Part shown: positions 1 through 64,000 of the stretch, in pieces
Position numbering within the stretch: the stretch's first letter is position 1
Layout: the number at the start of each line of letters is the position of its first letter
Source of the DNA: Phycisphaerae bacterium
GTDB lineage: Bacteria > Planctomycetota > Phycisphaerae > WQYP01
Reading direction: 5' to 3'
Assembly (NCBI GenBank): GCA_035545015.1
Contig: DASZZD010000032.1
Span: forward strand, 1 to 64,000
DNA length: 64,000 bases
Notes under the pieces: generated by a model
Seen by the model: the letters and a program-made list of their open reading frames with translations, nothing else
Told to the model about the DNA's origin: nothing
Databases searched by the model: none
Translations under genes and position numbers: made by a program

Positions 1-40
1 GATGTTCAGTGCGGGGAGGGATTCCGGATAGACTGGGGGG

Positions 41-829
41 ATGCAGGATGTTGTGCGATTAACGCGGGAGTTGCGGGCGGGGGTGGAGACGGGGAAGGAG
101 GGGGTGCGCGGGAATGGGTTTGCGGGGAATCCGGGGTTGGAGGGGTTGGGGGTGTTTGTGTTGTTGCGGGCGACGGTGCGCGGGCGGGTGGATGGGCGGA
201 CGGGGATGCTGGTGAATATCAAGGAAGTGGATCGGGTATTGCGCGGGGCGGGGGTGGAGCGGTTGCGGGAGGGGCTCGAGCGGGGGGAGGGGGCGGCGCG
301 GGTGGCGGAGGGGATTTTTGGGGTGGTGCGGGAGGGGCTTTTGCCGCACGAGGTGGAGCGGCTGGAGTTGTGGGTGAGTCCTTATTTGGGTTTCGCGGTT
401 GATGCAAAGGAGGCGGGCGTGGTGCGGGTGAGTTTACGGTTTGAATTTTCGGCAGCGCATCGGTTGCACTCGGCGGCGCTGAGCGCGGAGGAGAATCGGC
501 AGGTGTTCGGGCGGTGCAACAATCCGAACGGGCATGGGCATAATTATGAGCTGGAGGTGACGGTGGCGGGGAAGCCGGACGAGCGCGGGCAGGTGGTGTC
601 GATCGAGGCGTTGCAACGGGCGGTGAACGAGCGGGTGATCGACGTGTTCGATCACAAGCATTTGAATATGGATTGCGAGGAGTTTCGGGAGGCGGGAGGG
701 GTGAATCCGACGGTGGAGAACATTGCGCGGGTGATCTGGGGGCGGCTGGCGGGGCAGCTGCCGGGGAAACTGGCGCGGGTGAGGTTGTGGGAGACGCCCA
801 AGACGGTGTGCGAGTATGAGGGAGAGTGA
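41..829 (+). CDS. queD: 6-carboxy-5,6,7,8-tetrahydropterin synthase (QueD/PTPS family) with about 126 aa N-terminal extension
   Basis: C-terminal 136 aa carry the PTPS/QueD motifs FEFSAAHRL, CNNPNGHGHNYELEV and DHKHLNMD. G-ending codon periodicity continues in frame from 41, which argues the upstream part is coding. A strong internal start candidate is GTG at 419 preceded by AAGGAGG (407-413). Confidence 0.8.
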   Translation: MQDVVRLTRELRAGVETGKEGVRGNGFAGNPGLEGLGVFVLLRATVRGRVDGRTGMLVNIKEVDRVLRGAGVERLREGLERGEGAARVAEGIFGVVREGLLPHEVERLELWVSPYLGFAVDAKEAGVVRVSLRFEFSAAHRLHSAALSAEENRQVFGRCNNPNGHGHNYELEVTVAGKPDERGQVVSIEALQRAVNERVIDVFDHKHLNMDCEEFREAGGVNPTVENIARVIWGRLAGQLPGKLARVRLWETPKTVCEYEGE

Positions 830-845
830 GGGGTTCAGTTGGGGG

Positions 846-869
846 ATTGGTTCAATTGGTTAAATTGGG
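846..869. repeat. short tandem heptamer/octamer repeat (GATTGGT TCAATTGG TTAAATTGG) flanked by G-runs
   Basis: Direct inspection. Belongs to the AATTGG/GGTAATT heptamer repeat family seen at other loci. Confidence 0.5.
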
Positions 870-949
870 GGGGGCACGGGCGGTGAAAGGGAGCGGGGGC
901 GGCGGCGTCTTGAGGGTGGGCGATAGGGCTTCTTGGCGGATGTGGTGCG

Positions 950-3355
950 ATGGCGACGGATATTGAGCAGATTCAGTTGTATGCCCGGACGCGGGATGCG
1001 GGGGCGTTTGCGGCGCTGATGGCGGCGTACACGGACATGGTGTTCGCCACGTGCCTGCGGATCCTGGCGAATCGCTCGGAGGCGGAGGACGCGACGCAGG
1101 AATGTTTCTGGCGGCTGGCGCGGGAATCGGCGGGGATACGGACGTCGGTGGGGGCGTGGCTGCATCGGTGTGCGACGAATGAATGCATCACGCGGAAGCG
1201 GCGGAAGACGGCCAAGGCGCAGCGTGAATTGGCGTATGAGCGCACGCGGCAGGCGGAGCGGGAGGAGGCGTCGGAATGGCGGGAGGTATCGCCGGCGGTG
1301 GATGAGGCGCTGGAGGAGTTGCCGGAGGAATTGCGGACGCTGTTGATCGGACATTTTTTGCAGCGGCGGACGCAGGCGGAACTGGCGGCGGAGATAGGGG
1401 TATCTCCGGCGACGATGTCGCGGCGGCTGGCGGAGGGCGTGGAGCTGATTCGCAAGCGGCTCAAGGCGCGCGGGGTGATCGCGACGGCGGCGGTGTTGAC
1501 GGTGTTCCTGGCGGAGCGGACGGCGAGCGCGGCGACGCCGGCGGTGGTGGCGGGGTTGGGGAAGATGGCGCTGGCGGGCCCGCCGGCGCATGCGCTGCGA
1601 TGGACGCTGCGGGCGAAGGTGGCGCTGGCGGGAGCGACGGTGGCGGTGGCGGCGGGATTGGTGTGGGGCGGGGAGGCGTATCGGCATCGGCATGGGCGCG
1701 GGGAAGCGGCGGCGGGAGCGGCGGTGGCGCGGGCAAGCGATGGGAAGGTGGAGGCGGGGACGTCGATGACGGAGCCGGACATGCGTGCGCCGGCGGAGGC
1801 GTACACGTTGCTGGCGCGGATTCGCAATGGATTGCCGGAGGTGGCGGGGGATGATCCGCTGGGGGCGGCGCGGGAACTGGCGGCGCTGGGGCCGACGGCG
1901 ACACCGGCGGTGGCGGCGGAACTGGATCGGTCGACGCGCGAGGATGAGCAGCGGGTGTTGATCTGGGTGATGCGGGTGATGGGGGATCGGGCGGCGGTGC
2001 CGGCGCTGTTGCGGGCGATGCCGCGGTTATCGGGAGATGCGGTGGCGTATGAGGTGGCGGTGAAGGATGCGGGGTTGCGTGCGTATGTGCGGTCGCACGA
2101 GCCGGCGGGGGTGATCGGATTTGCGGCGCCGGCGGTGGGGTTGCAGCCGGCGCGGGTGGAATGCGTGGCGGCGCTGGAGGCGTTGACGGGGCAGCGGGCG
2201 GTGTACACGGTGGAGCGCGGGGTGCGGCGGCCGGTGGCGGACGTGTGGGTGGCGTGGTATGCGGCGCATGGGGACGGCGGATCGGCGCAAGACGCGCTGT
2301 CGGCGCCGGCGGCGAAGGATGATCCGGTGGGGGTGGCGGGCGAGCAGGCGCTGGGAGCGCTGTTTCCGGCGGGGCCGCAGGTGCGGTTGACGGAGGTGCG
2401 CGAGGTGGTGCTCGATGCGCGCGCGGGTTGGAATGCGCAGGCGTATGTGGATCTGGATACGGGGGCGCGGCTGGAGCGGAACCAGGGGTGGGTGGATCAC
2501 GGCCAGCATTCCAACGCGGATTGGCCGCGAGAGGCGGGAGTGGATTTGGCAGTGGAGAGCGCTGGCGGAGCGGTGCGGGTGCGAAGTCTTGGGATGCGGG
2601 TGTGGCCGATTGAAAATGAGCGGTTCGAGACGTTTCCCGCGGAAGTGCATTTGAATGGGTCGGTGGACATGGGGGATGCGGGGCCGGTGGCATTGCGGGA
2701 GACGCTGGGGGCGGAGGCGCGGACGTATTTGTTCACGACGCGCGAAGGCGGACGCGGGGTGATGCAGGCGGCGCTGGTGAGCGAGGCGGCAGGTCCGGCG
2801 GTGCGGGTGCGGTATCGGTTGTTCGAGGGCGGAAGCGTGGCGCGGGCGCCGCTGGCGGGAAAGTTTGGCGCCCCCCTACCGGCGGCGGCGACGCGGATGG
2901 CGGGGCAGTTTGCGCCGGAGCGGGAAGTGGAATTGGGCAGCGGGCGTGTGGAACAATCGATGGCGTTGGATGTGGATACCGGGGCGCTGCGTGCGGATGC
3001 GCCGGATGCGGATGCGGGGGAGCTGACGGAGGCGAAGGTGCGGTGGCTGCGGGAATGGGGCGGCGACCTGGTGGTGTTGCCGGCGCCGGCGGAACATGAA
3101 TCGGCGGTGGCGGCGGATCGGCTGGTGGCGCTGCCGGTGACGGCGGACGCGTGGGAGAAGATGCAGCCGGGTGAGGCGGCGACGCTTTTGCTGCGGCGGG
3201 ATTCGTCGGTGGATGCGACCCAGGCGATGCTGCACGTGGGGGCGGGGCAGGTGGAGACGTGGGTGTTCCAGACGCGCGAGGGATGTGCGGGGCTGATGCA
3301 GGTGGAAGGCGAGGGAGCGGGGGGGGTTCGGGTGAGGTATAAGGTGCTGCGGTGA
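950..3355 (+). CDS. ECF sigma-70 factor fused to a transmembrane segment and a large extracytoplasmic domain with an internal tandem duplicated module
   Basis: N-terminus has sigma-70 region 2 (DMVFATCLRILANRSEAEDATQECFWRLA) and region 4 HTH (LPEELRTLLIGHFLQRRTQAELAAEIGVSPATMSRRL). Hydrophobic helices lie at about aa 190-210 and 243-262. The C-terminal region holds two copies of a module (..TYLFTTREGGRGVMQ..VRVRYRL and ..ETWVFQTREGCAGLMQ..VRVRYKVL). Codons are G-ending. Confidence 0.8.
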   Translation: MATDIEQIQLYARTRDAGAFAALMAAYTDMVFATCLRILANRSEAEDATQECFWRLARESAGIRTSVGAWLHRCATNECITRKRRKTAKAQRELAYERTRQAEREEASEWREVSPAVDEALEELPEELRTLLIGHFLQRRTQAELAAEIGVSPATMSRRLAEGVELIRKRLKARGVIATAAVLTVFLAERTASAATPAVVAGLGKMALAGPPAHALRWTLRAKVALAGATVAVAAGLVWGGEAYRHRHGRGEAAAGAAVARASDGKVEAGTSMTEPDMRAPAEAYTLLARIRNGLPEVAGDDPLGAARELAALGPTATPAVAAELDRSTREDEQRVLIWVMRVMGDRAAVPALLRAMPRLSGDAVAYEVAVKDAGLRAYVRSHEPAGVIGFAAPAVGLQPARVECVAALEALTGQRAVYTVERGVRRPVADVWVAWYAAHGDGGSAQDALSAPAAKDDPVGVAGEQALGALFPAGPQVRLTEVREVVLDARAGWNAQAYVDLDTGARLERNQGWVDHGQHSNADWPREAGVDLAVESAGGAVRVRSLGMRVWPIENERFETFPAEVHLNGSVDMGDAGPVALRETLGAEARTYLFTTREGGRGVMQAALVSEAAGPAVRVRYRLFEGGSVARAPLAGKFGAPLPAAATRMAGQFAPEREVELGSGRVEQSMALDVDTGALRADAPDADAGELTEAKVRWLREWGGDLVVLPAPAEHESAVAADRLVALPVTADAWEKMQPGEAATLLLRRDSSVDATQAMLHVGAGQVETWVFQTREGCAGLMQVEGEGAGGVRVRYKVLR

Positions 3356-3783
3356 AGGTTATGAAGGCCAAGCAAAGGGCGGGGCGTATTGGGGGCGAAT
3401 ACCTGCGGCTGGTGAAGCGGCTTCCGCTGCGCGTGATCCGGAACGAGCGGGAGTTGGATGCGGCGAGCGAGGTAGCGCTGGAATTGGCGGGGAAAGGCGA
3501 GGATCACCTGTCGGAAGGGGAATTGGAGTATCTGGAGGTACTGGACCGGTTGATTGAGGAGTATGAGGAGCGAGTGCACGCGATGCCGGTGAGTGCCGCG
3601 AATCCGCTGGAACGGCTGCGGTGGCAGGTGCGGGAAGCGGGGATGAATGCGTCGGATTTGGGACGGCTTCTTGGGAATCGAAGTTTGGGATCGCTGCTGC
3701 TGTCGGGGCGGCGGGAGATGTCGAAAGCGCACATTCGGGCGCTCGCGGGGCATTTTCGGGTGGAGGCGGGGTATTTTCTCTGA
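3352..3783 (+). CDS. HigA-like HTH (XRE family) antitoxin/transcriptional regulator
   Basis: C-terminal HTH (MNASDLGRLLGNRSLGSLLLSGRREMSKAHIRALAGHF) matches the HigA architecture. The GTG start overlaps the stop of the upstream sigma-fusion gene in GTGA (translational coupling). Alternative ATG at 3361 with a GAAGG SD. Confidence 0.65.
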   Translation: MKVMKAKQRAGRIGGEYLRLVKRLPLRVIRNERELDAASEVALELAGKGEDHLSEGELEYLEVLDRLIEEYEERVHAMPVSAANPLERLRWQVREAGMNASDLGRLLGNRSLGSLLLSGRREMSKAHIRALAGHFRVEAGYFL

Positions 3784-3793
3784 CGATCGGCGA

Positions 3794-4054
3794 TTAACTC
3801 TGGACCAGGCGGTCGTATTCGGCGTGGGTGCCGATCCAGAACCAGGTGATGAGGTCGCCGCTCCGCCGCGCCAGCGCGCGGTAGTTGCTGTTGACGCGCG
3901 CGGACCAAAGTCCCGGACGAAGTTCTTTGAAATGAAGGGAAGGGTGGAAGGGTTCGGCGTGCCAGATGACGAACTTCTCACGGGCTAATTCTTGAATGGG
4001 CGCGGGGAGCCTTGCGAAATGTTCCCAGAAGGAGCGGCGGGTTTTCGAAATCAC
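3794..4054 (-). CDS. type II toxin-antitoxin system RelE/ParE family toxin
   Basis: 86 aa with a C-terminal signature (ITWFWIGTHAEYDRL) typical of ParE/RelE-fold toxins. Overlaps its upstream antitoxin gene by 4 nt. Confidence 0.75.
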   Translation of the reverse strand: MISKTRRSFWEHFARLPAPIQELAREKFVIWHAEPFHPSLHFKELRPGLWSARVNSNYRALARRSGDLITWFWIGTHAEYDRLVQS

Positions 4055-4254
4055 GGGCCGTCCTCAAGCCGGCCTTCGCGAATATCGTCGTCGACTTGCT
4101 TGAGGAGCGCGTCGAGTTTTCCGGAGTCGACGTCCTGCTTGATCTGCTCGTCCCACTCGTCATCGGTCCATCCATGGAAATAACGGGCGATTTCGGCGCG
4201 CTCCTCAAAGGAGAGTCTGTCGATGGCTGCTTTAATTTCGTCGACGGTGGTCAT
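4051..4254 (-). CDS. addiction-module antitoxin, small acidic protein, partner of the ParE/RelE toxin
   Basis: Internal ATG at 4254 (MTTVDEIKAAIDRLSFEERAEIARYFHGW...). 67 aa and acidic. 4-nt overlap with the toxin. The longer ORF to 4485 is probably a spurious extension. Confidence 0.6.
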   Translation of the reverse strand: MTTVDEIKAAIDRLSFEERAEIARYFHGWTDDEWDEQIKQDVDSGKLDALLKQVDDDIREGRLEDGP

Positions 4255-4260
4255 AGAGGA

Positions 4261-4291
4261 ATTATAACACGCTGCTGGTGGAGCGATGCAA
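4261..4291 (-). promoter_or_regulatory. candidate sigma70-type promoter (TTGCAT-N19-TGtTATAAT) for the toxin-antitoxin operon, possibly giving a leaderless transcript
   Basis: Minus strand reads TTGCATcgctccaccagcagcgtgtTATAATtcctctATG. The -10 ends 6 nt before the antitoxin ATG. Confidence 0.4.
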
Positions 4292-4489
4292 TGTATTGAG
4301 GGATACATGACGCATGCTTCGGACCCCGAATTTAAGCCGGCACCGTGGCCTCCGGGATCAGATCTTATACGGAACTCAATTGATTCTTGTGCTGGAATAA
4401 GTTTAGCCCCGGCCCTTGGGCAGGGTTCCACTGGCACGAATTTCACATGGAACCGTATTACTCCCTCCTCATTCACTTCCGACAAATAT

Positions 4490-4523
4490 AAAGAGCCCGA
4501 ACCGTTGCCGGTTCGGGCTCTTT
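4490..4523. terminator. bidirectional rho-independent terminator downstream of groEL
   Basis: Perfect 12-bp stem GAGCCCGAACCG / CGGTTCGGGCTC with loop ttgc, flanked by A/T runs (aaagagcccgaaccgttgccggttcgggctcttt). Confidence 0.8.
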
Positions 4524-4557
4524 CAACTGACAGATACTTCGGACCGGGTACGACCGA

Positions 4558-6183
4558 TTAATAGTCGTCATGCCCGTGATCGTCGCCGCCGCCCTTCTTG
4601 GCTTCTTTCTTCGGCAGCTCGCTGATGACCGCGTCGGTGGTCAGCAGGAGGCTGGCGATGCTGGCGGCGTTGCTGAGGGCGGTGCGTTCGACCTTTGTCG
4701 GGACGATGACGCCCATTTTGATCAGGTCGCCATATTCGTGGGTGAGGGCGTTGTAGCCGAAGTTGGGTTCCTTGGATTCGACGACGCGTTGGGCGACGAT
4801 GGAGCCGTCGACGCCGGCGTTTTCGGAAATCTGCTTGATCGGTGCGTGCAAAGCGCGCTTCACAATGTCGGCGCCGATCCGCTGGTCGCCGTCGAGCTTG
4901 AGCTTGTCGATGGCGGGAATGGCGCGGAGGACGCTGACCCCACCCCCGGGGAGGATGCCTTCTTCGACGGCCGCGCGGCAGGCGTGAAGGGCGTCTTCAA
5001 CGCGCGCCTTCTTTTCCTTCATCGCGGCTTCGGTGGGAGCGCCGACCTTGATCACCGCGACGCCGCCGGAGAGCTTGGCCAGGCGTTCCTGGAGTTTTTC
5101 CTTGTCGTAGTCGCTGGTGGTGCGATCGATCTCGGTCTTGATCTGCTCGATGCGGCCCTTGATCTTGTCGGTCTTGCCGGCGCCTTCGATGATGGTGGTG
5201 GTTTCCTTTTCGATGTGGATTTTCTTGGCCCGGCCGAGGTCTTTGAGCTCCAGCGTTTCGAGGTTGATGCCGAGTTCTTTGAAGATGGGCTGGCCGCCGG
5301 TGACGATGGCGATGTCTTCGAGCATGGCCTTGCGGCGGTCGCCGAAGCCGGGCGCCTTCACGGCGACGACCTTCAGGGTGCCGCGGAGCTTGTTGACGAC
5401 GAGCGTGGCGAGGGCTTCGCCTTCGATATCCTCGGCGATGATCAGGAGGCTCTTGCCGGCTTCGGCGACTTTGCCCAGGACGGGGAGAATGTCCTTGATC
5501 GAGGAAATTTTTTCCTCGTGAATGAGGATGTAGGCGTCTTCATAAGTAACATCCATCGTCTGCGGATCGGCGAAGTGCGGGCTGATGTAGCCCTTGTCGA
5601 ACTGAAGGCCTTCGACGAGATCGACCACGGTGTCGAGCCCTTTGCCCTCCTCGATGGTGATGACGCCGTCCTTGCCGACCTTGTCCATGGCGTCGGCGAT
5701 CATCTGGCCGATCTGCTGGTCCTGATTGGCCGAGGACGCTCCGACCTGCGCGATCTGCTTGGTATCTTTGACGGGGGTGGAGATGTTGCCGAGGTGGGCG
5801 AGGACGGCTTCGACGGCCCTGTCGATGCCGCGCTTGAGGAGGGCGGGATTGGCGCCGGCGGTGACGTTGCGGAGGCCTTCATCGAAGATGGCTTCGGCAT
5901 AGACGGTCGCGGTGGTGGTGCCGTCGCCGGCGACGGTGGAGGTCTTGCTGGCGACTTCCTTGACGAGCTGCGCGCCGAGATTTTCGTTGGCGTCTTCGAG
6001 CTCGATTTCCTTGGCGACCGTGACGCCGTCCTTGGTGACCGTCGGGCTGCCGAAGGATTTCTCGATCACCACGTTGCGGCCGGAGGGGCCGAGGGTGACC
6101 TTGACGGCCTGGGCGAGCGTCTTGACGCCGCGGCGCATCGCTTCACGGGCATCGGTATCGAACATGATGGATTTGGCGGCCAT
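4558..6183 (-). CDS. groL: chaperonin GroEL (60 kDa)
   Basis: 541 aa, [42 protein letters not shown]...GDGTTTATV. Canonical GroEL throughout. C-ending codon usage. Confidence 0.97.
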
Positions 6184-6256
6184 GGGAGGGGCTCCGTTTT
6201 ATGCGGGTTTATGCTTTCAGAACAGTTTCGGCGGTTGCGGTTGGGGCTGCGAGTTC

Positions 6257-6365
6257 GGAGTAATTGGTAATTGCTAATCCGCTGTCGCGGGGGTCGGACG
6301 TGCCATTTGGAAAAAGCGTGCAGCGTCCCAATTACTCAATTAACGCAATTAACTTAATTACTCCC
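6257..6365. repeat. paired inverted clusters of TAATTGG-type heptamer repeats in an unusually long (183 nt) groES-groEL intergenic region
   Basis: GGAGTAATTGGTAATTGCTAATCC (6257-6280) and the inverted CCCAATTACTCAATTAACGCAATTAACTTAATTACTCC (6327-6365). Confidence 0.55.
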
Positions 6366-6366
6366 G

Positions 6367-6663
6367 TCACGCTTCGATGACGGCGAGGACTTCGTCTTCG
6401 CTGAGAACGAGGAGTTCCTCGTTATCGACTTTGATTTCGGTGCCGGCGTAGGAGGCGAAGATGACTTCATCGCCTTTTTTGACCTGGAACTTGGCGCGTT
6501 CGCCGGAGTCGAGGAGCTTGCCGTCGCCGACGGCGATGACGGTGCCGCGTTTGGGCTTTTCCTTGGCGGTTTCCGGCAGCACGATGCCGGACTTGGTCTT
6601 GGATTCGGCCTCGACGCGTTTGATGAGGATTTTGTCGCCGAGGGGACGGACCTTCGCTGCCAT
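6367..6663 (-). CDS. groS: co-chaperonin GroES (10 kDa)
   Basis: MAAKVRPLGDKILIKRVEAESKTKSGIVLPETAKEKPKRGTVIAVGDG... ATG at 6663 is preceded by AAGGAG with an 8-nt spacer. The ORF-track start (GTG 6672) lies inside the SD. Confidence 0.95.
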   Translation of the reverse strand: MAAKVRPLGDKILIKRVEAESKTKSGIVLPETAKEKPKRGTVIAVGDGKLLDSGERAKFQVKKGDEVIFASYAGTEIKVDNEELLVLSEDEVLAVIEA

Positions 6664-6683
6664 GTTCTTCACTCCTTGTGGTG

Positions 6684-6761
6684 AGTAGTCAGTAGACAGA
6701 AGGCAGTAGTCAGCAGTGTGGAAAGCGGCTCCCGTGTTCTGATTACTGACTTCTGACTCCT
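6684..6761. repeat. paired inverted heptamer-repeat clusters (AGTAGTC family; 5 units, 22-nt spacer, 3 inverted units) immediately upstream of groES
   Basis: AGTAGTC AGTAGAC AGAAGGC AGTAGTC AGCAGTG (6684-6718) and the inverted GATTACT GACTTCT GACTCCT (6741-6761). Confidence 0.6.
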
Positions 6762-6772
6762 GGCTTCCCGGT

Positions 6773-7330
6773 TCATACGGGCCATTGGTTCTGGTGAAAG
6801 CGCCGCAACGCGCGGGCCATCACTTCGAGCATCATGTTGACGTCCACCGGCTCCGAGAGCACGGAGAACGCGTTGAATCGCAGGGCCTCATGCAGGAGCT
6901 GTTTGTCCTGGCGGGCGGCGATGAGGATGACGGCGGGGTCGGGTTTGACCTGCGCCGGGCTGGCATCGAAGCGGACTTCGATGCGGCGGTGCTGGCCCGC
7001 GGGATCGGGCTCATGGATGTTCACCTGGAGATCAAAGCCGCCGGGCGCGGGCGACGCCGGGGGCCGTGCCTGACCGCGGAGCTTCTGAATCAACTGCAGC
7101 ACGTTGATGCCGCTGATGGATTGAAGTCGCGAGTCGACAACCGCCAGGTGAATCGGGTGACGCTCGATGAGATCGACGGCCTGCGCCCCGGTGGTGGCCT
7201 CGAACGTTTTGACGCCCATGGGGGCGAGCAGGTGGTTCAAGGTTTGATACCAGGGCTGCCCTGCGAAGGGCTTTTGCTCTTCGTGGGTAAGCAGGAGATT
7301 GAGTCGAGCGTCGCCTCCCATAAGGATCAC
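6773..7330 (-). CDS. divergent (pseudo-)receiver domain protein
   Basis: Weak CheY-like receiver pattern (HLAVVDSRL, ..AVILIAARQD..LRFNAFSVLSEPVD) with an about 35 aa insert. The acidic pocket is not conserved. Confidence 0.35.
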   Translation of the reverse strand: MILMGGDARLNLLLTHEEQKPFAGQPWYQTLNHLLAPMGVKTFEATTGAQAVDLIERHPIHLAVVDSRLQSISGINVLQLIQKLRGQARPPASPAPGGFDLQVNIHEPDPAGQHRRIEVRFDASPAQVKPDPAVILIAARQDKQLLHEALRFNAFSVLSEPVDVNMMLEVMARALRRFHQNQWPV

Positions 7331-7503
7331 CGGCGCGGGTTATGCAAAGGTCGTGCCCGGTGGGTACCGCCGCTTTTTGATGCTCGCAAGTCATTTATTT
7401 TCAGGTGTTTGAGATTTTCGCTACCGGCGCAATGGGGCGCGGGGTTTGACTGCCAAAGGGGGAATCGCGGAGGGAGAAAACTGCCGCGGTGGCAGGCGGA
7501 GGG

Positions 7504-7579
7504 ATTGCCCATTTCCAATTGCCCATTGCCGATTGGAGGGTTCACAATCGGCAATGGGCATTGGGCAGTTGGCAATGGG
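7504..7579. repeat. long imperfect palindrome built from two inverted clusters of heptamers (ATTGCCC / GGGCAAT family) between ppiB 3' end and the upstream gene
   Basis: ATTGCCC ATTTCCA ATTGCCC ATTGCCG ATTGG, spacer agggttcaca, then CAATCGG CAATGGG CATTGGG CAGTTGG CAATGGG. Confidence 0.6.
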
Positions 7580-7581
7580 GC

Positions 7582-8076
7582 TCATTCGTTCACGGTGATT
7601 TTCACGATTTTGGGCGGGTTCTTGGGGCGGTCGTTGGCGCCGGTCGGGGTATTGGCGATCTTGTCGACGGTTTCGATGCCCTGGGTGACTTTGCCGAAGG
7701 CCGAGTATTGGCCGTCGAGGTGGGGGGAATCCTGGTGCATGATGAAGAACTGGCAGGAGGCGGAGTTGGGGTCGGAGGAGCGGGCCATGGAGAGCACGCC
7801 GCGGGTGTGGCGGCGATCGGGGCGTTTGTTGAATTCAGCCTTGAGGCGTTTGTTGCCGTTGGATCCGGTGCCCGTGCCCTGGGGACATCCGCCCTGGATC
7901 ATGAAGCCGGGGATGACGCGGTGAAAGATGAGGCCTTTGTAAAAGCCCTGCTTGGAGAGGTCGATGAAATTCTGGACGTGCTCGGGCGCGACATCAGGCC
8001 AGAATTCGACGGTCATGTTGCCTTCGGTGGTTTCAATGGTGGCGGTGGGGGTTTTGGTTTGCGGGGTTTCGGACAT
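7582..8076 (-). CDS. ppiB: peptidyl-prolyl cis-trans isomerase, cyclophilin type
   Basis: GFYKGLIFHRVIPGFMIQGGCPQGTGTG...SMARSSDPNSASCQFFIM...GKV cyclophilin motifs. Confidence 0.92.
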   Translation of the reverse strand: MSETPQTKTPTATIETTEGNMTVEFWPDVAPEHVQNFIDLSKQGFYKGLIFHRVIPGFMIQGGCPQGTGTGSNGNKRLKAEFNKRPDRRHTRGVLSMARSSDPNSASCQFFIMHQDSPHLDGQYSAFGKVTQGIETVDKIANTPTGANDRPKNPPKIVKITVNE

Positions 8077-8217
8077 GGTTCATCTCCTGAAACTTCGGCG
8101 ACAAAGGAGCAGAAGTATACGAGCGCTGTAGAGGCGAGGAAAGAAGAAGCCGGGAAATCTTCCGGCCTCGATTTAATCCGCACATCCCGCCACTCCTCGG
8201 CACTGCACAAGCTACCA

Positions 8218-8676
8218 CTACTTAAACATCAACATCGCCACGCAGGATGTGACGGCTATCGCCAGTAAGAGGCAAATCATTGCTGTCCATTTCGCCCATC
8301 CCTTCGAACCTCGCGCAAAAAACGCCGCCATACCCGCCACCAGCACTCCCACAATCGGCACCCAAAATACCAAGCATGCTGCAATCGCCAGGATCTTTGC
8401 CCGCTTGGGTGCGCCTGACACCACAAGCGCCCCTCGTGCCGCCGGTTGCAACTCTGCCAATCGATCAATCGGCAACGCCAGAGTAAACCGTACTCCGCAC
8501 GAAGGACATGCGACGAACGCATTCTTGAATTTCAATATCGGAATAAATCCCCAAAGACGTGTCCGCTCAATTGACTCTGTCGACTCGCCCTCAACGCCTT
8601 GGCCACACTTCGGACAAATAAACGGTATCACGGGACCTGACCGCGTTTCTGTCCGGGTTACGAACACAAGGCTCAT
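8218..8676 (-). CDS. zinc-ribbon membrane protein, hypothetical
   Basis: CPKCG...CPSCG zinc ribbon followed by two hydrophobic helices. Confidence 0.45.
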   Translation of the reverse strand: MSLVFVTRTETRSGPVIPFICPKCGQGVEGESTESIERTRLWGFIPILKFKNAFVACPSCGVRFTLALPIDRLAELQPAARGALVVSGAPKRAKILAIAACLVFWVPIVGVLVAGMAAFFARGSKGWAKWTAMICLLLAIAVTSCVAMLMFK

Positions 8677-8757
8677 GCAAGAATCCTCCCAAGTTATTGA
8701 GTCGGGGTAGGATAGCGAATGCTTTGGAAAAGGGAAAATATAAGAGTTTATAGATTC

Positions 8758-11172
8758 TTAGCGGTGAGGGGAGAGGTGGGCGAGGACGAGGCGGATCTGG
8801 TCGAAGGGGACGGTTTCGTTGAGGGCGAGAAAGAGGGGCTTGAGGTGGTCGGTGCCGTGCTCTTTAGCGGCAATGGCGACCTGCTGGTAAACGGTGTCGG
8901 AGACCCACGGGGCGATCGTTTTGGGGTGGGTGTCGGTAATGAACTCGCAGAGATATTCGATGACGGTGGAGCGGGCGCGGGTAATGTGCTGGGAGACTTC
9001 GTCGATGGATGCGCCCTGGCGGAACATAGTGAAGGACTGCTCTTTGAAAGGGTTCGGGCGCGGCAGGTTGGCGCGTGCGGGGGGCGTTGCGGGTTTGGGC
9101 GGGCGGGTGAGGATGTCGGTTTCGAGGTTGCGGGCTTTGGCGTGGTCGGTGATGAAGGGGACGAATTTGGGGCCGAGGTCGTTGAGTTTGTTTTCGCCAA
9201 TGCCATAAATGAGGCGGAAATTCTGCATGGTGGTGGGGCGGACGCGGGCGAGTTCGCGGAGGGTGGCATCGGAGAAGATGACGTAGGGCGGGACGCTGCG
9301 TTCGTGGGCGATGTCTTTTCTCAGCGCGCGCAGGGCATCGAAAAGTTCGTGATCGACGCCTTCCCAGGAGATTTCTTCGCCGCGGGTTTTGCGGGCCTGC
9401 TCGGCAGATTTGCGGACGATCTGGACGAGCTTGACCTGGCGCTGGCCTTTGAGGACCTCGATGGAATTGCGATTGAGTTTGAGGATGGGCGCGGAATGGC
9501 CAGAGGAGAGGATGAGGGATTCCTGGTTGAGTGCGCCCTGGCCGATGAGCTGGTAGATGTAGTCGCGGAGCTCGGGCTTGGGGAGTTCGCGGAGGAGGCC
9601 GAAGGTGGGGAGCTGGTCGTGATGGAGCTGGCGGATGCGTTCGATATTTTCGCCGCGGAGGATGGAGATGATGTGGCCGATGCCGAAGCGTTGGTCGGTG
9701 CGTGCGACGGCGGAGAGGATTTTCTGGGCGAGAGTGGTGGCGTCGGGGACAGGGGTGGTGTCGCCGAGGCAGATGTCGCAGGCGTGGCAGCCAGTGGTCA
9801 GTGCTGAGTGGTCAGTGGTCAGTGGAGCCCCACCCCCCCCACCGGCGGGGTCTTCTGACAACTGACTACTGACCACGGGCGACTCATACTTTTGGCCGAA
9901 GTATTCGACGAGGGACTGGTGGCGGCAGGTGGCGCCGCGGGCGAAGCGGTCCATGTCGTCGATGTGTTTGAGGGCGGAGGGGACAAAGGCGGGATCGATG
10001 GCGGTGCCGGCGCGGGCGGCTTCGGCGGCGGATTTTTCGATGAGGGATTTCCAGGAGATGGCATCCTGCGCGGAATAGAGCAGGACGCATTCAGCTTCGA
10101 GGCCGTCGCGGCCGGCGCGGCCGGTCTCCTGCTGGTAGGCTTCGATGGATTTGGGCATGGCGGTGTGGAGTACGAAGCGGATGTTGGAGCGGTCGATGCC
10201 CATGCCGAAGGCGATGGTGGCGACGATGAGGTCGCAGTCTTCCTCGATGAAGGCTTCCTGCGTCTTGCGGCGGAGGTCTGGGGTCATGCCGGCGTGATAG
10301 CCCATGACTTTGCGGCCGAGCGATGCGGTTTTGGCGAGGGTTTGGGAGATTTCGTCGACGTCGCGGCGGCGCATGCAGTAGATGATGCCGGCCTCATTTT
10401 TGTGGCGTTCGAGGACGTCGTGGATTTGGGCGAAGATGTCGCGTCGGGGGAGGATGCGGTAAGTGAGGTTGGGGCGGTCGAAGTTGCCGACGAGAATTTC
10501 GGGGTCCTGGAGGCTGAGCTGGCGGGCGATGTCGGAGCGGACCTGGGTGGTGGCGGTGGCGGTGAAGGCGTGAACGGAGGCGCCGGGGAAGATTTCCTTG
10601 AGGTGGGAAAGCTGGCGGTATTCGGGGCGGAAATCGTGGCCCCAGTGGCTGATGCAGTGGGCTTCATCGATGGCGAAAGTTTTGACGCCGGCGTCGCGGA
10701 GAAGATCGTGGAAATAATTCGATTCCACCCCCCCACCGTTTGCGCCGGTGGCGACGCCGGCCATGAGGCGTTCGGGGGACATGAAGAGCATGTGGAGGCG
10801 GCCGTTGCGGAGGTCGGCGGCGACCTGGCGGCGTTCGTCGGTGGAGAGGGAGGAATCGAGCTGCGCGGCGGCGATGCCGAGGGAGCGGAGGGAATCGACC
10901 TGGTCTTTCATGAGGGCGATGAGGGGGGAGATGACGACGGTGGGGCCGAGGCCGTGGGTGGAGCGGAAGAGCGCGGGCGCCTGGTAGCAGAGGGATTTTC
11001 CGCCGCCGGTGGGGAGCACGACGAGGGAATCGCGACCGGCAAGCATGGCCTGCATGGCGGGCTGCTGAAGCGGGCGGAGGGTGCGGTATCCCCAGGTTTT
11101 TTCGATGAGTGCAAGGAGCTGAGGAAGAGGCCCGTCGACGGGGATATTTTGCGGTTCCACCGCGGTGGTCAT
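8758..11172 (-). CDS. recQ: ATP-dependent DNA helicase RecQ (with C-terminal HRDC plus extra winged-helix-like extension)
   Basis: Helicase motifs LVVLPTGGGKSLCYQ, FAIDEAHCISHWGHDFRPEY, zinc-binding CHACDICLG. Core start ATG at 11172 (MTTAVEPQNIP). The frame stays open upstream to an SD+ATG at 11685, giving a possible 170 aa Pro-rich N-terminal extension. Confidence 0.9.
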   Translation of the reverse strand: MTTAVEPQNIPVDGPLPQLLALIEKTWGYRTLRPLQQPAMQAMLAGRDSLVVLPTGGGKSLCYQAPALFRSTHGLGPTVVISPLIALMKDQVDSLRSLGIAAAQLDSSLSTDERRQVAADLRNGRLHMLFMSPERLMAGVATGANGGGVESNYFHDLLRDAGVKTFAIDEAHCISHWGHDFRPEYRQLSHLKEIFPGASVHAFTATATTQVRSDIARQLSLQDPEILVGNFDRPNLTYRILPRRDIFAQIHDVLERHKNEAGIIYCMRRRDVDEISQTLAKTASLGRKVMGYHAGMTPDLRRKTQEAFIEEDCDLIVATIAFGMGIDRSNIRFVLHTAMPKSIEAYQQETGRAGRDGLEAECVLLYSAQDAISWKSLIEKSAAEAARAGTAIDPAFVPSALKHIDDMDRFARGATCRHQSLVEYFGQKYESPVVSSQLSEDPAGGGGGAPLTTDHSALTTGCHACDICLGDTTPVPDATTLAQKILSAVARTDQRFGIGHIISILRGENIERIRQLHHDQLPTFGLLRELPKPELRDYIYQLIGQGALNQESLILSSGHSAPILKLNRNSIEVLKGQRQVKLVQIVRKSAEQARKTRGEEISWEGVDHELFDALRALRKDIAHERSVPPYVIFSDATLRELARVRPTTMQNFRLIYGIGENKLNDLGPKFVPFITDHAKARNLETDILTRPPKPATPPARANLPRPNPFKEQSFTMFRQGASIDEVSQHITRARSTVIEYLCEFITDTHPKTIAPWVSDTVYQQVAIAAKEHGTDHLKPLFLALNETVPFDQIRLVLAHLSPHR
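9792..9876. repeat. 84-85 bp heptamer-repeat palindromic element inserted in-frame within recQ (zinc-binding subdomain loop)
   Basis: CAGTGGT CAGTGCT GAGTGGT CAGTGGT CAGTGGA, a 29-nt G/C spacer, then the inverted TGACAAC TGACTAC TGACCAC. Encodes about 28 extra aa (SPVVSSQLSEDPAGGGGGAPLTTDHSALTTG) between EYFGQKYE and CHACDIC. Confidence 0.7.
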
Positions 11173-11432
11173 GGGGGAATCTCCGGAATGGAGAGTTATT
11201 TTAGCTGAGTGGGCGAGGCGGAGCGAGTTGAAAGTGAGGAAGGCGAGGAGGGATAAAGCGAGAAGGGCAAATGGCAAATGATGGCGGCGGGGGGAGGGGG
11301 CGCGCGGAGCGGGCGAGGGGGCGGGTGCGAGCGGGGGCACAGTGGATCCAGGGGGCGGAGCCCCTGGGCTTGAGTGGGAAGGAGGGAGGAGGTTGGCGAA
11401 GGCGGGGAGTTGGGTGGTGGGGAGCCAGCGCG

Positions 11433-11497
11433 GCGGGATGGCGGTGTGGGTTTGGAGGGGGACGTATGGCCAGAGCGCCAAGAGCGCCTGGGTTTTT
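11433..11497 (-). repeat. copy A of a conserved about 65 bp core repeat (extended similarity about 11270-11690) in the recQ 5' region, containing palindrome GGCGCtcttgGCGCC
   Basis: Reverse complement aligns at about 85-90% with 21521-21585 upstream of putA (aaaaacNNNggcgctcttggcgcYctggccatacNtNcccYtccaaNNccacaccgccaNcccgc). In frame it encodes ALLALWPYVPLQTHTA versus ALLAPWPYLPFQLHTA. Confidence 0.7.
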
Positions 11498-11636
11498 GGG
11501 GTTGGGTGGGCGCGGGCGGGTTTTGGGGAGTGGGATGGTGTTGGCGTGGCGATGAGGAGGGGGCGGAGGGAGGGGGGGCGTTTTGTGGCGGGAGGGGCGG
11601 TGGGATCGGTGGGTTCGGGCACGGGCGAGGCGTGGG

Positions 11637-11666
11637 GTAATTGGTAACTGGTAACTGGTAATTGGG
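11637..11666. repeat. tandem heptamers GGTAATT GGTAACT GGTAACT GGTAATT in the recQ leader / N-terminal extension
   Basis: Direct inspection. 30 nt, in frame (QLPVTSYQLP on the minus strand). Confidence 0.6.
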
Positions 11667-11946
11667 CGGCGGCGGCGGTGGTCATAGGCTTCTCCCTTTT
11701 GTCGGTTCCTCTGAAAGAGAGAACGTAAGGGGGGGCGGAAAGGTTCCCGAAAGGTTTGGATTTTTTTAGGGTCTGCGGGCGTTGGATGTAAGTGTTTTCA
11801 GGTGATGGGGTTGTGGGTGTAGCGTTTGGCGGATTCCACCGTCTTTCGATGGTCATCAGCGTTCGCCCCTTCCGCGTTTCACAGTGTTGGATGAACGAGC
11901 GTTGCAAGAGCTACGAGAATTCTTCGTTGAGTGAGGTCGTGCGCTG

Positions 11947-12522
11947 ATGCCAGTTCTGGTGCCGGGGGCGCATGTAATTGTGGCATCAAATCCGCTGTTG
12001 TCGCATCGCGTTGCATGGGCACTCGGAGAGGCCGGGTTTGAGAGGCGCGGGGAACTGGCGCGGTTGGTGATGACGATGCGAGGGGGTGACAGGCCGAAGA
12101 ATGCTCACGAGGAATTCAATGGTGTAAGCGTGATGGCTCGTTCGATGTGGGAGCCGTGGCTAATTTTCAGGAAGCCACTTGAGGGACGGGTGCAGGACAA
12201 TTTGAGGAAATGGCGTACGGGGGGGTTGCGTCGTCCCTCGATTGAAAGACCATTTGGGGACGTGATCAAATCGCATCCGACGCGTAAGGAGGAGCGAACA
12301 CTGGCGCCACATCCGAGTTTGAAGCCGCAGGCATTCTTGCGTCAAGTGGTGCGGGGGGTACTGCCGTTGGGTGAAGGGGCGGTGCTGGATCCATTCGCGG
12401 GGTCCGGATCGACGTTGGCGGCTGCGGAGGCAATGGGCTACCGGAGCGTCGGAGTTGAGAAGGACGGCACGTATATTGAGATGGCGCGGCGATCTATTCC
12501 ACGACTGGCGGCGTTTCGATAA
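11947..12522 (+). pseudogene. N-terminally truncated beta-class DNA (N6-adenine/N4-cytosine) methyltransferase fragment
   Basis: Has the beta-class motifs E.WLIFRKP, HP..KP and motif I LDPFAGSGSTLAAAEAMGYRSVGVE, but no DPPY catalytic motif. A stop lies immediately upstream of the ATG. G-ending codon style unlike neighbours. Confidence 0.6.
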
Positions 12523-12558
12523 AACGATATTATTATATTTTCGTGGCCGCCTACCTTT

Positions 12559-13111
12559 CTAATCACCAATACGTTTTATCGGAACTAAAGCCTCAAGAGG
12601 AGCGAGCCCTTTTACAACATTGTCAAACAAACTGGCATCTTCAAGGGAGGAGCTTAACACTATAAGCGAATCTCCTTCATGCTGGCTTTTCGCAAGACGA
12701 TCCTTAATCTCTATCCTCAAGCTGCAAAATCGAATCCCAGCTAGAACATCAGCTTGACGGTAAACAAATCTTGAAACTGCCCATCTCGCATAGACTGCGC
12801 TGCCGTTCGCCGCCGCAAATGTCAAGTAATTATCATCCCACCCAATGCGCAGGCCTTTTGGGTAATTCGCCTCAGAAACGCTCACTGGGTCGCCTTGACA
12901 GTAGCCCATGTAATCTCGCGGAAGCCAGAGCCTCAAACTTGCCGGAAATTCCATGCAAAGCTCGCCTCTTGAATTCATCACGGCAACGCCTTTCCATTAG
13001 CATAGTACGTGGTTTTCGCTTTAAGAGCGGGGTTGCTTTCAATTGTATATATCTCCCAGTTAGTAGTGTTTCCTCCGACTGGTTTACCATAATAAAGCGG
13101 ATTTTGGTCAA
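12559..13111 (-). pseudogene. frameshifted hypothetical gene in an AT-richer segment (candidate restriction-endonuclease remnant)
   Basis: Two overlapping minus-strand ORFs (13111-12872 and 12981-12559) in different frames within 12523-13130, a stretch clearly lower in GC than the rest of the window. No recognisable motif. Confidence 0.3.
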
Positions 13112-13133
13112 TTCGGCTCTGTAGAAAACCCCG

Positions 13134-13526
13134 TCAGGGGGCGTAAGAAATCATGAGGTTGTGGGTGAGGACCATGAGGCGGAGTTCCTGGTCCTGGGTG
13201 CGGCGGATGCAGGCCGCGACGGACTCGCCCTGGCGGCGTTTGATCATCGAGAAGCCGGTTTCCACCTGCACGCGACGCGTGTAGCCGCAGCGGCGCCGAG
13301 CGAGACTTGCGGTAAGGGTGTCCGAGAGCAGCCCGGACATGATTGCGGGACGTGTCATGTCGTCGAGGCGTTCGAGTCCTTTGCGAAGCAGCAGGGTGTT
13401 TACGTCGTAGAAGAAGTCGTAGACATCCTGCATCGCCATCAAGAAATCCTGGATTCGCAGGTTAAAAGGAAGTTTCAGGGATTTATTGAACCTGGTGGGA
13501 TCAGGCTCATTTCTGGCGATTGGCAT
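13134..13526 (-). mobile_element. IS4/IS5-superfamily transposase C-terminal fragment (IS remnant)
   Basis: C-terminal DDE-transposase signature ...YTRRVQVETGFSMIKRRQGESVAA..RLMVLTHNLMI (E followed by K/R 7 aa later). Only about 130 aa, no N-terminal domain. Confidence 0.55.
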
Positions 13527-13685
13527 AGCGGGGATTCTAGGGGGAGATTTGTTTCTTCACCAGTGGAGGGTTGTTCCGGCGTTGAAGGATGATGGAGCGG
13601 AAGAGGCGGATTGGCAGGGAGGATCGGCCGAGGGGACGGAGAGCCGGGGGAGCGTTTTCGCCTCTGTGCGGGGATCGGGGGGCGT

Positions 13686-14639
13686 TCAGTGTTGGGGGGA
13701 AGGGGTTTGGGGCACGGGCATGGGGGCGATGGTGCCGGGCATGGGGGAGGGGCGGGCGTTGGGGTCGATGCCGAGGCGTTGGTACATGGCGGGTGCGGCG
13801 GCTTTGGCGGCGGCGACCGCGGCTTTGTAGTCGAACTGGGGTTTGACGGGTCCGGTCACCGTGGCCTGGATGGGGCCTTTGTGGTGGAACATGGCTTCGA
13901 CGAGATAGCCCATATCGGCGTCGGGTTGCTTGCCGGCGCGGATCGATGCGGCGAGGGTTTTGTCATCGGCCATGAGGGTGTCGAAGGCGTCGAGGATCTG
14001 GCGTCCGTCGAAGGTGAGTTCGACGGCGTTCTGGCCGCTCTGGGTGAGGATGGTGGTGGAGGTGACTTCTCCGGGCAGGAGGAGGGTGGCGTCGACCTTG
14101 AGGAATTGAAGGTTGGTCTGGAGCCAGGGTTTGCGCTGGGCATACTCGGCCTTGCCCTGGGCGATGACCTGAGCGACCTGGGCATCGGAAAGTTTTTCGC
14201 CGCCGACGGGCGTCATGGCGGCGGTGTTGTTGGCGGGAGGCTTGAGGGTGAGGGTGTAGGCGCCCTTGTCGTCGCGGGCCCAGGCGTAGGTGAAGCGATT
14301 GTCGAGGCCGAGCTTGTTGATGTCGGGGAAGTAGGCGGTGCCGACGACGTGGGCGCGACCATCGGCGGTTTTTTCGACGACGAGGTTGCTCCAGACATCG
14401 ACGCCGGTGCTGTCCTGAACCATATTGGTGGCGATGCTTTTGGCGATGTCGAGGGCGTCGGGCTGGGAGGGGGAACCGGGCTCCTGCGGCGGCGGGGTGA
14501 CGTAGGTGTCGAGGGTCATTTTTCCGGAGCCATCGGGATTGAGCTGTCCGGTCTGGCGGCGTTCGAGACAGGCGGGGAGGGAGAGGGCGAGGGTGACGAG
14601 GAGGAGGGGGCGGGCGAGCGAGCGGAGATGGCGGGGCAT
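13686..14639 (-). CDS. secreted/lipoprotein, hypothetical (signal peptide, Pro-rich C-terminus)
   Basis: N-terminal MPRHLRSLARPLLLVTLALSLPACLE with a lipobox-like LPAC. Confidence 0.5.
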   Translation of the reverse strand: MPRHLRSLARPLLLVTLALSLPACLERRQTGQLNPDGSGKMTLDTYVTPPPQEPGSPSQPDALDIAKSIATNMVQDSTGVDVWSNLVVEKTADGRAHVVGTAYFPDINKLGLDNRFTYAWARDDKGAYTLTLKPPANNTAAMTPVGGEKLSDAQVAQVIAQGKAEYAQRKPWLQTNLQFLKVDATLLLPGEVTSTTILTQSGQNAVELTFDGRQILDAFDTLMADDKTLAASIRAGKQPDADMGYLVEAMFHHKGPIQATVTGPVKPQFDYKAAVAAAKAAAPAMYQRLGIDPNARPSPMPGTIAPMPVPQTPSPQH

Positions 14640-14667
14640 GAGTGCTCCTTTGCGGAGGCGGAGGGGT

Positions 14668-14779
14668 GGTAATTGGTAATTAGTAATTGGTAATTTGCTG
14701 GCGCATCAATGGGGGCCCCGTTCTCCGGCGACAGCCAATTACCAGTTACCAATTACCAGTTCCCATTACCAATTACCAC
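14668..14779. repeat. paired inverted clusters of GGTAATT heptamers (4 units, 39-nt spacer, 6 inverted units) between pilB2 3' end and the lipoprotein gene start
   Basis: GGTAATT GGTAATT AGTAATT GGTAATT and the inverted CAATTAC CAGTTAC CAATTAC CAGTTCC CATTACC AATTACC. Confidence 0.65.
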
Positions 14780-14780
14780 G

Positions 14781-16589
14781 TCAGTCTTCGACGATGGTTT
14801 GTTTAACGACTTCCTCGATGGTGGTGACGCCTTCGTAGATGCCCATGAGGCCGGAGGTGCGGAGGGTGCGCATGCCGCGTTTTTTGGAGGCTTCACGGAG
14901 GATGTTGGTGGAGGCGTGCTGCATGATCATGTCGCGGATTTCATCGTCGAAGAGCATGATTTCGTAGATGCCCAGGCGGCCGCGATAGCCGGTGTTGTTG
15001 CAGTTGTCGCAGCCGCGGCCGCGATGGAAAGTGCGTCCGCGGACGTCCTCGGGGAGGAGTTCGAGTTCCATGAGCTGCTCTTCGGTGGGCTGATATTCTT
15101 CCTTGCAGTGGGTGCAGATGCGGCGGACGAGGCGCTGGGCGATGACGCCCTCGACGGTGGCGGTGATGAGGAAGGGCTCGATGCCCAGATCGAGCATACG
15201 GGCGACGCTGGAGGGGGCGTCGTTGGTGTGGAGCGTGCTGAACACGAGGTGGCCGGTGAGAGAGGCCTGGACGGCGATGATGGCGGTTTCCTTGTCGCGG
15301 ATTTCGCCGACGAGGACGATATCGGGGTCCTGACGCAGGATGGAGCGGAGGCAGGAGGCGAAGGTGAGATCGATTTCGGGTTTGATCTGCACCTGGACGA
15401 TGCCGTCGATGTCGTATTCGACGGGGTCTTCGGTGGTGATGAGTTTGTCTTCGATGGAGTTGAGTTCGTTGAGAGCGGCGTAGAGGGTGGTGGTTTTACC
15501 GGAGCCGGTGGGCCCGGTGACGAGGACGATGCCGTTGGGTTTGTTGATGAGCTGGCGGAAGATCTTGAGGTCGTCATCGCGCATGCCGACCTTGTCGAGG
15601 TCGAGGGCGACGTTGCCGCGGTCGAGGATACGCATGACGACGGATTCGCCGAAGATGGTGGGGAGAACGGCGACGCGGAGGTCGATGGATTTTCCCTGGA
15701 CGATGAGGGGGATGCGGCCATCCTGGGGCATGCGGCGTTCGGCGATGTCGAGGTTGGCCATGACCTTGATACGGGAGACGATGGCCATGGCGATGGATTT
15801 GGGAGGCGGGACCATTTCGTAGAGGACGCCGTCGATGCGGTAACGCATTTTGAATTCATCTTCGAAGGGTTCGAAGTGGATGTCGGAGGCTTTTTCCTTG
15901 ATGGCCTGGAGGAGGACGGTGTTGAGGAGGCGTTTGACGGGGGTGGAGTCGGCGGCTTCCTTGAGGGTTTCGAGGTCGATGGATTCGCCGCGGCCTTCGA
16001 GGGCCTTGAGGGTTTCGTCGGTGCCGAGTTCGCCGAGGAGGGAGCTGATGGATTCCTTTTTGACGTCGTAATATTTTTGGAGCATGCGGTTGATGGCGTC
16101 GGGATCGGCGATGACGGGGACGATCTTGGCGCCGACGAGGGTGCGGAGGTCGTCGACGGCGCGGAAGTTGTCGGGCGAGGCGAGGGCGACTTTCAGCGAC
16201 TTGGTCTTGTCGTCAAATTCGACGGGGATGACCTTGTAGGAGGTGGCCATCTGTGCGGGGACTTTGGCGATGACGTTGGCGGGGATGTCCTTGCTGTCGA
16301 GCTCGTACATTTCGAAGCCCATCTGGGCGGCGAGGGCGATGTTGCGGTCGCGGTCGGTGATCATGCCGAGATCGACGAGGATCTGGCCGATGGGGGTGCG
16401 TTTGCCTTTTTTCTGCTGGTCGGCCTGGACGGTGAGGCCCTGGTGGACCTGCTCGCGGGTGAGCTTGCCCATCTTGATGAGGACGCGGCCGAGGGGACGG
16501 TCTTTGAGTTCGGAGATGGGGGGCATTTTGGGCACTCCGGTCGCGGGGGAGGGTGCGGCGGGACGGCTGGTGGGTTTGGCTTCGCTCAT
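14781..16589 (-). CDS. pilB: type IV pilus assembly / type II secretion ATPase (GspE/PilB family) with N-terminal MshEN-type domain
   Basis: Walker A LVTGPTGSGKTTTLYAALNELN and the tetracysteine CTHC..CDNC. The N-terminus carries two 24-residue MshEN-like motifs (PLGRVLIKMGKLTREQVHQGLTVQ and PIGQILVDLGMITDRDRNIALAAQ). Alternative start M22 at 16526 with a GGAG SD. Confidence 0.9.
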   Translation of the reverse strand: MSEAKPTSRPAAPSPATGVPKMPPISELKDRPLGRVLIKMGKLTREQVHQGLTVQADQQKKGKRTPIGQILVDLGMITDRDRNIALAAQMGFEMYELDSKDIPANVIAKVPAQMATSYKVIPVEFDDKTKSLKVALASPDNFRAVDDLRTLVGAKIVPVIADPDAINRMLQKYYDVKKESISSLLGELGTDETLKALEGRGESIDLETLKEAADSTPVKRLLNTVLLQAIKEKASDIHFEPFEDEFKMRYRIDGVLYEMVPPPKSIAMAIVSRIKVMANLDIAERRMPQDGRIPLIVQGKSIDLRVAVLPTIFGESVVMRILDRGNVALDLDKVGMRDDDLKIFRQLINKPNGIVLVTGPTGSGKTTTLYAALNELNSIEDKLITTEDPVEYDIDGIVQVQIKPEIDLTFASCLRSILRQDPDIVLVGEIRDKETAIIAVQASLTGHLVFSTLHTNDAPSSVARMLDLGIEPFLITATVEGVIAQRLVRRICTHCKEEYQPTEEQLMELELLPEDVRGRTFHRGRGCDNCNNTGYRGRLGIYEIMLFDDEIRDMIMQHASTNILREASKKRGMRTLRTSGLMGIYEGVTTIEEVVKQTIVED

Positions 16590-16603
16590 GGGTCACCGGA
16601 GGA

Positions 16604-16636
16604 AAAAGACGAAAGACGAAAGAAAGACGAAAGATG
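16604..16636. repeat. tandem heptamers AAAGACG x3-4 in the 56-nt pilT-pilB2 intergenic spacer
   Basis: ggaaaAAGACGAAAGACGAAAGAAAGACGAAAGATgggg, flanked by G-runs. Confidence 0.55.
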
Positions 16637-16645
16637 GGGAAGGGG

Positions 16646-17794
16646 TTACTTGGCGGCGCCGGGGCCGGGCTTTTCGGGGCCTTCTTTTTCGAGGTCGGGG
16701 CGATTGAGCTTGCGTGCGACGCCCATGCGTTCGGCGAGGTCTGCGGGGCGTCGGGCTTTGTCGACGGCTTCTTCGGCGGAGATTTTGCCGGCGTTGTAGA
16801 GTTCGAGGAGGTGGTCGTCGAGGAGCTGCATGCCGAACTTTTTGCCGGTCTGGATGGAGGAGTCGATACGGAAGGTTTTATTTTCGCGGATGAGGTTGGC
16901 GATGCCGGGGTTGTTCACCATGAACTCATAGGCGGCAATCATGCCGTCGGTATCGACGCGGGGACAGAGGGCCTGGGAGAGCACGGCGAGGAGTGTGCCG
17001 GAGAGCTGGACGCGGACCTGTTCCTGCTGGTCGGTGGGGAAGGCGTCGATGATGCGGTTGATGGTGCCCGAGGCGCCGGTGGTGTGGAGGGTGCCGAAGA
17101 CCAAGTGGCCGGTTTCAGCGGCCTGAATGGCGGCGGCGATGGTTTCGAGGTCGCGCATTTCGCCGACGAGAATCACGTCGGGGTCCTGGCGCAGGGCGCG
17201 GCGGAGGGCTTCGGAGAAGGTGGGGACGTCGCCGCCGATTTCGCGCTGGGTGATGATGGATTTTTTATGTTCGTGGTAGTACTCGAGGGGGTCTTCGGCG
17301 GTAATGATGTGGCGTTCGAAGTTGATGTTGATGTAGTTGATCATGGAGGCGAGGGTGGTGGTTTTGCCCGAGCCGGTGGGACCGGTGACGAGGAAGAGTC
17401 CGCGTGGCCGGCGGCAGAGTTCTTCGACGGCGTTGGGCAGGCCGATCTGCTCGAAGGTGAGCAGCTTGTAGGGGATTTTCCGCATGACGATGCCGATGTT
17501 GCCCTTCTGGCGGAAGACCGAGACGCGGAAGCGGGCGCGTGTGGAACCGTCGGCGGTGGAGAAGGCGAATCCGAAGTCGCAGGAGCCCATTTCCTGGAGT
17601 TCCTGCTGGGCGCGGTCGGGGGTGATGGCCTTCATGAGCGCGACGGTGTCGTCGGGCTCGAGGACCTTGGTGGCCAGATCGCGCAGGCCGCCATTGAGCC
17701 GGAGGACGGGTGGCCGCCCGACGGAGATATGGAGGTCGGAAGCGCCCTTCTTGATGGTAGTTTCGAGGAGACGATCAATTTGCAATGCAGACAT
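16646..17794 (-). CDS. pilT: twitching motility ATPase PilT
   Basis: 382 aa, LVTGPTGSGKTTTLASMINYIN, GIANLIRENK, typical PilT length and motifs. Confidence 0.92.
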   Translation of the reverse strand: MSALQIDRLLETTIKKGASDLHISVGRPPVLRLNGGLRDLATKVLEPDDTVALMKAITPDRAQQELQEMGSCDFGFAFSTADGSTRARFRVSVFRQKGNIGIVMRKIPYKLLTFEQIGLPNAVEELCRRPRGLFLVTGPTGSGKTTTLASMINYININFERHIITAEDPLEYYHEHKKSIITQREIGGDVPTFSEALRRALRQDPDVILVGEMRDLETIAAAIQAAETGHLVFGTLHTTGASGTINRIIDAFPTDQQEQVRVQLSGTLLAVLSQALCPRVDTDGMIAAYEFMVNNPGIANLIRENKTFRIDSSIQTGKKFGMQLLDDHLLELYNAGKISAEEAVDKARRPADLAERMGVARKLNRPDLEKEGPEKPGPGAAK

Positions 17795-17857
17795 ACCACG
17801 CCCTAAAAGACAGTTTTAACGGGAACGGAAGGCGCACGCCGCGCCGCACGGCCGGGG

Positions 17858-19579
17858 TCAATCCGCGACGACACCCTCTGCCTGGGTGACGCGAGCGATC
17901 TCGGCGGCGGTGGTGATTCCGTTGAGGATTTTGGTTTTGCCATCATCGAGCAGGGTTTTCATGCCGCTGGCGCGAGCGGCCTTGCGGATGACGTTGGAGG
18001 GCGCCCGTTTGAAGGCGAGCTCGCGGACTTCGTTGTTCATGGTCATCATTTCGAAGATGCCCTTGCGGCCGCGATAACCGGTGCCGTTGCAGTTGCCGCA
18101 GCCGACGGGTTTCATGAGGGTGCGGCCCTGGAGTTCGCGGTCGGAGATGCCGAGGATCGAGAGGAACTTGCGGTCGGGCTCGGGATCGGGGGCCTTGCAT
18201 TTTTCGCAGAGTGTGCGGACGAGCCGCTGGGCCATGACCGCCTGGATGGAAGAGGCGACGAGGAAGGGCTTGACGCCCATATCGATCAGACGGGTGATGG
18301 CGGAGGGGGCGTCGTTGGTGTGCAGGGTACTGAAGACCAGGTGGCCGGTGAGAGCGGCCTGGATGGCGACTTCGGCGACTTCGAGGTCGCGGATTTCACC
18401 GACGAGAATGATGTTGGGGGCCTGACGGAGCATGGAGCGGAGGATTTTGGCGAAGGAGAGGCCGATCTGTTCCTTCACCTGGCACTGGTTGATGCCGGCG
18501 AAGTTGTATTCGACGGGGTCTTCGGCGGTGATGATTTTGCGGTCGGGCTTGTTGAGTTCCTGGAGGGCGCCGTAGAGGGTGGTGGTTTTGCCGGAGCCGG
18601 TGGGTCCGGTGACCAGGAAGATGCCGTTGGGGCGGGCGATGATGCGTTTGAACTTGTTGTAATCTTCCTCTTCGAAGCCCATGGACTGGATGCCGATTTT
18701 CACGCTGTCGGGGCGGAGAATACGCAGTACGCACGATTCACCGTGATAGCCCGGGAGGGTGGAGACACGGAAATCGACGGGCTTGTCATCGACGGCCATC
18801 TTGATGCGGCCGTCCTGGGGCAGGCGTTTTTCGGCGATGTCCATGCCGGACATGATCTTGATGCGGGCGAGCACCGGGGCCTGCATGCGTTTGGGGATGT
18901 TGTCGCGCTCGACGCAGACGCCGTCGATGCGGTAGCGGACGCGCACGCGGTCCTTCATGGGTTCGATGTGAATATCCGAAGCGCGGGTCTTGACGGCTTC
19001 GGCGATGAGGGCGGTGACGAGCTTGATGATGGGAGCGTCGTCGCCGAGGGACTTCACGTCGATCGACGTGCCGCGGTCCATGGAAGCGCCGCGGTCGATG
19101 GAGCTGACGCGGCGGACGGCTTCGTCGATGGAGGCCTTTTCGGCGGAGAACATGCGTTCGATCTGGTGCTGGATTTTGCTCTTGACGCCGAGGCAGGTTT
19201 CGATCTTGGTATTGAGGCGGAACTTGAGGGCGTCGATGGTGTCGATATCGGTGGGGTCGCCGATGACGATGCGCAGGACGCCGTCGCGCTTGTCGAGGGG
19301 CAGGACCTGGTGCTTTTTGATGAGGTCGGGGGGGATGAGGTTGACGTTGGCGGTGGCCATGGCGCTCTTGTCGAGGTCGATGTACTCCATGTCGTACTGC
19401 ATGGCCAGAGCCTTGGTGACCTCTTCCTCGGAGGCGAGCTTGAGGTCGAGGACGACTTCGTGGAGGGGTTTTCGGGTTTTGGCGGCCTCATCCTGCGCTT
19501 TTTGGGCGTCGGCAGGCTTGAGAGAGCCCATTTCCCGGAGAATTTCGGTAATTTCGCTTCGTTTCCGCGCCATGACCAC
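17858..19579 (-). CDS. second GspE/PilB-family assembly ATPase (paralog, degenerate N-terminal MshEN motifs)
   Basis: LVTGPTGSGKTTTLYGALQELN, CEKC..CGNC. The N-terminal domain lacks the LG..G residues of the MshEN motif. Confidence 0.88.
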   Translation of the reverse strand: MVMARKRSEITEILREMGSLKPADAQKAQDEAAKTRKPLHEVVLDLKLASEEEVTKALAMQYDMEYIDLDKSAMATANVNLIPPDLIKKHQVLPLDKRDGVLRIVIGDPTDIDTIDALKFRLNTKIETCLGVKSKIQHQIERMFSAEKASIDEAVRRVSSIDRGASMDRGTSIDVKSLGDDAPIIKLVTALIAEAVKTRASDIHIEPMKDRVRVRYRIDGVCVERDNIPKRMQAPVLARIKIMSGMDIAEKRLPQDGRIKMAVDDKPVDFRVSTLPGYHGESCVLRILRPDSVKIGIQSMGFEEEDYNKFKRIIARPNGIFLVTGPTGSGKTTTLYGALQELNKPDRKIITAEDPVEYNFAGINQCQVKEQIGLSFAKILRSMLRQAPNIILVGEIRDLEVAEVAIQAALTGHLVFSTLHTNDAPSAITRLIDMGVKPFLVASSIQAVMAQRLVRTLCEKCKAPDPEPDRKFLSILGISDRELQGRTLMKPVGCGNCNGTGYRGRKGIFEMMTMNNEVRELAFKRAPSNVIRKAARASGMKTLLDDGKTKILNGITTAAEIARVTQAEGVVAD

Positions 19580-19858
19580 CTCGTTGTGCCGCCCGGCGCC
19601 GCGCTCTGCGGATGGAAATCCGCGAAGGCGAGCATGGGCCCGGACCGCCGGCTGGATGTCAATTACTCTGTACTGGAATGGTGACGCGCAGAGATTCTGT
19701 GGAACGCCATCATCTGACTTATCTTACGGAACAGTCTTACGCGGGGTCAAGGTGGAATATTGGGCTTGGTGAGGGGTTTTGGAGCCGGTTTGTGACCCCT
19801 GGAAGCGGTTTGACCGTCGGCCGGGGGAACCCATACACTCGGCGGGGATTGCTCAAGG

Positions 19859-20467
19859 ATGACCATGAAGCCGCTCCATTCCCGCACGTTCAGCCAGCTC
19901 ACCGATTTTCGTGCGGTCAGCCGCGGGAGCATGCAGGAACACCTGCGGCTGTATGAGGGGTACGTGGAGCGCTACAACCAGTTGGCGGGGTCTCTGGAGC
20001 GGCTGCGGCGTGCGGGCGCGGTGGAAGCGGGGGCGGATATCGAGAGCGTGAAGGTGGATTTGACCTTTGCGCTGGGGGCGGTGAAGAACCACGAGTTGTT
20101 TTTCGATGTGCTGGGGGCGGGGACGGAGGGCGCGGAGCCGGGCGGGGAACTGGGGGAGGGCATCCGGGCGGCGTTTGGGGCGTTCGGGCAATACGTGGCG
20201 GACCTGAAGCAGACGGCGATGATGGGGGCGGGATGGGCGTGGACGGCATATGACCTGGACCACGGGCACCTGTTCAACTATTGCGGGGCGCGCAACGGGA
20301 TGCCGGTGTGGAACGCGGTGCCGATCCTGGCGATCGATCTTTACGGGCACGCGTACTTTTATGATTTCGGGTCGAACAAGGGGTTGTACCTGGACGCGAT
20401 CGTGCAGAGCCTGGACTGGGGGCGGATCCAGCAGCGGTTCGCCGCGGCGCGGAGCCGGGCGTTCTGA
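19859..20467 (+). CDS. divergent Fe/Mn superoxide dismutase-like protein (paralog/xenolog)
   Basis: Retains the four metal ligand positions (H in MQEHLRLY, NHELFF, D and H in DLYGHAYFYDF) and Tyr34 (EGYV), but the N-terminal HH.KHH is degenerate. G-ending codons, unlike the adjacent canonical sodA. Confidence 0.6.
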   Translation: MTMKPLHSRTFSQLTDFRAVSRGSMQEHLRLYEGYVERYNQLAGSLERLRRAGAVEAGADIESVKVDLTFALGAVKNHELFFDVLGAGTEGAEPGGELGEGIRAAFGAFGQYVADLKQTAMMGAGWAWTAYDLDHGHLFNYCGARNGMPVWNAVPILAIDLYGHAYFYDFGSNKGLYLDAIVQSLDWGRIQQRFAAARSRAF

Positions 20468-20509
20468 CCTGCCGGATTCAGCCCCCCTGCCGATCGCAAC
20501 GTGGATCGC

Positions 20510-21160
20510 TTATTTGGCGGCGCTGAAGAGTTCGGCGGCGCGTTTCCAGTTGACCACTTCCCAGATGGCGGCGAGGTAATCGGGACGTTTGTTCTGGTAC
20601 TTGAGGTAATAGGCGTGTTCCCACACGTCGACGCCAAGGACGGGGGTCCCGTGCGCTGCGCCGGTGGGGGCGAGGACGTTTTCGGGCATGATGGGGTTGT
20701 CCTGGTTGGCGGTGGAGGTGATGGCGAGACCGCCGCCATTTTTGACGATCAGCCATGCCCAGCCGCTGCCGAAGCGTTTGCCGCCGGCTTCCTGGAACTT
20801 GGTTTTGAAGTCGGCGAAGGAACCGAAGGCGGATTTGATGGCCTCGGCGAGGGGGCCTGAGGGTTCACCGCCGCCACCATTGTTTTTGGGGGCCAGAAGC
20901 GTCCAGAAGAGCGAGTGGTTGACATGCCCGCCGCCGTTGTTGCGGACAGCGCCGCGGACGTCTTCGGGAACTGTGCCGAGATTCCGGATCAGTTCTTCGG
21001 CCGATTTGTTGGCCAGGTCGGGCTTGGAGGCGACGGCGTTGTTGAAATTGTTGACATAGGCCTGATGGTGCTTGCCATGGTGAATCTGCATGGTGGTGGC
21101 ATCGATGACCGGTTCGAGAGCGGAGGGTTCGTACGGCAGCGGCGGGAGGGTGGCAGGCAT
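20510..21160 (-). CDS. sodA: Fe/Mn superoxide dismutase
   Basis: [33 protein letters not shown]...[11 protein letters not shown]...[23 protein letters not shown] at 21160 ([10 protein letters not shown]). Confidence 0.93.
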
Positions 21161-21370
21161 GATCAATCCCCACGAAAAGACGGGTAAACCGCGCCCCAAA
21201 GGCAGGCCGTCGCGCGACGGCCCCGGGGTTTGGGGCGGAAGGTTGGTTATAGGAGCAGCGCGGCGGTGCGGTCAAGCGATGCGGGTGCAGGTGGGCACGG
21301 GGATTCTGTGGCAGATGACGGCAGTTGCCGCCGCAAAACGCGGCCGCCCCCCTACAACCCAATTTTTCCG

Positions 21371-21399
21371 TTGCATGTAAGCATTATGTTAGGTATAAT
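21371..21399 (+). promoter_or_regulatory. sigma70-type promoter TTGCAT-N17-TATAAT upstream of putA
   Basis: ttgcatGTAAGCATTATGTTAGGtataat in an AT-rich patch. An SD GGGAGAAGG and ATG 21426 follow within about 25 nt. Confidence 0.6.
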
Positions 21400-21425
21400 A
21401 CCTACCGCTCGCTGGGAGAAGGAAC

Positions 21426-24400
21426 ATGCCGACCACCCCCCCGTATCCCCCCCGTCCAACCTCCAGCCCTCCCACCCGCACCGCTCCCCCCGCGCCCAAC
21501 GCCTCTCCCACCCCCCCTGGCAAAAACGTGGCGCTCTTGGCGCCCTGGCCATACCTGCCCTTCCAACTCCACACCGCCAGCCCGCTGGCCACCACCGCCT
21601 CCCCACCGCGCCCCCCAAAGCCCGCTGCCTCCTACAATGACCCCAGACGCCCCCACAGAGGCCCCCCCATGCAACGCCACACCGCCACATCAGCCCCCCC
21701 CACCCCCCCCACCCCCCCCGCCGCCCACGCCCCCGCCCTCGAAGCCCGCACCCAATCCCTCGGCCGCGAACTCCTCGCCGCCTCCCGCGCCTCCCCAGCC
21801 TCCTCCCTCTCCAAAAAATTCTGGTCCGACAAACTCCTCGCCTTTGCCCTCCAAAATGAGCGCTTCAAAAACGAACTCTTCCGCTTCATCGATGTTTTCC
21901 CCGCCCTGCGCACGCCCGCGGCCATCAATCAGCATCTCCACGAGTATCTTCTCCGGCCGGATCTGTCGCTTCCCGCCGGCCTCTCGCTGGCGCTCAAGGC
22001 CGGCAACCTGCTCAAAGGCGCGCAAGCCTCCGCCCTCACCGCCCAGGTTCAATCCATGGCCCGTACGTTCATCGCCGGCCAAACGCTTGATGACGCATTG
22101 CCCGCCCTTGCCGCGCGCTGGGCGGAAGGAATTGCCTTCTCCGTGGACCTCCTGGGGGAAGCGGTCGTCTCGCACGCCGAGGCCCACGCATACCGCGCCC
22201 GCTACGATCAACTTCTAGACGCGCTTCCCAGCGCCGTCGCCGCCTGGCCGGCCAACCCGCTGCTCGACTCCGATCACCTTGGCCCCATCCCGCGCGCCAA
22301 CGTCTCGATCAAAATCTCCGCCCTCGACGGCCGCGTCACCCCAATCGATGCGGACGTTCCCGGCGGCACGCTGGACCGTCTCACCGAAGCGCTGGCCCCG
22401 CTGCTGGAAAAAGCCGCTCGCCACAACGTCCTCATCAACTTCGATATGGAAAGACACGCCCTGCACGAGCTCACGCTGCGCCTGTTCAAGCGCTGCTGCG
22501 AGCGTTTCGACTTTCCCGCAGGCCTTGCGCTCCAGTCCTATCTGAGGTCCGTTCACGAGGACGCCTCCGATCTCATCGCCTGGTCCAAGCGGCTCAATCG
22601 CCGCGTCACCGTGCGCCTGATCAAAGGCGCTTATTGGGATTACGAAACCATCCACGCACAAATGATGAACTGGCCCGCGCCGGTCTGGCCCCGCAAGCAT
22701 CTCACCGACGCCGCTTTTGAAAACACCGCGGCGCTTTTCCTGCGGAATACGCCGAACCGCGCCGGCGAGGGCGGCATCACCTTGGCTGTCGGCACGCACA
22801 ACGTGCGCTCCGTCGCCCGCACGCTCGCCCTCGCGGAACACTTCGATCTCCCGCCCAATGCCGTGGAATTTCAGGCGCTGCGCGGCATGGCCGACGATCT
22901 CAAACACGCGCTCGCGGCGCGTAAGCTGCGTGTCCGTGAATACGTTCCACTCGGCGACCTGATCCCCGGCATGGCCTACCTGGTGCGCCGGCTCTTGGAA
23001 AACACGTCCAACACCGGCTGGCTGCACGCGGACACAACTAGCGCCCCCGCCGAACAACTCCTCGCCTCGCCGCACATCGAGCAACCTGCCGCGATGCTCG
23101 AGGATTCACCCGCAAAACGAAGCAGTTTCCGCAATGAGCCGCTTCGCAATTTTTCACTGGCGCAGGTCCGCGGCGCATTTATGGAGGCGATTGCCGGCGC
23201 CGCTCTCCCGCGCGTCGAAAACAACACCACGCTGGAGACCGCCCAGCACATGGTGCGTTCCGCCACCGAAGCCTTCCCCGCCTGGCGCGACACCCCGGTC
23301 GACCAGCGCGCCGCCATCATCGAAGCGGCGGCGGATCGCCTGTCGAATGTCCGTGACACGCTGGCCGCAATGATCGTCAAGGAATCCCACAAAACCTGGC
23401 CCGAAGCCGACGCCGACGTCTGCGAAGCCATCGACTTCTGCCGCTACTACGCCCTCCACGCCCGCCTCCTGCAAAACCCCCACCGCACCGGCCCCGCCCT
23501 CACCGGCGAACGCAACGAGCTCCGCCACATTCCCCGCGGCCCCACCGCCGTCATCGCACCCTGGAACTTCCCCCTCTCCATCGCCACCGGCATGACCGTC
23601 GCCGCCCTCGTCACCGGCAACCCCGTCATCCTCAAACCCGCCGAGCAAACCCCCGCCATCGCCGCCGCCCTCGCCCACCACCTCCACGCCGCCGGCATCC
23701 CCAAAAACGTCCTCCACTTCTGCCCCGCCCCGGGCGAAACCGTCGGCGCCGCCCTCGTCCGCCACCCCCTCATCACCACCATCGCCTTCACCGGCTCCAA
23801 AACCGTCGGCCTCGATATCCTCCGCGCCGCCGCCGACACGCCCCCCGATGCGCCCTTCATCAAGCGCGTCGTCTGCGAAATGGGCGGTAAAAACGCCATG
23901 ATCGTCGACGACACCGCCGACCTCGACGACGCCGTCCTCGCCGTCCGCCACTCCGCCTTCTCCTACGCCGGCCAGAAATGCTCCGCCGGCTCGCGCCTGA
24001 TCCTCCTCGATTCCATCCACGACGCCTTCCTCGCCCGCCTCATCGAATCCACCCGCGCCCTTATCCTCGGCGACCCCCAAAACCCCTCCACCGACCTCGG
24101 CCCCGTCATCGACGCCGAAGCCGCCAATAAAATCCGCCGCTACATCGACATCGGCAAACAAGAAGCCACCCTCGCCTACCCGGACGATGACGCTGCCGAA
24201 ATCGAAAATCGAAAATTGAAAATTGAAAATGCGATTCCCCCTCACATCTTCACTAACGTCCCCGCCGACAGCCGACTCGCCACCGACGAAATCTTCGGCC
24301 CCGTCCTCGCCGTCCTCCGCGCCAAAGACTTCCCCCACGCCCTCCACCTCGCCAACCTCTCCGCCTACAAACTCACCGGCGGCCTCTTCTCCCGCACCCC

Positions 24401-24629
24401 CTCCCACATCGCCGCCGCCCGCAATCACTTCCTCGTCGGCAACCTCTACATCAACCGCTCCATCACCGGTGCCCTCGTCGAACGCCAGCCCTTCGGCGGC
24501 TTCGGCCTCTCCGGCGCAGGCTCCAAAGCCGGCGGACCCCACTACCTCCTCCACTTCACAGACCCCCAGGCCACCTCCGAATCCACCCTCCGCCACGGCT
24601 TCGCACCGGAGGTCACTTCAGATGACTGA
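21426..24629 (+). CDS. putA: bifunctional proline dehydrogenase / delta-1-pyrroline-5-carboxylate dehydrogenase PutA (with 81 aa Pro-rich N-terminal extension)
   Basis: PRODH arm/barrel region and aldehyde dehydrogenase motifs (VIAPWNFPLSIATGM, FTGSKTVG, CEMGGKNAMIV, GQKCSAGSRLIL). ATG 21426 has a strong SD and the promoter just upstream. Conventional core start ATG 21669 (MQRHT...). Confidence 0.9.
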   Translation: MPTTPPYPPRPTSSPPTRTAPPAPNASPTPPGKNVALLAPWPYLPFQLHTASPLATTASPPRPPKPAASYNDPRRPHRGPPMQRHTATSAPPTPPTPPAAHAPALEARTQSLGRELLAASRASPASSLSKKFWSDKLLAFALQNERFKNELFRFIDVFPALRTPAAINQHLHEYLLRPDLSLPAGLSLALKAGNLLKGAQASALTAQVQSMARTFIAGQTLDDALPALAARWAEGIAFSVDLLGEAVVSHAEAHAYRARYDQLLDALPSAVAAWPANPLLDSDHLGPIPRANVSIKISALDGRVTPIDADVPGGTLDRLTEALAPLLEKAARHNVLINFDMERHALHELTLRLFKRCCERFDFPAGLALQSYLRSVHEDASDLIAWSKRLNRRVTVRLIKGAYWDYETIHAQMMNWPAPVWPRKHLTDAAFENTAALFLRNTPNRAGEGGITLAVGTHNVRSVARTLALAEHFDLPPNAVEFQALRGMADDLKHALAARKLRVREYVPLGDLIPGMAYLVRRLLENTSNTGWLHADTTSAPAEQLLASPHIEQPAAMLEDSPAKRSSFRNEPLRNFSLAQVRGAFMEAIAGAALPRVENNTTLETAQHMVRSATEAFPAWRDTPVDQRAAIIEAAADRLSNVRDTLAAMIVKESHKTWPEADADVCEAIDFCRYYALHARLLQNPHRTGPALTGERNELRHIPRGPTAVIAPWNFPLSIATGMTVAALVTGNPVILKPAEQTPAIAAALAHHLHAAGIPKNVLHFCPAPGETVGAALVRHPLITTIAFTGSKTVGLDILRAAADTPPDAPFIKRVVCEMGGKNAMIVDDTADLDDAVLAVRHSAFSYAGQKCSAGSRLILLDSIHDAFLARLIESTRALILGDPQNPSTDLGPVIDAEAANKIRRYIDIGKQEATLAYPDDDAAEIENRKLKIENAIPPHIFTNVPADSRLATDEIFGPVLAVLRAKDFPHALHLANLSAYKLTGGLFSRTPSHIAAARNHFLVGNLYINRSITGALVERQPFGGFGLSGAGSKAGGPHYLLHFTDPQATSESTLRHGFAPEVTSDD
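21521..21585 (+). repeat. copy B of the conserved core repeat shared with the recQ 5' region (inverted orientation relative to copy A)
   Basis: See copy A (11433-11497). C-rich on the sense strand. Encodes ALLAPWPYLPFQLHTA within the PutA N-terminal extension. Confidence 0.7.
24198..24231. repeat. tandem heptamers GAAATC GAAAATC GAAAATT GAAAATT GAAAATG inserted in-frame in putA
   Basis: Encodes EIENRKLKIEN within the P5CDH domain. Low-GC patch inside an otherwise C3-rich gene. Confidence 0.6.
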
Positions 24630-24651
24630 ATTGGCTTGCCCCCAACATCCG

Positions 24652-26346
24652 TCACGGCACCACCGGCGTCGTCCGCACCGCCGTCTCCGGCGCGGCTATC
24701 TCCTCATCCACCGCCTTCCCCATGTACCCCGGCAACTCCACACCGCCGATGTCTTTCATCACCTGCATCATCGGCGGCATCATCCGGGCCATGTTCTGGA
24801 TGAAGCCGGCCGCTCCCGACCCGTGTCCATTGCCATTCCCGTTCGTGTGCGCCGCGCCGCCTTCCCACACCACCACCTTGTCGAACTTGATGTTCGCGAT
24901 CGCCGCCGCCGACGTCTCGGCCAGCTTGTCGATGTGCTCCAGCATCAGCAGTTGATACGCCTGATCCGCCCCGCCGCACGCCGCGATGATCTGCTTCAAA
25001 CCCTCGCCCTTCTTGGCCAGGATTTCATATTGACCGCGCGCTTCCGCTTCCAACCGCGCGAAAATCGCCGCCGCCTCGCCCTCGGCCTCGACGCGCCGCT
25101 TTTCCGCCGCCGCCTGGGCATCCACGATGATCTTCGCCTTCTCCGCCTTCGCCGGCGCTTCGAGCGCCGCACGCCGTTCCGCCTCCACCCGCTCCGCCTC
25201 CGCCAGGGCCGCCTTGGCCAGCGCCCGGTTCTGCGCTTCCTGCACCGCCGCATCCGCCTCGCGCTTGCGCGTCTCGCCAAGCTGGAACGCCTCCGCCTGC
25301 TTCACCTGCAGTTGCGCCTGGGCCGCCACCACCATCGCCTGGGCCTTCGATTCGCCATCGATCGCCTTGGCGTTGGCGTCCGCGATCGCCACGCGCATCG
25401 CCTGTTCCGCATCCTTCACCTTGGCGTCGCGCTCGAACGCCGCCGCCTGCTCCGCGATCTTCTGATCTTTGCTCAAGTCCGCCAGCTTCACCGCCTGGTC
25501 ACGCAGCGCGGTCTGCTCGCCGATCTTCTGGTCGCGGTCCAATTCCGCCACCTTCACCGCCTGCTCGCGCTGCGCATCCCGCAAACCGATCGCCTTGAGC
25601 TGCTGCGCCTGCGCCACCTGGATCGCCTTTTCACGCTCCGCATCCGCAACGCCGATCGCCCCCATCCGCTCCTGCCCCGCCACATCCACGAGCGCCTGCT
25701 GCACCGCCTGTGCCGCCGCCTTCTTGCCTACCGCCACGATATACCCGGACTCATCATCGATGTCCGTGATGTTCACGTTCAGCAGCACCAGCCCGAGCTT
25801 CCGCAGTTCCGGTTCCAGCGACGCTTGGATGTTCTTCAAAAATTGCTCGCGGTGCCGCGCGATGTCCTCGATGCGCATCGACGCCACCACCTCGCGCAAC
25901 TGCCCGAAGATGATGTGTTCCACGCGCCCCTGCAGCTTGTTCTGGTCCAATCCCAGCAAGCGGATCGCCGCGTTCTGCATCAGCTCCGGCTCCGTGCCGA
26001 TCGCGATCGTGAACACGCTGGGCACGTTCACCCGGATGTTCTCGATCGACAACGCCCCCTTCAACGGAATCTCAATCTGCAGCGGCTCCAGCGACAGATA
26101 GGCATAGTCCTGCACCAGCGGCATGATGAAGGCCGCGCCGCCATGGATGCACCGCGCCGGCGCCCCCTTGCCCGCCTTGCCGTATATCACGAGCACCTTG
26201 TTGCTGGGGCACCGTTTGTAGCGCCCGACGAACATGCTCAACAAAAAGAAGAACATCAGCGCCACCACCGCCGCCAATGCGCCGATCCATTCCGCGGCGG
26301 TCACATCCGCCACCAACGCCAGTCCATGAATTGCCTGCACGTTCAT
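24652..26346 (-). CDS. flotillin / SPFH (band 7) domain protein
   Basis: N-terminal TM helix, SPFH domain and a long Ala/Glu/Gln-rich coiled-coil typical of FloT/YqiK flotillins. Confidence 0.85.
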   Translation of the reverse strand: MNVQAIHGLALVADVTAAEWIGALAAVVALMFFFLLSMFVGRYKRCPSNKVLVIYGKAGKGAPARCIHGGAAFIMPLVQDYAYLSLEPLQIEIPLKGALSIENIRVNVPSVFTIAIGTEPELMQNAAIRLLGLDQNKLQGRVEHIIFGQLREVVASMRIEDIARHREQFLKNIQASLEPELRKLGLVLLNVNITDIDDESGYIVAVGKKAAAQAVQQALVDVAGQERMGAIGVADAEREKAIQVAQAQQLKAIGLRDAQREQAVKVAELDRDQKIGEQTALRDQAVKLADLSKDQKIAEQAAAFERDAKVKDAEQAMRVAIADANAKAIDGESKAQAMVVAAQAQLQVKQAEAFQLGETRKREADAAVQEAQNRALAKAALAEAERVEAERRAALEAPAKAEKAKIIVDAQAAAEKRRVEAEGEAAAIFARLEAEARGQYEILAKKGEGLKQIIAACGGADQAYQLLMLEHIDKLAETSAAAIANIKFDKVVVWEGGAAHTNGNGNGHGSGAAGFIQNMARMMPPMMQVMKDIGGVELPGYMGKAVDEEIAAPETAVRTTPVVP

Positions 26347-26391
26347 CGCTGCTCCTTCCTAAAACCCGCCCGCCCCGAGGTTCCAGTCTCT

Positions 26392-27204
26392 TCATGCCGC
26401 GGTCGCCGGCGCCAGGTCCGGCAGATATTTTTCCCCCGAGACCACTTCCACCACGCCGTTGTCCTGCACGCCCACCACCATCACCGGCTCGCCCCGCGCC
26501 AGCGGCCGCTCCTCATAGCTTACCGCCGCCAGCTCCATCGTCCGCCCGTGCACCTTCACGAGCACCTTGCCCAGCCCGCCCTGATCCGCAGGAATGCTGA
26601 GATACACTTTTCCCAGCGCTCCCACAGCCTGTTCCATCTGAACCGTGCCGTCCTCATCCATATTGATCATGGCGGTAAAAATCGCCGCCACGATCATCAT
26701 CATTGCAAGTCCGGCTCCCAACGCAATGCCCAGCACGGCCGCGGTGGAAAAACCGCCCGCCGTGGCCGCCAGCCCCGCGAGGCCCAGCACCGTCGCACCC
26801 GCCACCAGTCCCTGGAAATTCAACAGGCTGTGGAGCCAGATCCACGCCGCCGAATCGCCGCCCGCCGGGAAAGCGTTCGCCGCATGCTGATGCGTCCGGT
26901 GCGCATGCGCTGCCGCCACCGCCGCGATCGCCTTGGCCTGCGGCGACAAGTGCGCCGGCGCTCCCTTCACCGCGGTCCCCGCCTTTGCGCCGTGCCCTCC
27001 CGCCCGATGCAGCGACGTGCGCAATCGTCCGCCGCCCTTTGCGCCCGCTCCGCCGCGCGCGCCATGATGACCCCACCCGCGACTCCCTCCGTGCCGCACG
27101 TGCGGACCATGATGCACCCCGATCGCCAGCGCGCTCAGCAGCGCCTGGACAACCACCAGCGCCCCGCCCCCGGCAGCACAGATCACGAGAAACATCCGTA
27201 ACAT
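26392..27204 (-). CDS. NfeD-family membrane protein (flotillin-associated), C-terminal OB-fold
   Basis: Multiple TM helices then GKVLVKVHGRTMELAAVSYEERPLARGEPVMVVGVQDNGVVEVV. Directly upstream of flotillin on the same strand (NfeD-flotillin operon arrangement). Confidence 0.7.
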   Translation of the reverse strand: MLRMFLVICAAGGGALVVVQALLSALAIGVHHGPHVRHGGSRGWGHHGARGGAGAKGGGRLRTSLHRAGGHGAKAGTAVKGAPAHLSPQAKAIAAVAAAHAHRTHQHAANAFPAGGDSAAWIWLHSLLNFQGLVAGATVLGLAGLAATAGGFSTAAVLGIALGAGLAMMMIVAAIFTAMINMDEDGTVQMEQAVGALGKVYLSIPADQGGLGKVLVKVHGRTMELAAVSYEERPLARGEPVMVVGVQDNGVVEVVSGEKYLPDLAPATAA

Positions 27205-27385
27205 CCCGACGTCCCTTTCTGGGAGCGCACCCCGTCAACGCCTCCATTATTGAGTACGCTTCCCCCCCACTCAACCCTTTTCTTTCATCTATCCATTACG
27301 CGATATTCCCGCCCCTTTCCCGCACCGCCGCAAACGCCCCCAAGCCATTTACCAATCCCGCCATACCCCCTACCATGGCTCTTCC

Positions 27386-28105
27386 ATGCCCGCTTCCTGC
27401 GTCATCTTCGATTTCGACGGCGTCATCGCCGATACCGAATCCCTCCACCTTGCCGCCTATAACCGCACCCTCGCGCGGCATGCGGCCGACATCGGCGGTC
27501 CCCTCGAAATTCCGCGCCCCGCTTACTTCGGAAAATACATCGTCTTCGGCGACACCGAAGCGTTTTTCCATATGCTCCGCGACCATGGCCGCCCGACCGA
27601 TCCCGCCCTCATCGACCGCCTCGCCGCCGCCAAGCACGCCCTCTTCGAAAACAGCCTCACCTCCGGCCACCCCTTCGAGCCCCTCCCCGGGGTGCGCGAC
27701 ACCCTCGCCTTTCTTGAATCCCACAACGTCCCCCGCGCCATCTGCTCAGGCGCCCGCCGCGGCGAAATTATCGACCTCCTCGACGCCTTCCAGCTTCGCC
27801 ACCATTTCGACGTCCTCGTCTCCATAGAAGACGTCCGCCGCGGCAAACCGGACCCCGAAGGCTACAACCTCGCCTTCGACAAGCTCAATCTGGAATATGA
27901 TGCCGAGCTCGAAAAAGAAAAATCCCTCGTGATCGAAGACTCCGCCGGCGGTTGCGCCGCCGCCCAGGCCGCCGGCCTGCGCGTCCTCGCCGTCGCCACT
28001 TCCTTGCCGCTGGAAGAAGTCCGTCGCTGCGCCACCTTCGCCCTGCCCGACCTCTCCCATCTCACCCCCGCGCAACTCGCCGAGTGGCTTCACGTGCACG
28101 CGTAG
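27386..28105 (+). CDS. HAD-superfamily hydrolase (beta-phosphoglucomutase-like)
   Basis: Motif I VIFDFDGVIADTE. Motifs II-IV (ICSG, K..PDPEGY, IEDSAGGCAAAQAAG). Confidence 0.85.
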   Translation: MPASCVIFDFDGVIADTESLHLAAYNRTLARHAADIGGPLEIPRPAYFGKYIVFGDTEAFFHMLRDHGRPTDPALIDRLAAAKHALFENSLTSGHPFEPLPGVRDTLAFLESHNVPRAICSGARRGEIIDLLDAFQLRHHFDVLVSIEDVRRGKPDPEGYNLAFDKLNLEYDAELEKEKSLVIEDSAGGCAAAQAAGLRVLAVATSLPLEEVRRCATFALPDLSHLTPAQLAEWLHVHA

Positions 28106-28173
28106 CGAAGCCTCCGATGCGGGCGGAAACCCCGTGACCCACCTCACGTTCAGTACCGGCCAACCCATCAAGC

Positions 28174-28601
28174 TCATGCTCGTCCCCGCCACCTCACCCT
28201 GAAGCGCGTAACGGCAGCGATCGCCAATGCCAACGCCGCCACCAAGCCCTCGACAACCCGCGTCTCACACAATGCCCACACCTCCTTTGACGCCACATCA
28301 TGCGGGGGGCGGCTCATCAAGACGTCCAGCAGGACGTTTGTGTCCACCAGCACCAGAAGCCATATTTCTCCTCCAGCCCTTCTTCCAAGGACCTCCCGGT
28401 CGCTCTTGCGGGTTGTCACACGCACAAGACCAGATGCCTTTCGCGTGATGGGAGACACATCTTTGTTTTTCGAGCGCTTCGCCGATGCCGCCCGCACGAA
28501 TGTCGCGAACAGTTCCGACACGCTTGTTCCCCGCCGCGCCGCCAGTTCCTTCGCCGCCTTTACCACCTCCGGATCGGCGCTCAGGTCAATTTCGTCGCCA
28601 T
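28174..28601 (-). pseudogene. decayed vapBC-like toxin-antitoxin remnant (RHH antitoxin-like region fused in frame to an N-terminal fragment of a PIN domain)
   Basis: RHH-like IDLSADPEVVKAAKELAARRGTSVSELFATFVRAAS, then the PIN N-terminal signature LVLVDTNVLLDVL, ending after about 60 aa. SD+ATG at 28601 is in the +1 frame relative to the RHH frame (apparent 1-nt indel). G-ending codon style. Confidence 0.45.
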
Positions 28602-28660
28602 ACGCACTCTCCTTATACGTATGTAACTTACCATACGCCGGGGAGTGCCCGACTATCTCC

Positions 28661-31600
28661 TCACGGCGTGTGCACCTTGTCCGCGGGCTTCGCTCCCTGG
28701 CCATTGCCGTGGCCGTGGGTCGTTTCCGTGTGTCCCGCATGTTCGCCGGGCGTGACGGTGACTTCGTCGGTATCGGCCGCCGCGAAGGCCGCCTGCAGTT
28801 CCTTGTGGGTGCGGGCGCTGCGGAAGAAGGGAATCCGGTCCAGCACGTTTTCCTGGATCCATTCGAGGTACAGATAAATCACGGGCGTCACGAAGAGCGT
28901 GATGAGCTGCGCGAACAGCAGGCCGCCCACGATCACCAGGCCCAGGGGCCGGCGCGAATCGGGGTCCGCGCCCGTGCCGATGACCAGGGGAACGGCGCCC
29001 ATCACGGCCGCGCCGGTGGTCATGATGATCGGCCGGAAGCGGTCCATCGACGCATCGTGAATGGCCTGCTTGGCGGGCTGTCCCTCGCCGACGCGCTGGA
29101 TGGCGAAGTCCACGATCATGATGCCGTTCTTCTTCACGATCCCCATCAGCATGAACATGCCCACGAACGCGTAGAGCGTCGCCTCGGCGGGCACGAAGCC
29201 CGCGATGTGATGGTTGGCCAGAAGCCACGCCCCGCCCAGGTTCCAGAGCGCCAGCGTGCCCAGCCCGCCGAACAGCGCCACCGGCAGCGTCGAGAGCACC
29301 GTGATCGGGTGCAGGTACGATTCATACAGAATCCCCAGCACCACGTACATGATGAACACCGCCAGGAACATCAGCCCGATCAGGGCAGGGACCGTCTGGC
29401 GGAACGTCTCCGCCTCGCCCTGGAGGAATCCATGGACGGTCGGGGGGAGCACTTCCTTGGCCGAATCCTGAATGTATTTCGTCGCATCGCCGATGTTCGC
29501 CCCGGGCGCCAGGGCATAGCTGATCGTGACGGAGGCGAACTGGTTGATGTGATTCACCGCCTGCAGGCCCAAATCCTGCTTCCAGGTCGCCACCGCCTTC
29601 AGGGGCACCAGCCGCTGGCCGTCATCGGAGCGCACGTAAAGCAGGTCCAGGTCCGAAGGCTGCGACCGATCGGCGTCGGGCGCTTCGAGGATGACCTGGT
29701 ACTGATTGTGCGGGTCCTTGATGAGATAGATGTAATTTTCCGAATAGGCCGCCCGCAGGAGCGCCACGATGCGCTGGGCCGACACGCCGTAATAGGACGC
29801 CTGATCGCGCAGGACATTGATTTCAAGCTGCGGCGTGGAATGCTGGTAGTCGGAGCTGAAATACATGAACATCGATCCCTGCTTGGCGGCGAACTTCCCC
29901 ATCATCCGCTGGGCCGCCGCGTACACTTCGTCAGGATCGGTGCCGGACATGGCGAACGAGTATTTACCCGCGAGCTGCGAGGCTCCGCCCACGGAAATCT
30001 GCAGCACCGGCTGCGGGCCGAACAGCGGCACGACCCCGGGAATCTGCGACGCCGCGCCGATCAACTGCCCGTCCACCGCATCGATCGGCGCACGCTTGGA
30101 CCGATCCGTGAGAAAGGCGATCACCAATCCGTCCGACGATGCGAGAAACTGGCTGTTGCCGGTCATCGTGAAGGTGGTCTGCACCGCCGGATTCGCCTGG
30201 ATGACCTTCTCCACCTGCGACTGATACGCCCGCATCTGCTCCGGCGAGGAGCCTTCCTGGGCGCGCATCAATCCCAGGATGAACCCGGAATCGCCCACCG
30301 GCAGGAACGCTTTCGGAACGATCTGGAACAGGTACACCGTTCCCGCGAGGCACACCACGAACACCGCGATCGAGATCACGTGGAACCGCAGGAAGAACCA
30401 CAGCACCCGCCCGTACACCGCCAGCACGCGCTTCTCCACCGACCCGATCAGGCGCTCGGCGATGGTCTTCTTCGATCCCGGCCCGCGCCCGCGCAAAAGC
30501 CGCGAGCACATCAGCGGCGTGATCGTCAAGGACACCAGCCCGGAGGCGAGGATGGCGATGATGATCGTGACCGCAAACTCATTGAAGATGCGGCCGATCA
30601 GCCCGGGCATGAACACCATGGGGATGAACACCGTCGACAGCGACAGGGTCATGGACACGATCGTGAAGGAAATCTCGCGCGCCGAATGCAGGGTCGCCGT
30701 CAGCGCGGGCTCGCCGTGCTCCATGCGCCGCACCGTGTTTTCCAGGAACACGATCGCGTCATCGACCAGGAACCCGATCGCCAGCGTCAGCGCCAGCAGC
30801 GACAGGTTGTCGATCGAGTAGCCCAGCAGGCGCATGGCGATGAAGGTCAGAAACAGCGAAAGCGGCAGCGCCACGACCGGGATCAGCGTATCCGACACGC
30901 GCCCCAGGAACGCGAAAATCACCAGCACCACCAGCACGAACGCCAGGTACAGCGTGCCCGTCGCGTCATCGACCGAATGCACGATGGTTTGCGAACGGTC
31001 ATACACCGGGATGATGTGGATCGACCCCGGCAGGTCCGACAGAATCGCCGGCACGAGTTCCTTCACCGATTTGGCCACAGCCACCGCGTTGGCTCCCGCC
31101 TGGCGCGACACGGCCAGGATCAGCGTGGCGCTGGGCACATCGGTTCCGCGCTGCCAGAAGCGCATCGAGACGCGCTCGTCCTGCACGGAATCGGTCGCGG
31201 TGGCCACATCCTTGAGATAGATGGGCGTGCCCCCCTTGAGGCCCACGATCAGCTTGTTGTAATCGGCGGCGTCGGTGATCTGGGTGTTGGGATTGAGCAG
31301 AAACGAACGTGTCGGCCCGTCGATCTGCCCCGCCCCGGAGTAAGGCGTCGCGCTCTGCACGGCCGCCGACAAATCCGTCAGCGTCATGTCCCGCGCCGCC
31401 AGCTCGGAGGGATCGGCCTTGATGCGCACCGCGGATTGCGTCCCGTAAATGTCGCAGCGCGACACTCCCGGCAGGGTCGCAATGCGCTGCTGCACGTCCA
31501 GCGACGCATAGTCATACAGCCGCGCCGCCGTCACCGAGCTGCTGGTCATGGCGATGTACATGATCGGCTGGTCGTTGGGATTCGTCTTTGAGAACGTCGG

Positions 31601-31984
31601 GGGCGAAGGCAGGTCGACCGGCAGCGAGCCCCCCGCCGCGGAGATCGCCGTCTGCACGTCCGTCGCCGCCGCGTCGATGGACTTGGTGAGGTTGAATTGC
31701 AGCGTGATCGAGCAGTTGCCCTGCGTGGATTTCGAGGTCACCAGGTCCAGGCCGGGGATCTGCATGAACTGCTTTTCCAGGGGCGTGGCGATATTCGCGG
31801 CCACCGTTTCCGGCGATGCCCCGGGATAGGACGCCCGCACCTGGATCACGGGATAATCGACGGCCGGCAGGTCGTTCACCGGCATCGCCAGGTAGGACAT
31901 GATCCCGAAGAGAATCGCCGCCAGCGTCAGCAGCACCGTGAGCACCGGCCGGCGCACGAAGGGCTCGGAAATGCTCCTCATCAC
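28661..31984 (-). CDS. RND efflux transporter permease (AcrB/HAE1 family)
   Basis: 1107 aa, 12-TM architecture, N-terminal MMRSISEPFVRRPVLTVLLTLAAILFGIMSYLAMPVNDLP typical of AcrB-like pumps. Confidence 0.93.
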   Translation of the reverse strand: MMRSISEPFVRRPVLTVLLTLAAILFGIMSYLAMPVNDLPAVDYPVIQVRASYPGASPETVAANIATPLEKQFMQIPGLDLVTSKSTQGNCSITLQFNLTKSIDAAATDVQTAISAAGGSLPVDLPSPPTFSKTNPNDQPIMYIAMTSSSVTAARLYDYASLDVQQRIATLPGVSRCDIYGTQSAVRIKADPSELAARDMTLTDLSAAVQSATPYSGAGQIDGPTRSFLLNPNTQITDAADYNKLIVGLKGGTPIYLKDVATATDSVQDERVSMRFWQRGTDVPSATLILAVSRQAGANAVAVAKSVKELVPAILSDLPGSIHIIPVYDRSQTIVHSVDDATGTLYLAFVLVVLVIFAFLGRVSDTLIPVVALPLSLFLTFIAMRLLGYSIDNLSLLALTLAIGFLVDDAIVFLENTVRRMEHGEPALTATLHSAREISFTIVSMTLSLSTVFIPMVFMPGLIGRIFNEFAVTIIIAILASGLVSLTITPLMCSRLLRGRGPGSKKTIAERLIGSVEKRVLAVYGRVLWFFLRFHVISIAVFVVCLAGTVYLFQIVPKAFLPVGDSGFILGLMRAQEGSSPEQMRAYQSQVEKVIQANPAVQTTFTMTGNSQFLASSDGLVIAFLTDRSKRAPIDAVDGQLIGAASQIPGVVPLFGPQPVLQISVGGASQLAGKYSFAMSGTDPDEVYAAAQRMMGKFAAKQGSMFMYFSSDYQHSTPQLEINVLRDQASYYGVSAQRIVALLRAAYSENYIYLIKDPHNQYQVILEAPDADRSQPSDLDLLYVRSDDGQRLVPLKAVATWKQDLGLQAVNHINQFASVTISYALAPGANIGDATKYIQDSAKEVLPPTVHGFLQGEAETFRQTVPALIGLMFLAVFIMYVVLGILYESYLHPITVLSTLPVALFGGLGTLALWNLGGAWLLANHHIAGFVPAEATLYAFVGMFMLMGIVKKNGIMIVDFAIQRVGEGQPAKQAIHDASMDRFRPIIMTTGAAVMGAVPLVIGTGADPDSRRPLGLVIVGGLLFAQLITLFVTPVIYLYLEWIQENVLDRIPFFRSARTHKELQAAFAAADTDEVTVTPGEHAGHTETTHGHGNGQGAKPADKVHTP

Positions 31985-33189
31985 TCATTCCTCCCCGTCG
32001 CGGGAGCGGTCGCGGCCGGTGGCGTCGCCGCCCCCGCCGTCCCGCTTTCCTGCGTCGATGGGCCGCCCACTGACACGTCCGGCACCCCCTCCACCGGCGG
32101 CACCACATGCACCAGGCCCCCCGACGTCACCGACAACTGCCCCGTCTGCACCACCCGGTCCCCGGCCTTGACCCCCTTCTCAATCACCACCATCGCCCCC
32201 TGCCGCTGGCCCATCTCGATCGGCCGCTGCTCCGCCTTCGAATCCGCGCTCAGCACGTACACATACGGTCCCTGCTGGCCCATCTGGGTGCACTGATAGG
32301 GTATGAGCACCGCGTCCTTGAGCGTCCGCAACACGAGGCGCACGTTCACGAACTGCCCCGGCCACAGATACTTGTCCTCGTTCTTCAGCGTCGCCTGCAC
32401 GCGCAGCCGCCCCGCCCCCTGCTGCACCGACGTATCCAGAAACGTGAGCGGACCGCTGCGCACTTCCGCCGGATTCTGCGGCACGGTGACCTGCACCTCC
32501 AGCGTGCCCTCATCCGACAACTTCCGCACTTCCGGAAAATCCCGCTCGGTTACCGTGAAATCGACATACAACGGCTGCAACCGCTGGATGGTCAAAATCG
32601 AGGTCTGGTTGGCGTTGACCACGTTGCCCACATCCACCAGCCGCTGGCCGGCCCGGCCGTCGATCGGGGAATCGATGTAGCAGAAGGAGAGGTTCAGCTT
32701 GGCGGTGTCGAGGTCGGCCTGATTGACGGCCACATCCGCGACCGCGGTATCGACGGCGGCCTTCTTGGTGTCGAGGTCCTCCTGCGAGGCCGCATGCACG
32801 GCGAAGGCCTGCTGCAAGCGCCGGTAATCCGCATCCGCCAGCTCCTTCTCGGCGAGGGCGTGCTGCACGTTGGCTTCGGCCTGCTTGACCTTGGCTTCAT
32901 AGGGCCGCGGATCGATCGTGAACAGGTGCTGGCCCTTTGTGACCATCGCCCCGTCCTGGAACAGCCGCTCGGTGATCTGCCCCCCCACCTGCGGCGTGAT
33001 GTTCACCAGCTCGCTGGCCACGGTATGGCCGATTTCATCGATATACTGCGGCACATCCTGCTGCACCGCGGTCGCCACCGTCACCGGCGGCGGCGGACGG
33101 GTGGCCTGCTGTTGCGGCGCGCCCTTCCCGCATCCGGCCAGCGCCGCACCGATCGACAAGACGACAATCCACTTCGCACGCACGTCCAC
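31981..33189 (-). CDS. RND efflux periplasmic adaptor (membrane fusion protein, AcrA/MexA-like)
   Basis: Lipoprotein signal (LAGC), coiled-coil hairpin and beta-barrel MFP regions. 4-nt overlap with the RND gene. Confidence 0.88.
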   Translation of the reverse strand: MDVRAKWIVVLSIGAALAGCGKGAPQQQATRPPPPVTVATAVQQDVPQYIDEIGHTVASELVNITPQVGGQITERLFQDGAMVTKGQHLFTIDPRPYEAKVKQAEANVQHALAEKELADADYRRLQQAFAVHAASQEDLDTKKAAVDTAVADVAVNQADLDTAKLNLSFCYIDSPIDGRAGQRLVDVGNVVNANQTSILTIQRLQPLYVDFTVTERDFPEVRKLSDEGTLEVQVTVPQNPAEVRSGPLTFLDTSVQQGAGRLRVQATLKNEDKYLWPGQFVNVRLVLRTLKDAVLIPYQCTQMGQQGPYVYVLSADSKAEQRPIEMGQRQGAMVVIEKGVKAGDRVVQTGQLSVTSGGLVHVVPPVEGVPDVSVGGPSTQESGTAGAATPPAATAPATGRNE

Positions 33190-33271
33190 AAACGCTCCTT
33201 CAGGGACCCTGTTCTCGGCAGATTCCCTTTACAATAGCCGCGCCCCACCTCGCCCGGCAAGGCGCTAACAA

Positions 33272-33284
33272 TTGCATCATGCAA
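33272..33284. promoter_or_regulatory. perfect palindrome TTGCAT-C-ATGCAA in the divergent promoter region upstream of the RND efflux operon (candidate operator)
   Basis: Direct inspection. Located about 85 nt upstream of the MFP start codon (33189). Confidence 0.35.
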
Positions 33285-33300
33285 ATGTCGTCCCTGCCCC

Positions 33301-33543
33301 TTGTTTACCGCCCCCGCCCCCCCCCTGACCCACCGCCGCCTCAAGATATTCGCCACCCGCTTCGTCAACGATCCGCTCGGATTCGATGAAGCCTATAAAC
33401 GCGTCCATGATGCATGCTTCCCCGACGGTCTGACCCCGCCTTTTTGTGCCTATCAGGACTTGGTAACATTAAAAACGGTCGCCGGCCGGCCGCAGGACTT
33501 GGCCGACCTCCAAGAGCTGCGCACTGCTCGAGGTGAAACGTGA
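33301..33543 (+). CDS. small hypothetical protein with C-terminal GRPQDLADL motif
   Basis: 80 aa. The C-terminal ..LVTLKTVAGRPQDLADLQEL resembles C-termini of small nucleotidyltransferase-fold proteins. Stop overlaps the GTG start of the next ORF (GTGA). Confidence 0.3.
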   Translation: MFTAPAPPLTHRRLKIFATRFVNDPLGFDEAYKRVHDACFPDGLTPPFCAYQDLVTLKTVAGRPQDLADLQELRTARGET

Positions 33544-33764
33544 CCCCGCAGGCCTCCACCCGATCTTCTCAGGAACCATCCTCGTCGTGGGACGCCGGAA
33601 CCTTCGAAAGCTTGCGCCGCCGGCAACTCCAATGCTGGGCCGGCACCCCGTTCATCGAGAAAGTGCGCTGGCTCGAAGAGGCCCAGCGCGTGGCCAATCA
33701 CTTGCGTCCCCTGCAATCCGTCCCGCAAGCTCCCGACGCTTGGGCATCAGGCGCCCATGGCTAA
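33540..33764 (+). CDS. small hypothetical protein, translationally coupled to the preceding ORF
   Basis: 74 aa, GTG start, no recognisable domain. Coupling is the only support. Confidence 0.25.
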   Translation: MTPQASTRSSQEPSSSWDAGTFESLRRRQLQCWAGTPFIEKVRWLEEAQRVANHLRPLQSVPQAPDAWASGAHG

Positions 33765-34072
33765 CAACAGACTGCCCCTGGACCAGCAACCCCCGCCGCC
33801 CCACGAGTGACCGTAATCCCGCAATGCGCAAAGCAGCGGAACGCTGATGCGTGTCATCCCCGTCCGGAGTGAAGGGGGTGACGAGACCGGTAGACTTTCC
33901 AGCGCGAGCGATCCATCCTGCCTTCCCTCATGGTGGCCAAAGCCGATCGCTCTCGTCCCGCCCTATGGCCGGGATGGGGACGACAGACTTTTGCGTGGCG
34001 TGCGTTTTGCGAATGGTCGGGCGGGGGATAGGATCGGGGTGGAGTTTGCGTGTCCCTTTGTCGAGGGTGCCG

Positions 34073-36550
34073 ATGGGTAGTGGGTCAGCGATGCATCCGG
34101 GGGCGGGAGACGGAGGGAGCGGAGGCGAGGCGGAGGGGGGCGGGAGGCGGGCGGCCAACAGGCTTATCGAATCGACCAGTCCGTATCTGTTGCAGCACGC
34201 GCACAATCCGGTGGACTGGTATCCCTGGGGGGAGGAGGCGTTCGCCAAAGCGCGGGCGGAGGGGAAGCCGATCTTTTTGTCGATCGGGTATTCGGCGTGC
34301 CACTGGTGTCACGTGATGGAGCGGGAGGTGTTCGAGAAGCCGGCGATTGCGGAGGTGATGAACGCGCATTTCGTGAACATCAAGGTGGACCGTGAAGAGC
34401 GGCCGGACGTGGATGACGTGTACATGCTGGCGACGCAACTGATGACCGGGAGCGGGGGTTGGCCGATGAGCGTGTGGCTGACGCCGGAGTTGAAGCCGTT
34501 TTACGCGGGGACCTATTTTCCGCCGGAGGATGGGGCGCATGGGAGGCCGGGGTTTGTGCGGCTGGAAAAGGCGCTGGCGGAGGCGTGGGCGAATCGGCGG
34601 GGGGAATTGCTGGAGCAGGCCCGGCGCGTGGCGGAGGCGGTGCATATCCACGCGGATGAAGGCGGGGGAGCGGGGGCGGGGCCTGTGGACATGGCGGCGT
34701 GGGCGGTGAAGGGATTGGAGGAATTCGCGGATCGGTTTGATGAGGCGCACGGCGGGCTGGGCGGCGCGCCCAAGTTTCCGCCGCACCAGGCGCTGGCGCT
34801 CTGGCTCACGATGCTGCGCCATCCCAACGCGGCGCAGTTGTCGCAGGAAGAGGTGGCGGCGGTCGAGATGATGGTCGCCGGCACGCTCGACGGCATGATG
34901 AACGGCGGGATTTACGATCAGGTCGGCGGGGGCTTCGCACGCTATTCCACCGACGAGAAATGGCTGGTGCCGCACTTTGAAAAGATGCTCTACGACAACG
35001 CGCAGCTCGCCGCCGTGTATGGGCTGGCGGCGGCACACTTCGGGCGCGGCGATTATGCCCGCGTGGCGCGGCAGACGCTCGATTTCTGGCTGCGCGAGAT
35101 GACCGGCGAACGCGGGGGCGGCGGCGGGTTTTATTCGACGCTGGATGCGGATTCCGAAGGGGCGGAGGGGAAGTTTTATGTGTGGACCGTTGCGGACGTG
35201 CGGGCGGCGCTGGGCGACGGGGCGGGCGGGGATGATGCGGCGCTGATGATGGAGCATTTCGGCGTGACGGAGGCGGGGAATTGGCACGAGTCGCCGGTGC
35301 CGAGCGGGAACGTCTTGAGCGTGGTCAGGGATGTGGAGACGCTGGCGCGGGAACGGGGAGTGAGCGTGGAGGCCATGCGCGGGCGGATCGACGGCCTGCT
35401 GGTGAAGATGCGAGAATGGCGGGCCAGACGCGTGCCGCCCGGGCTGGATGACAAGGTGCTGACAAGCTGGAACGGCCTGATGATCTCGGCGCTGGCGATC
35501 TGCGGGCGCGTGCTGCGCGAGCCGCGCTACCTGGAGGCGGCCCACCGGGGGATGGGGTTTCTGTTGACGGAGCATATGGAAGGGGGACGGCGGTTGCTGC
35601 GGGTGTCGCGGGGGAAAAACACGAAACACGAGACACGAAACACGAAACTGGGGCCGGTCGCCTCGGGCAGTGCGCATACGGACGGGTTTCTGGAGGATCA
35701 CGCCTTCCTGCTCAACGGCATGATGGATCTCATCGAATCCACTACCGCGACCAGCCTCCCGGGTACCATGGCCCGCAAGCGCGCGCTCGAACTGGCCGAC
35801 GTGATGGTGAAGCATTTTGAGGACCCCGAGAAGGGGGCGTTTTTCTTCACCTCCCGGAAGCACGAGGTGCTCTTCGCGCGCATCAAGAACGCGGCCGACA
35901 ACGCGACGCCCTCCGCCAACGGGATGGCCATCCGGGCGCTGCTGCGTCTGGCGGCGGAATCGGGCCGGGAGGAATACCGCGAGAAGGCGCTGCGGGCGGT
36001 CGGGGCGTTCGCGGCCACGATCGGCCGGCGTCCCGATTTCTTTCCGACGATCCTGCAGGCGCTGGTCGAGGACATGGAAGCGCGCACCCGCGGCGTCGGC
36101 GGCGCGCGGGAAACCCTGCCGATCCGCCCGGCCCTCGTCGATGTGGGCCACGGCGCCGGCGGCGGAAGCAAGGTGCTCTCCGTCAACGCCCACGCCGGGA
36201 AGGTGGCCGACGGAAAATTTGAAGTGTTGGTCGAACTCACCCTGGCCGAGGGCTATCACGTCCAGCCGCACCATCCCCAGGACCGCGAAGCCTTCGCCAC
36301 CGTGGCCCGCGTGCGCGGCGACCTGCCCCTGGCCAAACAGGAATGGACTTACCCCGCCGGCGGTGAGGAAGATCACGCCTACGAAGGCAACGTCCGCATG
36401 ATCGGCGCCTGCACCCTCGGCGGCGGAGCGGCGGGGGTGAAGCCCGGAAAATATCCCATGCGCGCCACCGTGCTCGCCCAGCCATGCTCCGGAGCAAGCT
36501 GCCTGGCGCCGGAGAAAGTCAGCGCCGAGTTCGTGGTGGAAGTTCCTTGA
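34073..36550 (+). CDS. thioredoxin-domain protein of the YyaL/DUF255 (SSP411-like, N-acylglucosamine 2-epimerase-like) family
   Basis: [41 protein letters not shown] motifs. The ORF is open from 33851 and the start is uncertain (ATG 34073 or 34091). N-terminal two-thirds G3 codons, C-terminal third C3 codons. Confidence 0.85.
35616..35650. repeat. tandem heptamers AAACACG x4 (+AAACTGG) inserted in frame in the thioredoxin-domain gene
   Basis: gggggAAAAACACGAAACACGAGACACGAAACACGAAACTGGGG encodes [14 protein letters not shown]. Coincides with the switch in codon style. Confidence 0.6.
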
Positions 36551-36792
36551 GGAAGCCATTTCAAAAAGCGTGGCATTGGCGTCCGGCCCCATGCTCTGAT
36601 CGAGAAAAACAGGGTTACTCGAACATGGGCAGGATGCCCATGCCACTTTATGAAATGGCGGGGCGGGGACGGGGGGGGGGGACGTGTCGATAAAACTTTG
36701 TGTTAGATGAGGCGGACACGAACCGTCTTACTTGACATGCGCGGGGACGGGGAGTATTTCCACGGGTCTTTGCTTGATAGCGTGGAGGCAGG

Positions 36793-37815
36793 ATGGCGAC
36801 GGTTGAGTCGAAGCCGCGAGGGGGCGGAGTTGGGGCGACGGGAAGCGGGACCGGCGGGGGTCCGGACATCGTGGTGGAAAATCTCACGAAAGCCTACGGT
36901 AATTTTGTCGCGGTCAAGGGCATTTCCTTCCAGGTGCCTCGCGGCGAGATCGTCGGCTTCCTCGGACCCAACGGCGCCGGGAAAACCACGACCATCCGCA
37001 TGCTGACCTGCTACATGCCCCCCACCAGCGGCCAAGCGAGCGTCGCGGGACACGACGTGTTTCGCGAATCGCTGGAAGTGCGGAAACACATCGGGTACTT
37101 GCCCGAATCCACGCCGTTGTATACGGAAATGCGTGTCGGCGAATACCTGGATTTCAAGGCCCGCCTGCACGGGATGGACCGCGAGGCCCGCCGCAGACGC
37201 GTGGCCGAGGTCGCCGCCCGCTGCTGGCTGACCGATCGGCTGCGCAGCCTCGTGGGCACGCTGTCCAAAGGCTATCGCCAGCGCGTGGGGATCGCGGATG
37301 CGATGCTGCACAATCCCAGTGTTCTGGTGCTCGATGAGCCCACGGTCGGCCTGGACCCCTCGCAGATTCGCGAAGCGCGAAAGCTCATTTCCGAACTCGG
37401 GGGCGATCACACGGTGATGCTCTGCACGCACATTCTGCAGGAAGTGGAAATGGTGTGTCAGCGCGTGATCATCGTGGCGCAGGGGCGGATCGTGGCGCAG
37501 GGCACGCCGGAGGAATTGAAGAATCGCGCCGGGGCGGGGATTCGCGCGGAGGTGCGCGGGCCGACGGATCAGGTGCAGGCGGCGCTCAGAGCGTTGCCGG
37601 GGGTGGAGAAGGTGGATGTGCTGCAAGGCGCGGGCGTGGGGGGAGGCGTGGGGCGGTTCAACGTGCGGGGCCGGACGTCGGCGGAGCTGCGGGAACAGAT
37701 CGCCGCGACCGTGGGCCAGCGGGGGTGGAGCTTGCGGGAACTGCGGACCGAGGGTGCGAGCCTAGAAGAATTCTTCGTGCAGATCACGGACCCGGGCGGG
37801 GCCGTGGCGGCGTGA
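36793..37815 (+). CDS. ABC transporter ATP-binding protein (GldA-like, ABC-2 type)
   Basis: Walker A GPNGAGKTT, signature LSKGYRQRV, Walker B LVLDEPTVGLD. Confidence 0.88.
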   Translation: MATVESKPRGGGVGATGSGTGGGPDIVVENLTKAYGNFVAVKGISFQVPRGEIVGFLGPNGAGKTTTIRMLTCYMPPTSGQASVAGHDVFRESLEVRKHIGYLPESTPLYTEMRVGEYLDFKARLHGMDREARRRRVAEVAARCWLTDRLRSLVGTLSKGYRQRVGIADAMLHNPSVLVLDEPTVGLDPSQIREARKLISELGGDHTVMLCTHILQEVEMVCQRVIIVAQGRIVAQGTPEELKNRAGAGIRAEVRGPTDQVQAALRALPGVEKVDVLQGAGVGGGVGRFNVRGRTSAELREQIAATVGQRGWSLRELRTEGASLEEFFVQITDPGGAVAA

Positions 37816-37817
37816 GG

Positions 37818-37852
37818 AGAAGGCAGTCGTCGGAAGAAAGAAGTCAGAACGG
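37818..37852. repeat. degenerate heptamer cluster (AGAAGGC AGTCGTC GGAAGAA AGAAGTC AGAACGG) in the ABC ATPase-permease spacer
   Basis: Shares AGAAGGCAGT(A/C)GTC with the groES-upstream cluster. Confidence 0.4.
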
Positions 37853-37861
37853 GATGGTGAG

Positions 37862-38596
37862 GTGACGATGGGACGGGTGTATGTGATAGCGCGGCGCGAG
37901 GTGGGGGCGTTGTTTTATTCGCCGATCGCGTATTTCGTGCTGTTCTTGTTTCTGCTGGTGACCGGGTTCCTCTTCGGCAGCCTGGTGTTCGTGCCGGGGC
38001 AGTTGTCGGAAGTGCGGCAACTGGTCGAGTACCTGCGTTTCGGCCTGTTCTTCATCGTGCCGGGCATCACGATGTCGCTGCTGGCGGATGAATACCGCTC
38101 CGGCCGGATCGAGATGCTGCGCACCAGCCCGATCACGGAGCTGGACCTGGTGCTGGGCAAATACCTCGGCGCCATGCTGTTTTACATCATCCTCCTGGCG
38201 TCCTCGTTCATTTACGTGGCGCTGCTGGTGATCTGGGGCCGGCCGGACTGGGGTCAGACCTTCTCCGCATACCTGGGACTGCTGCTGCTGGGCATGATGT
38301 TCGTGTCGATCGGCCTGTTCTTTTCGACCTGCACGAAGGACCAGATTGTCGCGTATCTGGCGACCATGCTGGTGCTCGGATTCATGACCTTCGCCAGCGG
38401 GCTCTCGACGCTGGTGCCCAAGCAGCAGTGGTTCATCCCGCTTCGGGCGCCGATCAATTACCTGGGCGTGTGGGCGCACATTTCCGATTTTTCGCGCGGC
38501 GTGGTGGATACCGAGCACCTGGTCTACTTCCTCGGGTTCACGCTGCTGTTTCTGTTTTTGACGTACCTGATCGTGGAAAGCCGGAAGTGGCAGTAA
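37862..38596 (+). CDS. ABC-2 family transporter permease (GldF-like)
   Basis: Six hydrophobic segments. Position after the GldA-like ATPase. Confidence 0.75.
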   Translation: MTMGRVYVIARREVGALFYSPIAYFVLFLFLLVTGFLFGSLVFVPGQLSEVRQLVEYLRFGLFFIVPGITMSLLADEYRSGRIEMLRTSPITELDLVLGKYLGAMLFYIILLASSFIYVALLVIWGRPDWGQTFSAYLGLLLLGMMFVSIGLFFSTCTKDQIVAYLATMLVLGFMTFASGLSTLVPKQQWFIPLRAPINYLGVWAHISDFSRGVVDTEHLVYFLGFTLLFLFLTYLIVESRKWQ

Positions 38597-38688
38597 GCGC
38601 CGGCGGACGACACGCGATGTTCGCAAACGCGCACGAATGGATACCACTGTCGCGGGGCGGGACATGACTGATTTGCGGGTGGAATGAG

Positions 38689-40824
38689 ATGACGCAACAC
38701 GTGGAAGAGACGCCGGACGCAACCAGCCGGCATTGGCTGTACGGGGCGAACCTGGCGGTGCTGGTGGCCGTGGGCGTGACGATCGTTGCGCTGGCGCTGT
38801 TTGTCTCGGCGAAATACACCAAGCACTGGGACATCACCAGCGGCGGCATTTATTCGCTCAGCGATTCGACCAAAAAACTCCTGGCGGAAATTGATCAGGG
38901 GAAGAACCAGTACGAACTCGTGAACCTTTTCCAGTCGACCGGCGATCCGCAATCGGCGGAGCACGAGCGGCGCGTGGATGACCTGGTCAACGATTACGCC
39001 CGGCGCTCCAAAAACATCACCGTCGACGATGACGCCGCCCTGTCGCGCGACGCCCTCTCGCAGAAAATCATGGCCCGCTATACGTCCGAGTTGAAGCCTT
39101 ATCAGGATGCGATCGATGACTACGCCAAGGTGTCAAAGGACATCGGCAACCTGGCGAAGGATGAAGCGCCCAACATGAGCGCCCTGGCCCAGCAGCCGGG
39201 GTTGAATCAGCAGGCCGTGCAGGTGGCGACGGAGTTGTACAGCGCCATGAGCGCCGAGATTCCCGATGCGCTCACGAAGATGGACAAGCTGGTGAAACGC
39301 GAGACGGATTCGACCACGCCCGACTGGGGCCAGCTCGTCACGACGCTGAAGGACCCGCTGGGACAGATTCAATCCACGCTGAATGTGCTGGCCACGCCGG
39401 CCCAGACCAAGCAGGCCTTCCCCCCGGCGATCGCCGATTATTTCGCCAAGGCGGCGGGAAAGTACAAGGCGGTGGCGGATGAACTGTCGGCATACATCGA
39501 CCGGCTGAACAAGCTCAAGCCGCTGACCGTGGAGGACATCCTCTCGAGCATCCGCCCCAACACGCTGGTGGTGCTGGGGCCGACCTCAGCGAAGGTGATT
39601 TCGGAATATGACATTTTCAAGCAGGCGCCGGCGGACCCGCAGAATCCCCAGGCTTCAACCGCCGAGGATTTCGAGGGCGAGCAGGCGGTCAGCTCCGCCC
39701 TGGTCAGCATGGTGCGTCCGGAGAAGGTGAAGGTGGTGCTCGTCACCTCGACGCCGCGAAACGTGACGACCAGTGGCGATCCGGATAGCTGGACGGAACT
39801 CAGCAACCGGCTGAAGGATTTGAACTTTGACGTGATGGAATGGTCGCCCCCGGGCCCGCCGACCTCGCCGGATCAGCCGCCGCCGTCGCCGACGCCGCCC
39901 GCACAAGGCAAAGGCGTGGTGTGGATCGTCTTTCCGCCCAGCCCGCCCAGCGCGCAGCAGATGATGAGCGGCGCGATGCCGGACCCCAAGCCGCTGGTCG
40001 ATGCGGTGCACGCGCACATCGCCGCGGGCGGCAACGCCCTGCTGCTGGCGGATGCCACCGGCGGCAACCCGCTCATGGGCATGTCGCCCGGCGGGGACAG
40101 CTATCCCTTCGATGACATCGCGAAATCCTTCGGCATCCTGGTGCAGCCCAAGTACATGGCGGTGTGGAATTACTCGGCCGAGGGACAATCCGAAGTGATT
40201 CCGGTCGTTCCGATCACGCAGTATGAAAAGCACGAGATCACCAAGCCGCTGGCGGGGCTGCAGACGGTGTTCGAGGCGCTGCAATCCCAGACGGGCGGGA
40301 TGGAGGGAGCGCCCACCTCGGTCACCGTGGATTCCACCGTGCCCAAGGGCGTCGATGTTCACGAACTCATCGAGACCCCCAACGACGCCGACCATTGGGG
40401 CGAGACCAGCTATGCGGCCACCGCCACCTTCGACAAGGGGACGGACATGGTGCCCCCGATCGGGCTGGCGGCGGCATCCGTCAAGAACGCCGGCGACAAG
40501 GACAAAGAACAGCGGCTGGTGGTGATCGGCAGCAGCACCATCGGATCGGACCGGCTGGTGAACCGTACGAGCCTGGCGCAGGTGGGCAACGAAGTGGTGC
40601 CTTACTATTTGTATCCCGGCAACGCGGAGCTGGTGGACAACTCGGTGCTGTGGCTGGCCGGTTATGAGAACATGATCGCCGTGAGCGCGAAATCCGGCGT
40701 GGCGATGCGCATCGGGCAGATCAGCCCGGGGCTGATGACCTTCATGCACTGGGTGATTTACCTGTGGATACCGGTGTTGGCGCTCATCGCCGGCGGCGTG
40801 GTGTGGGCGGTGCGGCGGCGGTGA
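38689..40824 (+). CDS. GldG-like ABC-transporter auxiliary protein
   Basis: N- and C-terminal TM anchors and a large periplasmic domain. Context after the GldA/GldF-like genes. Confidence 0.65.
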   Translation: MTQHVEETPDATSRHWLYGANLAVLVAVGVTIVALALFVSAKYTKHWDITSGGIYSLSDSTKKLLAEIDQGKNQYELVNLFQSTGDPQSAEHERRVDDLVNDYARRSKNITVDDDAALSRDALSQKIMARYTSELKPYQDAIDDYAKVSKDIGNLAKDEAPNMSALAQQPGLNQQAVQVATELYSAMSAEIPDALTKMDKLVKRETDSTTPDWGQLVTTLKDPLGQIQSTLNVLATPAQTKQAFPPAIADYFAKAAGKYKAVADELSAYIDRLNKLKPLTVEDILSSIRPNTLVVLGPTSAKVISEYDIFKQAPADPQNPQASTAEDFEGEQAVSSALVSMVRPEKVKVVLVTSTPRNVTTSGDPDSWTELSNRLKDLNFDVMEWSPPGPPTSPDQPPPSPTPPAQGKGVVWIVFPPSPPSAQQMMSGAMPDPKPLVDAVHAHIAAGGNALLLADATGGNPLMGMSPGGDSYPFDDIAKSFGILVQPKYMAVWNYSAEGQSEVIPVVPITQYEKHEITKPLAGLQTVFEALQSQTGGMEGAPTSVTVDSTVPKGVDVHELIETPNDADHWGETSYAATATFDKGTDMVPPIGLAAASVKNAGDKDKEQRLVVIGSSTIGSDRLVNRTSLAQVGNEVVPYYLYPGNAELVDNSVLWLAGYENMIAVSAKSGVAMRIGQISPGLMTFMHWVIYLWIPVLALIAGGVVWAVRRR

Positions 40825-40900
40825 GCGGCGACGCACTGAGGAGCAAACCCGCGAATCCAGAAACGGCCGCGGGATTCACAAGCGAGATGTTGGGGCTGCT

Positions 40901-42907
40901 ATGAATTTTCGGTTGACGATTACGTTGGTGATCATCCTGGTGCTGCTGGCGGCGGGATTTTTCGGGTACGAGTCGTGGCGGGACAAGCATCCGGAGAACA
41001 CGACGTCGACCCAGAAGCTGGTGATCTCGCCGGCGCCCACGGATATCAAGAGCCTGGAGTATGACAACGATGGGCAGGTGCAGGTCGCGTTTGCCAAAGG
41101 CGCGGACAATATCTGGCGGATGACCCAGCCGGTGGATGCCCCGGTGGATGAATACTCGATCTCCCCGGCGACCGATGCGCTCAAAGACCTCACCTATACG
41201 GACAAGTTCGATCCGGAGTCGTCGGGACCGAAATCCGCCGAAGCGACGGGCACCGGCAAGCCCCATCAGGCGATCAAGTTCACCGACGAGAAGGGCGACC
41301 AGCACACGCTGTTTGTCGGCAAACGCGCGGTCGGCGGCGTGTACGCCACGCTGGATTCGAGCAAGACGATTTACCTGCTCGACAAGAACCCGGCCGAGAC
41401 GCTCGACAAGGATCCGCAGGAGTTTCGCTCGAAACTCGTCAAAACGGTGGTGACCGACAACATTCAGCAACTGGTCGTCAAACATCGCGACCAGACGGTG
41501 ACGCTGCAAAAGTCCGATGGGAAATGGGTGATCACCGGGCCGATCACCGCGCGGGCGAATGAATCGACGGTGGACGGGATCGTCAACGAGCTCAAGGCCA
41601 TTCGGGCGGCGGGTTTTACGCAGTTGAAAAAGACCAACCTCGCGACGGGATTGAATCCGCCGGTGGTGAGCGTGACGGCGGAGGTGACCGAAAAACCCGC
41701 CACCACGGCGCCCGCGACCGGACCCGCCGCCTCCACCGCAAGCCGCCCCGCGACGACGGCGGTCACCCTCGAACTGGGCTATTACACCGACCCGACCAGC
41801 AAGAAATCGGTCTATGCGACGCTCGCCGGAACGAACGACGTCTTCACGCTCTCGTCGGACACCTTCAGCAAAATCAACCAGCAACTGTCGGACCTGCGCG
41901 ATCCGGTGGTGATCCCCGGAGCGGTCAGCGACGCGACCGACATTTCGATCAGCAAAGGCGATACGCCGGCCCTGGTGCTGCACCGCGCGAACGATGACTG
42001 GACCATGAACGGCGGCGCGGCGGGCGTGAAAGACCTAGCCGGCGATTCCGCGACGATCGGAACGCTGGTCTCGGACCTCAAGAACCTGCGAGCCAGCAAG
42101 TTTTCCGATGCGGCCGGCGATCTGAAGTCCATCGGGCTGGACCCCCCGCAGGCGAAGATCGAGGTGACGCTGCCCGCGCAGACGCGGCACGAGGTGCTGT
42201 TGATCGGCAAAGAGGAGCCGGAGAAACTGACGTCCGTGATGCTGCAGGGCGAGCCGACGGTGTACATGGTCAAGAGCGACGCGCTCGCCGGGATGACGCC
42301 CGACGCGCTGGCGCTGCGCGATCATGCGGTGGAGCGTCTGACGGCCGACGACATCCGGGAGATCGCGATCAGCGGCGGAGCGGTCGAGGGCGGCAAACCG
42401 CTGACGCTGCGGCGGGAAGGAACGAGCTGGAAGGTGGTCGATGGCGGTAAGACCGAAACAGCCGACGATACCAAAATCACCTCGCTGCTGGCGGACTTTA
42501 CCCCCCTGAATGCGGCCAAGTATGTGGCGGCGAATGCGACGGTGCAGGGTACGCCGGATGTGGTCGTGGAGGTCACGTCGGTGGAAACACCCTCGTCGCC
42601 CGCCACCCGCCCGGCAACGCAACCGGCCACGCAGGCTGCCGGCACGCAGGCGGCGAGCGCCCCGGCGACGATGTCGGCGGAACTGAAAGCGGCGTTGAAC
42701 AAATCCGCGGAAGGCCCGCGGTTGGGCAAGACGGTGAAGCGGACGCTGCGGATGTGGAAAGGCACCGGCACGGCCGGCTGGCGGGCGGTGTGGGACGGCC
42801 AGCAACCCGCATGGACGTTCGAGCCGACGCGCCAGTTGGTGGAGCACCTGACGACCACCAGCTACGCCGCCGCGGCAACACAACCCGCGACGGAGCCGGC
42901 GAAATAA
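40901..42907 (+). CDS. DUF4340-like periplasmic protein (commonly follows GldG)
   Basis: N-terminal TM anchor, repetitive beta-rich domains. Annotated by context. Confidence 0.5.
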   Translation: MNFRLTITLVIILVLLAAGFFGYESWRDKHPENTTSTQKLVISPAPTDIKSLEYDNDGQVQVAFAKGADNIWRMTQPVDAPVDEYSISPATDALKDLTYTDKFDPESSGPKSAEATGTGKPHQAIKFTDEKGDQHTLFVGKRAVGGVYATLDSSKTIYLLDKNPAETLDKDPQEFRSKLVKTVVTDNIQQLVVKHRDQTVTLQKSDGKWVITGPITARANESTVDGIVNELKAIRAAGFTQLKKTNLATGLNPPVVSVTAEVTEKPATTAPATGPAASTASRPATTAVTLELGYYTDPTSKKSVYATLAGTNDVFTLSSDTFSKINQQLSDLRDPVVIPGAVSDATDISISKGDTPALVLHRANDDWTMNGGAAGVKDLAGDSATIGTLVSDLKNLRASKFSDAAGDLKSIGLDPPQAKIEVTLPAQTRHEVLLIGKEEPEKLTSVMLQGEPTVYMVKSDALAGMTPDALALRDHAVERLTADDIREIAISGGAVEGGKPLTLRREGTSWKVVDGGKTETADDTKITSLLADFTPLNAAKYVAANATVQGTPDVVVEVTSVETPSSPATRPATQPATQAAGTQAASAPATMSAELKAALNKSAEGPRLGKTVKRTLRMWKGTGTAGWRAVWDGQQPAWTFEPTRQLVEHLTTTSYAAAATQPATEPAK

Positions 42908-42916
42908 GTCGCGCCG

Positions 42917-44059
42917 TCAGGTGCGGATGAAGTCGAGCATCACGGCGGCCACGGGGGTGAAGATCAGGACGGGCAGCCACGCGGAGAGCAGCGGGTCGAG
43001 CGTCGTGCCGCCCATCTGGAAGATCACGAACGTCGCCGCGAAGACGACCGCCGAGACGCCGACGCAGTAGAACATGTTGATGATCAGGCGATTGGGCTCG
43101 CGCGTCAGGAGGAAGGGAATGCCGATGAGCAGCATGATGATGTTCATCAACGGCTGGGTGAGCCGGAGATACATGATTTTGTAGAGCGGTGGCTGGTTGA
43201 TGGGCGGGCTGCTTTCGGCCAGGTCCCAGACCTGGCGCGAGGACAGGTAATCGACCGCTTTGCGCGAGGCGACCAGATCGAGCTGGCGCGGGGTCAGCGG
43301 GGTGTGGTAGACGAGGAGGGGTTCCTTGGCGGCGACCTGCCGGGCGGGGTCTTCACCGGGGCGGTCTTCGATCTGCAGGGCGTTGCGCATCACCCAGGCT
43401 TCGGTGGTTCCGCCGGGGGGAACCTCCCAGGTGGCGGTATCGGCCATGATGCGGCCGTGCGGCGCGCCGTCTTTTTCGCGTTGAATCACGCGCACGTCGG
43501 TGAGCTGCTTTTTCACCGGGTCGTAAGCGGAGGCGGTGATGAGGGAATTGTCTTCATCGCGGACGAAGTAGACGGGCTCCTCGTGGTTGCCGACCTGATT
43601 GACCTCATCGTGTTTGCGGAGGAGCTTTTGCACGACGTAAGGCTGGGAAATGAGGAATTCCTGATTAGCGGCCGAAAGCAGGCCGAAAGCGACCGACACC
43701 AGGATGATGGGCGCCGCGACGCGATAAAGCGAAACACCGGAGGCGAGCATCGCGGTAAGCTCGTGATGCCGCGTCATGCGAACCATGGTGAAGCCGGCGG
43801 CGAGAAGCGGGATGGCGCCGGAAACGAGCTGGAAGATGACCAGAGACTGGAAGGCGTAGTAATCGACGATGTCCCAGAGGACGTCGAAGGTGGCGCTGCC
43901 GCCGGAGGCGGCTTGTGTGGCGGCGACCTGTGCGCCCTTGGTGAAGTTGTCGAAGTTCACGATCAGGTCCAGCAGGATGTACATGCCGACCATCACTCCC
44001 AGCGCGAGCAGGTAGTTGACGATGAAGCTTCGGATGATGTAACGGTCGAGGAGCCGCAT
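42917..44059 (-). CDS. LptF/LptG-family (YjgP/YjgQ) permease
   Basis: MRLLDRYIIRSFIVNYLLALGVMVGMYILLDLI... N-terminus characteristic of LptF/G. 6 TM. Confidence 0.8.
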   Translation of the reverse strand: MRLLDRYIIRSFIVNYLLALGVMVGMYILLDLIVNFDNFTKGAQVAATQAASGGSATFDVLWDIVDYYAFQSLVIFQLVSGAIPLLAAGFTMVRMTRHHELTAMLASGVSLYRVAAPIILVSVAFGLLSAANQEFLISQPYVVQKLLRKHDEVNQVGNHEEPVYFVRDEDNSLITASAYDPVKKQLTDVRVIQREKDGAPHGRIMADTATWEVPPGGTTEAWVMRNALQIEDRPGEDPARQVAAKEPLLVYHTPLTPRQLDLVASRKAVDYLSSRQVWDLAESSPPINQPPLYKIMYLRLTQPLMNIIMLLIGIPFLLTREPNRLIINMFYCVGVSAVVFAATFVIFQMGGTTLDPLLSAWLPVLIFTPVAAVMLDFIRT

Positions 44060-44087
44060 AGATCTCCAGGGGGTGTTCGGGAAGGTG

Positions 44088-45764
44088 TCAGTGTCGCAGC
44101 AGGACGGCGTAGACGGCGGAAACCAGGGCCAGCAGCAGGATGTTGCCGGCCCAGATCAGGGTGGTTCCCGCGGCGACGTGGTTGTTGCTGCTCTCGGCGA
44201 GCTGCTGTCCGGCGGTGATCAGGAGCACGAGGATGATCGCGGGCACGAAGCCGACGACGAAGACGGCGAGCGGGTTGCGGCCGCGAAGCTGAATGCCCAG
44301 CGCGGCGCCAAGGAGGACCAGCGTGAGGCAGGAAAGGGAGAAGGACCCGCGGCTGTTGAATTCCGAGCTGATGGTGCGTGTGAGCGCCGCGATGGCGTCC
44401 TGTGCGCGGGTCTGGAGCCCGGTGAGCACGGGCGACCCGCTGGAAGCGGCGCTGTCGAGGAGCTGGCGGGGCGGCGGAAGCGAGACATCGCGGATGGCTG
44501 GGGGCAGTTGGATATTGGAGATGACCACCGTGCCGGTGGCGTTGGGGCCGATCTTCAGCACATTGTCGCGGCGCATCACGTTTCCGCGGAGCTGGAGTTT
44601 CGCGGAAGTGCCGGTGTCGATGAAGGGATCCTGCGTGAGCATGAGATCGGCCGCATCGCTGGTATAGGTGCTCTGGAGGACGTTTTTTTCATACTGCTCC
44701 AGGCGGACGGGCGCCTTGGCCGTGGCCGCGAAAGTGAGGACGCGATCCGGCGAAAGGGCGGCGGCGGGCGCATAGAGGCGGTAGTGCGTGATGGCGTCCG
44801 AGGCGATGGAGGCGGCGTTGAATTCCAGCGGCCGGGCGCCGTTGGAGGCGTTGTCGCGCCAGGCATTGTAGAGCCGCTCCGCGACCACTTCGTCCGTGAA
44901 GCGGTCACCAATGTCCGACAGGTATTTGGCGACATCGGGAAAAGGATAGGGGTCGCGCAGCAGATCGAGCAGCGCGCGGCGGTTGTAGTATTTGGGCTTG
45001 GCCCGGAGGAGGGAGGGAATGGTGACGGGGCGACCGTCGAGGGGAAAAACATCGACCGAGCCGGTGAGCTTCTGAAAGGTATTGGGCTCGAAGGCGGCGG
45101 CGTTGGAGAGCTCGCAGAGCACGTCGGTGGATCCGGCGTCGGGCTTGTCGCGCAGGGTGGCGACGGCCTGCTGGGCGATCACGAGGTAGGCGGGCTTGCC
45201 GTTTTTAAGCTGGGCGGCCGCCATTCCCTGGAGAACGACGCGGCTGGTGTCGGGCTGGTCGGTGGGTTGCTGGTAGGCTTTGTCGGCATAAATGACGAAG
45301 TTGTTGTACTCGAATTTTTCCTGCCGCGAGATCTGCGAGACCAGCAGGGCGCCCGAATCGCGGCGGATGGCGCGTTCCGTGGCCTCGAGGAAGTGCGGGA
45401 CGACGTAGTTGACGAAGCCCCAGTCGGTCGCCGCAACGATCCCGCCCAAAACGAACGCCGGGATGACGATGGCGATGAACGAGATGCCGCCGGCGCGACA
45501 GGCGGTGATTTCATTGTCCGTGGCGATCCGCCAGTACACCAGGACGGCCGCAAAGAGGGCGGCGATGGGAATGGCGTAAGCAAGCATCGCGGGCATCAGG
45601 TTCATCATGATGACCAGGAGCTGGCTGACATCGACGCCCTGCTTGGTGAAGGGCTTGAACATCCCGCCGAAGGCCAGCAGCGTGGTCAGCGCACTGGCGG
45701 TGAGAAAAAATATCCGCAGCAGCTCCCGGAAGATGTACCAGTGCAGGGTCTTGTAGTAGAACAT
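44088..45764 (-). CDS. LptF/LptG-family permease (second copy, long periplasmic domain)
   Basis: MFYYKTLHWYIFRELLRIFFLTASALTTLLAFGG... same family. Confidence 0.78.
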   Translation of the reverse strand: MFYYKTLHWYIFRELLRIFFLTASALTTLLAFGGMFKPFTKQGVDVSQLLVIMMNLMPAMLAYAIPIAALFAAVLVYWRIATDNEITACRAGGISFIAIVIPAFVLGGIVAATDWGFVNYVVPHFLEATERAIRRDSGALLVSQISRQEKFEYNNFVIYADKAYQQPTDQPDTSRVVLQGMAAAQLKNGKPAYLVIAQQAVATLRDKPDAGSTDVLCELSNAAAFEPNTFQKLTGSVDVFPLDGRPVTIPSLLRAKPKYYNRRALLDLLRDPYPFPDVAKYLSDIGDRFTDEVVAERLYNAWRDNASNGARPLEFNAASIASDAITHYRLYAPAAALSPDRVLTFAATAKAPVRLEQYEKNVLQSTYTSDAADLMLTQDPFIDTGTSAKLQLRGNVMRRDNVLKIGPNATGTVVISNIQLPPAIRDVSLPPPRQLLDSAASSGSPVLTGLQTRAQDAIAALTRTISSEFNSRGSFSLSCLTLVLLGAALGIQLRGRNPLAVFVVGFVPAIILVLLITAGQQLAESSNNHVAAGTTLIWAGNILLLALVSAVYAVLLRH

Positions 45765-46088
45765 CGAGTCCCTTCGATCGGGATGGGGCGAAGCAAATGA
45801 TTTGACACAAAAGGACAGGGAAGGTCAACGAAAAGCGGCAGTTTGCGGCAAGGGGGCGGGGCCGTGTTTTGTGGCATCGGCGTCCCGCCGATGTTCTGCC
45901 CAAGGCGGATGCGCCCGGGGCGCGGGATGTTTATTCCGGACAGAGCGGCCTGCGGGCCGCCATTGGCGGAGACGCCAATGCCACGATTGACTGCCACAAA
46001 AGATGGCCGCGCCCGGCAAGGGGGCGCGACTCGCAGCGCTCCGGCGATCGGACGCATGAGCGTTTTGTGCCCCCGAAGGCCGCACGTC

Positions 46089-46117
46089 TTGGACGGACCG
46101 GCAGGATGACCTATAAT
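46089..46117 (+). promoter_or_regulatory. sigma70-type promoter TTGGAC-N17-TATAAT for the TolC-like gene
   Basis: ttggacGGACCGGCAGGATGACCtataat. GAGGAA SD 6 nt before ATG 46203. Confidence 0.5.
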
Positions 46118-46147
46118 CCGCCGCTTCAACTTTGATCCGTGGGTCCT

Positions 46148-46171
46148 GAGAGGTTCGCAAAGAACCTTCTC
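46148..46171. promoter_or_regulatory. near-perfect palindrome GAGAGGTTC-gcaaa-GAACCTTCTC between promoter and start codon of the TolC-like gene (candidate operator)
   Basis: Direct inspection. Lies in the predicted 5' UTR. Confidence 0.4.
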
Positions 46172-46202
46172 AAGAACGGCGTATTACATACGAGGAACTT
46201 GC

Positions 46203-48308
46203 ATGACGTATCGCATCTCCTGTGCCGGGCGTGGTCGCATGGTGCTGTCGCTGATGCTTTCCGGAGCGGTGACGGCGGCGTGCGCGGGACTCTGGGGGTG
46301 CACGTCGGCGCTGTCGGACAACGATACCGTGGGCTCGGCCCAGGCCACCGACGTGATCATCGCCCGGGCGATCGCCCAGGGGAACTACCGCGGCGAGGGC
46401 GGAACCTTTCCGACCATCCCCGGAGCGCTCGAACAATTGCCGCCGGAACCCATGGCGCGGGTCGATAGCCCCGGCCCCGGCCCGGTCGTCACGCTCGACA
46501 ACGGCCAGGACGCGCTGGCGGCCGATGCGGCCCAGGAGCGCCGGCTGCTGGCGCAGGAAACTGGCGGCGGCACGGCGGCGGTCGTGCCGGTGGACGCGAA
46601 CGCGGCCACACAGCCCGCCCCGGGCACGGCCGGCGCGCCGGTCCTCCCCACCGCCCCGGCGGGCAGTTCCACACCCCAGCAGCCCAACGGCGCGAGCCTC
46701 GCCACTTCCGGCGCCGTGACGACCGAGCCCCTGGGAGCCGCGGATGCGCAAATCGACTCCGTCGGCCTGGCCGCCGCCGAGCTTAACGAGGCCGAGCCCC
46801 AGTTTAATCTGTCCCTTCAGGATGCGATCGCTCGCGCCATGCGCAACAGCCTCGACGTGCGTGTGGACAGCTATAACCCCGGCATCAAGGAATCCCAGAT
46901 CGTCCAGGCCGAGGCCGCATTCGATCCGGTCGTCTTCGGGCAATCGCAGTGGTCCAATATCGACGAACCCCTCATCGAATCGGGGTTCGTCCTCAACGGA
47001 CAGAACTTTGACAACCAGATCGGCATCAAACGCCTGCTGCCCACGGGCGCCACGGTGCAGGCGGCCTTTGACAGCACCTACCGCGACATTTACAACGGCT
47101 TCGGCAGCATCGCCCCCGACCTGAAGACCTCCTACACCACCAGCGTGAACCTCCAGGTGACCCAGCCGCTCTTCCGTGGATTCGGCGCGGATGTGAACCT
47201 CGCCAACATTTACCTGGCGCAGCGCGATCGCCGCATCGCCCTCGAAACCTTCCGCAGAACCGTCATCACCGAAGTGGCCAATGTCGAGGAGGCATACCAC
47301 AACCTGGTGCTGGCAAAAGCGTCGGTGGAAATCCAGCAGCGCCTGCTGGCCGCCTCCGAGTCAACCTATGCCCGCGTCGAAGCCCGCAGGAACATCGATG
47401 CCGATGCCATCGCCCTCAGCCAGTCCCGGGCCGCGGTGGAAGAACGCCGGGCGGAACTGATCGCCGCCTTCGCCCAGTTGCGCAGCCAGTCGGACCGCTT
47501 GAAGAATCTGCTCAACGACCCCGAGCTGAACCTCGAGGGAAATACCCTGATCAATCCAACCGACCGGCCGACCGCGGAGCCCATCGTGTTTTCGGCCGCC
47601 GATGCGATCGCCACCGCCCTGCAGCACCGCACCGAGGTCCAGGAAGCCCGTCTTCAGATCGAGAAGGCCGACATTGTCGTGCGCGTGGCGAAGAACGACC
47701 TGCTGCCCAAGGTGGATTTCACCGGCTCGGTGCAGACCACCGGCCTGGGCAAGGGGTTCGACAACGCGTTTACCTCCGAGTTCAACCCCTTCGGGCAGTT
47801 CCTCGACTTCCGCGCCGGCGTGCAGATGCAATTTGCCCTGGGCGACCGGCAGGGTGAAGGGGAACTGGTCCAGCGGAAACTGGAACGCCAGCAGGCGATC
47901 ACGCAACTTGTGCGCGTGGCGCAGACCGTGGTGCTGGATGTGAAATTGCAGCTTCGCGACATGCTCTCGAGCTACCAGCAGATTCTGATGCGTGAACGGG
48001 CGCGCGTGGCGGCGGCGCGGGAGCTTCAGGCCATCACGCAGAAGGAACTCATCGTGGCCCTCACGCCGGAGTTCCTGCAGCTCAAGCTCGACGCCCAGTC
48101 CCAGCTTGCCCAGGCGGAACAGAACCTCGTGCAGGCGATGGTGAATTACAACCTCGCGATCATGCGGCTCGAACAGGCCAAGGGAACCCTCCTGGAGTTC
48201 GACCGGATTTCCCTCGATCGGGCCCCGATCACGCGGCAGGGCGAGGATGTCGGCAAAATTCGCTTTATGGGCGAGACCTACACGCTTGGCGGCGACAACA
48301 AGAAGTGA
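46203..48308 (+). CDS. TolC-like outer membrane efflux protein (OMF family)
   Basis: Signal/lipoprotein-like N-terminus, an about 150 aa low-complexity linker, then two OEP repeats. Confidence 0.8.
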   Translation: MTYRISCAGRGRMVLSLMLSGAVTAACAGLWGCTSALSDNDTVGSAQATDVIIARAIAQGNYRGEGGTFPTIPGALEQLPPEPMARVDSPGPGPVVTLDNGQDALAADAAQERRLLAQETGGGTAAVVPVDANAATQPAPGTAGAPVLPTAPAGSSTPQQPNGASLATSGAVTTEPLGAADAQIDSVGLAAAELNEAEPQFNLSLQDAIARAMRNSLDVRVDSYNPGIKESQIVQAEAAFDPVVFGQSQWSNIDEPLIESGFVLNGQNFDNQIGIKRLLPTGATVQAAFDSTYRDIYNGFGSIAPDLKTSYTTSVNLQVTQPLFRGFGADVNLANIYLAQRDRRIALETFRRTVITEVANVEEAYHNLVLAKASVEIQQRLLAASESTYARVEARRNIDADAIALSQSRAAVEERRAELIAAFAQLRSQSDRLKNLLNDPELNLEGNTLINPTDRPTAEPIVFSAADAIATALQHRTEVQEARLQIEKADIVVRVAKNDLLPKVDFTGSVQTTGLGKGFDNAFTSEFNPFGQFLDFRAGVQMQFALGDRQGEGELVQRKLERQQAITQLVRVAQTVVLDVKLQLRDMLSSYQQILMRERARVAAARELQAITQKELIVALTPEFLQLKLDAQSQLAQAEQNLVQAMVNYNLAIMRLEQAKGTLLEFDRISLDRAPITRQGEDVGKIRFMGETYTLGGDNKK

Positions 48309-48371
48309 GGCCATTTGCAATGCCGAGCCGATTTTCATACAATGTGCGGCTCGATTTGAAGGGAGTGCGTC

Positions 48372-48644
48372 ATGCCTCATGAATGTGTCTATACCGGCCG
48401 GCGGACGAAGATCGGGCGTCAGTGCACGTACCGCGGCAAGGCGAAATATCTGGGCGGCGTCGGCATCAAGATCACCGGCCGCTCGGCGCGGAAGTTCAAG
48501 CCCAACCTTCAGAAGGTTCGGGTGATCATTGACGGCAAACCCCAGCGCGTGTGGGCGTCGGCCAAGGCGCTGCGTTCGGGGCTGGTGGTCAAACGGTTGA
48601 AGCGCTCGCAGGTGTACAAGGCGCCGGCGAAGGCGGAAGCTTGA
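48372..48644 (+). CDS. rpmB: 50S ribosomal protein L28
   Basis: CxYTGRRT..G..TYRGKAKYLGGVGIKITGRSARKFKPNLQKVRV pattern of bL28. GGGAG SD 7 nt upstream. Small hairpin upstream. Confidence 0.85.
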   Translation: MPHECVYTGRRTKIGRQCTYRGKAKYLGGVGIKITGRSARKFKPNLQKVRVIIDGKPQRVWASAKALRSGLVVKRLKRSQVYKAPAKAEA

Positions 48645-48733
48645 GTCGCGCCCGCGCGGCGCCGGACCGCCGGGCCGCTCGATTGGGCCGCGGCCGCACA
48701 CCACCGCCGTTGACCAACGATGCAAGGTAACGT

Positions 48734-48762
48734 AAAAACGAGGCGCACGGCCTCGTTTTTTC
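48734..48762 (+). terminator. rho-independent terminator downstream of rpmB
   Basis: aaaaaCGAGGCgcacgGCCTCGtttttt. Confidence 0.7.
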
Positions 48763-48830
48763 TTGCGCGGGCCCGGGCCCCCCACCGCCGTGCGGCGGCT
48801 CGCAAGGCGGGCAAGTTTGCAGAGGACGCG

Positions 48831-49151
48831 ATGGCTGACGGAACCGAAAAACTGGACGAGGCCCAGGTGCGGCACGTGGCGAAACTCGCGCGGCTGAAGC
48901 TGACCGATGCGGATGTGGGGCGCTACGCCACGCAGTTGACGGCCATCCTCGACTATGTAGCGCAGCTCAAGGCCGTGGATGTCACGGGCGCCGAGCCGAT
49001 GGCCCATCCTTTGCCGCTGAAAAATGTCCTGCGCGAGGATGTGGTGCGGCCGGGACTCTCGACGGACGAGGTGCTGGCGAACGCCCCGGCGCGCGAGGGA
49101 CCCTATTTCGCCGTGCCCAAGGTCCTCGATACAGGCATGGGCGGCGGATGA
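48831..49151 (+). CDS. gatC: Asp-tRNA(Asn)/Glu-tRNA(Gln) amidotransferase subunit C
   Basis: MADGTEKLDEAQVRHVAKLARLKLTDADVGRYATQLTAILDYVAQLKAVDVTG. Internal ATG of the longer ORF. Confidence 0.85.
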   Translation: MADGTEKLDEAQVRHVAKLARLKLTDADVGRYATQLTAILDYVAQLKAVDVTGAEPMAHPLPLKNVLREDVVRPGLSTDEVLANAPAREGPYFAVPKVLDTGMGGG

Positions 49152-49186
49152 ACATGACCGGGAACGACCGGAAGAGAGAGCGCGGT

Positions 49187-49828
49187 ATGGCCAGTTTACT
49201 GAGAATGACGATGGCGGCGGTGGCGGCGGCACTGGGCGCGGGGGCGTGCCTCACAGGGTGCCGGTCGGGCAGTCCGCTGGATCACAGCTATGCGCCCGCG
49301 CGTGCCAATCTGCCGGACCAGGCATTGCCAAACGTGGCGCCCGCCCCGCCGGTGAACGTGGTGAATCCCGAGCCGACCTCCACGGCGCCCGCGCCGCAGG
49401 TGCAGCCGCAGATCACCGGGACGTGGACCTTCACCGTCCCGCCCACCGTGACGCGCGTCATGAAAAAGACGGCGAACCTGATGCAGTATTCGCTCTATGC
49501 CGGGCGTCCGGCGGCCAATGACACGCCGATCGTGGTGATCACCGTGGGCTCGCCCGAGGATGCGACCGCGACCAGCATCGCCGAGGCCGATCCGGCGACC
49601 TACAAAATCACCGGCCAGCGCGGCTATGTGCTCAACGGCAACATCGCGCACGAATGGACCGGCACGACCAGCACCGGCTCGGCGTTCTCGGAATTGGTGC
49701 TCACCCGGCCCGGCGCCGCCGAGACCAGCGACGTCTGCCATGCGATGGCCACGGCGCGCAATGCCGCCGAGCGCGCCGAGGCGCTGGCCATTCTCAAGAG
49801 CATCACCTGGACGCCCGCGACGCCGTGA
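49187..49828 (+). CDS. hypothetical lipoprotein inserted between gatC and gatA
   Basis: MASLLRMTMAAVAAALGAGACLTGC lipobox. No other motif. Confidence 0.45.
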   Translation: MASLLRMTMAAVAAALGAGACLTGCRSGSPLDHSYAPARANLPDQALPNVAPAPPVNVVNPEPTSTAPAPQVQPQITGTWTFTVPPTVTRVMKKTANLMQYSLYAGRPAANDTPIVVITVGSPEDATATSIAEADPATYKITGQRGYVLNGNIAHEWTGTTSTGSAFSELVLTRPGAAETSDVCHAMATARNAAERAEALAILKSITWTPATP

Positions 49829-49892
49829 CCGCGGGCCTGTGCGGGGGCGATGTGCGGGGACGCCGAACCTCCTTGGAGTATGGGAAGCACGC

Positions 49893-51365
49893 ATGAGCAC
49901 GCTGTCGTCATTCACGGCCCGGGAACTTCGGGACGCCATCGCGGGCGGGACAGTATCGAGCACCGAGGCCACGCGCTGGGCGCTCGCGGCCATCGAGCGG
50001 CTGAATCCGCAATTGCACGCCTACAACTCCGTGCATGCCGACCGCGCGCTCCAGCGGGCGGCGGCCGCGGACAAGGCGCGGGCCGACGGCAAAAGAGACG
50101 GGCTGCTCGCAGGCGTGCCCATCTCGATCAAAGACAACATGTGCACGCCCTATGGCACGACGACCTGCTCGTCGAAAATGCTGGAGAACTTCCGGGCGCC
50201 TTATGCGGCGACCGTCGTGGAGAAACTCGAAGCCGCGGGGGCGGTGATCCTCGGCAAGACCAACCTCGATGAATTCGCCATGGGTAGCTCGACGGAAAAC
50301 TCCGCGTTCGGCCCGTCGAAAAATCCGTGGGACCCGGCATGCGTGCCGGGGGGATCCAGCGGCGGCGCGGCGGCGGCGTGCGCGGCGAGGCTGGGGTTCG
50401 GGGGATTGGGATCGGACACCGGGGGCTCCATCCGCCAGCCCGCGGCGCTCTGCGGCATCGTGGGGCTGAAGCCGACCTACGGCCTCGTGAGCCGCTATGG
50501 CCTGGTGGCATTCGCCAGTTCGCTCGATCAGATCGGCCCGATGACGCTCTCGGTGGAAGACGCGGCGCTGTTCCTGCAAGTGATCGCCGGGCACGACGAG
50601 AAGGATTCCACGAGCTGGCCTGAGGCAGTGCCCGATTATCTCGGCGAGCTCGACGTGCCGGTGAAGGGGCTGCGGATCGGCCTGCCGAAGGAATACTTTG
50701 ATGTCCAAGGCATGGAGCCGGAGGTCAAGGCGGCCGTCGAAAAGGCCGTCGGCTGGTACAAAGAGCAGGGCGCGACGCTGGTGGATATTTCGCTGCCCTA
50801 TACGCAGTACGGCATCGCGGCCTATTACATCATCGCGCCGGCGGAGGCCAGCTCCAACCTGGCACGCTACGACGGCGTCCACTACGGCCACCGCACCGCA
50901 CGGCCCGAGGACCTGATCGATTTGTATGCGGCTTCACGCGGCGAAGGGTTCGGCCCCGAGGTCAAACGCCGCATCATGCTGGGAACCTACGCGCTCTCGG
51001 CCGGATACGCGGACAAGTTCTATCTCCAGGCGCTCAAGGTGCGGGCGCTCATTAAAAAGGATTTCGATCAGGCGTTCGAGAAGTGCGAGGTCATCGCAGG
51101 ACCGACGAGCCCGACGGCGGCGTTCCGCTTTGGTTCCAAGACCGACGATCCGCTGGCGATGTACCTGTGCGATGTGTTCACGGTGACCTGCAACATCGCG
51201 GGAATCGCGGGGCTGTCGCTGCCGTGCGGGTTCTCCAGCGCGGGGCTGCCCATCGGTTTGCAATTGCTGGGGCCCACCTTCAGCGAAAAAACGCTGCTGC
51301 GCGTGGGCCGGCACTACGAAAAGTCGCACGAGTGGACCAAGCGCCGGCCGGCGCTGTGCGCGTGA
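49893..51365 (+). CDS. gatA: Glu-tRNA(Gln) amidotransferase subunit A
   Basis: Amidase signature GGSSGGAAAACAARLG..GSDTGGSIRQPAALCG. Internal ATG 49893 (MSTLSSFTARELRD). Confidence 0.92.
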   Translation: MSTLSSFTARELRDAIAGGTVSSTEATRWALAAIERLNPQLHAYNSVHADRALQRAAAADKARADGKRDGLLAGVPISIKDNMCTPYGTTTCSSKMLENFRAPYAATVVEKLEAAGAVILGKTNLDEFAMGSSTENSAFGPSKNPWDPACVPGGSSGGAAAACAARLGFGGLGSDTGGSIRQPAALCGIVGLKPTYGLVSRYGLVAFASSLDQIGPMTLSVEDAALFLQVIAGHDEKDSTSWPEAVPDYLGELDVPVKGLRIGLPKEYFDVQGMEPEVKAAVEKAVGWYKEQGATLVDISLPYTQYGIAAYYIIAPAEASSNLARYDGVHYGHRTARPEDLIDLYAASRGEGFGPEVKRRIMLGTYALSAGYADKFYLQALKVRALIKKDFDQAFEKCEVIAGPTSPTAAFRFGSKTDDPLAMYLCDVFTVTCNIAGIAGLSLPCGFSSAGLPIGLQLLGPTFSEKTLLRVGRHYEKSHEWTKRRPALCA

Positions 51366-51377
51366 GGCGGCCTTCGT

Positions 51378-52211
51378 TCAACGCCGTCCCCACCGCCGGC
51401 GAAGCGCGTGCGGCAGCAGGCGGCAAATGGCGAAGGGAATGTCCTCCAGCAGGTACCGCCGCGCCAGCCGGGACGGTTCCTGTATCAGGCGGTGCAGCCA
51501 CTCCAACCCGATCGCCTGCACCCAGCGCGGCGCCCGCTTCACATGCCCCGCGATGAACGAAAGCGAAATCCCCACTCCCAGAAACGCCGCCCGCGGCAAG
51601 AGCGGCCGCAACCGCTGTATCAGAAATTCCTGCTTCGGAAAACCCAGCGCCACGTACACAATGTCCGGCTTGGCGGCGACCAGCTTTGCCTCCACCGCGG
51701 CCATCTGCCCGGAATCCTTCTCAAATCCCAGCGGCGGACAATCCGTCCCCGCGATCTGCAACGCCGGAAAGCGCCGCCTCAATTTCGCACCCGCCGCATC
51801 CGCCGCCCCGGGACTCCCTCCCAGCAGATACAACCGCCACCCCCGCTGCGCCGCTTCTCGCGCCAGCGAATACACCAGCCCCGATCCCGGCACGCGCTCC
51901 GGCAGGCCCTTGCGCCCACGACCGATCCGCGCCATCCGGCTCGCCCAGATCACCGGCATCCCGTCCGCTAGAAACACATCCGCCGCATCCGGACCCTCGA
52001 ACAGCGAACGAATCGCCGGCTTCGCATGATATTGCCGCAAAATGTCGAGGTTTGGCGTAATGACCCACGCCCCCTGCCCGCGCGACAGCCGCCGCGTCAA
52101 CAGTTCCAGCGCCTGCCGCTCCGTCACCGCGTCGATGGGCATGCCCAACAGCTCGACGCGCTCCGGTGCATCGGACACCAGTTCGGGAATCGGTGAGACG
52201 ACGGCAGTCAT
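51378..52211 (-). CDS. WecB/TagA/CpsF-family glycosyltransferase
   Basis: 277 aa, MPIDAVTERQALELL..GAWVITPNLDIL..DADVFLADGMPVIWASR.. family pattern. Confidence 0.75.
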   Translation of the reverse strand: MTAVVSPIPELVSDAPERVELLGMPIDAVTERQALELLTRRLSRGQGAWVITPNLDILRQYHAKPAIRSLFEGPDAADVFLADGMPVIWASRMARIGRGRKGLPERVPGSGLVYSLAREAAQRGWRLYLLGGSPGAADAAGAKLRRRFPALQIAGTDCPPLGFEKDSGQMAAVEAKLVAAKPDIVYVALGFPKQEFLIQRLRPLLPRAAFLGVGISLSFIAGHVKRAPRWVQAIGLEWLHRLIQEPSRLARRYLLEDIPFAICRLLPHALRRRWGRR

Positions 52212-53458
52212 GGTTCCCCTTGGCGGGCAATGCTGCGCGGCGTGCGGTCCCATGTCTTGGCCCCGCGGCCGGTCAGCATCCGCCCATAAAGCGCCAGCTT
52301 CCACAGAACAAACCGCGGCATGCCGACAACAAGAGTTACGGCCGCGAACGGTCCTGCGATTTGTGACGCCCCAAGGATCACATAGGTTACGAACAGACCA
52401 AGAGTTGCAAGCAGCGGCACAAACGCCCACCCGGGCATCAGCCCCGCGATCGTCAGCACTCCCGCACCAACCGCCAGCACGAGCCAGCCGCACACCGCCA
52501 TCGCCACCGGGGGCGACGACCAGTCCACCAGCGCCAGCGTGGCGCGAACACGTCCACGCGACAGCAGTCGCACCAGCATCCCCGGCAACCGGCCCCACGT
52601 CTGCACCTGCCCCGTCTCCCACCGCAGTTTCTGCGTCGACATCGCCCCGCGATCCCCTGGCAGCGGCGAGCGCACGATCGCCTCCGCCACAAACACAGGG
52701 TTGATCCCCGCCAGCAGCAGATCGTGCGAGATCTTCAGGTCCTCCGTGAGATGATCCGCGAAAGAAATGCGCTCCAGCACATCGCCACGAAAGCACATGC
52801 CCGTCCCAAAAAGCTGCGTCGGCACGCCCAGCCGCGCCATGCCCTTGGGGCGAATCATATTCTTCAATGCGAACGCAATCATCGCCGGAGTGTGCAAACG
52901 CTCGGCGTCCCTCTCCTGCCCGGGATCGAGAATGTACGCCGCCTGCGCCACCGTGTGGCCCGCGTCCAGCGCGTCGCCCAGCGCCTCGAGAAGATTCGCC
53001 GACACCGTGCAATCGGCGTCGAGAATCAGCACCGCACGATCGGCGGAGCGCGCACCGAGCAGCGCCAGCCCATCGCGCAGCGCTGCGGGCTTCCCGCGCG
53101 GACCGCTCCCCCGTTCGAGCACTTCCGCGCCGCCGAGCCGCGCCAGCGCGGCGGTCTGATCGCTGCAATGATCGGCCACCACCAGCATCCGCCCGCGCCG
53201 CCGCGCTCCCGCCGCCGTCTGCCCGGCCAGCGATTCAAGCAACCGCGGCAGCAGCAGTTCCTCATCATGCGCCGGTATCAGAATGTCGATCATCCCGCGC
53301 CACCCCTCCGCTTCCCGCCCTCCGCCGCGCGCCGCGCGCCGCCGCCCTCCCGGCACAAGCGCCAGCACCGCAAAAATCGCCCACAATCCCCAGCACACCG
53401 CCAGCGGCGCCAGCAAGACGCACAACCCGCTCACCAGCACCATCCGCGCCAGCATCAT
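52208..53458 (-). CDS. family 2 glycosyltransferase (membrane-anchored)
   Basis: IDILIPAHDEE..., DxD (ILDADC). N-terminal TM from ATG 53458. 4-nt overlaps on both sides. Confidence 0.75.
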   Translation of the reverse strand: MMLARMVLVSGLCVLLAPLAVCWGLWAIFAVLALVPGGRRRAARGGGREAEGWRGMIDILIPAHDEELLLPRLLESLAGQTAAGARRRGRMLVVADHCSDQTAALARLGGAEVLERGSGPRGKPAALRDGLALLGARSADRAVLILDADCTVSANLLEALGDALDAGHTVAQAAYILDPGQERDAERLHTPAMIAFALKNMIRPKGMARLGVPTQLFGTGMCFRGDVLERISFADHLTEDLKISHDLLLAGINPVFVAEAIVRSPLPGDRGAMSTQKLRWETGQVQTWGRLPGMLVRLLSRGRVRATLALVDWSSPPVAMAVCGWLVLAVGAGVLTIAGLMPGWAFVPLLATLGLFVTYVILGASQIAGPFAAVTLVVGMPRFVLWKLALYGRMLTGRGAKTWDRTPRSIARQGEP

Positions 53459-54771
53459 GAGGATCGCCCCTCCCCCCCCCCCACCACGGCCGGCGCCGCT
53501 GCCCGGGGCATCGGCGGCGCTGGTGACGCCAGCGCCGGACGCTGCGTCGCCGGCTCCAGCAGCGAGCGAAAAATATCCGAAAGCTGCGGCGCCACACGAA
53601 AAATGTTGAACTCCAGCCGTATCTTCTCGCGCGCTCCCTCCACCATCCGTTCCGCCGCCGCCCGATTCGTCAACAAGCCCGCAATGCCGTCCGCCAGCAG
53701 GTCCGGCCGCCCCGGCGTGACCATCATCCCCGTCACCCCGCGCTCGATCAGCTCCGGAATCCCCGCGATGCGCGTCGCCACCACAGGACATCCCGAGGCC
53801 ATCGCCTCCATCAGCACCACCGGCACGCCCTCGGCAAAACTCGGCAGCACGAAAACATCCGCCATCGCGTAAAGCTGATGAATCTCATCCTGCCCCACGT
53901 TTCCCAGAAACCTCACCCGGTCCCCCATATGCAGTTCTTCCGCCATGTGCTCGAGATCGCCGCGGACAGGCCCATCGCCCGCCAGCGTCAGCCGCGCATC
54001 CATCCCGCGCTGCACAAGGTCATGAAGCGCGTGCAGAAGTATCGCGTGCCCCTTCACCGGCGCAAGCCGCGCCACGCACAGCAGCTCGATCGGCGCTCCC
54101 GCCACGCGCGCCGGCCGCGGCGCCGCGAATTGCGCGGGATCCACCCCGCAATGCACCACATGCAGCTTGTTCCATTCCGCCGGCGGCAGCAGGGCCATCA
54201 CCTGCGAACGCGCAAAATCGGAGATGCAGATCACCGCCGTCGCCGCCAGCGCCTTCTCCGCTAGCCGGTGCCCGGGAATGTCGAAGAACTCCGTCGGCCC
54301 GTGCATCGTGAACGAGAACGTCCCCGCGTTGAGCACCGACGCGATCATCGACACGTCCGAGGCCACGTTTGCAAAATGCGCGTGCAGATGACGCAGGTGC
54401 TGCCGCACGCACAGCCGATGCAGGATCAGCGCTTCCAGAAAGTAGAAAAATGCCCACAGCGTCCCCTTCATCCCGGGCCGGCGGAGACGCCACGCCGTTT
54501 TCCACGCACGAAAAAAACGCGCCGGCGATCCCACCAGCGTCGCAACGCCCGCCGTCACCACCCGGAACATCGCCAGCGGCCCGCGCGGCACCAGCACCCG
54601 CGTGCCCGTGGCCTCCGCGCGATCCGCTTCCGTCAACAGATCGCGCGCCGCCGCCGCACGCACCGACACCGTCATCACCTCCCACCCCAGCCGGCGCAGC
54701 CCCAGCACCTCCCGCAAAATGAACGTGTGCGAGACCGCGGGATAGCGGGAAACTACATAGCCAATGCGCAT
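53455..54771 (-). CDS. family 4 (GT-B) glycosyltransferase
   Basis: C-terminal EGVPVVLMEAMASGCPVVATRIAGIPELI motif of GT4/GT1. Confidence 0.85.
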   Translation of the reverse strand: MRIGYVVSRYPAVSHTFILREVLGLRRLGWEVMTVSVRAAAARDLLTEADRAEATGTRVLVPRGPLAMFRVVTAGVATLVGSPARFFRAWKTAWRLRRPGMKGTLWAFFYFLEALILHRLCVRQHLRHLHAHFANVASDVSMIASVLNAGTFSFTMHGPTEFFDIPGHRLAEKALAATAVICISDFARSQVMALLPPAEWNKLHVVHCGVDPAQFAAPRPARVAGAPIELLCVARLAPVKGHAILLHALHDLVQRGMDARLTLAGDGPVRGDLEHMAEELHMGDRVRFLGNVGQDEIHQLYAMADVFVLPSFAEGVPVVLMEAMASGCPVVATRIAGIPELIERGVTGMMVTPGRPDLLADGIAGLLTNRAAAERMVEGAREKIRLEFNIFRVAPQLSDIFRSLLEPATQRPALASPAPPMPRAAAPAVVGGGEGRSS

Positions 54772-54803
54772 GCTTTACACCGGGTCGGTCAAAGCGGAGC
54801 AAT

Positions 54804-55928
54804 TCATGAGGTATTACCCACGGGGGCCGTCGTCGGATGTCCGCCCGAGGACGCCGCCGGCTCGTCCCCGCCGGCGCGATTACCGGCCGCAGCGCCCTTG
54901 TACTCCATCAGCGCCGTCTGCCGCCCGCGCCACCGGTTCCGATAAAAAGTCATCATCCCCCAGAATTGCGGGAATTTCCCCAGCGTCGTGAACCCCCCGT
55001 AAGCGATCGCCGCCGCCCACCCGTCGTGCCGAATCCGGTGCCGCGTGATCTTTGCCCACAATGCCAGATACGCCACCGGCAGCAGCAACAACAACCACCG
55101 GCTTACGAAAATCGCGAGCAGCACGGCCACCGCCGGCGGACCCAGCGTCCACACCAGCGTCGACCGCCACTGCTTCCGATACAATCGCAAGGGCGATTTC
55201 CCATGCGTGTGATGAAGCTGCGCCAGCGCATGCCCGGAGCGCACCGTCCGACGCCACCATTGCCCCAGCTTTTTCATCCCCAGATCGTGCAGCGTCATCT
55301 CGTGATTCAGACGCATGATCCTGCACCCCGCCAGCCGCATGCGCGCGGCAAATTCAGGCTCCTCGCCCGCGATGAAGTCCGCCGCATAGCCCCCCAGCTT
55401 GCGAAATACCGCCGCCCGAATCATCGCATCGCCGCCGAATTCCGTCGCGTGCCCCACAGGCGTGTCCCATTCCATGTCCGCCAGCAGGTTATACACCGTG
55501 GCATCCGGAAAACGCTCCCGCCGCCGACCACACACCACCGCGATGTTCGCATGATGGTCCAGGTAGCTCGCCGCGTGCTGCAGCCAAGTCGGAATCAGCT
55601 CCGTGTCGCCGTCGACAAACTGGATGTAGGCGATGTCGGGAAAGCGCGCCAGAAGCGTCTCCGCGCCCGCATTCCGCGCGCGGGCGGCCGTGAAGGGCTG
55701 CGCCGGATCCAGTTCCACCACCTCCGCCCCGCCGCTCTTCGCCAGCGCCATCGAATCGTCCGTGCTGTTCGAATCCACATACACCACCGGTATCGACCCC
55801 GCCATTTTCCCCGCCGCCTCCTCCCCCGGCGCCGCCTCGAAGCCCTGGCTCTTGCGCACCGACGCAAGGCAAGTCGCCAGCCGCCCGCCCTCGTTCCGCC
55901 CGATGATCACCACTCCCACCGAGCTCAT
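54804..55928 (-). CDS. family 2 glycosyltransferase
   Basis: VVIIGRNEGGRLATCLASV...VDSNSTDDS...DGDTEL. Confidence 0.8.
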   Translation of the reverse strand: MSSVGVVIIGRNEGGRLATCLASVRKSQGFEAAPGEEAAGKMAGSIPVVYVDSNSTDDSMALAKSGGAEVVELDPAQPFTAARARNAGAETLLARFPDIAYIQFVDGDTELIPTWLQHAASYLDHHANIAVVCGRRRERFPDATVYNLLADMEWDTPVGHATEFGGDAMIRAAVFRKLGGYAADFIAGEEPEFAARMRLAGCRIMRLNHEMTLHDLGMKKLGQWWRRTVRSGHALAQLHHTHGKSPLRLYRKQWRSTLVWTLGPPAVAVLLAIFVSRWLLLLLPVAYLALWAKITRHRIRHDGWAAAIAYGGFTTLGKFPQFWGMMTFYRNRWRGRQTALMEYKGAAAGNRAGGDEPAASSGGHPTTAPVGNTS

Positions 55929-56539
55929 GCCGCACCTTGAGACGCCGAAGGAACCTTGATCTGCGCGGGAATCCCCACCGCCACCGCCCCCGCCGGTACA
56001 TCCGTCAGCACCACCGCGTTCGCGCCCACCGCCGCCCCATCGCCGATCTGCACCTTCCCCAGAATCTTCGCACCCGCCCCCACATTCACGCCCCGCCCCA
56101 GGATCGGCGCATCAAACGGCCTTTCCAGCGTGCGGTTCCCCAGCGTGCATCCCTGCCGAATGATGCAGTCGTCCCCGATCACGCAGTTGCCGTGGATCAC
56201 GATGCATGATTGATGCTCGATCACCACCCGCCGGCCCACACGCGCGGAATACGGAAGCTCGATCCCATACCGGTTGCGCACCCGCCGATACATCGCGCGG
56301 TAAAGAATCGAGAACGGCGCCCGCAGCAGCTTGGGCCCAATGCCCATCCGCCACACACCAAAGCGATACACCGCTACCGCTCGGAACCCCGGCCGCGTCC
56401 AATCCCGCCCATGCGCGATGTAATCCTCGCGAATCAGCGCCCCAAGCGACGGCCGTTTTTCGGCAAGCGCGGCATCCGCAACGCCCGCAGCCGCGGCAGG
56501 CTCAGGCGCATTGGAAGGATTGGCCGGCGTCACCGTCAT
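55925..56539 (-). CDS. hexapeptide-repeat acetyltransferase (serine O-acetyltransferase/WcaB-like)
   Basis: Left-handed beta-helix repeats VVIEHQSCIVIHGNCVIGDDCIIRQGCTLG...GVNVGAGAKILGKVQIGDGAAVGANAVV. Confidence 0.8.
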   Translation of the reverse strand: MTVTPANPSNAPEPAAAAGVADAALAEKRPSLGALIREDYIAHGRDWTRPGFRAVAVYRFGVWRMGIGPKLLRAPFSILYRAMYRRVRNRYGIELPYSARVGRRVVIEHQSCIVIHGNCVIGDDCIIRQGCTLGNRTLERPFDAPILGRGVNVGAGAKILGKVQIGDGAAVGANAVVLTDVPAGAVAVGIPAQIKVPSASQGAA

Positions 56540-57621
56540 CGCGCGCCCTCCCCCACGGCCAGTCCCACCGGCGCTGCCGGCGCCGGCTTCCTCCCGCGCG
56601 CTCCCGGCCGGCGCTTCCACAACCCGCGCCAACTGTGGCCCAGAAAATCACGCAGTTCCTGCTGCGCCACCACCGAAGGGGACGACCCCGTCAGCAGCCG
56701 CCGCAGGCGCATCAGGCTGTAACCGACAACCCACGCCGCATCCGCCGCCACCATGCCCGCCCACCCGAAGTGCTTGCGAAAATACAGTTGCCGCGACTCG
56801 AACCAGTAACGCGGCAACCGCCGCGCCGCCTTCTTCCACTCGACCCCCGACGCCTGCCCCACCAGATGCACCACGTGCGCGCTGGGAACATACCACGCGC
56901 AAAATCCCCGCCGCCGTGCACGCCGGAAAAAATCCACCTCTTCGTAATACATGAAAAACTCGTCATCCAGCAGCCCCACCTCCTCGATCACCCGCCGCCG
57001 CATCAGCACGCACGCCCCCGCCAGCCAGTCCGTCCGATGCGCTTCATCCTTTACCTCCCCATACACTTCCCACCGCCGCAGCAGCCGCGTGATTGGACCG
57101 ATGTTCGCCCCGCGCACCAGCTCCGAAATCGGCGTCGGATCCCCAAACGCCGAAAGCTGCGCCTTGCCATCCGGAAACTCCAGCCGCGGGCCCACGATGT
57201 CCACCTCCCCATGTTCCTCCAGAAACCGCCGCAGCTCGCCGAACGCCCCCGCACGCACGATCGTGTCCGGGTTCAGCAGCATCAACAGGTCCGGACCGCC
57301 CGACCCCTCCCGCGCGCCCTCTTCCAGAACCGTCCGCAGCGCCAGATTGTTCGCCCCCGCGAATCCCAGGTTCTTCTCCGACGCGATCAGCCGCACCCCC
57401 GGCCGGGCCGTCATCGCACGCAGCGCCGCCACATTCTCCGCCCCGGAGCCGTTGTCCACCACGATCACCTCGTCCCGCCCCGCATCCATCTCCCCCGCGA
57501 GCGAGTCCAGACACGCGCACAGCATCTCTGGCGTCTTGTAATGCACGATGATCACCGACAGACGCCCCTCCCGGGCGCTTCTCCCCCTCTCCGCGTATCC
57601 CTCCAGCGGCGCTGCCCTCAT
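56536..57621 (-). CDS. family 2 glycosyltransferase
   Basis: LSVIIVHYKTPEMLCACLDSL...VDNGSG..., a rhamnosyltransferase-like GT2. Confidence 0.8.
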   Translation of the reverse strand: MRAAPLEGYAERGRSAREGRLSVIIVHYKTPEMLCACLDSLAGEMDAGRDEVIVVDNGSGAENVAALRAMTARPGVRLIASEKNLGFAGANNLALRTVLEEGAREGSGGPDLLMLLNPDTIVRAGAFGELRRFLEEHGEVDIVGPRLEFPDGKAQLSAFGDPTPISELVRGANIGPITRLLRRWEVYGEVKDEAHRTDWLAGACVLMRRRVIEEVGLLDDEFFMYYEEVDFFRRARRRGFCAWYVPSAHVVHLVGQASGVEWKKAARRLPRYWFESRQLYFRKHFGWAGMVAADAAWVVGYSLMRLRRLLTGSSPSVVAQQELRDFLGHSWRGLWKRRPGARGRKPAPAAPVGLAVGEGAR

Positions 57622-59075
57622 GATGTGGCTCCATCAGGCGCGACCATCGGACCCGCCAATTCCTCACCCGAATTTATCGGCGGAAACGCCTCCGCCGGCA
57701 CAGCCCGTACGTTCGCCCGATGCGCCCGCGCCCGCGTCGGCAGATAATGCCGCATCGCCGATACCATCCCCACATCCAACAGCAGCAAGAACATCGACGG
57801 AAAGCTGTTGAACAGAAAATCGATGAATTGAATCCCCAGCACCACCGCCACCCCCGTCGCCAGCGCCTGCAAATCCGGCGTGAGCACCCGCCAATGCCGG
57901 AACGCCTTCCAGATCGCCGCGCACCAGATCAGGTACCACCCCGCCAGGCTCACGATCCCGTAGTAACAGAGCTGGATCATCCACCATTCATCCACTGCCA
58001 TGTAATCCCCCTCCCCCGTCAGCCCCTTGCGCGCCCCCTCTCCAAAAAGAATGTGGCTCCGCACCGCGTCCAGGTGGTCGCGCTCCGAACGCAGACGATA
58101 TTCCAGCGATTCGCTGCGCGCCGCATCGAAGCTGCTCGTCACCCGCAGCAGCCCCCCCGCATCCAGCACATTGAAGTACCGGCCGCCCATCCACACCAGC
58201 GCCGCCGCCGGCAGCACCCACAGCACCCAGCGGGACCGCGTGAAATACATCAACGCAAACACGCCCAGCGCCAGCCCGAACTCGCCGATCCCGGAAAACG
58301 TCATCGTCGTCATCAACCCCACCACGATCGCCCCGATCGCCGCCCAGCTCGGAACCAGCCCCCACAATGGCCGCTTGAACAGCCCCTTGAAGTGCAGCCA
58401 GCACGCCAGCGCCCCCGCCGTCGCCATGAACCCCGACACCTCGATCGCATGCTCCAGGAATACCAGCGGCCGGAAAAAGCCATACCGCGCAAACTGGCTG
58501 AACGAGTGCGGAAAATATCCGTAAATCAGCCGGTGAAGCTGCGGCGAAAAACGCCATTCCCACAGGCACGGAACCGAATAAACCACGCCCGCTCCCACAA
58601 TCACCCGCATCGCTTCATACACGTCCCCCGCCGACGTGATGAACAACCTCGCGAACACCAGCAGCGGCAAAAACCGCCGCACGCTTTCCATCGCCACGGA
58701 AAGCCCATCTTTCGGCCCCAGACCGTTCGTCATCGACGTCGCGAACAACCCCGCCGCGATCGCCAGAAACACCCCGTCAATCCAATAGAACCGCAGCCGC
58801 CGATACACATGCGGCGCGAAGATGATGCTTCCTATCAACACCCCCAGGTGGCACGCCGTGATTTTGTCGATCCGCAGCGACTGCGTGAACACGATCGATC
58901 CCGTGAAGCCGTCGGAATTCGCCACTTCCACCGGAAGCACGAGCAGGCCAATGACATAGCACAACAGAAACGCACGCGTCGGCCGCAGAAATGCGAACAT
59001 CGCAACGCAGGCGATGATCCAAAGAATCAACGCTATCTGTGGCATTCCCACAACAACGTCTCCGAAAATCACCAC
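57618..59075 (-). CDS. O-antigen ligase / Wzy-like polysaccharide polymerase (multi-TM)
   Basis: About 10-12 hydrophobic helices with a large periplasmic loop. Alternative ATG 59045. Confidence 0.65.
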   Translation of the reverse strand: MVIFGDVVVGMPQIALILWIIACVAMFAFLRPTRAFLLCYVIGLLVLPVEVANSDGFTGSIVFTQSLRIDKITACHLGVLIGSIIFAPHVYRRLRFYWIDGVFLAIAAGLFATSMTNGLGPKDGLSVAMESVRRFLPLLVFARLFITSAGDVYEAMRVIVGAGVVYSVPCLWEWRFSPQLHRLIYGYFPHSFSQFARYGFFRPLVFLEHAIEVSGFMATAGALACWLHFKGLFKRPLWGLVPSWAAIGAIVVGLMTTMTFSGIGEFGLALGVFALMYFTRSRWVLWVLPAAALVWMGGRYFNVLDAGGLLRVTSSFDAARSESLEYRLRSERDHLDAVRSHILFGEGARKGLTGEGDYMAVDEWWMIQLCYYGIVSLAGWYLIWCAAIWKAFRHWRVLTPDLQALATGVAVVLGIQFIDFLFNSFPSMFLLLLDVGMVSAMRHYLPTRARAHRANVRAVPAEAFPPINSGEELAGPMVAPDGATS

Positions 59076-59405
59076 ACGGCGGCGGGGACGGCGGACAAGC
59101 TGTCACCCCATCTGCGTCTGTTCTCCGCCAATGCGTCCGATGAGACCCCCCAACCGTCCATCGGCGAACAGCTCGCGCAGGGATTACGCGGGCCGGCAGC
59201 GATTGGCTTGCCGAATCACCCTGAGAAGCCATCTACCCCGCCGCTGCTTATCTATCTTTACCACCTTACCACCACCCGCGCGGAACCGCTCGCTCCGGTA
59301 TGCCGGTTGCACATCACCCCCCTACGCGCCGGATCGGCGAGGCCTGTGGGTGTTTGTGCGAGCCTCGTTTTTCCCCCAGTTCCCGACGCGCCGTGGGAGT
59401 TCTTC

Positions 59406-60419
59406 ATGAAAGCGGTTGTCCTTGCTGGCGGAGTTCGGTCCGGGATGGAAATCCCCGGCTCCGGATTGCCGCGGGCGCTTTGGCCCTTTCCCAAAGAGCC
59501 GCTGATCACCGCCGTTCTCTCCTTTCTGAAAGACCAGGGCGTCTCCGAGATCGCCATCTGCGCCAACGGCAAAACCAAACTCATCGCCTCTGAGCTCTCC
59601 AACGGCCCCACACCTTGGCTCGATATTCACTATTCTGAAGATCCCCTCCCACGCGGTCCCGCAGGCTGCCTCCGCGACCTCCAGGAATGGCTCGGCGACG
59701 CAACCTTCATCGCCATCCAGGCCACCGCCCATTACGATTTCGACCTGCTCGCCATGCAGCAGGATCACCGGGCATCCGGCGCGGCCATCACGGTAGGCGC
59801 CCGCGCGTGCGCCGACGATCCCCAACAGCTTGAACCCGCCGGCGTTTACCTGATTAACCCGGAAACCCTCCCTCTCATCCAGCCGGTGGGTTACCAGGAC
59901 CTCAAAGAGCAATTCCTCGCAAAAGTGATTGCCTCCGGAATGCCCGTGCAATGCCACGAGCTTCACGGAGCGGCCACGTTGATCCACTCGCCCGGCCATT
60001 ACCTCACCGCCGTCGGCCATGCTATCGAACGCTCCCTTACCGGCCTGCCCCAGGGCTATCGCGAAATCCAACCCGGCGTGGTGGCCCATGAATCGGCGCA
60101 CGTGTCCGCCAAGGCACGCCTCACCGGTCCCGTCTGGATCGATGCCGGCGCGCGAATCGACGAAGAGGCCATCCTCAGCGGTCCGGTGCTGGTCGGTCCC
60201 GGGGCGCTGATCGGTTCCGGCGCCCTGGTGCATCGCACCGTCGCCATGCGCGACAGTACGATCGAGCCGCGGGCCGAGGTTTTCTCGACCATTCTCGCCC
60301 CCAACGCCGTGCGGCGCTCCGGCCACACGATCATGGTGCGTGCTCAAGGTCTGCCCGCCGCGCGCCGAGGATTCCTCGGACGGATGCTCTCCCGCCTCTC
60401 CCCCGCGGCGGCGTACTGA
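59406..60419 (+). CDS. sugar-1-phosphate nucleotidyltransferase with C-terminal left-handed beta-helix domain
   Basis: MKAVVLAGGVRSGM... NTP-transferase G-loop. C-terminal hexapeptide-like repeats. Internal ATG of a longer spurious ORF. Confidence 0.75.
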   Translation: MKAVVLAGGVRSGMEIPGSGLPRALWPFPKEPLITAVLSFLKDQGVSEIAICANGKTKLIASELSNGPTPWLDIHYSEDPLPRGPAGCLRDLQEWLGDATFIAIQATAHYDFDLLAMQQDHRASGAAITVGARACADDPQQLEPAGVYLINPETLPLIQPVGYQDLKEQFLAKVIASGMPVQCHELHGAATLIHSPGHYLTAVGHAIERSLTGLPQGYREIQPGVVAHESAHVSAKARLTGPVWIDAGARIDEEAILSGPVLVGPGALIGSGALVHRTVAMRDSTIEPRAEVFSTILAPNAVRRSGHTIMVRAQGLPAARRGFLGRMLSRLSPAAAY

Positions 60420-60443
60420 TCCCGACCGACATCCATCCCGCAA

Positions 60444-60482
60444 AAAAAGGCCGGGACGCTTTCACGCGTCCGGTTTTTTTTT
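60444..60482. terminator. bidirectional rho-independent terminator
   Basis: aaaaaaaGGCCGGGACGCtttcacGCGTCCGGttttttttt. Confidence 0.7.
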
Positions 60483-60665
60483 ATGGGGCGCTCCCGCCAT
60501 CCACCATACCGCCGTCGCCGCGCCGGTCCCCTCATGCACTGCGGGCCGACCTGCCGATGCCAGTAAAGCCCCCCTGTTTCCAGCCATCTATCCATGGCCG
60601 ACAGCCGTACTTGGGATGACCGGACAGGTTGCCGGTGCCCCGAGTTTCCGCGCAACGAGGCGTTC

Positions 60666-62954
60666 ATGAATACGCAATCCATCGTTTCCCGCATCGAAAC
60701 GCAGAACCTTCCCCAGTGGAATGCCGGTTCCCCCGGCTTCATCGGCATGGAAGGGGCCAATCATCCCAGCGACGCGCCGCGCGGATCCCACCATTTCGGC
60801 ATGGCCATCAAGCGCTACTGGTGGCTCGTCCTGCTGCTCTGGGCCCTGGTCGCAATCCCCTCCACCATCCTCATTTTCCAGCACGTGAAACCCAAGTATG
60901 TCGCCACCGGCTCGATCAACGTCCTGCCCACGCGCCAGGACCCCGTCAGGGGCGAAACCGGGGTGAGCCCCTTCTACACCGAATATCTCCGCACGCAGGC
61001 CGAGCTGATGAAAAACCCCTACATCCTGCAGCGGGCGACGGAAGACGTCCGGCTCAAAAAGTTTGAATGGTTCCGCGACCTGCCCGACCAGGTGCGCTAC
61101 CTCCAGGATCACCTGGTGATCACCGCCGCGCCGGGAGGAACCGAAGACATCACCGTCCAGATGACGCACGAAAACGCCGAAGCCGCCACCGCCATCGTTG
61201 ATTCGGTCATCGACGCCTATTTCTTCCTGCGCAAGGACGCCGAAGACAAAAACGTCGACCAGAACCTCCAGATCGTGCGCGGCCTTGAGGCGCAGACGCA
61301 GAAGGACATCCAGGACACCCAGCGCAACCTGAACGCGCTCCTGGAAGATGCCGGCGGCGCGTGGTCCGATGAAGACCGCAAAGTGCTTGGCGAAGTGATC
61401 TCGAACGCCAAGCAGACCGTCGACAAGCTGCAAAGTGATCGCCTGAACCTGCAATCGCAGGTCGATGCCCTCAAAGACCGCAAGGACGTTTCCGAGCAGC
61501 AATACAAGGCCAGCATCAACACCGACACCGATCCGCAGATTCAGGACTGGATGAAGCAACGGATGCAACTGGTCGTGAAGGACAACGAATTGGCCACCAC
61601 GAACCATGCGACGCCCCAGCAGCGCGACCGCAAGGCCATCGCCCAGCAGATCAAGGACCTGGACGCCAAAGTGGCGGCGCGGCGCTCGGACATTCTCAAC
61701 ACGGCATGGATCACCTACGAAGCGTCGCAAGCGGTCGATCGCGACAAAAAGATGAAGGATTACCAGGCCGAACTCTCGGCGGTGGACGCCCAGATCGCGG
61801 CGCTCAACAAGCACATCTCCGAGCAGGAAGACATCGCCCGGACGATGGGCAACAAGGCGCAGCCCATCGCCGCGCTGCGCGAACACATCACCGACCTCAA
61901 GGACGCCGACAAGCGCTACGCCGACCGCATCGAGGAAATCCAGAACCAATTGCTGGCCCCCGGCCGCGTTACCCGTGAAGCCCAGACCGTGCAGCCCAAG
62001 ACGCCGAGCGTCGACGGCCGCATCAAATATACGGCCGCTGCCAACGGCGCGGGGCTGCTCCTGGGCGTCGGCGTCATGCTCATCCTCATGAAGCTGCGAA
62101 ATCGCCTCGAACATCCGGACGATCTGCCCGAAGCCTTCCAGCCGCTCGTCGTCGGCACCGTTTCAGACGCCGGCCAGTCCGTCCGCGGTCTCAATGGCCG
62201 CATGAATCGCAAGATCCTCGGCGAGGAAATGCGCCTCCTCCACGCCAACCTCCTCCCGCCCGGCCGCACCAAACGCAAAATCATGATGGTCACCTCCCCC
62301 ACGCCCGCCAACGGCAAAACCTCCATCTCCTCGCAACTTGCCGTCTCGCTCGCCAAGTCTGGCCTGGAAGTGCTCCTGATCGACGCCGACCTGCGCAAAC
62401 GCGACCTTACCAGCATGTATGATGTCGGCTTCCGCCCCGGCCTCGCGGAACTCCTGCAGGGCCAGCCGCCGGAACTCGTTCACCCCATGGAGCTCCTTCC
62501 CAACCTCCGCATCATGGGCGCCGGATCGAAACTCGACCGGAACCCCGTCGAGCTCCTCCAGCGACGCGAATTCCACGAATCCCTCAACCTCCTTCAGGAC
62601 AACTTCGACGTCATTATCGTCGATACGCCGCCCGCGCTGGTCGTCGCCGACGCCCGCCTCATCGCCCGCTCCTGCGACGAGGTCCTCTGCGTCGTGCGCA
62701 TGCAGGTTTCCAGCCCCAAGGAAGTCAACCAAACCCTCGACGCGATCTCGCGCATCACCGGCAAAACGCCCAAGATCATCATCAACGGCGTCGCTCATCG
62801 CCAAAGCTACTACAAATACAAGTTCTCCTACGCCAGCGACGGCGCGGACGACACCATCGAGCCCGATGATACCCACACCCCCACCACCGTCGAAGCCACC
62901 GCCGCGGAGGTGACCGCCGACGCCGGAGTGATCGACGCCTCGCGCAAGGGTTGA
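60666..62954 (+). CDS. polysaccharide biosynthesis tyrosine autokinase / chain-length determinant (Wzc/GumC-like)
   Basis: N-terminal Wzz domain with TM, a long coiled-coil, then the C-terminal kinase IMMVTSPTPANGKTSISSQLAVSLAKSG..LLIDADLRK..VIIVDTPPALVVADA. Confidence 0.88.
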   Translation: MNTQSIVSRIETQNLPQWNAGSPGFIGMEGANHPSDAPRGSHHFGMAIKRYWWLVLLLWALVAIPSTILIFQHVKPKYVATGSINVLPTRQDPVRGETGVSPFYTEYLRTQAELMKNPYILQRATEDVRLKKFEWFRDLPDQVRYLQDHLVITAAPGGTEDITVQMTHENAEAATAIVDSVIDAYFFLRKDAEDKNVDQNLQIVRGLEAQTQKDIQDTQRNLNALLEDAGGAWSDEDRKVLGEVISNAKQTVDKLQSDRLNLQSQVDALKDRKDVSEQQYKASINTDTDPQIQDWMKQRMQLVVKDNELATTNHATPQQRDRKAIAQQIKDLDAKVAARRSDILNTAWITYEASQAVDRDKKMKDYQAELSAVDAQIAALNKHISEQEDIARTMGNKAQPIAALREHITDLKDADKRYADRIEEIQNQLLAPGRVTREAQTVQPKTPSVDGRIKYTAAANGAGLLLGVGVMLILMKLRNRLEHPDDLPEAFQPLVVGTVSDAGQSVRGLNGRMNRKILGEEMRLLHANLLPPGRTKRKIMMVTSPTPANGKTSISSQLAVSLAKSGLEVLLIDADLRKRDLTSMYDVGFRPGLAELLQGQPPELVHPMELLPNLRIMGAGSKLDRNPVELLQRREFHESLNLLQDNFDVIIVDTPPALVVADARLIARSCDEVLCVVRMQVSSPKEVNQTLDAISRITGKTPKIIINGVAHRQSYYKYKFSYASDGADDTIEPDDTHTPTTVEATAAEVTADAGVIDASRKG

Positions 62955-63073
62955 ACCGTCATGCGCACCTTCCGCGCACACCGCTGAAACCATCCGGGCC
63001 GCCCACTCCAGCCATTTCCCGATCGCCGCGAGGCTCTGCAGCATCGGCGCTCACCTTGAGGAACTCTCACACG

Positions 63074-64000
63074 ATGACCGCCGTCACTCGCCATGTTCCT
63101 CCCGCCGACTCCCTCCGGGGCGATGCTTCCAGCGGTGCCGCCGAACTCGCGGCGGCATTGGAACGAGCCGGATTCCCCTGCGTCGTCCGCATCGCAGACG
63201 CCGAGCCCGCGGGACCCCAAACCGCCGCCCGCTTCGCCCTCCATCTCCCCCGCCCCTTGCCGCTCGATACCCTCCTCTACGCTCTCTCCGCGCTGCGCTC
63301 CGCCCGCGCAGGAGCGCTCCTCCTGACAGCAGACCGCCACGCCGCCGGCTATCGGGAGCATCTCCAATTGGATGCATCCGGCGGCCGGCGCGTCGTGGGC
63401 ATCGCGCGGCAGTTCCCTCAAAAACCTCCCGCTCAGCGCCGCGCCAAATTCCTGGCCGCTGTCTGGAAAATCGAAGGCCCGTTCCGCAACCTCCAATCGC
63501 CCGCCGCCGGACACCCCTGGCAATCCGCGCGGACGCTGGTGCGCGCCGGCCGCAAGGCCGTCTTGCGATTCCCCGCCGACCCGGCTTCCGCCGCCTATTT
63601 CGTCGGCCCGCCCGCGCGTCCGCGCCCGGTCTACCACTTCGCCAAGCGCGTCTTTGATTTTTGCTTCGCGATCTTTGCCCTGCTCGTCACGCTGCCGATC
63701 TGCGTCGTCGTCGCCGTGATCATCAAAGCATACGATCGCGGCCCGATCTTCTTCTCCCACCAGCGCGAAGGCCTCCACGGCCGGCCCTTCGGCTGCATGA
63801 AGTTCCGCACCATGGTGCGAAACGCCCACGAACTCCAGGCACACATGCGCCGGCAGAACAACGTCGACGGACCGCAATTCAAAATCGCTTATGACCCGCG
63901 CATCACGCCCATCGGCCATTTCCTGCGGAAAACCAACATCGACGAACTTCCGCAGTTCCTCAATGTCCTCGCCGGCCACATGTCCGTGGTCGGGCCCCGG
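63074..64000 (+). CDS. polyprenyl glycosylphosphotransferase (bacterial sugar transferase family), 3'-partial
   Basis: [81 protein letters not shown]. Open to the window end. N-terminal boundary uncertain. Confidence 0.75.

Follow-up and report, generated by a model that had tools for sequence, protein, structure and literature searches.

Introduction

Dispersed palindromic repeats are represented by REP/BIME, by the Correia elements of Neisseria, which carry promoters, by the mycobacterial MIRUs, whose ORFs overlap the flanking stop and start codons, and by the Rickettsia palindromic elements (RPE), which lie in frame in genes. Other systems act through the translation of a leader. The Salmonella leader ORFs mgtP (of mgtCBR) and mgtL (of mgtA) contain proline codons, and EF-P-dependent coupling of transcription and translation is a related case (PMC3641672, PMC5299641, PMC5021804, PMC12360218). 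Translation of an upstream ORF (uORF) also gates Rho-dependent termination, and the attenuators tnaC, cruR and hisL have been reviewed in this respect (PMC12360218). Rho is loaded at rut sites with a bias of C over G (PMC13650167).

In the present study, we analysed a stretch of 64,000 nucleotides from a Phycisphaerae bacterium (the window), in which the 81 codons in front of the conserved part of putA had been read as a possible proline-availability sensor. Like mgtP and mgtL, this region has an upstream ORF with an SD sequence and proline codons in a long leader, and its translation could affect downstream transcription. The Salmonella ORFs, however, have ~17-20 codons, their own stop and selected consecutive proline codons that control alternative hairpins or a rut site, whereas the ORFs of the cassettes described here run for 81-171 codons to the gene ATG, have no stop and are usually fused in frame with the gene. 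Moreover, proline in the cassettes is at chance level, no alternative structures accompany it and the genes are unrelated to proline. A Rho-dependent attenuator requires at least ~80 nt of C-rich, G-poor and unstructured RNA before the gene or early in it, and the putA leader agrees with this in being long, C-rich, G-poor and unstructured, with an ORF that would shield the RNA; it differs from the known Rho attenuators in that neither a stalling peptide nor a ligand logic nor a defined point of termination is evident.

Upstream region of putA

The features around the start of putA are the following.

21371 to 21399, forward strand: promoter-like box P1 ('type A'), with TTGCAT at 21371-76, a 17-nt spacer and TATAAT at 21394-99 (direct reading)
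21414 to 21428, forward strand: SD-like GGGAGAAGG at 21414-22 and upstream ATG (uATG) at 21426 (direct reading)
21426 to 21668, forward strand: C-rich leader (the 'Pro-rich extension'), 57% C and 16% G, 81 stop-free codons in frame with putA
21500 to 21590, forward strand: core element, ..CAAAAAC..GGCGCTCTTGGCGCYCTGGCCAYAC..TCCAA..CCACACCGCCAnCCCGC, a ~90-nt imperfect palindrome that closes the shared cassette on its 3' side
21591 to 21668, forward strand: gene-specific proximal region, with -10-like TACAAT at 21633-38 and a second SD (SD2), AGAGG, at 21657-61
21669 to 24629, forward strand: putA CDS as annotated, a bifunctional proline dehydrogenase / P5C dehydrogenase of 986 aa (Pfam PutA_N, Pro_dh and Aldedh)

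By direct reading, AATTTTTCC lies 5' of the P1 box, and a 7-1-7 palindrome, TAGGTATAATACCTA, at 21390-21404 overlaps its -10 hexamer. The original prediction had called this promoter a textbook one. The TTGCAT-N17-TATAAT arrangement is indeed present, and the whole box is kept in three copies, namely at the window putA, at the putA ortholog of locus L002 and at lysA of L089, with ~88% conservation at L002:490-520 and before lysA at L089:5515-5545. The -35 hexamer, however, matches the consensus TTGACA at 3/6 positions only, and because of this the box was missed by the consensus scan, which gave no promoter call in 20500-22500.

The strong SD sequence with ATG 21426 was confirmed by direct reading. 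An uninterrupted ORF in the frame of putA extends over 21426..24629 on the forward strand, and 81 stop-free codons precede the second ATG at 21669 and the PutA core. The six core-bearing leaders of types A and B and the lepA leader of L127 share a G(G)GAGAAG-like motif with an ATG 3-7 nt behind it, and this pair is kept although the surrounding sequence differs among the leaders; the L083 leader has a looser AAGGAAAG, 8 nt 5' of its ATG. The use of the promoter and of both putA start codons (21426 and 21669) is predicted here from sequence.

Composition of the C-rich leader

The extension had been described as extremely proline-rich. We found that its proline fraction (0.33) and its number of PP dipeptides (8) are those expected from composition, as mononucleotide shuffles of 57%-C sequence gave 0.335+/-0.038 and 8.8+/-2.8, respectively, and that PPP does not occur in it. 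The proline richness is thus a by-product of 57% cytosine, and the +1 frame of the same leader is even richer in proline (0.41, with 5 PPP). Two of the three forward frames of the tract are stop-free, and one stop interrupts the remaining frame; therefore, an open frame alone is no evidence of coding. In this genome 67% of codons end in C, so that off-frames are generally stop-poor.

Scoring by codon usage detected no codon periodicity in the putA leader. The scores per codon of its three frames are barely separated (-3.97, -4.39 and -4.00), and those of the CDS frames are -3.54, -4.52 and -4.64. The differences between the window and L002 are distributed over the three codon positions as 11/11/7 for the leader, compared with 39/16/119 for the CDS, so the leader substitutions have no codon-position bias, and the positions of the PP dipeptides differ between the two putA leaders. 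Between species, the leader is 77-80% identical, compared with 60% for CDS third positions; this conservation argues for a function at the nucleotide level, which the idea of a translated spacer leaves unexplained. No Pfam domain, RHH included, was found in the 81 leader residues. The leader RNA was judged to be unstructured because its fold z was +0.84; the alifold covariation term was unfavourable (+0.89), neither folding nor alifold gave mutually exclusive stem-loops, and no terminator-like site was found on the leader sense strand. Nor does the putA leader contain a short uORF with its own stop, as the ORF from 21426 is stop-free for 1067 codons. Judged by these comparisons, the leader peptide is without selection, and nothing in it is specific to proline catabolism.

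All these data bear on the view that the leader is a translational sensor, in which a shortage of prolyl-tRNA or EF-P would slow ribosomes at Pro-Pro and so tune PutA, or all the cassette genes. If translated, the leader would contain 8 PP, with PPG and APP contexts among them, PPP or PPPP is present in some other cassette leaders, and the proline-codon leader ORFs mgtP and mgtL and EF-P-dependent coupling are precedents (PMC3641672, PMC5299641, PMC5021804, PMC12360218). We nevertheless consider a sensor very improbable, since proline and PP are at composition expectation, the putA copy has no PPP, the PP motifs are not conserved between putA orthologs (one of which is frameshifted and two of which have no tract), and the other genes that carry the module (recQ, lysA, icd, fba, lepA and one for a membrane protein) are not connected with proline. 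This distribution on unrelated genes already refutes the form of the idea that is specific to putA; the original prediction had itself named such extensions on unrelated genes as evidence against a sensor, and its reservation that the module may be a generic leader was borne out by the copies before recQ, lysA, icd, fba and the membrane-protein gene. An attenuator of the mgtP/mgtL type was likewise rejected, as there is no separate short uORF with a stop, no proline enrichment, no exclusive stem-loops or alternative hairpins and no link of the genes to proline or osmotic functions.

Start codon of PutA and orthologs

ATG 21669 has its own SD, the AGAGG at 21657-61, 7 nt 5' of it. Both the NCBI and the JGI annotation start PutA at this codon; the NCBI record from the same MAG, HVS71040.1 (986 aa), is 100% identical from M82, and the closest orthologs are called from the equivalent ATG. 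The long form of PutA was never chosen by gene callers, and exact look-ups of the window's PutA in the contig index gave no record of either the short or the long form. The JGI automatic name for the putA orthologs mentions an RHH repressor.

The original prediction had raised the question whether PutA orthologues share the extension. In L123 and L124 (72-76% identity) it is absent: PutA begins at the corresponding Met, with 36 nt separating it from ahpC, and an in-frame TGA 12 codons 5' of the start leaves no room for it. The string CCTCCTAYRAT..GGAGG..ATG is also found in these two leaderless orthologs. In L002 (82%) the leader is kept with its uATG out of frame; the frameshift sits one base before the putA ATG and is present in two assemblies, which differ by a single base across the locus. 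Since L002 is frameshifted and recQ is cassette-free in L127 and L130, the extension is dispensable. A conserved N-terminal PutA domain was therefore rejected, on its absence from L123 and L124, the frameshift in L002, the 11/11/7 pattern of differences and the lack of a Pfam match. In the same way, the trifunctional PutA proteins, with their DNA-binding RHH domain, also carry additional residues in front of the catalytic core, but the extension in the window is of low complexity, not conserved and absent from orthologs, and the window PutA is of the bifunctional PutA_N/Pro_dh/Aldedh type, with PutA_N (Pfam) beginning at aa 106 of the long form. On the evidence of annotation and ortholog alignment, the ancestral, canonical start of PutA is ATG 21669, and the annotated start stands.

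The proximal region in front of this ATG is 77% identical between putA orthologs and 51-52% identical between the putA and lysA leaders. GCTAnnAT boxes lie 30-50 nt 5' of the lysA, fba, lepA and recQ starts.

Core element and distribution of the cassette

The remark that recQ carries a related module proved correct, as recQ too is preceded by a promoter-like box, an SD with ATG, a C-rich leader and the core 20-mer. The features of this second copy are as follows.

11173 to 11748, reverse strand: second cassette copy, before recQ, with a 'type B' box, GGGAAC-N17-CGTT, at 11748-11722
11685, reverse strand: ATG of the recQ leader with its SD GGGAGAAG, followed by a 513-nt C-rich in-frame leader
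11518 to 11414, reverse strand: core of the recQ copy; a proximal TAAAAT lies at 11203-11198
11172, reverse strand: recQ ATG, from which RecQ is annotated (HVS71030.1, 804 aa)

The core 20-mer has exactly 2 copies in the window, where 0.05 would be expected, one before putA and one before recQ. The sister MAG SMAG_U6078 has five copies of this 20-mer, which precede putA, icd, lysA, fba and a gene for a membrane protein, each in sense orientation to the downstream gene. A profile built with nhmmer from the seven core copies recovered all seven at E 1e-19 to 1e-22, and no further or weaker copies in the window and all related loci. In public genome contigs, the scan for the 20-mer gave 116 loci, of which the real copies are the five from the one sister MAG, the remaining pattern matches being without the CCACACCGCC block and without C-rich context; in metagenome contigs, the two-block pattern gave 4 chance matches and no real copy. 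Within the sequence compared, the family is thus found in the MAG of the window and in SMAG_U6078, and both genomes are extremely C-skewed.

Comparison of the putA and lysA leaders gave 73-75% identity from the predicted transcription start to the core, 80-82% in the core and 51-52% beyond it. As orthologous putA leaders keep 77% there, this drop places the cassette boundary at the 3' end of the core. At recQ, cassette and core are present in the window, L129 has the cassette without the core, and L127 and L130 have neither; at putA, the cassette is present in the window and L002 and absent from L123 and L124. The relatives that differ in this way at recQ and putA also have rearranged loci. 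By sequence comparison, the module is a generic one, consisting of a putative promoter, an SD with ATG, a C-rich spacer and a core of ~90 nt that reads as an imperfect palindrome.

The predicted structure of the core comprises 13 pairs in three helices, in which 96.7% of cells pair, compared with at most 61.5% when the model is slid; the single-sequence fold z of the core is -0.5 to -2.8. Two helix models were tested for covariation and showed no compensatory changes, tests that are uninformative because the paired columns are invariant. The core is identical at 20/20 positions across species with diverged flanks, which implies purifying selection or gene conversion. Its reading frame in the seven copies is 2, 2, 0, 2, 2, 1 and 0. 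Rfam 15, searched with 21100-21900 at permissive thresholds, returned two chance-level matches only (E 6.6 and 8.2), both on the opposite strand. Read as peptide in the ALLALWPYVPLQTHTA frame, the core had no match among 5.8 billion proteins; hence it corresponds to no known peptide motif, and protein databases do not contain the long forms.

Two further candidates were rejected. Programmed -1 frameshifting at CAAAAAC with the hairpin is contradicted by the length and phase of the A-run, which vary among the copies. An antisense intrinsic terminator (GGCGCCAAGAGCGCC with a T-run) would have an antisense stem of only 4 bp in 6/7 copies, because the C/T variant, which forms G-U on the sense strand, gives C.A on the opposite one.

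Alternatively, the core or the entire cassette may be a palindromic repeat of the REP, MITE or RPE kind, dispersed by selfish spread or by recombination, that is tolerated in 5' regions, where only insertions that leave the gene expressible (sense, stop-free and often in frame) would survive. Near-identical copies of a near-invariant core are present at unrelated loci, 2 in the window and at least 5 in SMAG_U6078, and the core would be able, as an imperfect palindrome of ~90 nt, to form a hairpin. The copies would be co-transcribed with genes as in the known repeats and, as in RPE and MIRU, lie within reading frames that stay open. In addition, the core sits where the shared sequence ends on the 3' side, its presence at recQ and putA varies among close relatives, and cassette loci are rearranged between relatives, an IS-like contig end adjoining the L002 putA. 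The known repeats differ from the cassette, whose core is strictly in sense orientation (7/7) and confined to 5' leaders, is read in three frames and is combined with two alternative promoter modules. No copy was found in 3' or convergent intergenic regions of ~190 kb of related DNA, a non-systematic look identified no terminal inverted repeats or target duplications, no transposase is associated, and a core invariant between diverged flanks speaks for purifying selection or gene conversion. No sequence similarity of the core to the REP/BIME, Correia, MIRU or RPE families was seen, as judged from the general description of these families. Overall, we regard a dispersed repeat as unlikely.

The sigma-54 consensus is TGGCAC-N5-TTGCW, with GG and GC 11 nt apart. 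The core might accordingly be read as an internal promoter or transcription-factor site, with TGGCGC-N5-GCGCT as the -24/-12 elements of sigma-54, or with inverted TGGCG/CGCCA arms that bind a dimeric regulator. The GG and GC of the core have the same spacing of 11 nt, and the fixed orientation to the genes and the extreme invariance at the nucleotide level would suit such a site. This reading is nonetheless highly improbable, since the -12 element is without the conserved TT, the distance from core to gene start varies from 138 to 316 nt, the gene set is implausible as a sigma-54 regulon, and the changes from G-C to G-U in the outer helix fit folding of the sense strand and not recognition of the duplex. 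The core could be a binding site for protein or RNA, or a recombination end.

Translation of the leader

In the nine leaders, the frame of the uATG contains no stop (9/9), while the +1 frame is open in 6/9 and the +2 frame in 1/9, that is, 9/9 against 7/18 for the other frames; the joint shuffle probability of this openness is ~1e-6. The distances from uATG to gene ATG (243, 255, 513, 339, 342 and 366 nt) are all multiples of 3. The uATG is in frame with the gene in 6/7 core-bearing copies (binomial estimate, p ~0.007), and when all nine leaders are counted 6 are in frame (p ~0.04); because copies within one type share ancestry, the counts of frames and stops are in part dependent on each other. 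Among the in-frame copies, the partition of leader length around the core differs modulo 3, and the length differences compensate. The SD and ATG are retained under the two unrelated promoter types (A and B) with variable spacing, and the uORF of L129 terminates at an ATGA that overlaps the recQ start. Examples of the encoded peptides are NVALLAPWPYLPFQLHTASPLATTASPPRPPK (PutA) and TQALLALWPYVPLQTHTAIPPR (RecQ). An open frame in 9/9 leaders and an in-frame position in 6/7 core-bearing copies suggest that the leaders are translated through.

It is also conceivable, though we give it only a minor share of the probability, that the region is an untranslated 5' leader or regulatory DNA, that PutA is made solely from 21669 and that the open frame is a by-product of C-richness. 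The locus would then have gained an extra promoter with a cis-regulatory leader, the core of which binds protein or RNA, and the upstream SD-like purine run with its ATG would belong to an element conserved as RNA or as DNA. Such a leader would explain substitutions without codon-position bias, conservation above that of synonymous sites, the lack of codon periodicity and a core read in three frames, and it agrees with the use of the downstream ATG by all annotators in a genome whose off-frames are generally open. Two copies fit it particularly well: at the L002 putA and the L127 lepA, the uATG frames run out of frame deep into the gene (409 and 367 codons, respectively), and to be stop-free out of frame for >360 codons is hard to square with efficient use of the uATG. 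On the other hand, an untranslated leader does not account for an SD and ATG kept under two promoter types at variable spacing, for the 9/9 stop-free frames, for the 6/7 in-frame copies with compensating lengths on either side of the core, or for a uORF stop placed exactly on the recQ start in L129.

We consider it slightly more likely than not that ribosomes enter at ATG 21426 and translate the whole leader, giving a minor long isoform of PutA. The original prediction had placed the translation start at 21426; the conserved SD/ATG, the open frame and the 6/7 in-frame copies favour initiation there, but the annotated start is 21669, with an SD of its own.

Conclusion

The explanation to which we lean, by a small measure, is that a lineage-specific, portable cassette of promoter and translated leader stands before putA. 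One copy of it would occupy 21362-21590 of the window and would have been gained by putA after its departure from an ancestral ahpC-putA arrangement. The proposed cassette would provide a TTGnAT-N17-TATAAT promoter and, ~20 nt into the transcript, an SD with the uATG; there would follow ~100 nt of very C-rich, G-poor and unstructured spacer and then the imperfect-palindrome core. It would be joined to the proximal region of putA itself, with the -10-like TACAAT, the AGAGG and ATG 21669, and initiation at 21426 would yield the minor long isoform beside the 21669 form. If ribosomes read through the leader, selection would keep stops out of the uATG frame and, in most cases, hold it in phase with the gene.

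A possible, still doubtful purpose of such read-through is that ribosomes would cover the long, C-rich and rut-like leader and so protect transcripts from the upstream promoter against shortening by Rho or RNases. The cassette leaders, 243-513 nt long, have 49-57% C and 14-16% G, and C/G in the putA leader is ~3.5, a difference that is quantitative only, as the coding strand is already C>G genome-wide; an involvement of Rho is our inference alone. It is less likely still, and in our opinion speculative, that in this uncultured Phycisphaerae lineage portable cassettes of promoter, start codon, unselected C-rich coding spacer and palindromic core have been grafted in frame on putA, recQ, lysA, icd and fba, with disposable proline-rich tails, synthesis coupled to ribosome processivity through EF-P, prolyl-tRNA and Rho, and the core as a recombination or regulatory handle.

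In summary, the data do not support a proline-sensing extension on a proline-catabolic enzyme. They also carry a warning for annotation, because in genomes with mostly C-ending codons long, stop-free and proline-rich ORFs arise in every frame and are not protein features per se. What is present is a small family of putative promoter/leader cassettes with a near-invariant palindromic core, standing before unrelated genes of core metabolism and DNA repair, and with an upstream start codon whose frame stays open and is in most copies that of the gene. If translation of the leaders is confirmed, the family would illustrate how old genes come by new promoters and N-terminal tails, and how a genome in which all mRNAs resemble Rho-loading sequence copes with long leaders.

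Results

Start of putA

The source of the window is a MAG of an uncultured member of the Phycisphaerae (Planctomycetota), and its RecQ (HVS71030.1) and PutA (HVS71040.1) are NCBI TPA proteins from a common 128.7-kb contig. Direct reading upstream of putA gave the following features.

Features upstream of putA
21371-76 and 21394-99, plus strand: promoter-like box, TTGCAT, 17-nt spacer, TATAAT
21414-22, plus strand: SD-like GGGAGAAGG
21426, plus strand: upstream ATG

As the original prediction described, this SD and ATG lie in frame with putA, and 81 codons without a stop lead from 21426 to a second ATG at 21669. The promoter, which had been called textbook, has the TTGCAT-N17-TATAAT layout, but its -35 matches TTGACA at only 3/6 positions and a consensus promoter scan made no call around the box.

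Judged from sequence, the conserved putA start is 21669. This ATG has its own SD (AGAGG, 7 nt upstream), NCBI PutA of the same MAG begins there (986 aa, 100% identical from M82), and JGI and NCBI place the start of the 96% and 82% orthologs there too. In two loci of 72-76% identical orthologs (L123 and L124), the first putA codon is the equivalent Met, just 36 nt past ahpC, and an in-frame TGA 12 codons upstream makes an N-terminal extension impossible. The proximal motif CCTCCTAYRAT...GGAGG...ATG is common to these loci and the window, and 21669 is therefore the ancestral start. In the Pfam search the first conserved domain, PutA_N, begins at residue 106, and Pro_dh and Aldedh come after it. 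Between ahpC and the leaderless putA, at 2975-2995 of both L123 and L124, a hairpin CCTCC-N11-GGAGG encloses the SD and is a possible SD-sequestering element; its window equivalent, GCCTC...GAGGC, is retained at 21628-21662.

Composition and constraint of the leader

The proline-rich tract had been proposed as a special feature, which its composition contradicts. The 243-nt leader is 57% C, and in mononucleotide shuffles the Pro fraction (0.33 observed, 0.335+/-0.038 expected) and the PP dipeptides (8 observed, 8.8+/-2.8 expected) are reproduced. There is no PPP in the putA leader frame, and the +1 frame is richer in Pro (0.41, with 5 PPP). The Pro richness is not beyond chance. This genome has an extreme excess of C on its coding strands (67% C at CDS third codon positions), therefore stops are rare in off-frames and long spurious ORFs lie over real genes throughout the window. 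GC skew switches with gene orientation, e.g. at the divergent sod/putA pair near 21200; the more distant L123 and L124 show no apparent C skew in the short stretch around the putA start. On the minus strand, window 219-3984 (~3.7 kb, 45-51% C) has open stretches of 210-507 codons overlapping in all three frames; it either encodes a very large protein of low complexity, rich in Pro, Ala and Ser, or does not code at all.

Comparison with relatives indicates that the Pro-rich ORF is neither a selected peptide nor putA-specific. The 82% ortholog locus (L002) retains the promoter box, SD, upstream ATG and leader, and a one-base difference directly before the putA ATG puts its upstream ATG out of frame (251 nt vs 243); this difference is present in two assemblies, which show a single-base disagreement across the locus. 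Between the window and L002, differing sites at codon positions 1/2/3 number 39/16/119 over 900 nt of CDS and 11/11/7 in the 142 nt of leader that align without gaps, a flat pattern that argues against peptide-level selection. The leader is 77-80% identical and CDS third positions 60%, hence the leader is constrained at the nucleotide level. In real genes the frames are at least 0.9 nat/codon apart in codon-usage likelihood, in leaders no more than ~0.5. The 81 residues match no Pfam family and the leader matches no Rfam family; its RNA fold is less stable than shuffles (z = +0.84). The RHH DNA-binding domain of trifunctional PutA was ruled out for the tract by Pfam searches.

A repeated promoter and leader cassette

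The minus strand upstream of recQ carries a second copy of a ~60-nt leader block (66% identity over 299 nt), and the exact 20-mer GGCGCTCTTGGCGCYCTGGC of the shared block occurs twice in the window vs 0.05 expected. A scan for this 20-mer in one genome per bacterial/archaeal species gave 116 loci. Real copies, for which a C-rich context and the further block CCACACCGCC were required, came from the sister MAG SMAG_U6078 alone, where they precede putA, icd-like, lysA-like, class II fba-like and membrane-protein genes; a metagenome scan found no additional copies. These results bear out the earlier caution that recQ carries a related module and the leader may be generic. They are also the outcome that the original prediction had named as refuting a proline sensor, because the module stands on unrelated genes with no proline link.

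Cassette types
Type A (putA x2, lysA): TTGnAT-N17-TATAAT, then CCTACCGCTCG..GGGAGAAnGAAyATG
Type B (recQ, icd, fba): AAAATCCAAA..CGGGAACCTTTCC-N-CGTT, then GGAGAAG-type SD and ATG

A conserved core is common to both types, and all 7 core-bearing copies are sense to the downstream gene. The putA and lysA cassettes are 73-82% identical from the promoter to the core end and 51-52% beyond, therefore the core closes the cassette and the final ~80 nt ahead of 21669 belong to putA itself as its proximal region; orthologous putA leaders are still 77% identical past the core. Window 21362-21590 is a copy of this repeated cassette.

The type B box resembles the ECF-sigma GGAAC-N17-CGTT box, and type B boxes without a core stand before two further genes, lepA of the sister MAG and recQ of a third relative. 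Three related genomes have the conserved ECF-sigma-like box AAAATCCAAAnnTTTCCGGGAACCTTTCC-N-CGTTCTC, ahead of recQ, icd, fba and lepA, a combination of genes that is unusual for an ECF-type promoter.

Boxes of the AAAATCCAAAnnTTTCCGGGAACCTTTCC type
Window 11748-11722, minus strand
L076:6680, L094:4981, L127:9757, minus strand
L129:9677

Cassette presence differs between close relatives. The recQ gene has cassette and core in the window, a cassette without core in L129, and none in L127 and L130. PutA orthologues share the extension in part: the cassette is found in the 96% relative (putA spacer 508 nt, as in the window) and, out of frame, in L002, whereas L123 and L124 lack it. The window has a lower-GC insert (11947-13526, 0.567) that separates the recQ cassette from a lipoprotein gene. 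The insert contains an ORF resembling a DNA methylase (11947-12522) and a fragment resembling a transposase (13134-13526), and it is missing in the elsewhere syntenic L129; in the sister MAG, lepA neighbours recQ instead.

Core palindrome and short repeats

The core is an imperfect palindrome of 13 pairs in three helices (96.7% paired vs at most 61.5% in slid controls). Its pairs vary solely by G-C to G-U exchange and show no compensatory change, and thus they point to no one strand or molecule as the one that folds. The core may bind a regulator, serve as a site of processing or form the end at which a mobile cassette recombines.

Its right arm CCACACCGCCA recurs at 21677-21687, directly past the putA start codon, and a CCCCCCCCA x4.6 array at 21694-21738 encodes the variable SAPPTPPTPP of the true PutA N-terminus; neither is conserved in L002. 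Many short period-7 tandem arrays (4-6 copies each; units ATTGCCC and its inverse, CAGTGGT, GGTAACT, CCAATTA, AAATCGA and AAACACG) lie between genes, in CDSs and in the recQ leader, where one reads QLPVTSYQLP. The sister MAG also has TTACCAATTACC-type heptamer arrays.

Period-7 arrays
Window: 7504-7535, 7545-7579, 9792-9825, 11636-11665, 14667-14695, 14735-14778, 24199-24230, 35617-35648
Sister-MAG locus: L089:847, 3156, 3210

The AAATCGA array (24199-24230) lies in the P5C dehydrogenase half of putA and is translated as EIENRKLKIEN. A similar insert, IENRK.K.EN, is present in orthologs P0003, P0006 and P0007, and the corresponding sequence of P0001 and P0002 is unrelated; the site is therefore a hypervariable insertion point.

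Discussion

Several observations argue for ribosome initiation at the upstream ATG. Every copy retains the SD and ATG, with both promoter types and at variable promoter distance. All nine leaders are stop-free in the upstream-ATG frame, compared with 6/9 in +1 and 1/9 in +2; the joint shuffle probability is ~1e-6, or ~2e-4 with the other frames (7/18 open) as empirical null. In L129, the upstream ORF terminates in an ATGA overlapping the recQ start. Furthermore, in 6/7 core-bearing copies the upstream ATG and the conserved gene start are separated by a multiple of 3 (243, 255, 513, 339, 342 and 366 nt; binomial p ~0.007), despite a partition around the core that varies modulo 3, so that the core itself falls in all three reading frames among the copies. 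Against read-through, ribosomes would be carried out of frame for >360 codons in L002 putA and the L127 lepA leader, same-type copies are not independent, and over all nine leaders the excess is marginal (6/9 in frame, binomial p ~0.04). On balance we lean slightly towards use of the cassette ATG: ribosomes would initiate at 21426 and read in frame into PutA, a long isoform would be made alongside the canonical 21669 form, and selection would act only on frame openness and phase.

Why read-through would matter is more doubtful. The leader RNA (240-510 nt, C/G ~3.5, no structure) might be an ideal Rho-loading substrate over which ribosome coverage would be needed, a tentative proposal that we regard as rather unlikely. 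Translation of uORFs gates Rho-dependent termination (PMC12360218), and rut sites are C>G-biased (PMC13650167).

The nearest functional precedents for the sensor idea are the proline-codon leader ORFs mgtP and mgtL and EF-P-dependent coupling (PMC3641672, PMC5299641, PMC5021804). Unlike mgtP/mgtL, the putA leader has no short ORF with a stop, its Pro codons are neither enriched nor conserved, and it has no alternative hairpins and no tie to the function that would be regulated.

REP, Correia, MIRU and RPE are dispersed palindromic repeats. The core behaves like them, but differs in being strictly sense, located in 5' leaders and placed within cassettes with two alternative promoters.

The original prediction is largely explained away as a composition artefact on a generic leader. 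What stands is a lineage-specific family of cassettes, akin to leader ORFs and dispersed palindromic repeats, in which the signal of translated read-through is credible.

Follow-up and report, generated by a model that had tools for sequence, protein, structure and literature searches.

The window analysed here is a 64-kb stretch of a soil Phycisphaerae metagenome-assembled genome, and it carries an intact gene for an 825-residue protein (Table 1). The original prediction of a YyaL-like, thioredoxin-domain product is borne out by a match to Thioredox_DsbH (PF03190; E=2.6e-75), which scores 252 bits against a Pfam cut-off of 27 and spans profile positions 2–162 of 163. The protein combines a thioredoxin domain, an (alpha/alpha)6 barrel and a C-terminal beta-sandwich, and its CxxC motif, C76-H77-W78-C79, is invariant in 17 aligned homologues (alignment A1). 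With the full-domain Pfam match, the CxxC motif and the barrel fusion all present, the gene is an intact, ordinary member of the Thioredox_DsbH/YyaL/SSP411 (DUF255) family. Its GC content of 0.67 is likewise ordinary for the window (range 0.55–0.72). Database protein P0001, labelled 'MAG TPA Phycisphaerae bacterium', is identical to the product, and an independent assembly, L088 (GCA_964631025.1), shows one mismatch in 12,832 bases over window positions 24658–37489.

The AlphaFold (AF2) model of the protein has a pLDDT of 87.7. Residues 1–22 fall below 50, and the N-terminal extension, in which Tandem Repeats Finder (TRF) detects 10–11-mer repeats at 34105–34154, is variable in alignment A1. 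The best solved-structure match from Foldseek is 7TKV (E=2e-40; TM-score 0.84 on the target; 646 aligned columns), followed by epimerase and GH76 barrels. In 7TKV (Brucella Bab1_2064) and 3IRA, a CxxC thioredoxin domain likewise precedes an (alpha/alpha)6 barrel; unlike these structures, the window protein adds the C-terminal beta-sandwich and a 17-residue, repeat-encoded loop. DsbD_N (PF11412) is recorded for homologues P0003 and P0016, and no match to this family was found in the 825-residue protein.

Table 1. Features of the locus, in window coordinates.
Feature	Coordinates	Strand	Description	Basis
Upstream intergenic region	33229..34072	.	Plus-strand skew turns from C-rich to G-rich; synteny with L001 breaks	
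YyaL/SSP411-type thioredoxin-domain gene	34073..36550	+	Intact, 825 aa	Pfam, AF2, Foldseek
Segment A	34084..34747	+	G-type; 4-fold G/(G+C) 0.90 (n=105)	Likelihood segmentation
N-terminal extension	34100..34155	+	G-rich, low-complexity, 19 residues; disordered, poorly conserved	
Thioredox_DsbH domain	34157..34642	+	Residues 29–190, with CHWC motif	PF03190 and A1
Segment B	34753..35125	+	Mixed; 0.49 (n=72)	Likelihood segmentation
Segment C	35128..35656	+	G-type; 0.82 (n=99); closes with 19 consecutive G sites	Segmentation
Disordered surface loop	35615..35665	+	Residues 515–531, inside the (alpha/alpha)6 barrel	AlphaFold, A1
AAACACG tandem array	35617..35648	+	4.6 units, third unit AGACACG; in frame	Tandem Repeats Finder
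Segment D	35659..36082	+	Mixed; 0.57 (n=79)	Likelihood segmentation
C-type/neutral stretch	36067..37350	.	About 1.3 kb; 3′ end of the gene, spacer and 5′ half of the next gene	
Segment E	36085..36538	+	C-type; 0.29 (n=89); last barrel helix, linker, C-terminal domain	Segmentation
Inter-domain linker	36119..36163	+	Residues 683–697, between helix 658–673 and strand 702–708	pLDDT < 50
C-terminal beta-sandwich	36176..36544	+	Residues 702–824	AlphaFold model
ABC-transporter ATPase gene	36793..37815	+	First gene of the block syntenic with L001	Pfam ABC_tran

The gene stands beside a rearrangement breakpoint. Cumulative GC skew has a local minimum at 33–34 kb, and synteny with L001 (GCA_035548175.1), a different species with an orthologue 86% identical, stops exactly upstream of the gene. 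On the far side of this point the window has minus-strand RND efflux genes and L001 has unrelated plus-strand genes; of four more distant relatives compared, three (L085, L086 and L087) carry SecA at the upstream position. Downstream, the ABC-transporter ATPase gene is syntenic with L001 12723–13661, and this gene order is common to the window and L001 only, L084–L087 having a different short gene of 178–199 aa. No Rfam family was found in 28–40 kb, the upstream intergenic region included. Two 24-base G/C-rich runs on either side of the gene (33317–33340 and 36657–36680; 79% complementarity) were considered as the ends of an invertible cassette and were treated as low-complexity matches.

Synonymous codon choice in the window is governed by strand. 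At 1–21 kb, the fraction G/(G+C) at 4-fold degenerate sites is 0.90–0.95 in plus-strand genes and 0.04–0.17 in minus-strand genes; as genes of both orientations share the plus-strand G-richness, the bias follows the DNA strand and not transcription. Polarity is reversed at 21.4–28.1 kb and again at 53–64 kb. An excess of T over A accompanies the excess of G over C on the same strand, so that AT and GC skew are opposite in sign, and C/(C+T) at 2-fold sites is 0.34–0.62 in G-strand genes versus 0.73–0.77 in C-strand genes. Raw GC skew amounts to 0.3–0.5 per kb in a genome of 65% GC. Between 28.6 and 51 kb lies a zone of intermediate skew, in which the genes at 38.7–45.8 kb are nearly homogeneous (runs Z −0.7 to −2.3). 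Polarity changes sign at least three times in the 64 kb (at about 21.3, 33.5 and 46–52 kb), with further changes inside the gene itself, and is therefore not limited to an origin and a terminus. So many switches call either for rearrangement or recombination superimposed on the bias, or for the bias to have some other cause.

Strand-specific (leading/lagging) codon usage arising from replication-associated mutational bias has been described in Chlamydia muridarum (PMC2089121) and Lawsonia intracellularis (PMC2671203), as well as in Borrelia. As in those genomes, codon choice in the window is set by strand irrespective of gene orientation, and G and T are enriched together. Unlike them, the window shows a far larger magnitude, and its polarity flips at least three times in 64 kb, even within a gene; the link to replication is here an assumption. 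In a survey of 7738 assemblies, most high-GC bacteria lay near zero skew and the Borreliaceae were outliers (PMC6042203). For Phycisphaerae, neither extreme GC skew nor heptamer arrays turned up in literature searches.

Within the gene, it had been proposed that G-ending codons prevail up to an in-frame heptamer array and give way after it to C-ending codons resembling the host background. The shift itself is quantitatively clear: 4-fold G/(G+C) is 0.76 (n=271) before the array versus 0.43 (n=170) after it (Fisher p=6.4e-12), and codon statistics across five equal fifths of the gene are far from uniform (chi2=80, p=2e-16). Its form is different from that proposed. The gene contains at least four boundaries, delimiting segments A–E, which were picked post hoc and for which the BIC hardly separates three, four and five segments (534.0, 535.4 and 534.4). 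The strongest single change point, 36067 (LR 54; reached in 0 of 5000 permutations), lies about 420 bases 3′ of the array. A weaker boundary does coincide with the array (best position 35659; 2-lnL support 35614–35719; permutation p=0.0125 within 35127–36066), a placement with a chance of roughly 20%, by a rough estimate, for about four boundaries in 2.5 kb. The 5′ part is G-ending overall, but holds a 370-base stretch at 0.49. Nor does the 3′ part resemble its host, since the downstream genes have coding-strand values of 0.58–0.72 and genes across the window range from 0.04 to 0.95 by strand; with skew this extreme and strand-specific throughout, there is no single C-ending background.

The terminal segments carry opposite signatures at three independent classes of site, namely 4-fold G/C, 2-fold C/T and 2-fold A/G. 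Segment A has C/(C+T) 0.52 and G/(G+A) 0.76, the signature of a G-strand, and segment E has 0.78 and 0.48, that of a C-strand. The C-type patch goes past the stop codon and about 0.8 kb into the next gene. Its plus-strand 4-fold G fraction is 0.25–0.45 and its 2-fold sites are C-strand-like; from about 37350 the G fraction is 0.62–0.82, and the ATPase gene has its own change point at 37413 (0.45 to 0.78; LR 21). A patch that spans a stop codon and a spacer indicates an event at the level of DNA.

Comparison with relatives bears on the age of this pattern. Only two of those available are closer than 70% identity. A profile search of genome contigs with alignment A1 gave only distant phyla among the matches listed, driven by the very conserved motifs CHWCHVM and KVDREERP; a metagenome search with a 156-residue clade-specific fragment gave no matches, and a search with alignment A3 gave five clade members at 61–71% identity, none closer than P0003. 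Orthologues at 87–99% identity were not obtained from these searches of genome contigs and metagenomes. Among the orthologues, G/(G+C) ranges from 0.27 to 0.95, which means that the clade includes potential donors of both polarities. The orthologues of five other relatives are G-rich (0.73–0.95), L003 and L086 at 0.93–0.95 throughout. These values suggest that the G-rich part of the gene is the usual state in the family and that the C-rich 3′ end is the derived oddity. No profile common to eight other orthologues was found (r=−0.43, not significant), and C sites are shared only weakly among the G-rich orthologues.

The profile of the L001 gene rises and falls as that of the window gene does, at lower values, being shifted to C. 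The C sites of the window are nested within those of L001: at conserved 4-fold sites the patterns for the window, L001 and L003 are GGG 82, GCG 75, CCG 66 and CGG 14, and the Mantel–Haenszel odds ratio for window versus L001 within the gene is 5.8. On this evidence, the patchwork predates the split of the two species, and the event is not recent. The shared ancestral C fraction varies from 11% to 62% by segment and G-to-C conversion on the L001 branch is similar across segments (40–67%), with directions that depend on L003 as outgroup, a gene at compositional equilibrium that holds little ancestral information, and with window–L001 comparisons in which synonymous sites are nearly saturated; the contrast speaks against uniform drift. 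It was also considered whether the C-type patch had recently been exchanged with a lineage like L001, and this was rejected, 4-fold identity there being near the compositional expectation and 2-fold identity not raised.

The two sides of the array give concordant protein trees. The pair P0001 and P0002 has 100% bootstrap in every part of the protein, and P0003 follows as next relative with 100% for residues 29–514 and 86% for residues 529–664. In the C-terminal domain, P0003 joins the pair with 23–32% bootstrap, too low to place it and without conflict. At codon positions 1 and 2, 181 sites unite the window with L001 to the exclusion of L003, and the alternatives have 55 and 54; no segment deviates, no segment has an excess of sites shared by the window and L003, and every segment has the same nearest relatives.

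The complete opposite signatures of segments A and E are hard to produce without joining DNA of different strand history, which favours recombination; some form of it is the best explanation for the contrast. Of the recombination originally proposed, the distinct synonymous signatures within the gene stand, and a single junction at the array and a foreign origin are not supported. It is proposed, with about even confidence, that the gene was inherited vertically and that its patches are old, short tracts of homologous recombination between close relatives carrying the locus on opposite strands, beside a rearrangement breakpoint. The DNA of the lineage carries an exceptionally strong strand-specific substitution bias, one strand favouring G to C and T to A and the other strand the reverse, and third-codon-position style would record the strand occupied and not the organism of origin. 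The gene is a patchwork of at least five stretches, G-type at 34.08–34.75 and 35.13–35.66 kb, mixed at 34.75–35.13 and 35.66–36.07 kb, and C-type at 36.07–36.55 kb, which would have been laid down as tracts of 0.4–1.3 kb by exchange among relatives in which the locus lay in opposite orientation relative to the bias. The tracts would since have ameliorated in part, and in the L001 lineage this would have gone on strongly toward C. If so, horizontal transfer called from composition would be consistently misjudged in these genomes, and the clade would be a natural system in which the lengths of recombination tracts and the history of rearrangements can be read directly from sequence.

The classic mosaic genes formed by recombination between diverged alleles are pbp and penA of Streptococcus and Neisseria. 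As in these, the window has contrasting blocks, with lengths from a few hundred bases up to about 1 kb, within an intact gene, one of which crosses a gene boundary. Unlike them, its blocks differ in strand-skew signature and not in measurable divergence to donors, and its protein trees are congruent. Of the marks of a recombination mosaic, sharp and distinct blocks are thus present, and differing phylogenetic affinity or a donor was not seen. No donor lineage was found among the relatives, and the case for recombination is drawn from composition.

An alternative without recombination, considered unlikely, is that the locus changed strand, once or repeatedly, by inversion or translocation and that its patches reflect mutational amelioration advancing unevenly to a new equilibrium. 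Inverted or transferred DNA is known to ameliorate in composition (Lawrence and Ochman 1997), and GC skew in this setting is discussed in PMC3269016. The window resembles such cases in having an intermediate zone bounded by a breakpoint directly upstream of the gene and in the further drift of L001 toward C; the several skew reversals, the congruence of all phylogenies and the nearly homogeneous, intermediate neighbouring genes are also as this explanation would have them. However, amelioration alone predicts homogeneous intermediate values, whereas the gene has sharp, opposite patches below 1 kb. Rates would have to differ more than tenfold between adjacent stretches of 400–600 bases, against the even conversion seen on the L001 branch, and patch values do not track protein conservation in either direction. 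Segments A and E are complete opposites, 2-fold transition sites included. Furthermore, over the 12.7-kb syntenic block the values of L001 show no linear relation to those of the window (r=0.26), the far-downstream block being at 0.65–0.7 in the window versus 0.05–0.17 in L001.

More doubtful is that the gene became chimeric through one ancient junction, near 36.07 kb, in the common ancestor of the window and L001, with the dips in segments B and D as secondary features. A C-strand C-terminal domain and ABC-transporter block would have been joined to a G-strand first 2 kb by recombination of two homologous copies during the rearrangement that set the gene order. The strongest change point lies near the boundary of barrel and C-terminal domain (residues 665–701), L001 is C-rich from the equivalent point onward, and the downstream gene order is confined to the window and L001. 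The fall in bootstrap for the C-terminal domain is consistent with such a junction, as is the ratio of C-terminal to N-terminal distance to P0003, which is 2.7 where comparable pairs have a median of 2.17. Yet this excess is not significant (rank 9–13%), no alternative sister group is supported, and the C-terminal domain is fast-evolving, so that skew-driven amino-acid change could inflate the distance. The junction also leaves the dips in B and D and the G-rich return after 37.35 kb unexplained.

Replacement of the 5′ part by a xenologous segment up to the array, with the array marking or mediating the junction and the 3′ part native, was the original interpretation, and is now highly improbable. 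In its favour are the local change point at the array, a flank skew difference there at about the 95th percentile of random positions, and the foreign look of the array codons, AAA, CGA and ACA being rare elsewhere in the gene. Separate phylogenies on either side of the array, the check that had been proposed, are congruent (100/100% and 100/86%) and so argue against xenology; informative sites disclose no segment of foreign affinity, and GC content is ordinary. Neither atypical overall base composition nor an incongruent phylogeny, the usual marks of xenology, is therefore seen. Nor does the 5′ part look like the intruder, as a G-rich state is normal among the orthologues and the profile is older than the L001 split.

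The array itself is as first described. TRF places it at 35617–35648 with period 7, 4.6 head-to-tail copies, 92% matches and consensus AAACACG; it lies in frame and encodes the peptide reported. It is unique in the window and beyond chance, with 0 such matches in 100 shuffles, as for a long simple-sequence repeat. The peptide had been taken for a linker between domains, but it sits within the barrel, and the true linker is residues 683–697. Residues 516–531 have pLDDT below 50, a strand (507–513) precedes them and a helix (540–555) follows; barrel helices flank the loop on both sides, and the barrel runs on to residue 673. Relative to most clade members the loop is an insertion, with a gap in 10 of the 17 sequences of alignment A1.

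Homologous arrays occur in relatives. L003 has AAACGCG x4.6 in the same frame, and L087 has about four decayed units (GAAGCCA GAAACCA GGAGCCA GAAGCGA); in L001 the array has decayed at synonymous sites and the peptide is retained. In L088 copy number is identical to that of the window. Period 7 is kept across lineages only 72% identical in protein. The window and L003 arrays also retain rare AAA codons, lysine elsewhere in the L003 gene being 27:1 in favour of AAG. The contrast of units AAACACG and AAACGCG suggests turnover or a parallel A-to-G change. The array is an older, separate in-frame loop insertion inherited by several relatives.

That heptamers mark or mediate junctions is not supported by these relatives, for the L003 and L087 genes carry the array and are uniformly G-rich (0.95 and 0.83), with no switch. 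In the window, the flank-skew difference is near the 95th percentile of random positions at only two of 13 heptamer arrays, leaving 11 without a boundary, and the other three boundaries in the gene are without an array. The patch boundary at the AAACACG array is most likely a coincidence, although a conserved repeat of 32 bases could serve as a crossover point. No inverted partner array was found near it; the best inverted match is 16 bases long, with 81% complementarity, 1.4 kb away.

Neither codon family nor sequence context accounts for the patchwork, and it does not depend on where in the gene a site lies. Selection, whether on the choice of codon, on mRNA structure or on the context of neighbouring bases, is accordingly hard to credit as the source of local G- or C-ending preference, and is largely refuted. 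G is favoured where the next base is C, and the first 50 codons of 82 other clade genes deviate by +0.07 to +0.13; however, the segment effect is present in all eight 4-fold codon families and before every following base, and the shift in the gene is larger than the position effect, which is at most +0.13 and confined to those 50 codons. Codon-family mix, next-base context and a general 5′-to-3′ gradient of the clade were each rejected as causes on these grounds. Moreover, the eight other orthologues are without such a profile, L003 and L086 being uniform, and the C-type patch runs through non-coding DNA into the next gene. A chimera of co-occurring strains made in assembly or binning, conceivable for a metagenome-assembled genome, has a negligible probability, since the second assembly is 99.992% identical over 12.8 kb and the shape of the profile recurs in a different species (L001, with L002 identical to it).

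A broader proposal, also doubtful, links two readings: that the strand-asymmetric regime of this clade is unprecedented for a high-GC bacterium, and that its A/T-rich heptamer elements are actively maintained. Under such a regime, each recombination tract or rearrangement would leave a readable scar of strand history, even within genes. A GC skew of 0.3–0.5 in a free-living bacterium of 65% GC raises a question about the replication and repair machinery. Actively maintained heptamers would insert in frame into enzyme loops and could serve as crossover points between diverged alleles.

Heptamer repeats are known from cyanobacteria (STRR). Long simple-sequence repeats with 7-base units in prokaryotes were described by Mrazek and co-workers, according to the summary in PMC4679880, which also treats the TAACTGA repeats of Beggiatoaceae. 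Like known heptamer repeats, those described here run head-to-tail for 4–6 units, are numerous in the genome and are mostly intergenic, with occasional in-frame copies in genes. They depart from the known repeats in the diversity of their units, in being A/T-rich against a genomic GC content of 65%, and in the inverted pairs that some of them make. Beggiatoa arrays lie mostly at protein termini, whereas the in-frame arrays here lie in internal loops of conserved enzymes, among them the present protein, PutA and RecQ.

The gene at 34073–36550 (+), which encodes a YyaL/SSP411-type thioredoxin-domain protein, changes its synonymous codon usage along its length. At 4-fold degenerate sites, the only ones counted in order to exclude any influence of amino-acid content, G/(G+C) was 0.76 (n=271) upstream of the AAACACG heptamer array and 0.43 (n=170) downstream of it (Fisher p=6e-12), and cutting the gene into equal fifths gave chi2=80 (p=2e-16). 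The coarse G-to-C shift of the original prediction is thus real, but it is not a single step: segmentation yielded a five-segment profile (Table), with three, four and five segments barely distinguished by BIC (534.0, 535.4 and 534.4). The strongest single change point, at 36067 (LR 54; matched by 0 of 5000 permutations), lies close to the border between the barrel and the C-terminal domain, about 420 bases 3′ of the array. Only a weaker boundary coincides with the array, the best cut within 35127–36066 being 35659 (2-lnL support 35614–35719; permutation p=0.0125). As there are some four boundaries across 2.5 kb, each with a support interval of about 100 bases, a rough estimate is that chance would place one of them on the array once in five.

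Table. Segments of the gene, domains of its product and heptamer arrays in the window.
Feature	Position	Strand	Remark
Segment A	34084–34747	+	4-fold G/(G+C) 0.90; maximum-likelihood segmentation
Segment B	34753–35125	+	0.49; same method
Segment C	35128–35656	+	0.82; same method
Segment D	35659–36082	+	0.57; same method
Segment E	36085–36538	+	0.29; same method
Thioredoxin domain	first part of gene product		AlphaFold2 model
(alpha/alpha)6 barrel	helices up to residue 673		AlphaFold2 model
Linker, low confidence	residues 683–697		between barrel and beta-sandwich; AlphaFold2 model
C-terminal beta-sandwich	residues 702–824		AlphaFold2 model
AAACACG array, x4.6	35617–35648	+	92% matches
Further A/T-rich heptamer arrays	6260–6278, 6737–6767, 7504–7535/7545–7579, 11266–11280		2–6 units, differing units
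Further A/T-rich heptamer arrays	11636–11665, 14667–14695/14735–14778, 16605–16634		2–6 units, differing units

There is no single codon background in the window. Across 1–21 kb, 4-fold sites on the plus strand favour G whatever the gene orientation, with coding-strand G/(G+C) of 0.90–0.95 in plus-strand genes and 0.04–0.17 in minus-strand genes; the bias is opposite at 21.4–28.1 kb and 53–64 kb, and intermediate at 28.6–51 kb. Overall, 4-fold values are >0.9 or <0.1 regardless of orientation. Raw GC skew per kb reaches 0.3–0.5 (extremes +0.52 and −0.39) and changes sign at least three times in 64 kb, near 21300, 33500 and 46000–52000, and T>A accompanies G>C. The direction is the one classically seen in strand asymmetry (compare PMC2089121 and PMC2671203), but the magnitude is very unusual for a bacterium with a 65% GC genome (compare PMC6042203), and a literature search found no description of such extreme skew for Phycisphaerae. 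The same extreme skew occurs in the related loci L084 and L086 (up to +0.57 and −0.51). Genes downstream of the gene under study are moderately G-rich (0.58–0.72), contrary to the C-ending host background once assumed there.

The gene itself carries both signatures. In each of three independent site classes, segment A bears the complete signature of the G strand and segment E that of the C strand: 4-fold G/(G+C) (0.90 versus 0.30), C/(C+T) at 2-fold C/T sites (0.52 versus 0.78) and G/(G+A) at 2-fold A/G sites (0.76 versus 0.48). The C-type stretch runs past the stop codon, crosses the spacer and carries on within the 5′ half of the ABC-ATPase gene as far as about 37350, from where the plus-strand 4-fold G fraction returns to 0.6–0.8. 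As this 1.3-kb patch spans a gene boundary, it points to a DNA-level rather than a protein-level event. Plus-strand skew flips sign in the 844-base spacer directly upstream of the gene. The window shares a downstream block (ABC ATPase, ABC-2 permease, DUF7088, DUF4340, two LptF/G genes and an OEP gene) with L001, a locus of the 86%-identical orthologue P0002. Upstream, minus-strand RND efflux genes in the window face unrelated plus-strand genes in L001, and of four more distant relatives retrieved, three (L085, L086 and L087) have SecA ahead of the orthologue, which places the gene at a rearrangement breakpoint.

In the best-supported account, a clade-wide strand bias of extreme strength, setting a G- or C-type codon style, would combine with short tracts that recombined long ago among close relatives carrying the locus on opposite strands, and amelioration would have acted since. 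Stretches of different history seem to be joined in the gene, and a recombination junction survives in that loose sense only. The account is about as likely to be right as wrong, since no donor of the tracts was identified and no closer relatives appeared among the matches listed in collection scans.

Amelioration without recombination is a main rival, though a doubtful one. The P0002 orthologue (L001, L002) follows the same ups and downs as the window gene at a lower level. Where the amino acid is conserved, (window, L001, L003) patterns at 4-fold sites were GGG 82, GCG 75, CCG 66 and CGG 14, so that window C sites are largely nested in those of L001 (Mantel–Haenszel odds ratio within the gene, 5.8). 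The patchwork is older than the split of the two species. With L003, the next relative, as outgroup (a weak one owing to compositional equilibrium, with synonymous sites near saturation, which limits branch directions), 40–67% of G sites were converted on the L001 branch in every segment, whereas the older C fraction common to window and L001 was 11% in A, 31% in B, 16% in C, 37% in D and 62% in E. A uniform process does not yield this older pattern. Across the 12.7-kb syntenic block, window and L001 4-fold values lack a linear relation (r=0.26; at 42–46 kb, 0.65–0.7 versus 0.05–0.17), and region-specific histories are needed. Whole-gene orthologue values range from G-rich (L003 0.95, L086 0.93, L084 and L087 0.83, L085 0.73) to lower (L092 0.60, L090 0.45, L001 0.37, L093 0.33, L091 0.27). 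Orthologues that have no heptamer array at all can also be strongly heterogeneous: that of L085 (10001–12475; identical sequence encoded in L089) runs 0.92, 0.41, 0.86, and that of L090 (about 4600–6990) rises 5′ to 3′ from 0.2–0.35 to ~0.7 (0.72), opposite to the window gene.

The other main rival, one chimeric join at about 36.07 kb, is a weak possibility; it would match the strongest change point and its nearness to the domain border. The C-terminal/N-terminal distance ratio to P0003, the L003 orthologue, is somewhat high (2.7 versus a median of 2.17), but only in the top 9–13% of comparable pairs, and the C-terminal domain has no supported alternative sister. In all five segments, the closest relatives are P0002, then P0003. 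Neighbour-joining placed P0001, the database copy of the gene product, with P0002 at 100% bootstrap throughout; P0003 joined them at 100% for residues 29–514, 86% for residues 529–664 and 23–32% for the C-terminal domain, with alternatives unsupported. At codon positions 1+2, window and L001 agree against L003 at 181 sites (the two other patterns, 55 and 54), and no segment of deviating affinity was found among these patterns.

By the criterion set in the original prediction, congruent trees either side of the array refute a xenologous 5′ replacement with its junction there, which is now improbable; L003 and L087 moreover have the array without a codon switch. The product (825 residues; identical to P0001 of 'MAG TPA Phycisphaerae bacterium') matches Pfam Thioredox_DsbH (PF03190; E=2.6e-75). 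Its AlphaFold2 model, from 70 homologues, has mean pLDDT 87.7 and pTM 0.82, and the closest solved structure is Brucella 7TKV (Foldseek E=2e-40; TM-score 0.84 on target). The array is unique in the window, in frame and exactly where predicted, but residues 516–531 form a disordered loop inside the barrel, after strands 507–513 and before helix 540–555, rather than an interdomain linker. In alignment, the loop is short (RVSRHGK-AH) in the majority of the clade, and insertions occur in P0001, P0002, P0003 and the P0005/P0006/P0009/P0011 group. L003 reads, in the same frame, AAACGCG AAACGCG AAACGAG AAACGCG AAAC; L087 (~11500–11560; orthologue P0006) has four decayed heptamers, GAAGCCA GAAACCA GGAGCCA GAAGCGA; in L001, synonymous substitutions have erased the period while the peptide is kept. 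This DNA-level likeness marks the insertion as old and homologous, and suggests one event whose 7-base period is still visible in several lineages. Insertions of P0005, P0009 and P0011 are related to the L087 heptamers. Array codons are rare elsewhere in the gene (lysine AAA 3/3 in the array versus 6 AAA and 20 AAG outside; in L003, 2/2 versus 1 and 27), so the array is not at mutational equilibrium and reflects either slippage turnover or constrained DNA sequence. Heptanucleotide arrays are known, abundant long simple-sequence repeats of prokaryotes (PMC4679880). Arrays and junctions are not generally linked in the window: of its 13 arrays, only two (11636 and AAACACG) differ in skew between their left and right flanks by an amount close to the 95th percentile for random positions.

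Selection is a very unlikely cause of the codon patches, as the segment effect recurs in all eight 4-fold codon families and with every following base, and eight further orthologues have no profile in common; in 82 other clade genes, a positional effect was confined to the first 50 codons (+0.07 to +0.13). An assembly artefact is hardly credible, a second assembly (L088) differing at 1 base in 12,832.

Two poorly conserved N-terminal stretches echo the local strand bias: the Gly/Glu/Ala-rich, G-rich extension of the gene (34100–34155) and the Pro/Thr/Ala-rich upstream part of the PutA ORF (21430–21800), with a C-run (TRF 21694–21738). They suggest that coding or pseudo-coding sequence free of constraint is shaped, or even created, by the strand bias. 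AAATCGA x4.6 (24199–24230) lies in frame in the aldehyde-dehydrogenase domain of PutA (21399–24629, +) and encodes AAEIENRKLKIENAI. RecQ (8758–11910, −) contains an inverted array pair (9792–9825 and 9855–9873; GTCAGTN and CACTGAC units, G-rich spacer between), which forms an in-frame insertion of about 29 residues, VVSSQLSEDPAGGGGGAPLTTDHSALTTG, between YFGQKYESP and CHACDIC, directly ahead of the cysteines that bind zinc; here the Pfam RecQ_Zn_bind model, 66 positions long, extends over 101 residues. The further arrays appear to be intergenic or just 5′ of genes, and two inverted sets (ATTGCCC with CAATGGG, TGGTAAT with CCAATTA) could fold as hairpins.

Inverted repeats around the gene could in principle let it invert; C-rich and G-rich runs in the flanking spacers (33317–33340 and 36657–36680) are 79% complementary over 24 bases, probably a low-complexity coincidence. 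The 3′ spacer (36555–36659) matched no Rfam family; it holds a short palindrome, CATGGGCAGGATGCCCATG (~36626–36644), and a 14-base inverted pair (36555–36568 and 36646–36659), which may form a terminator or regulatory hairpin.
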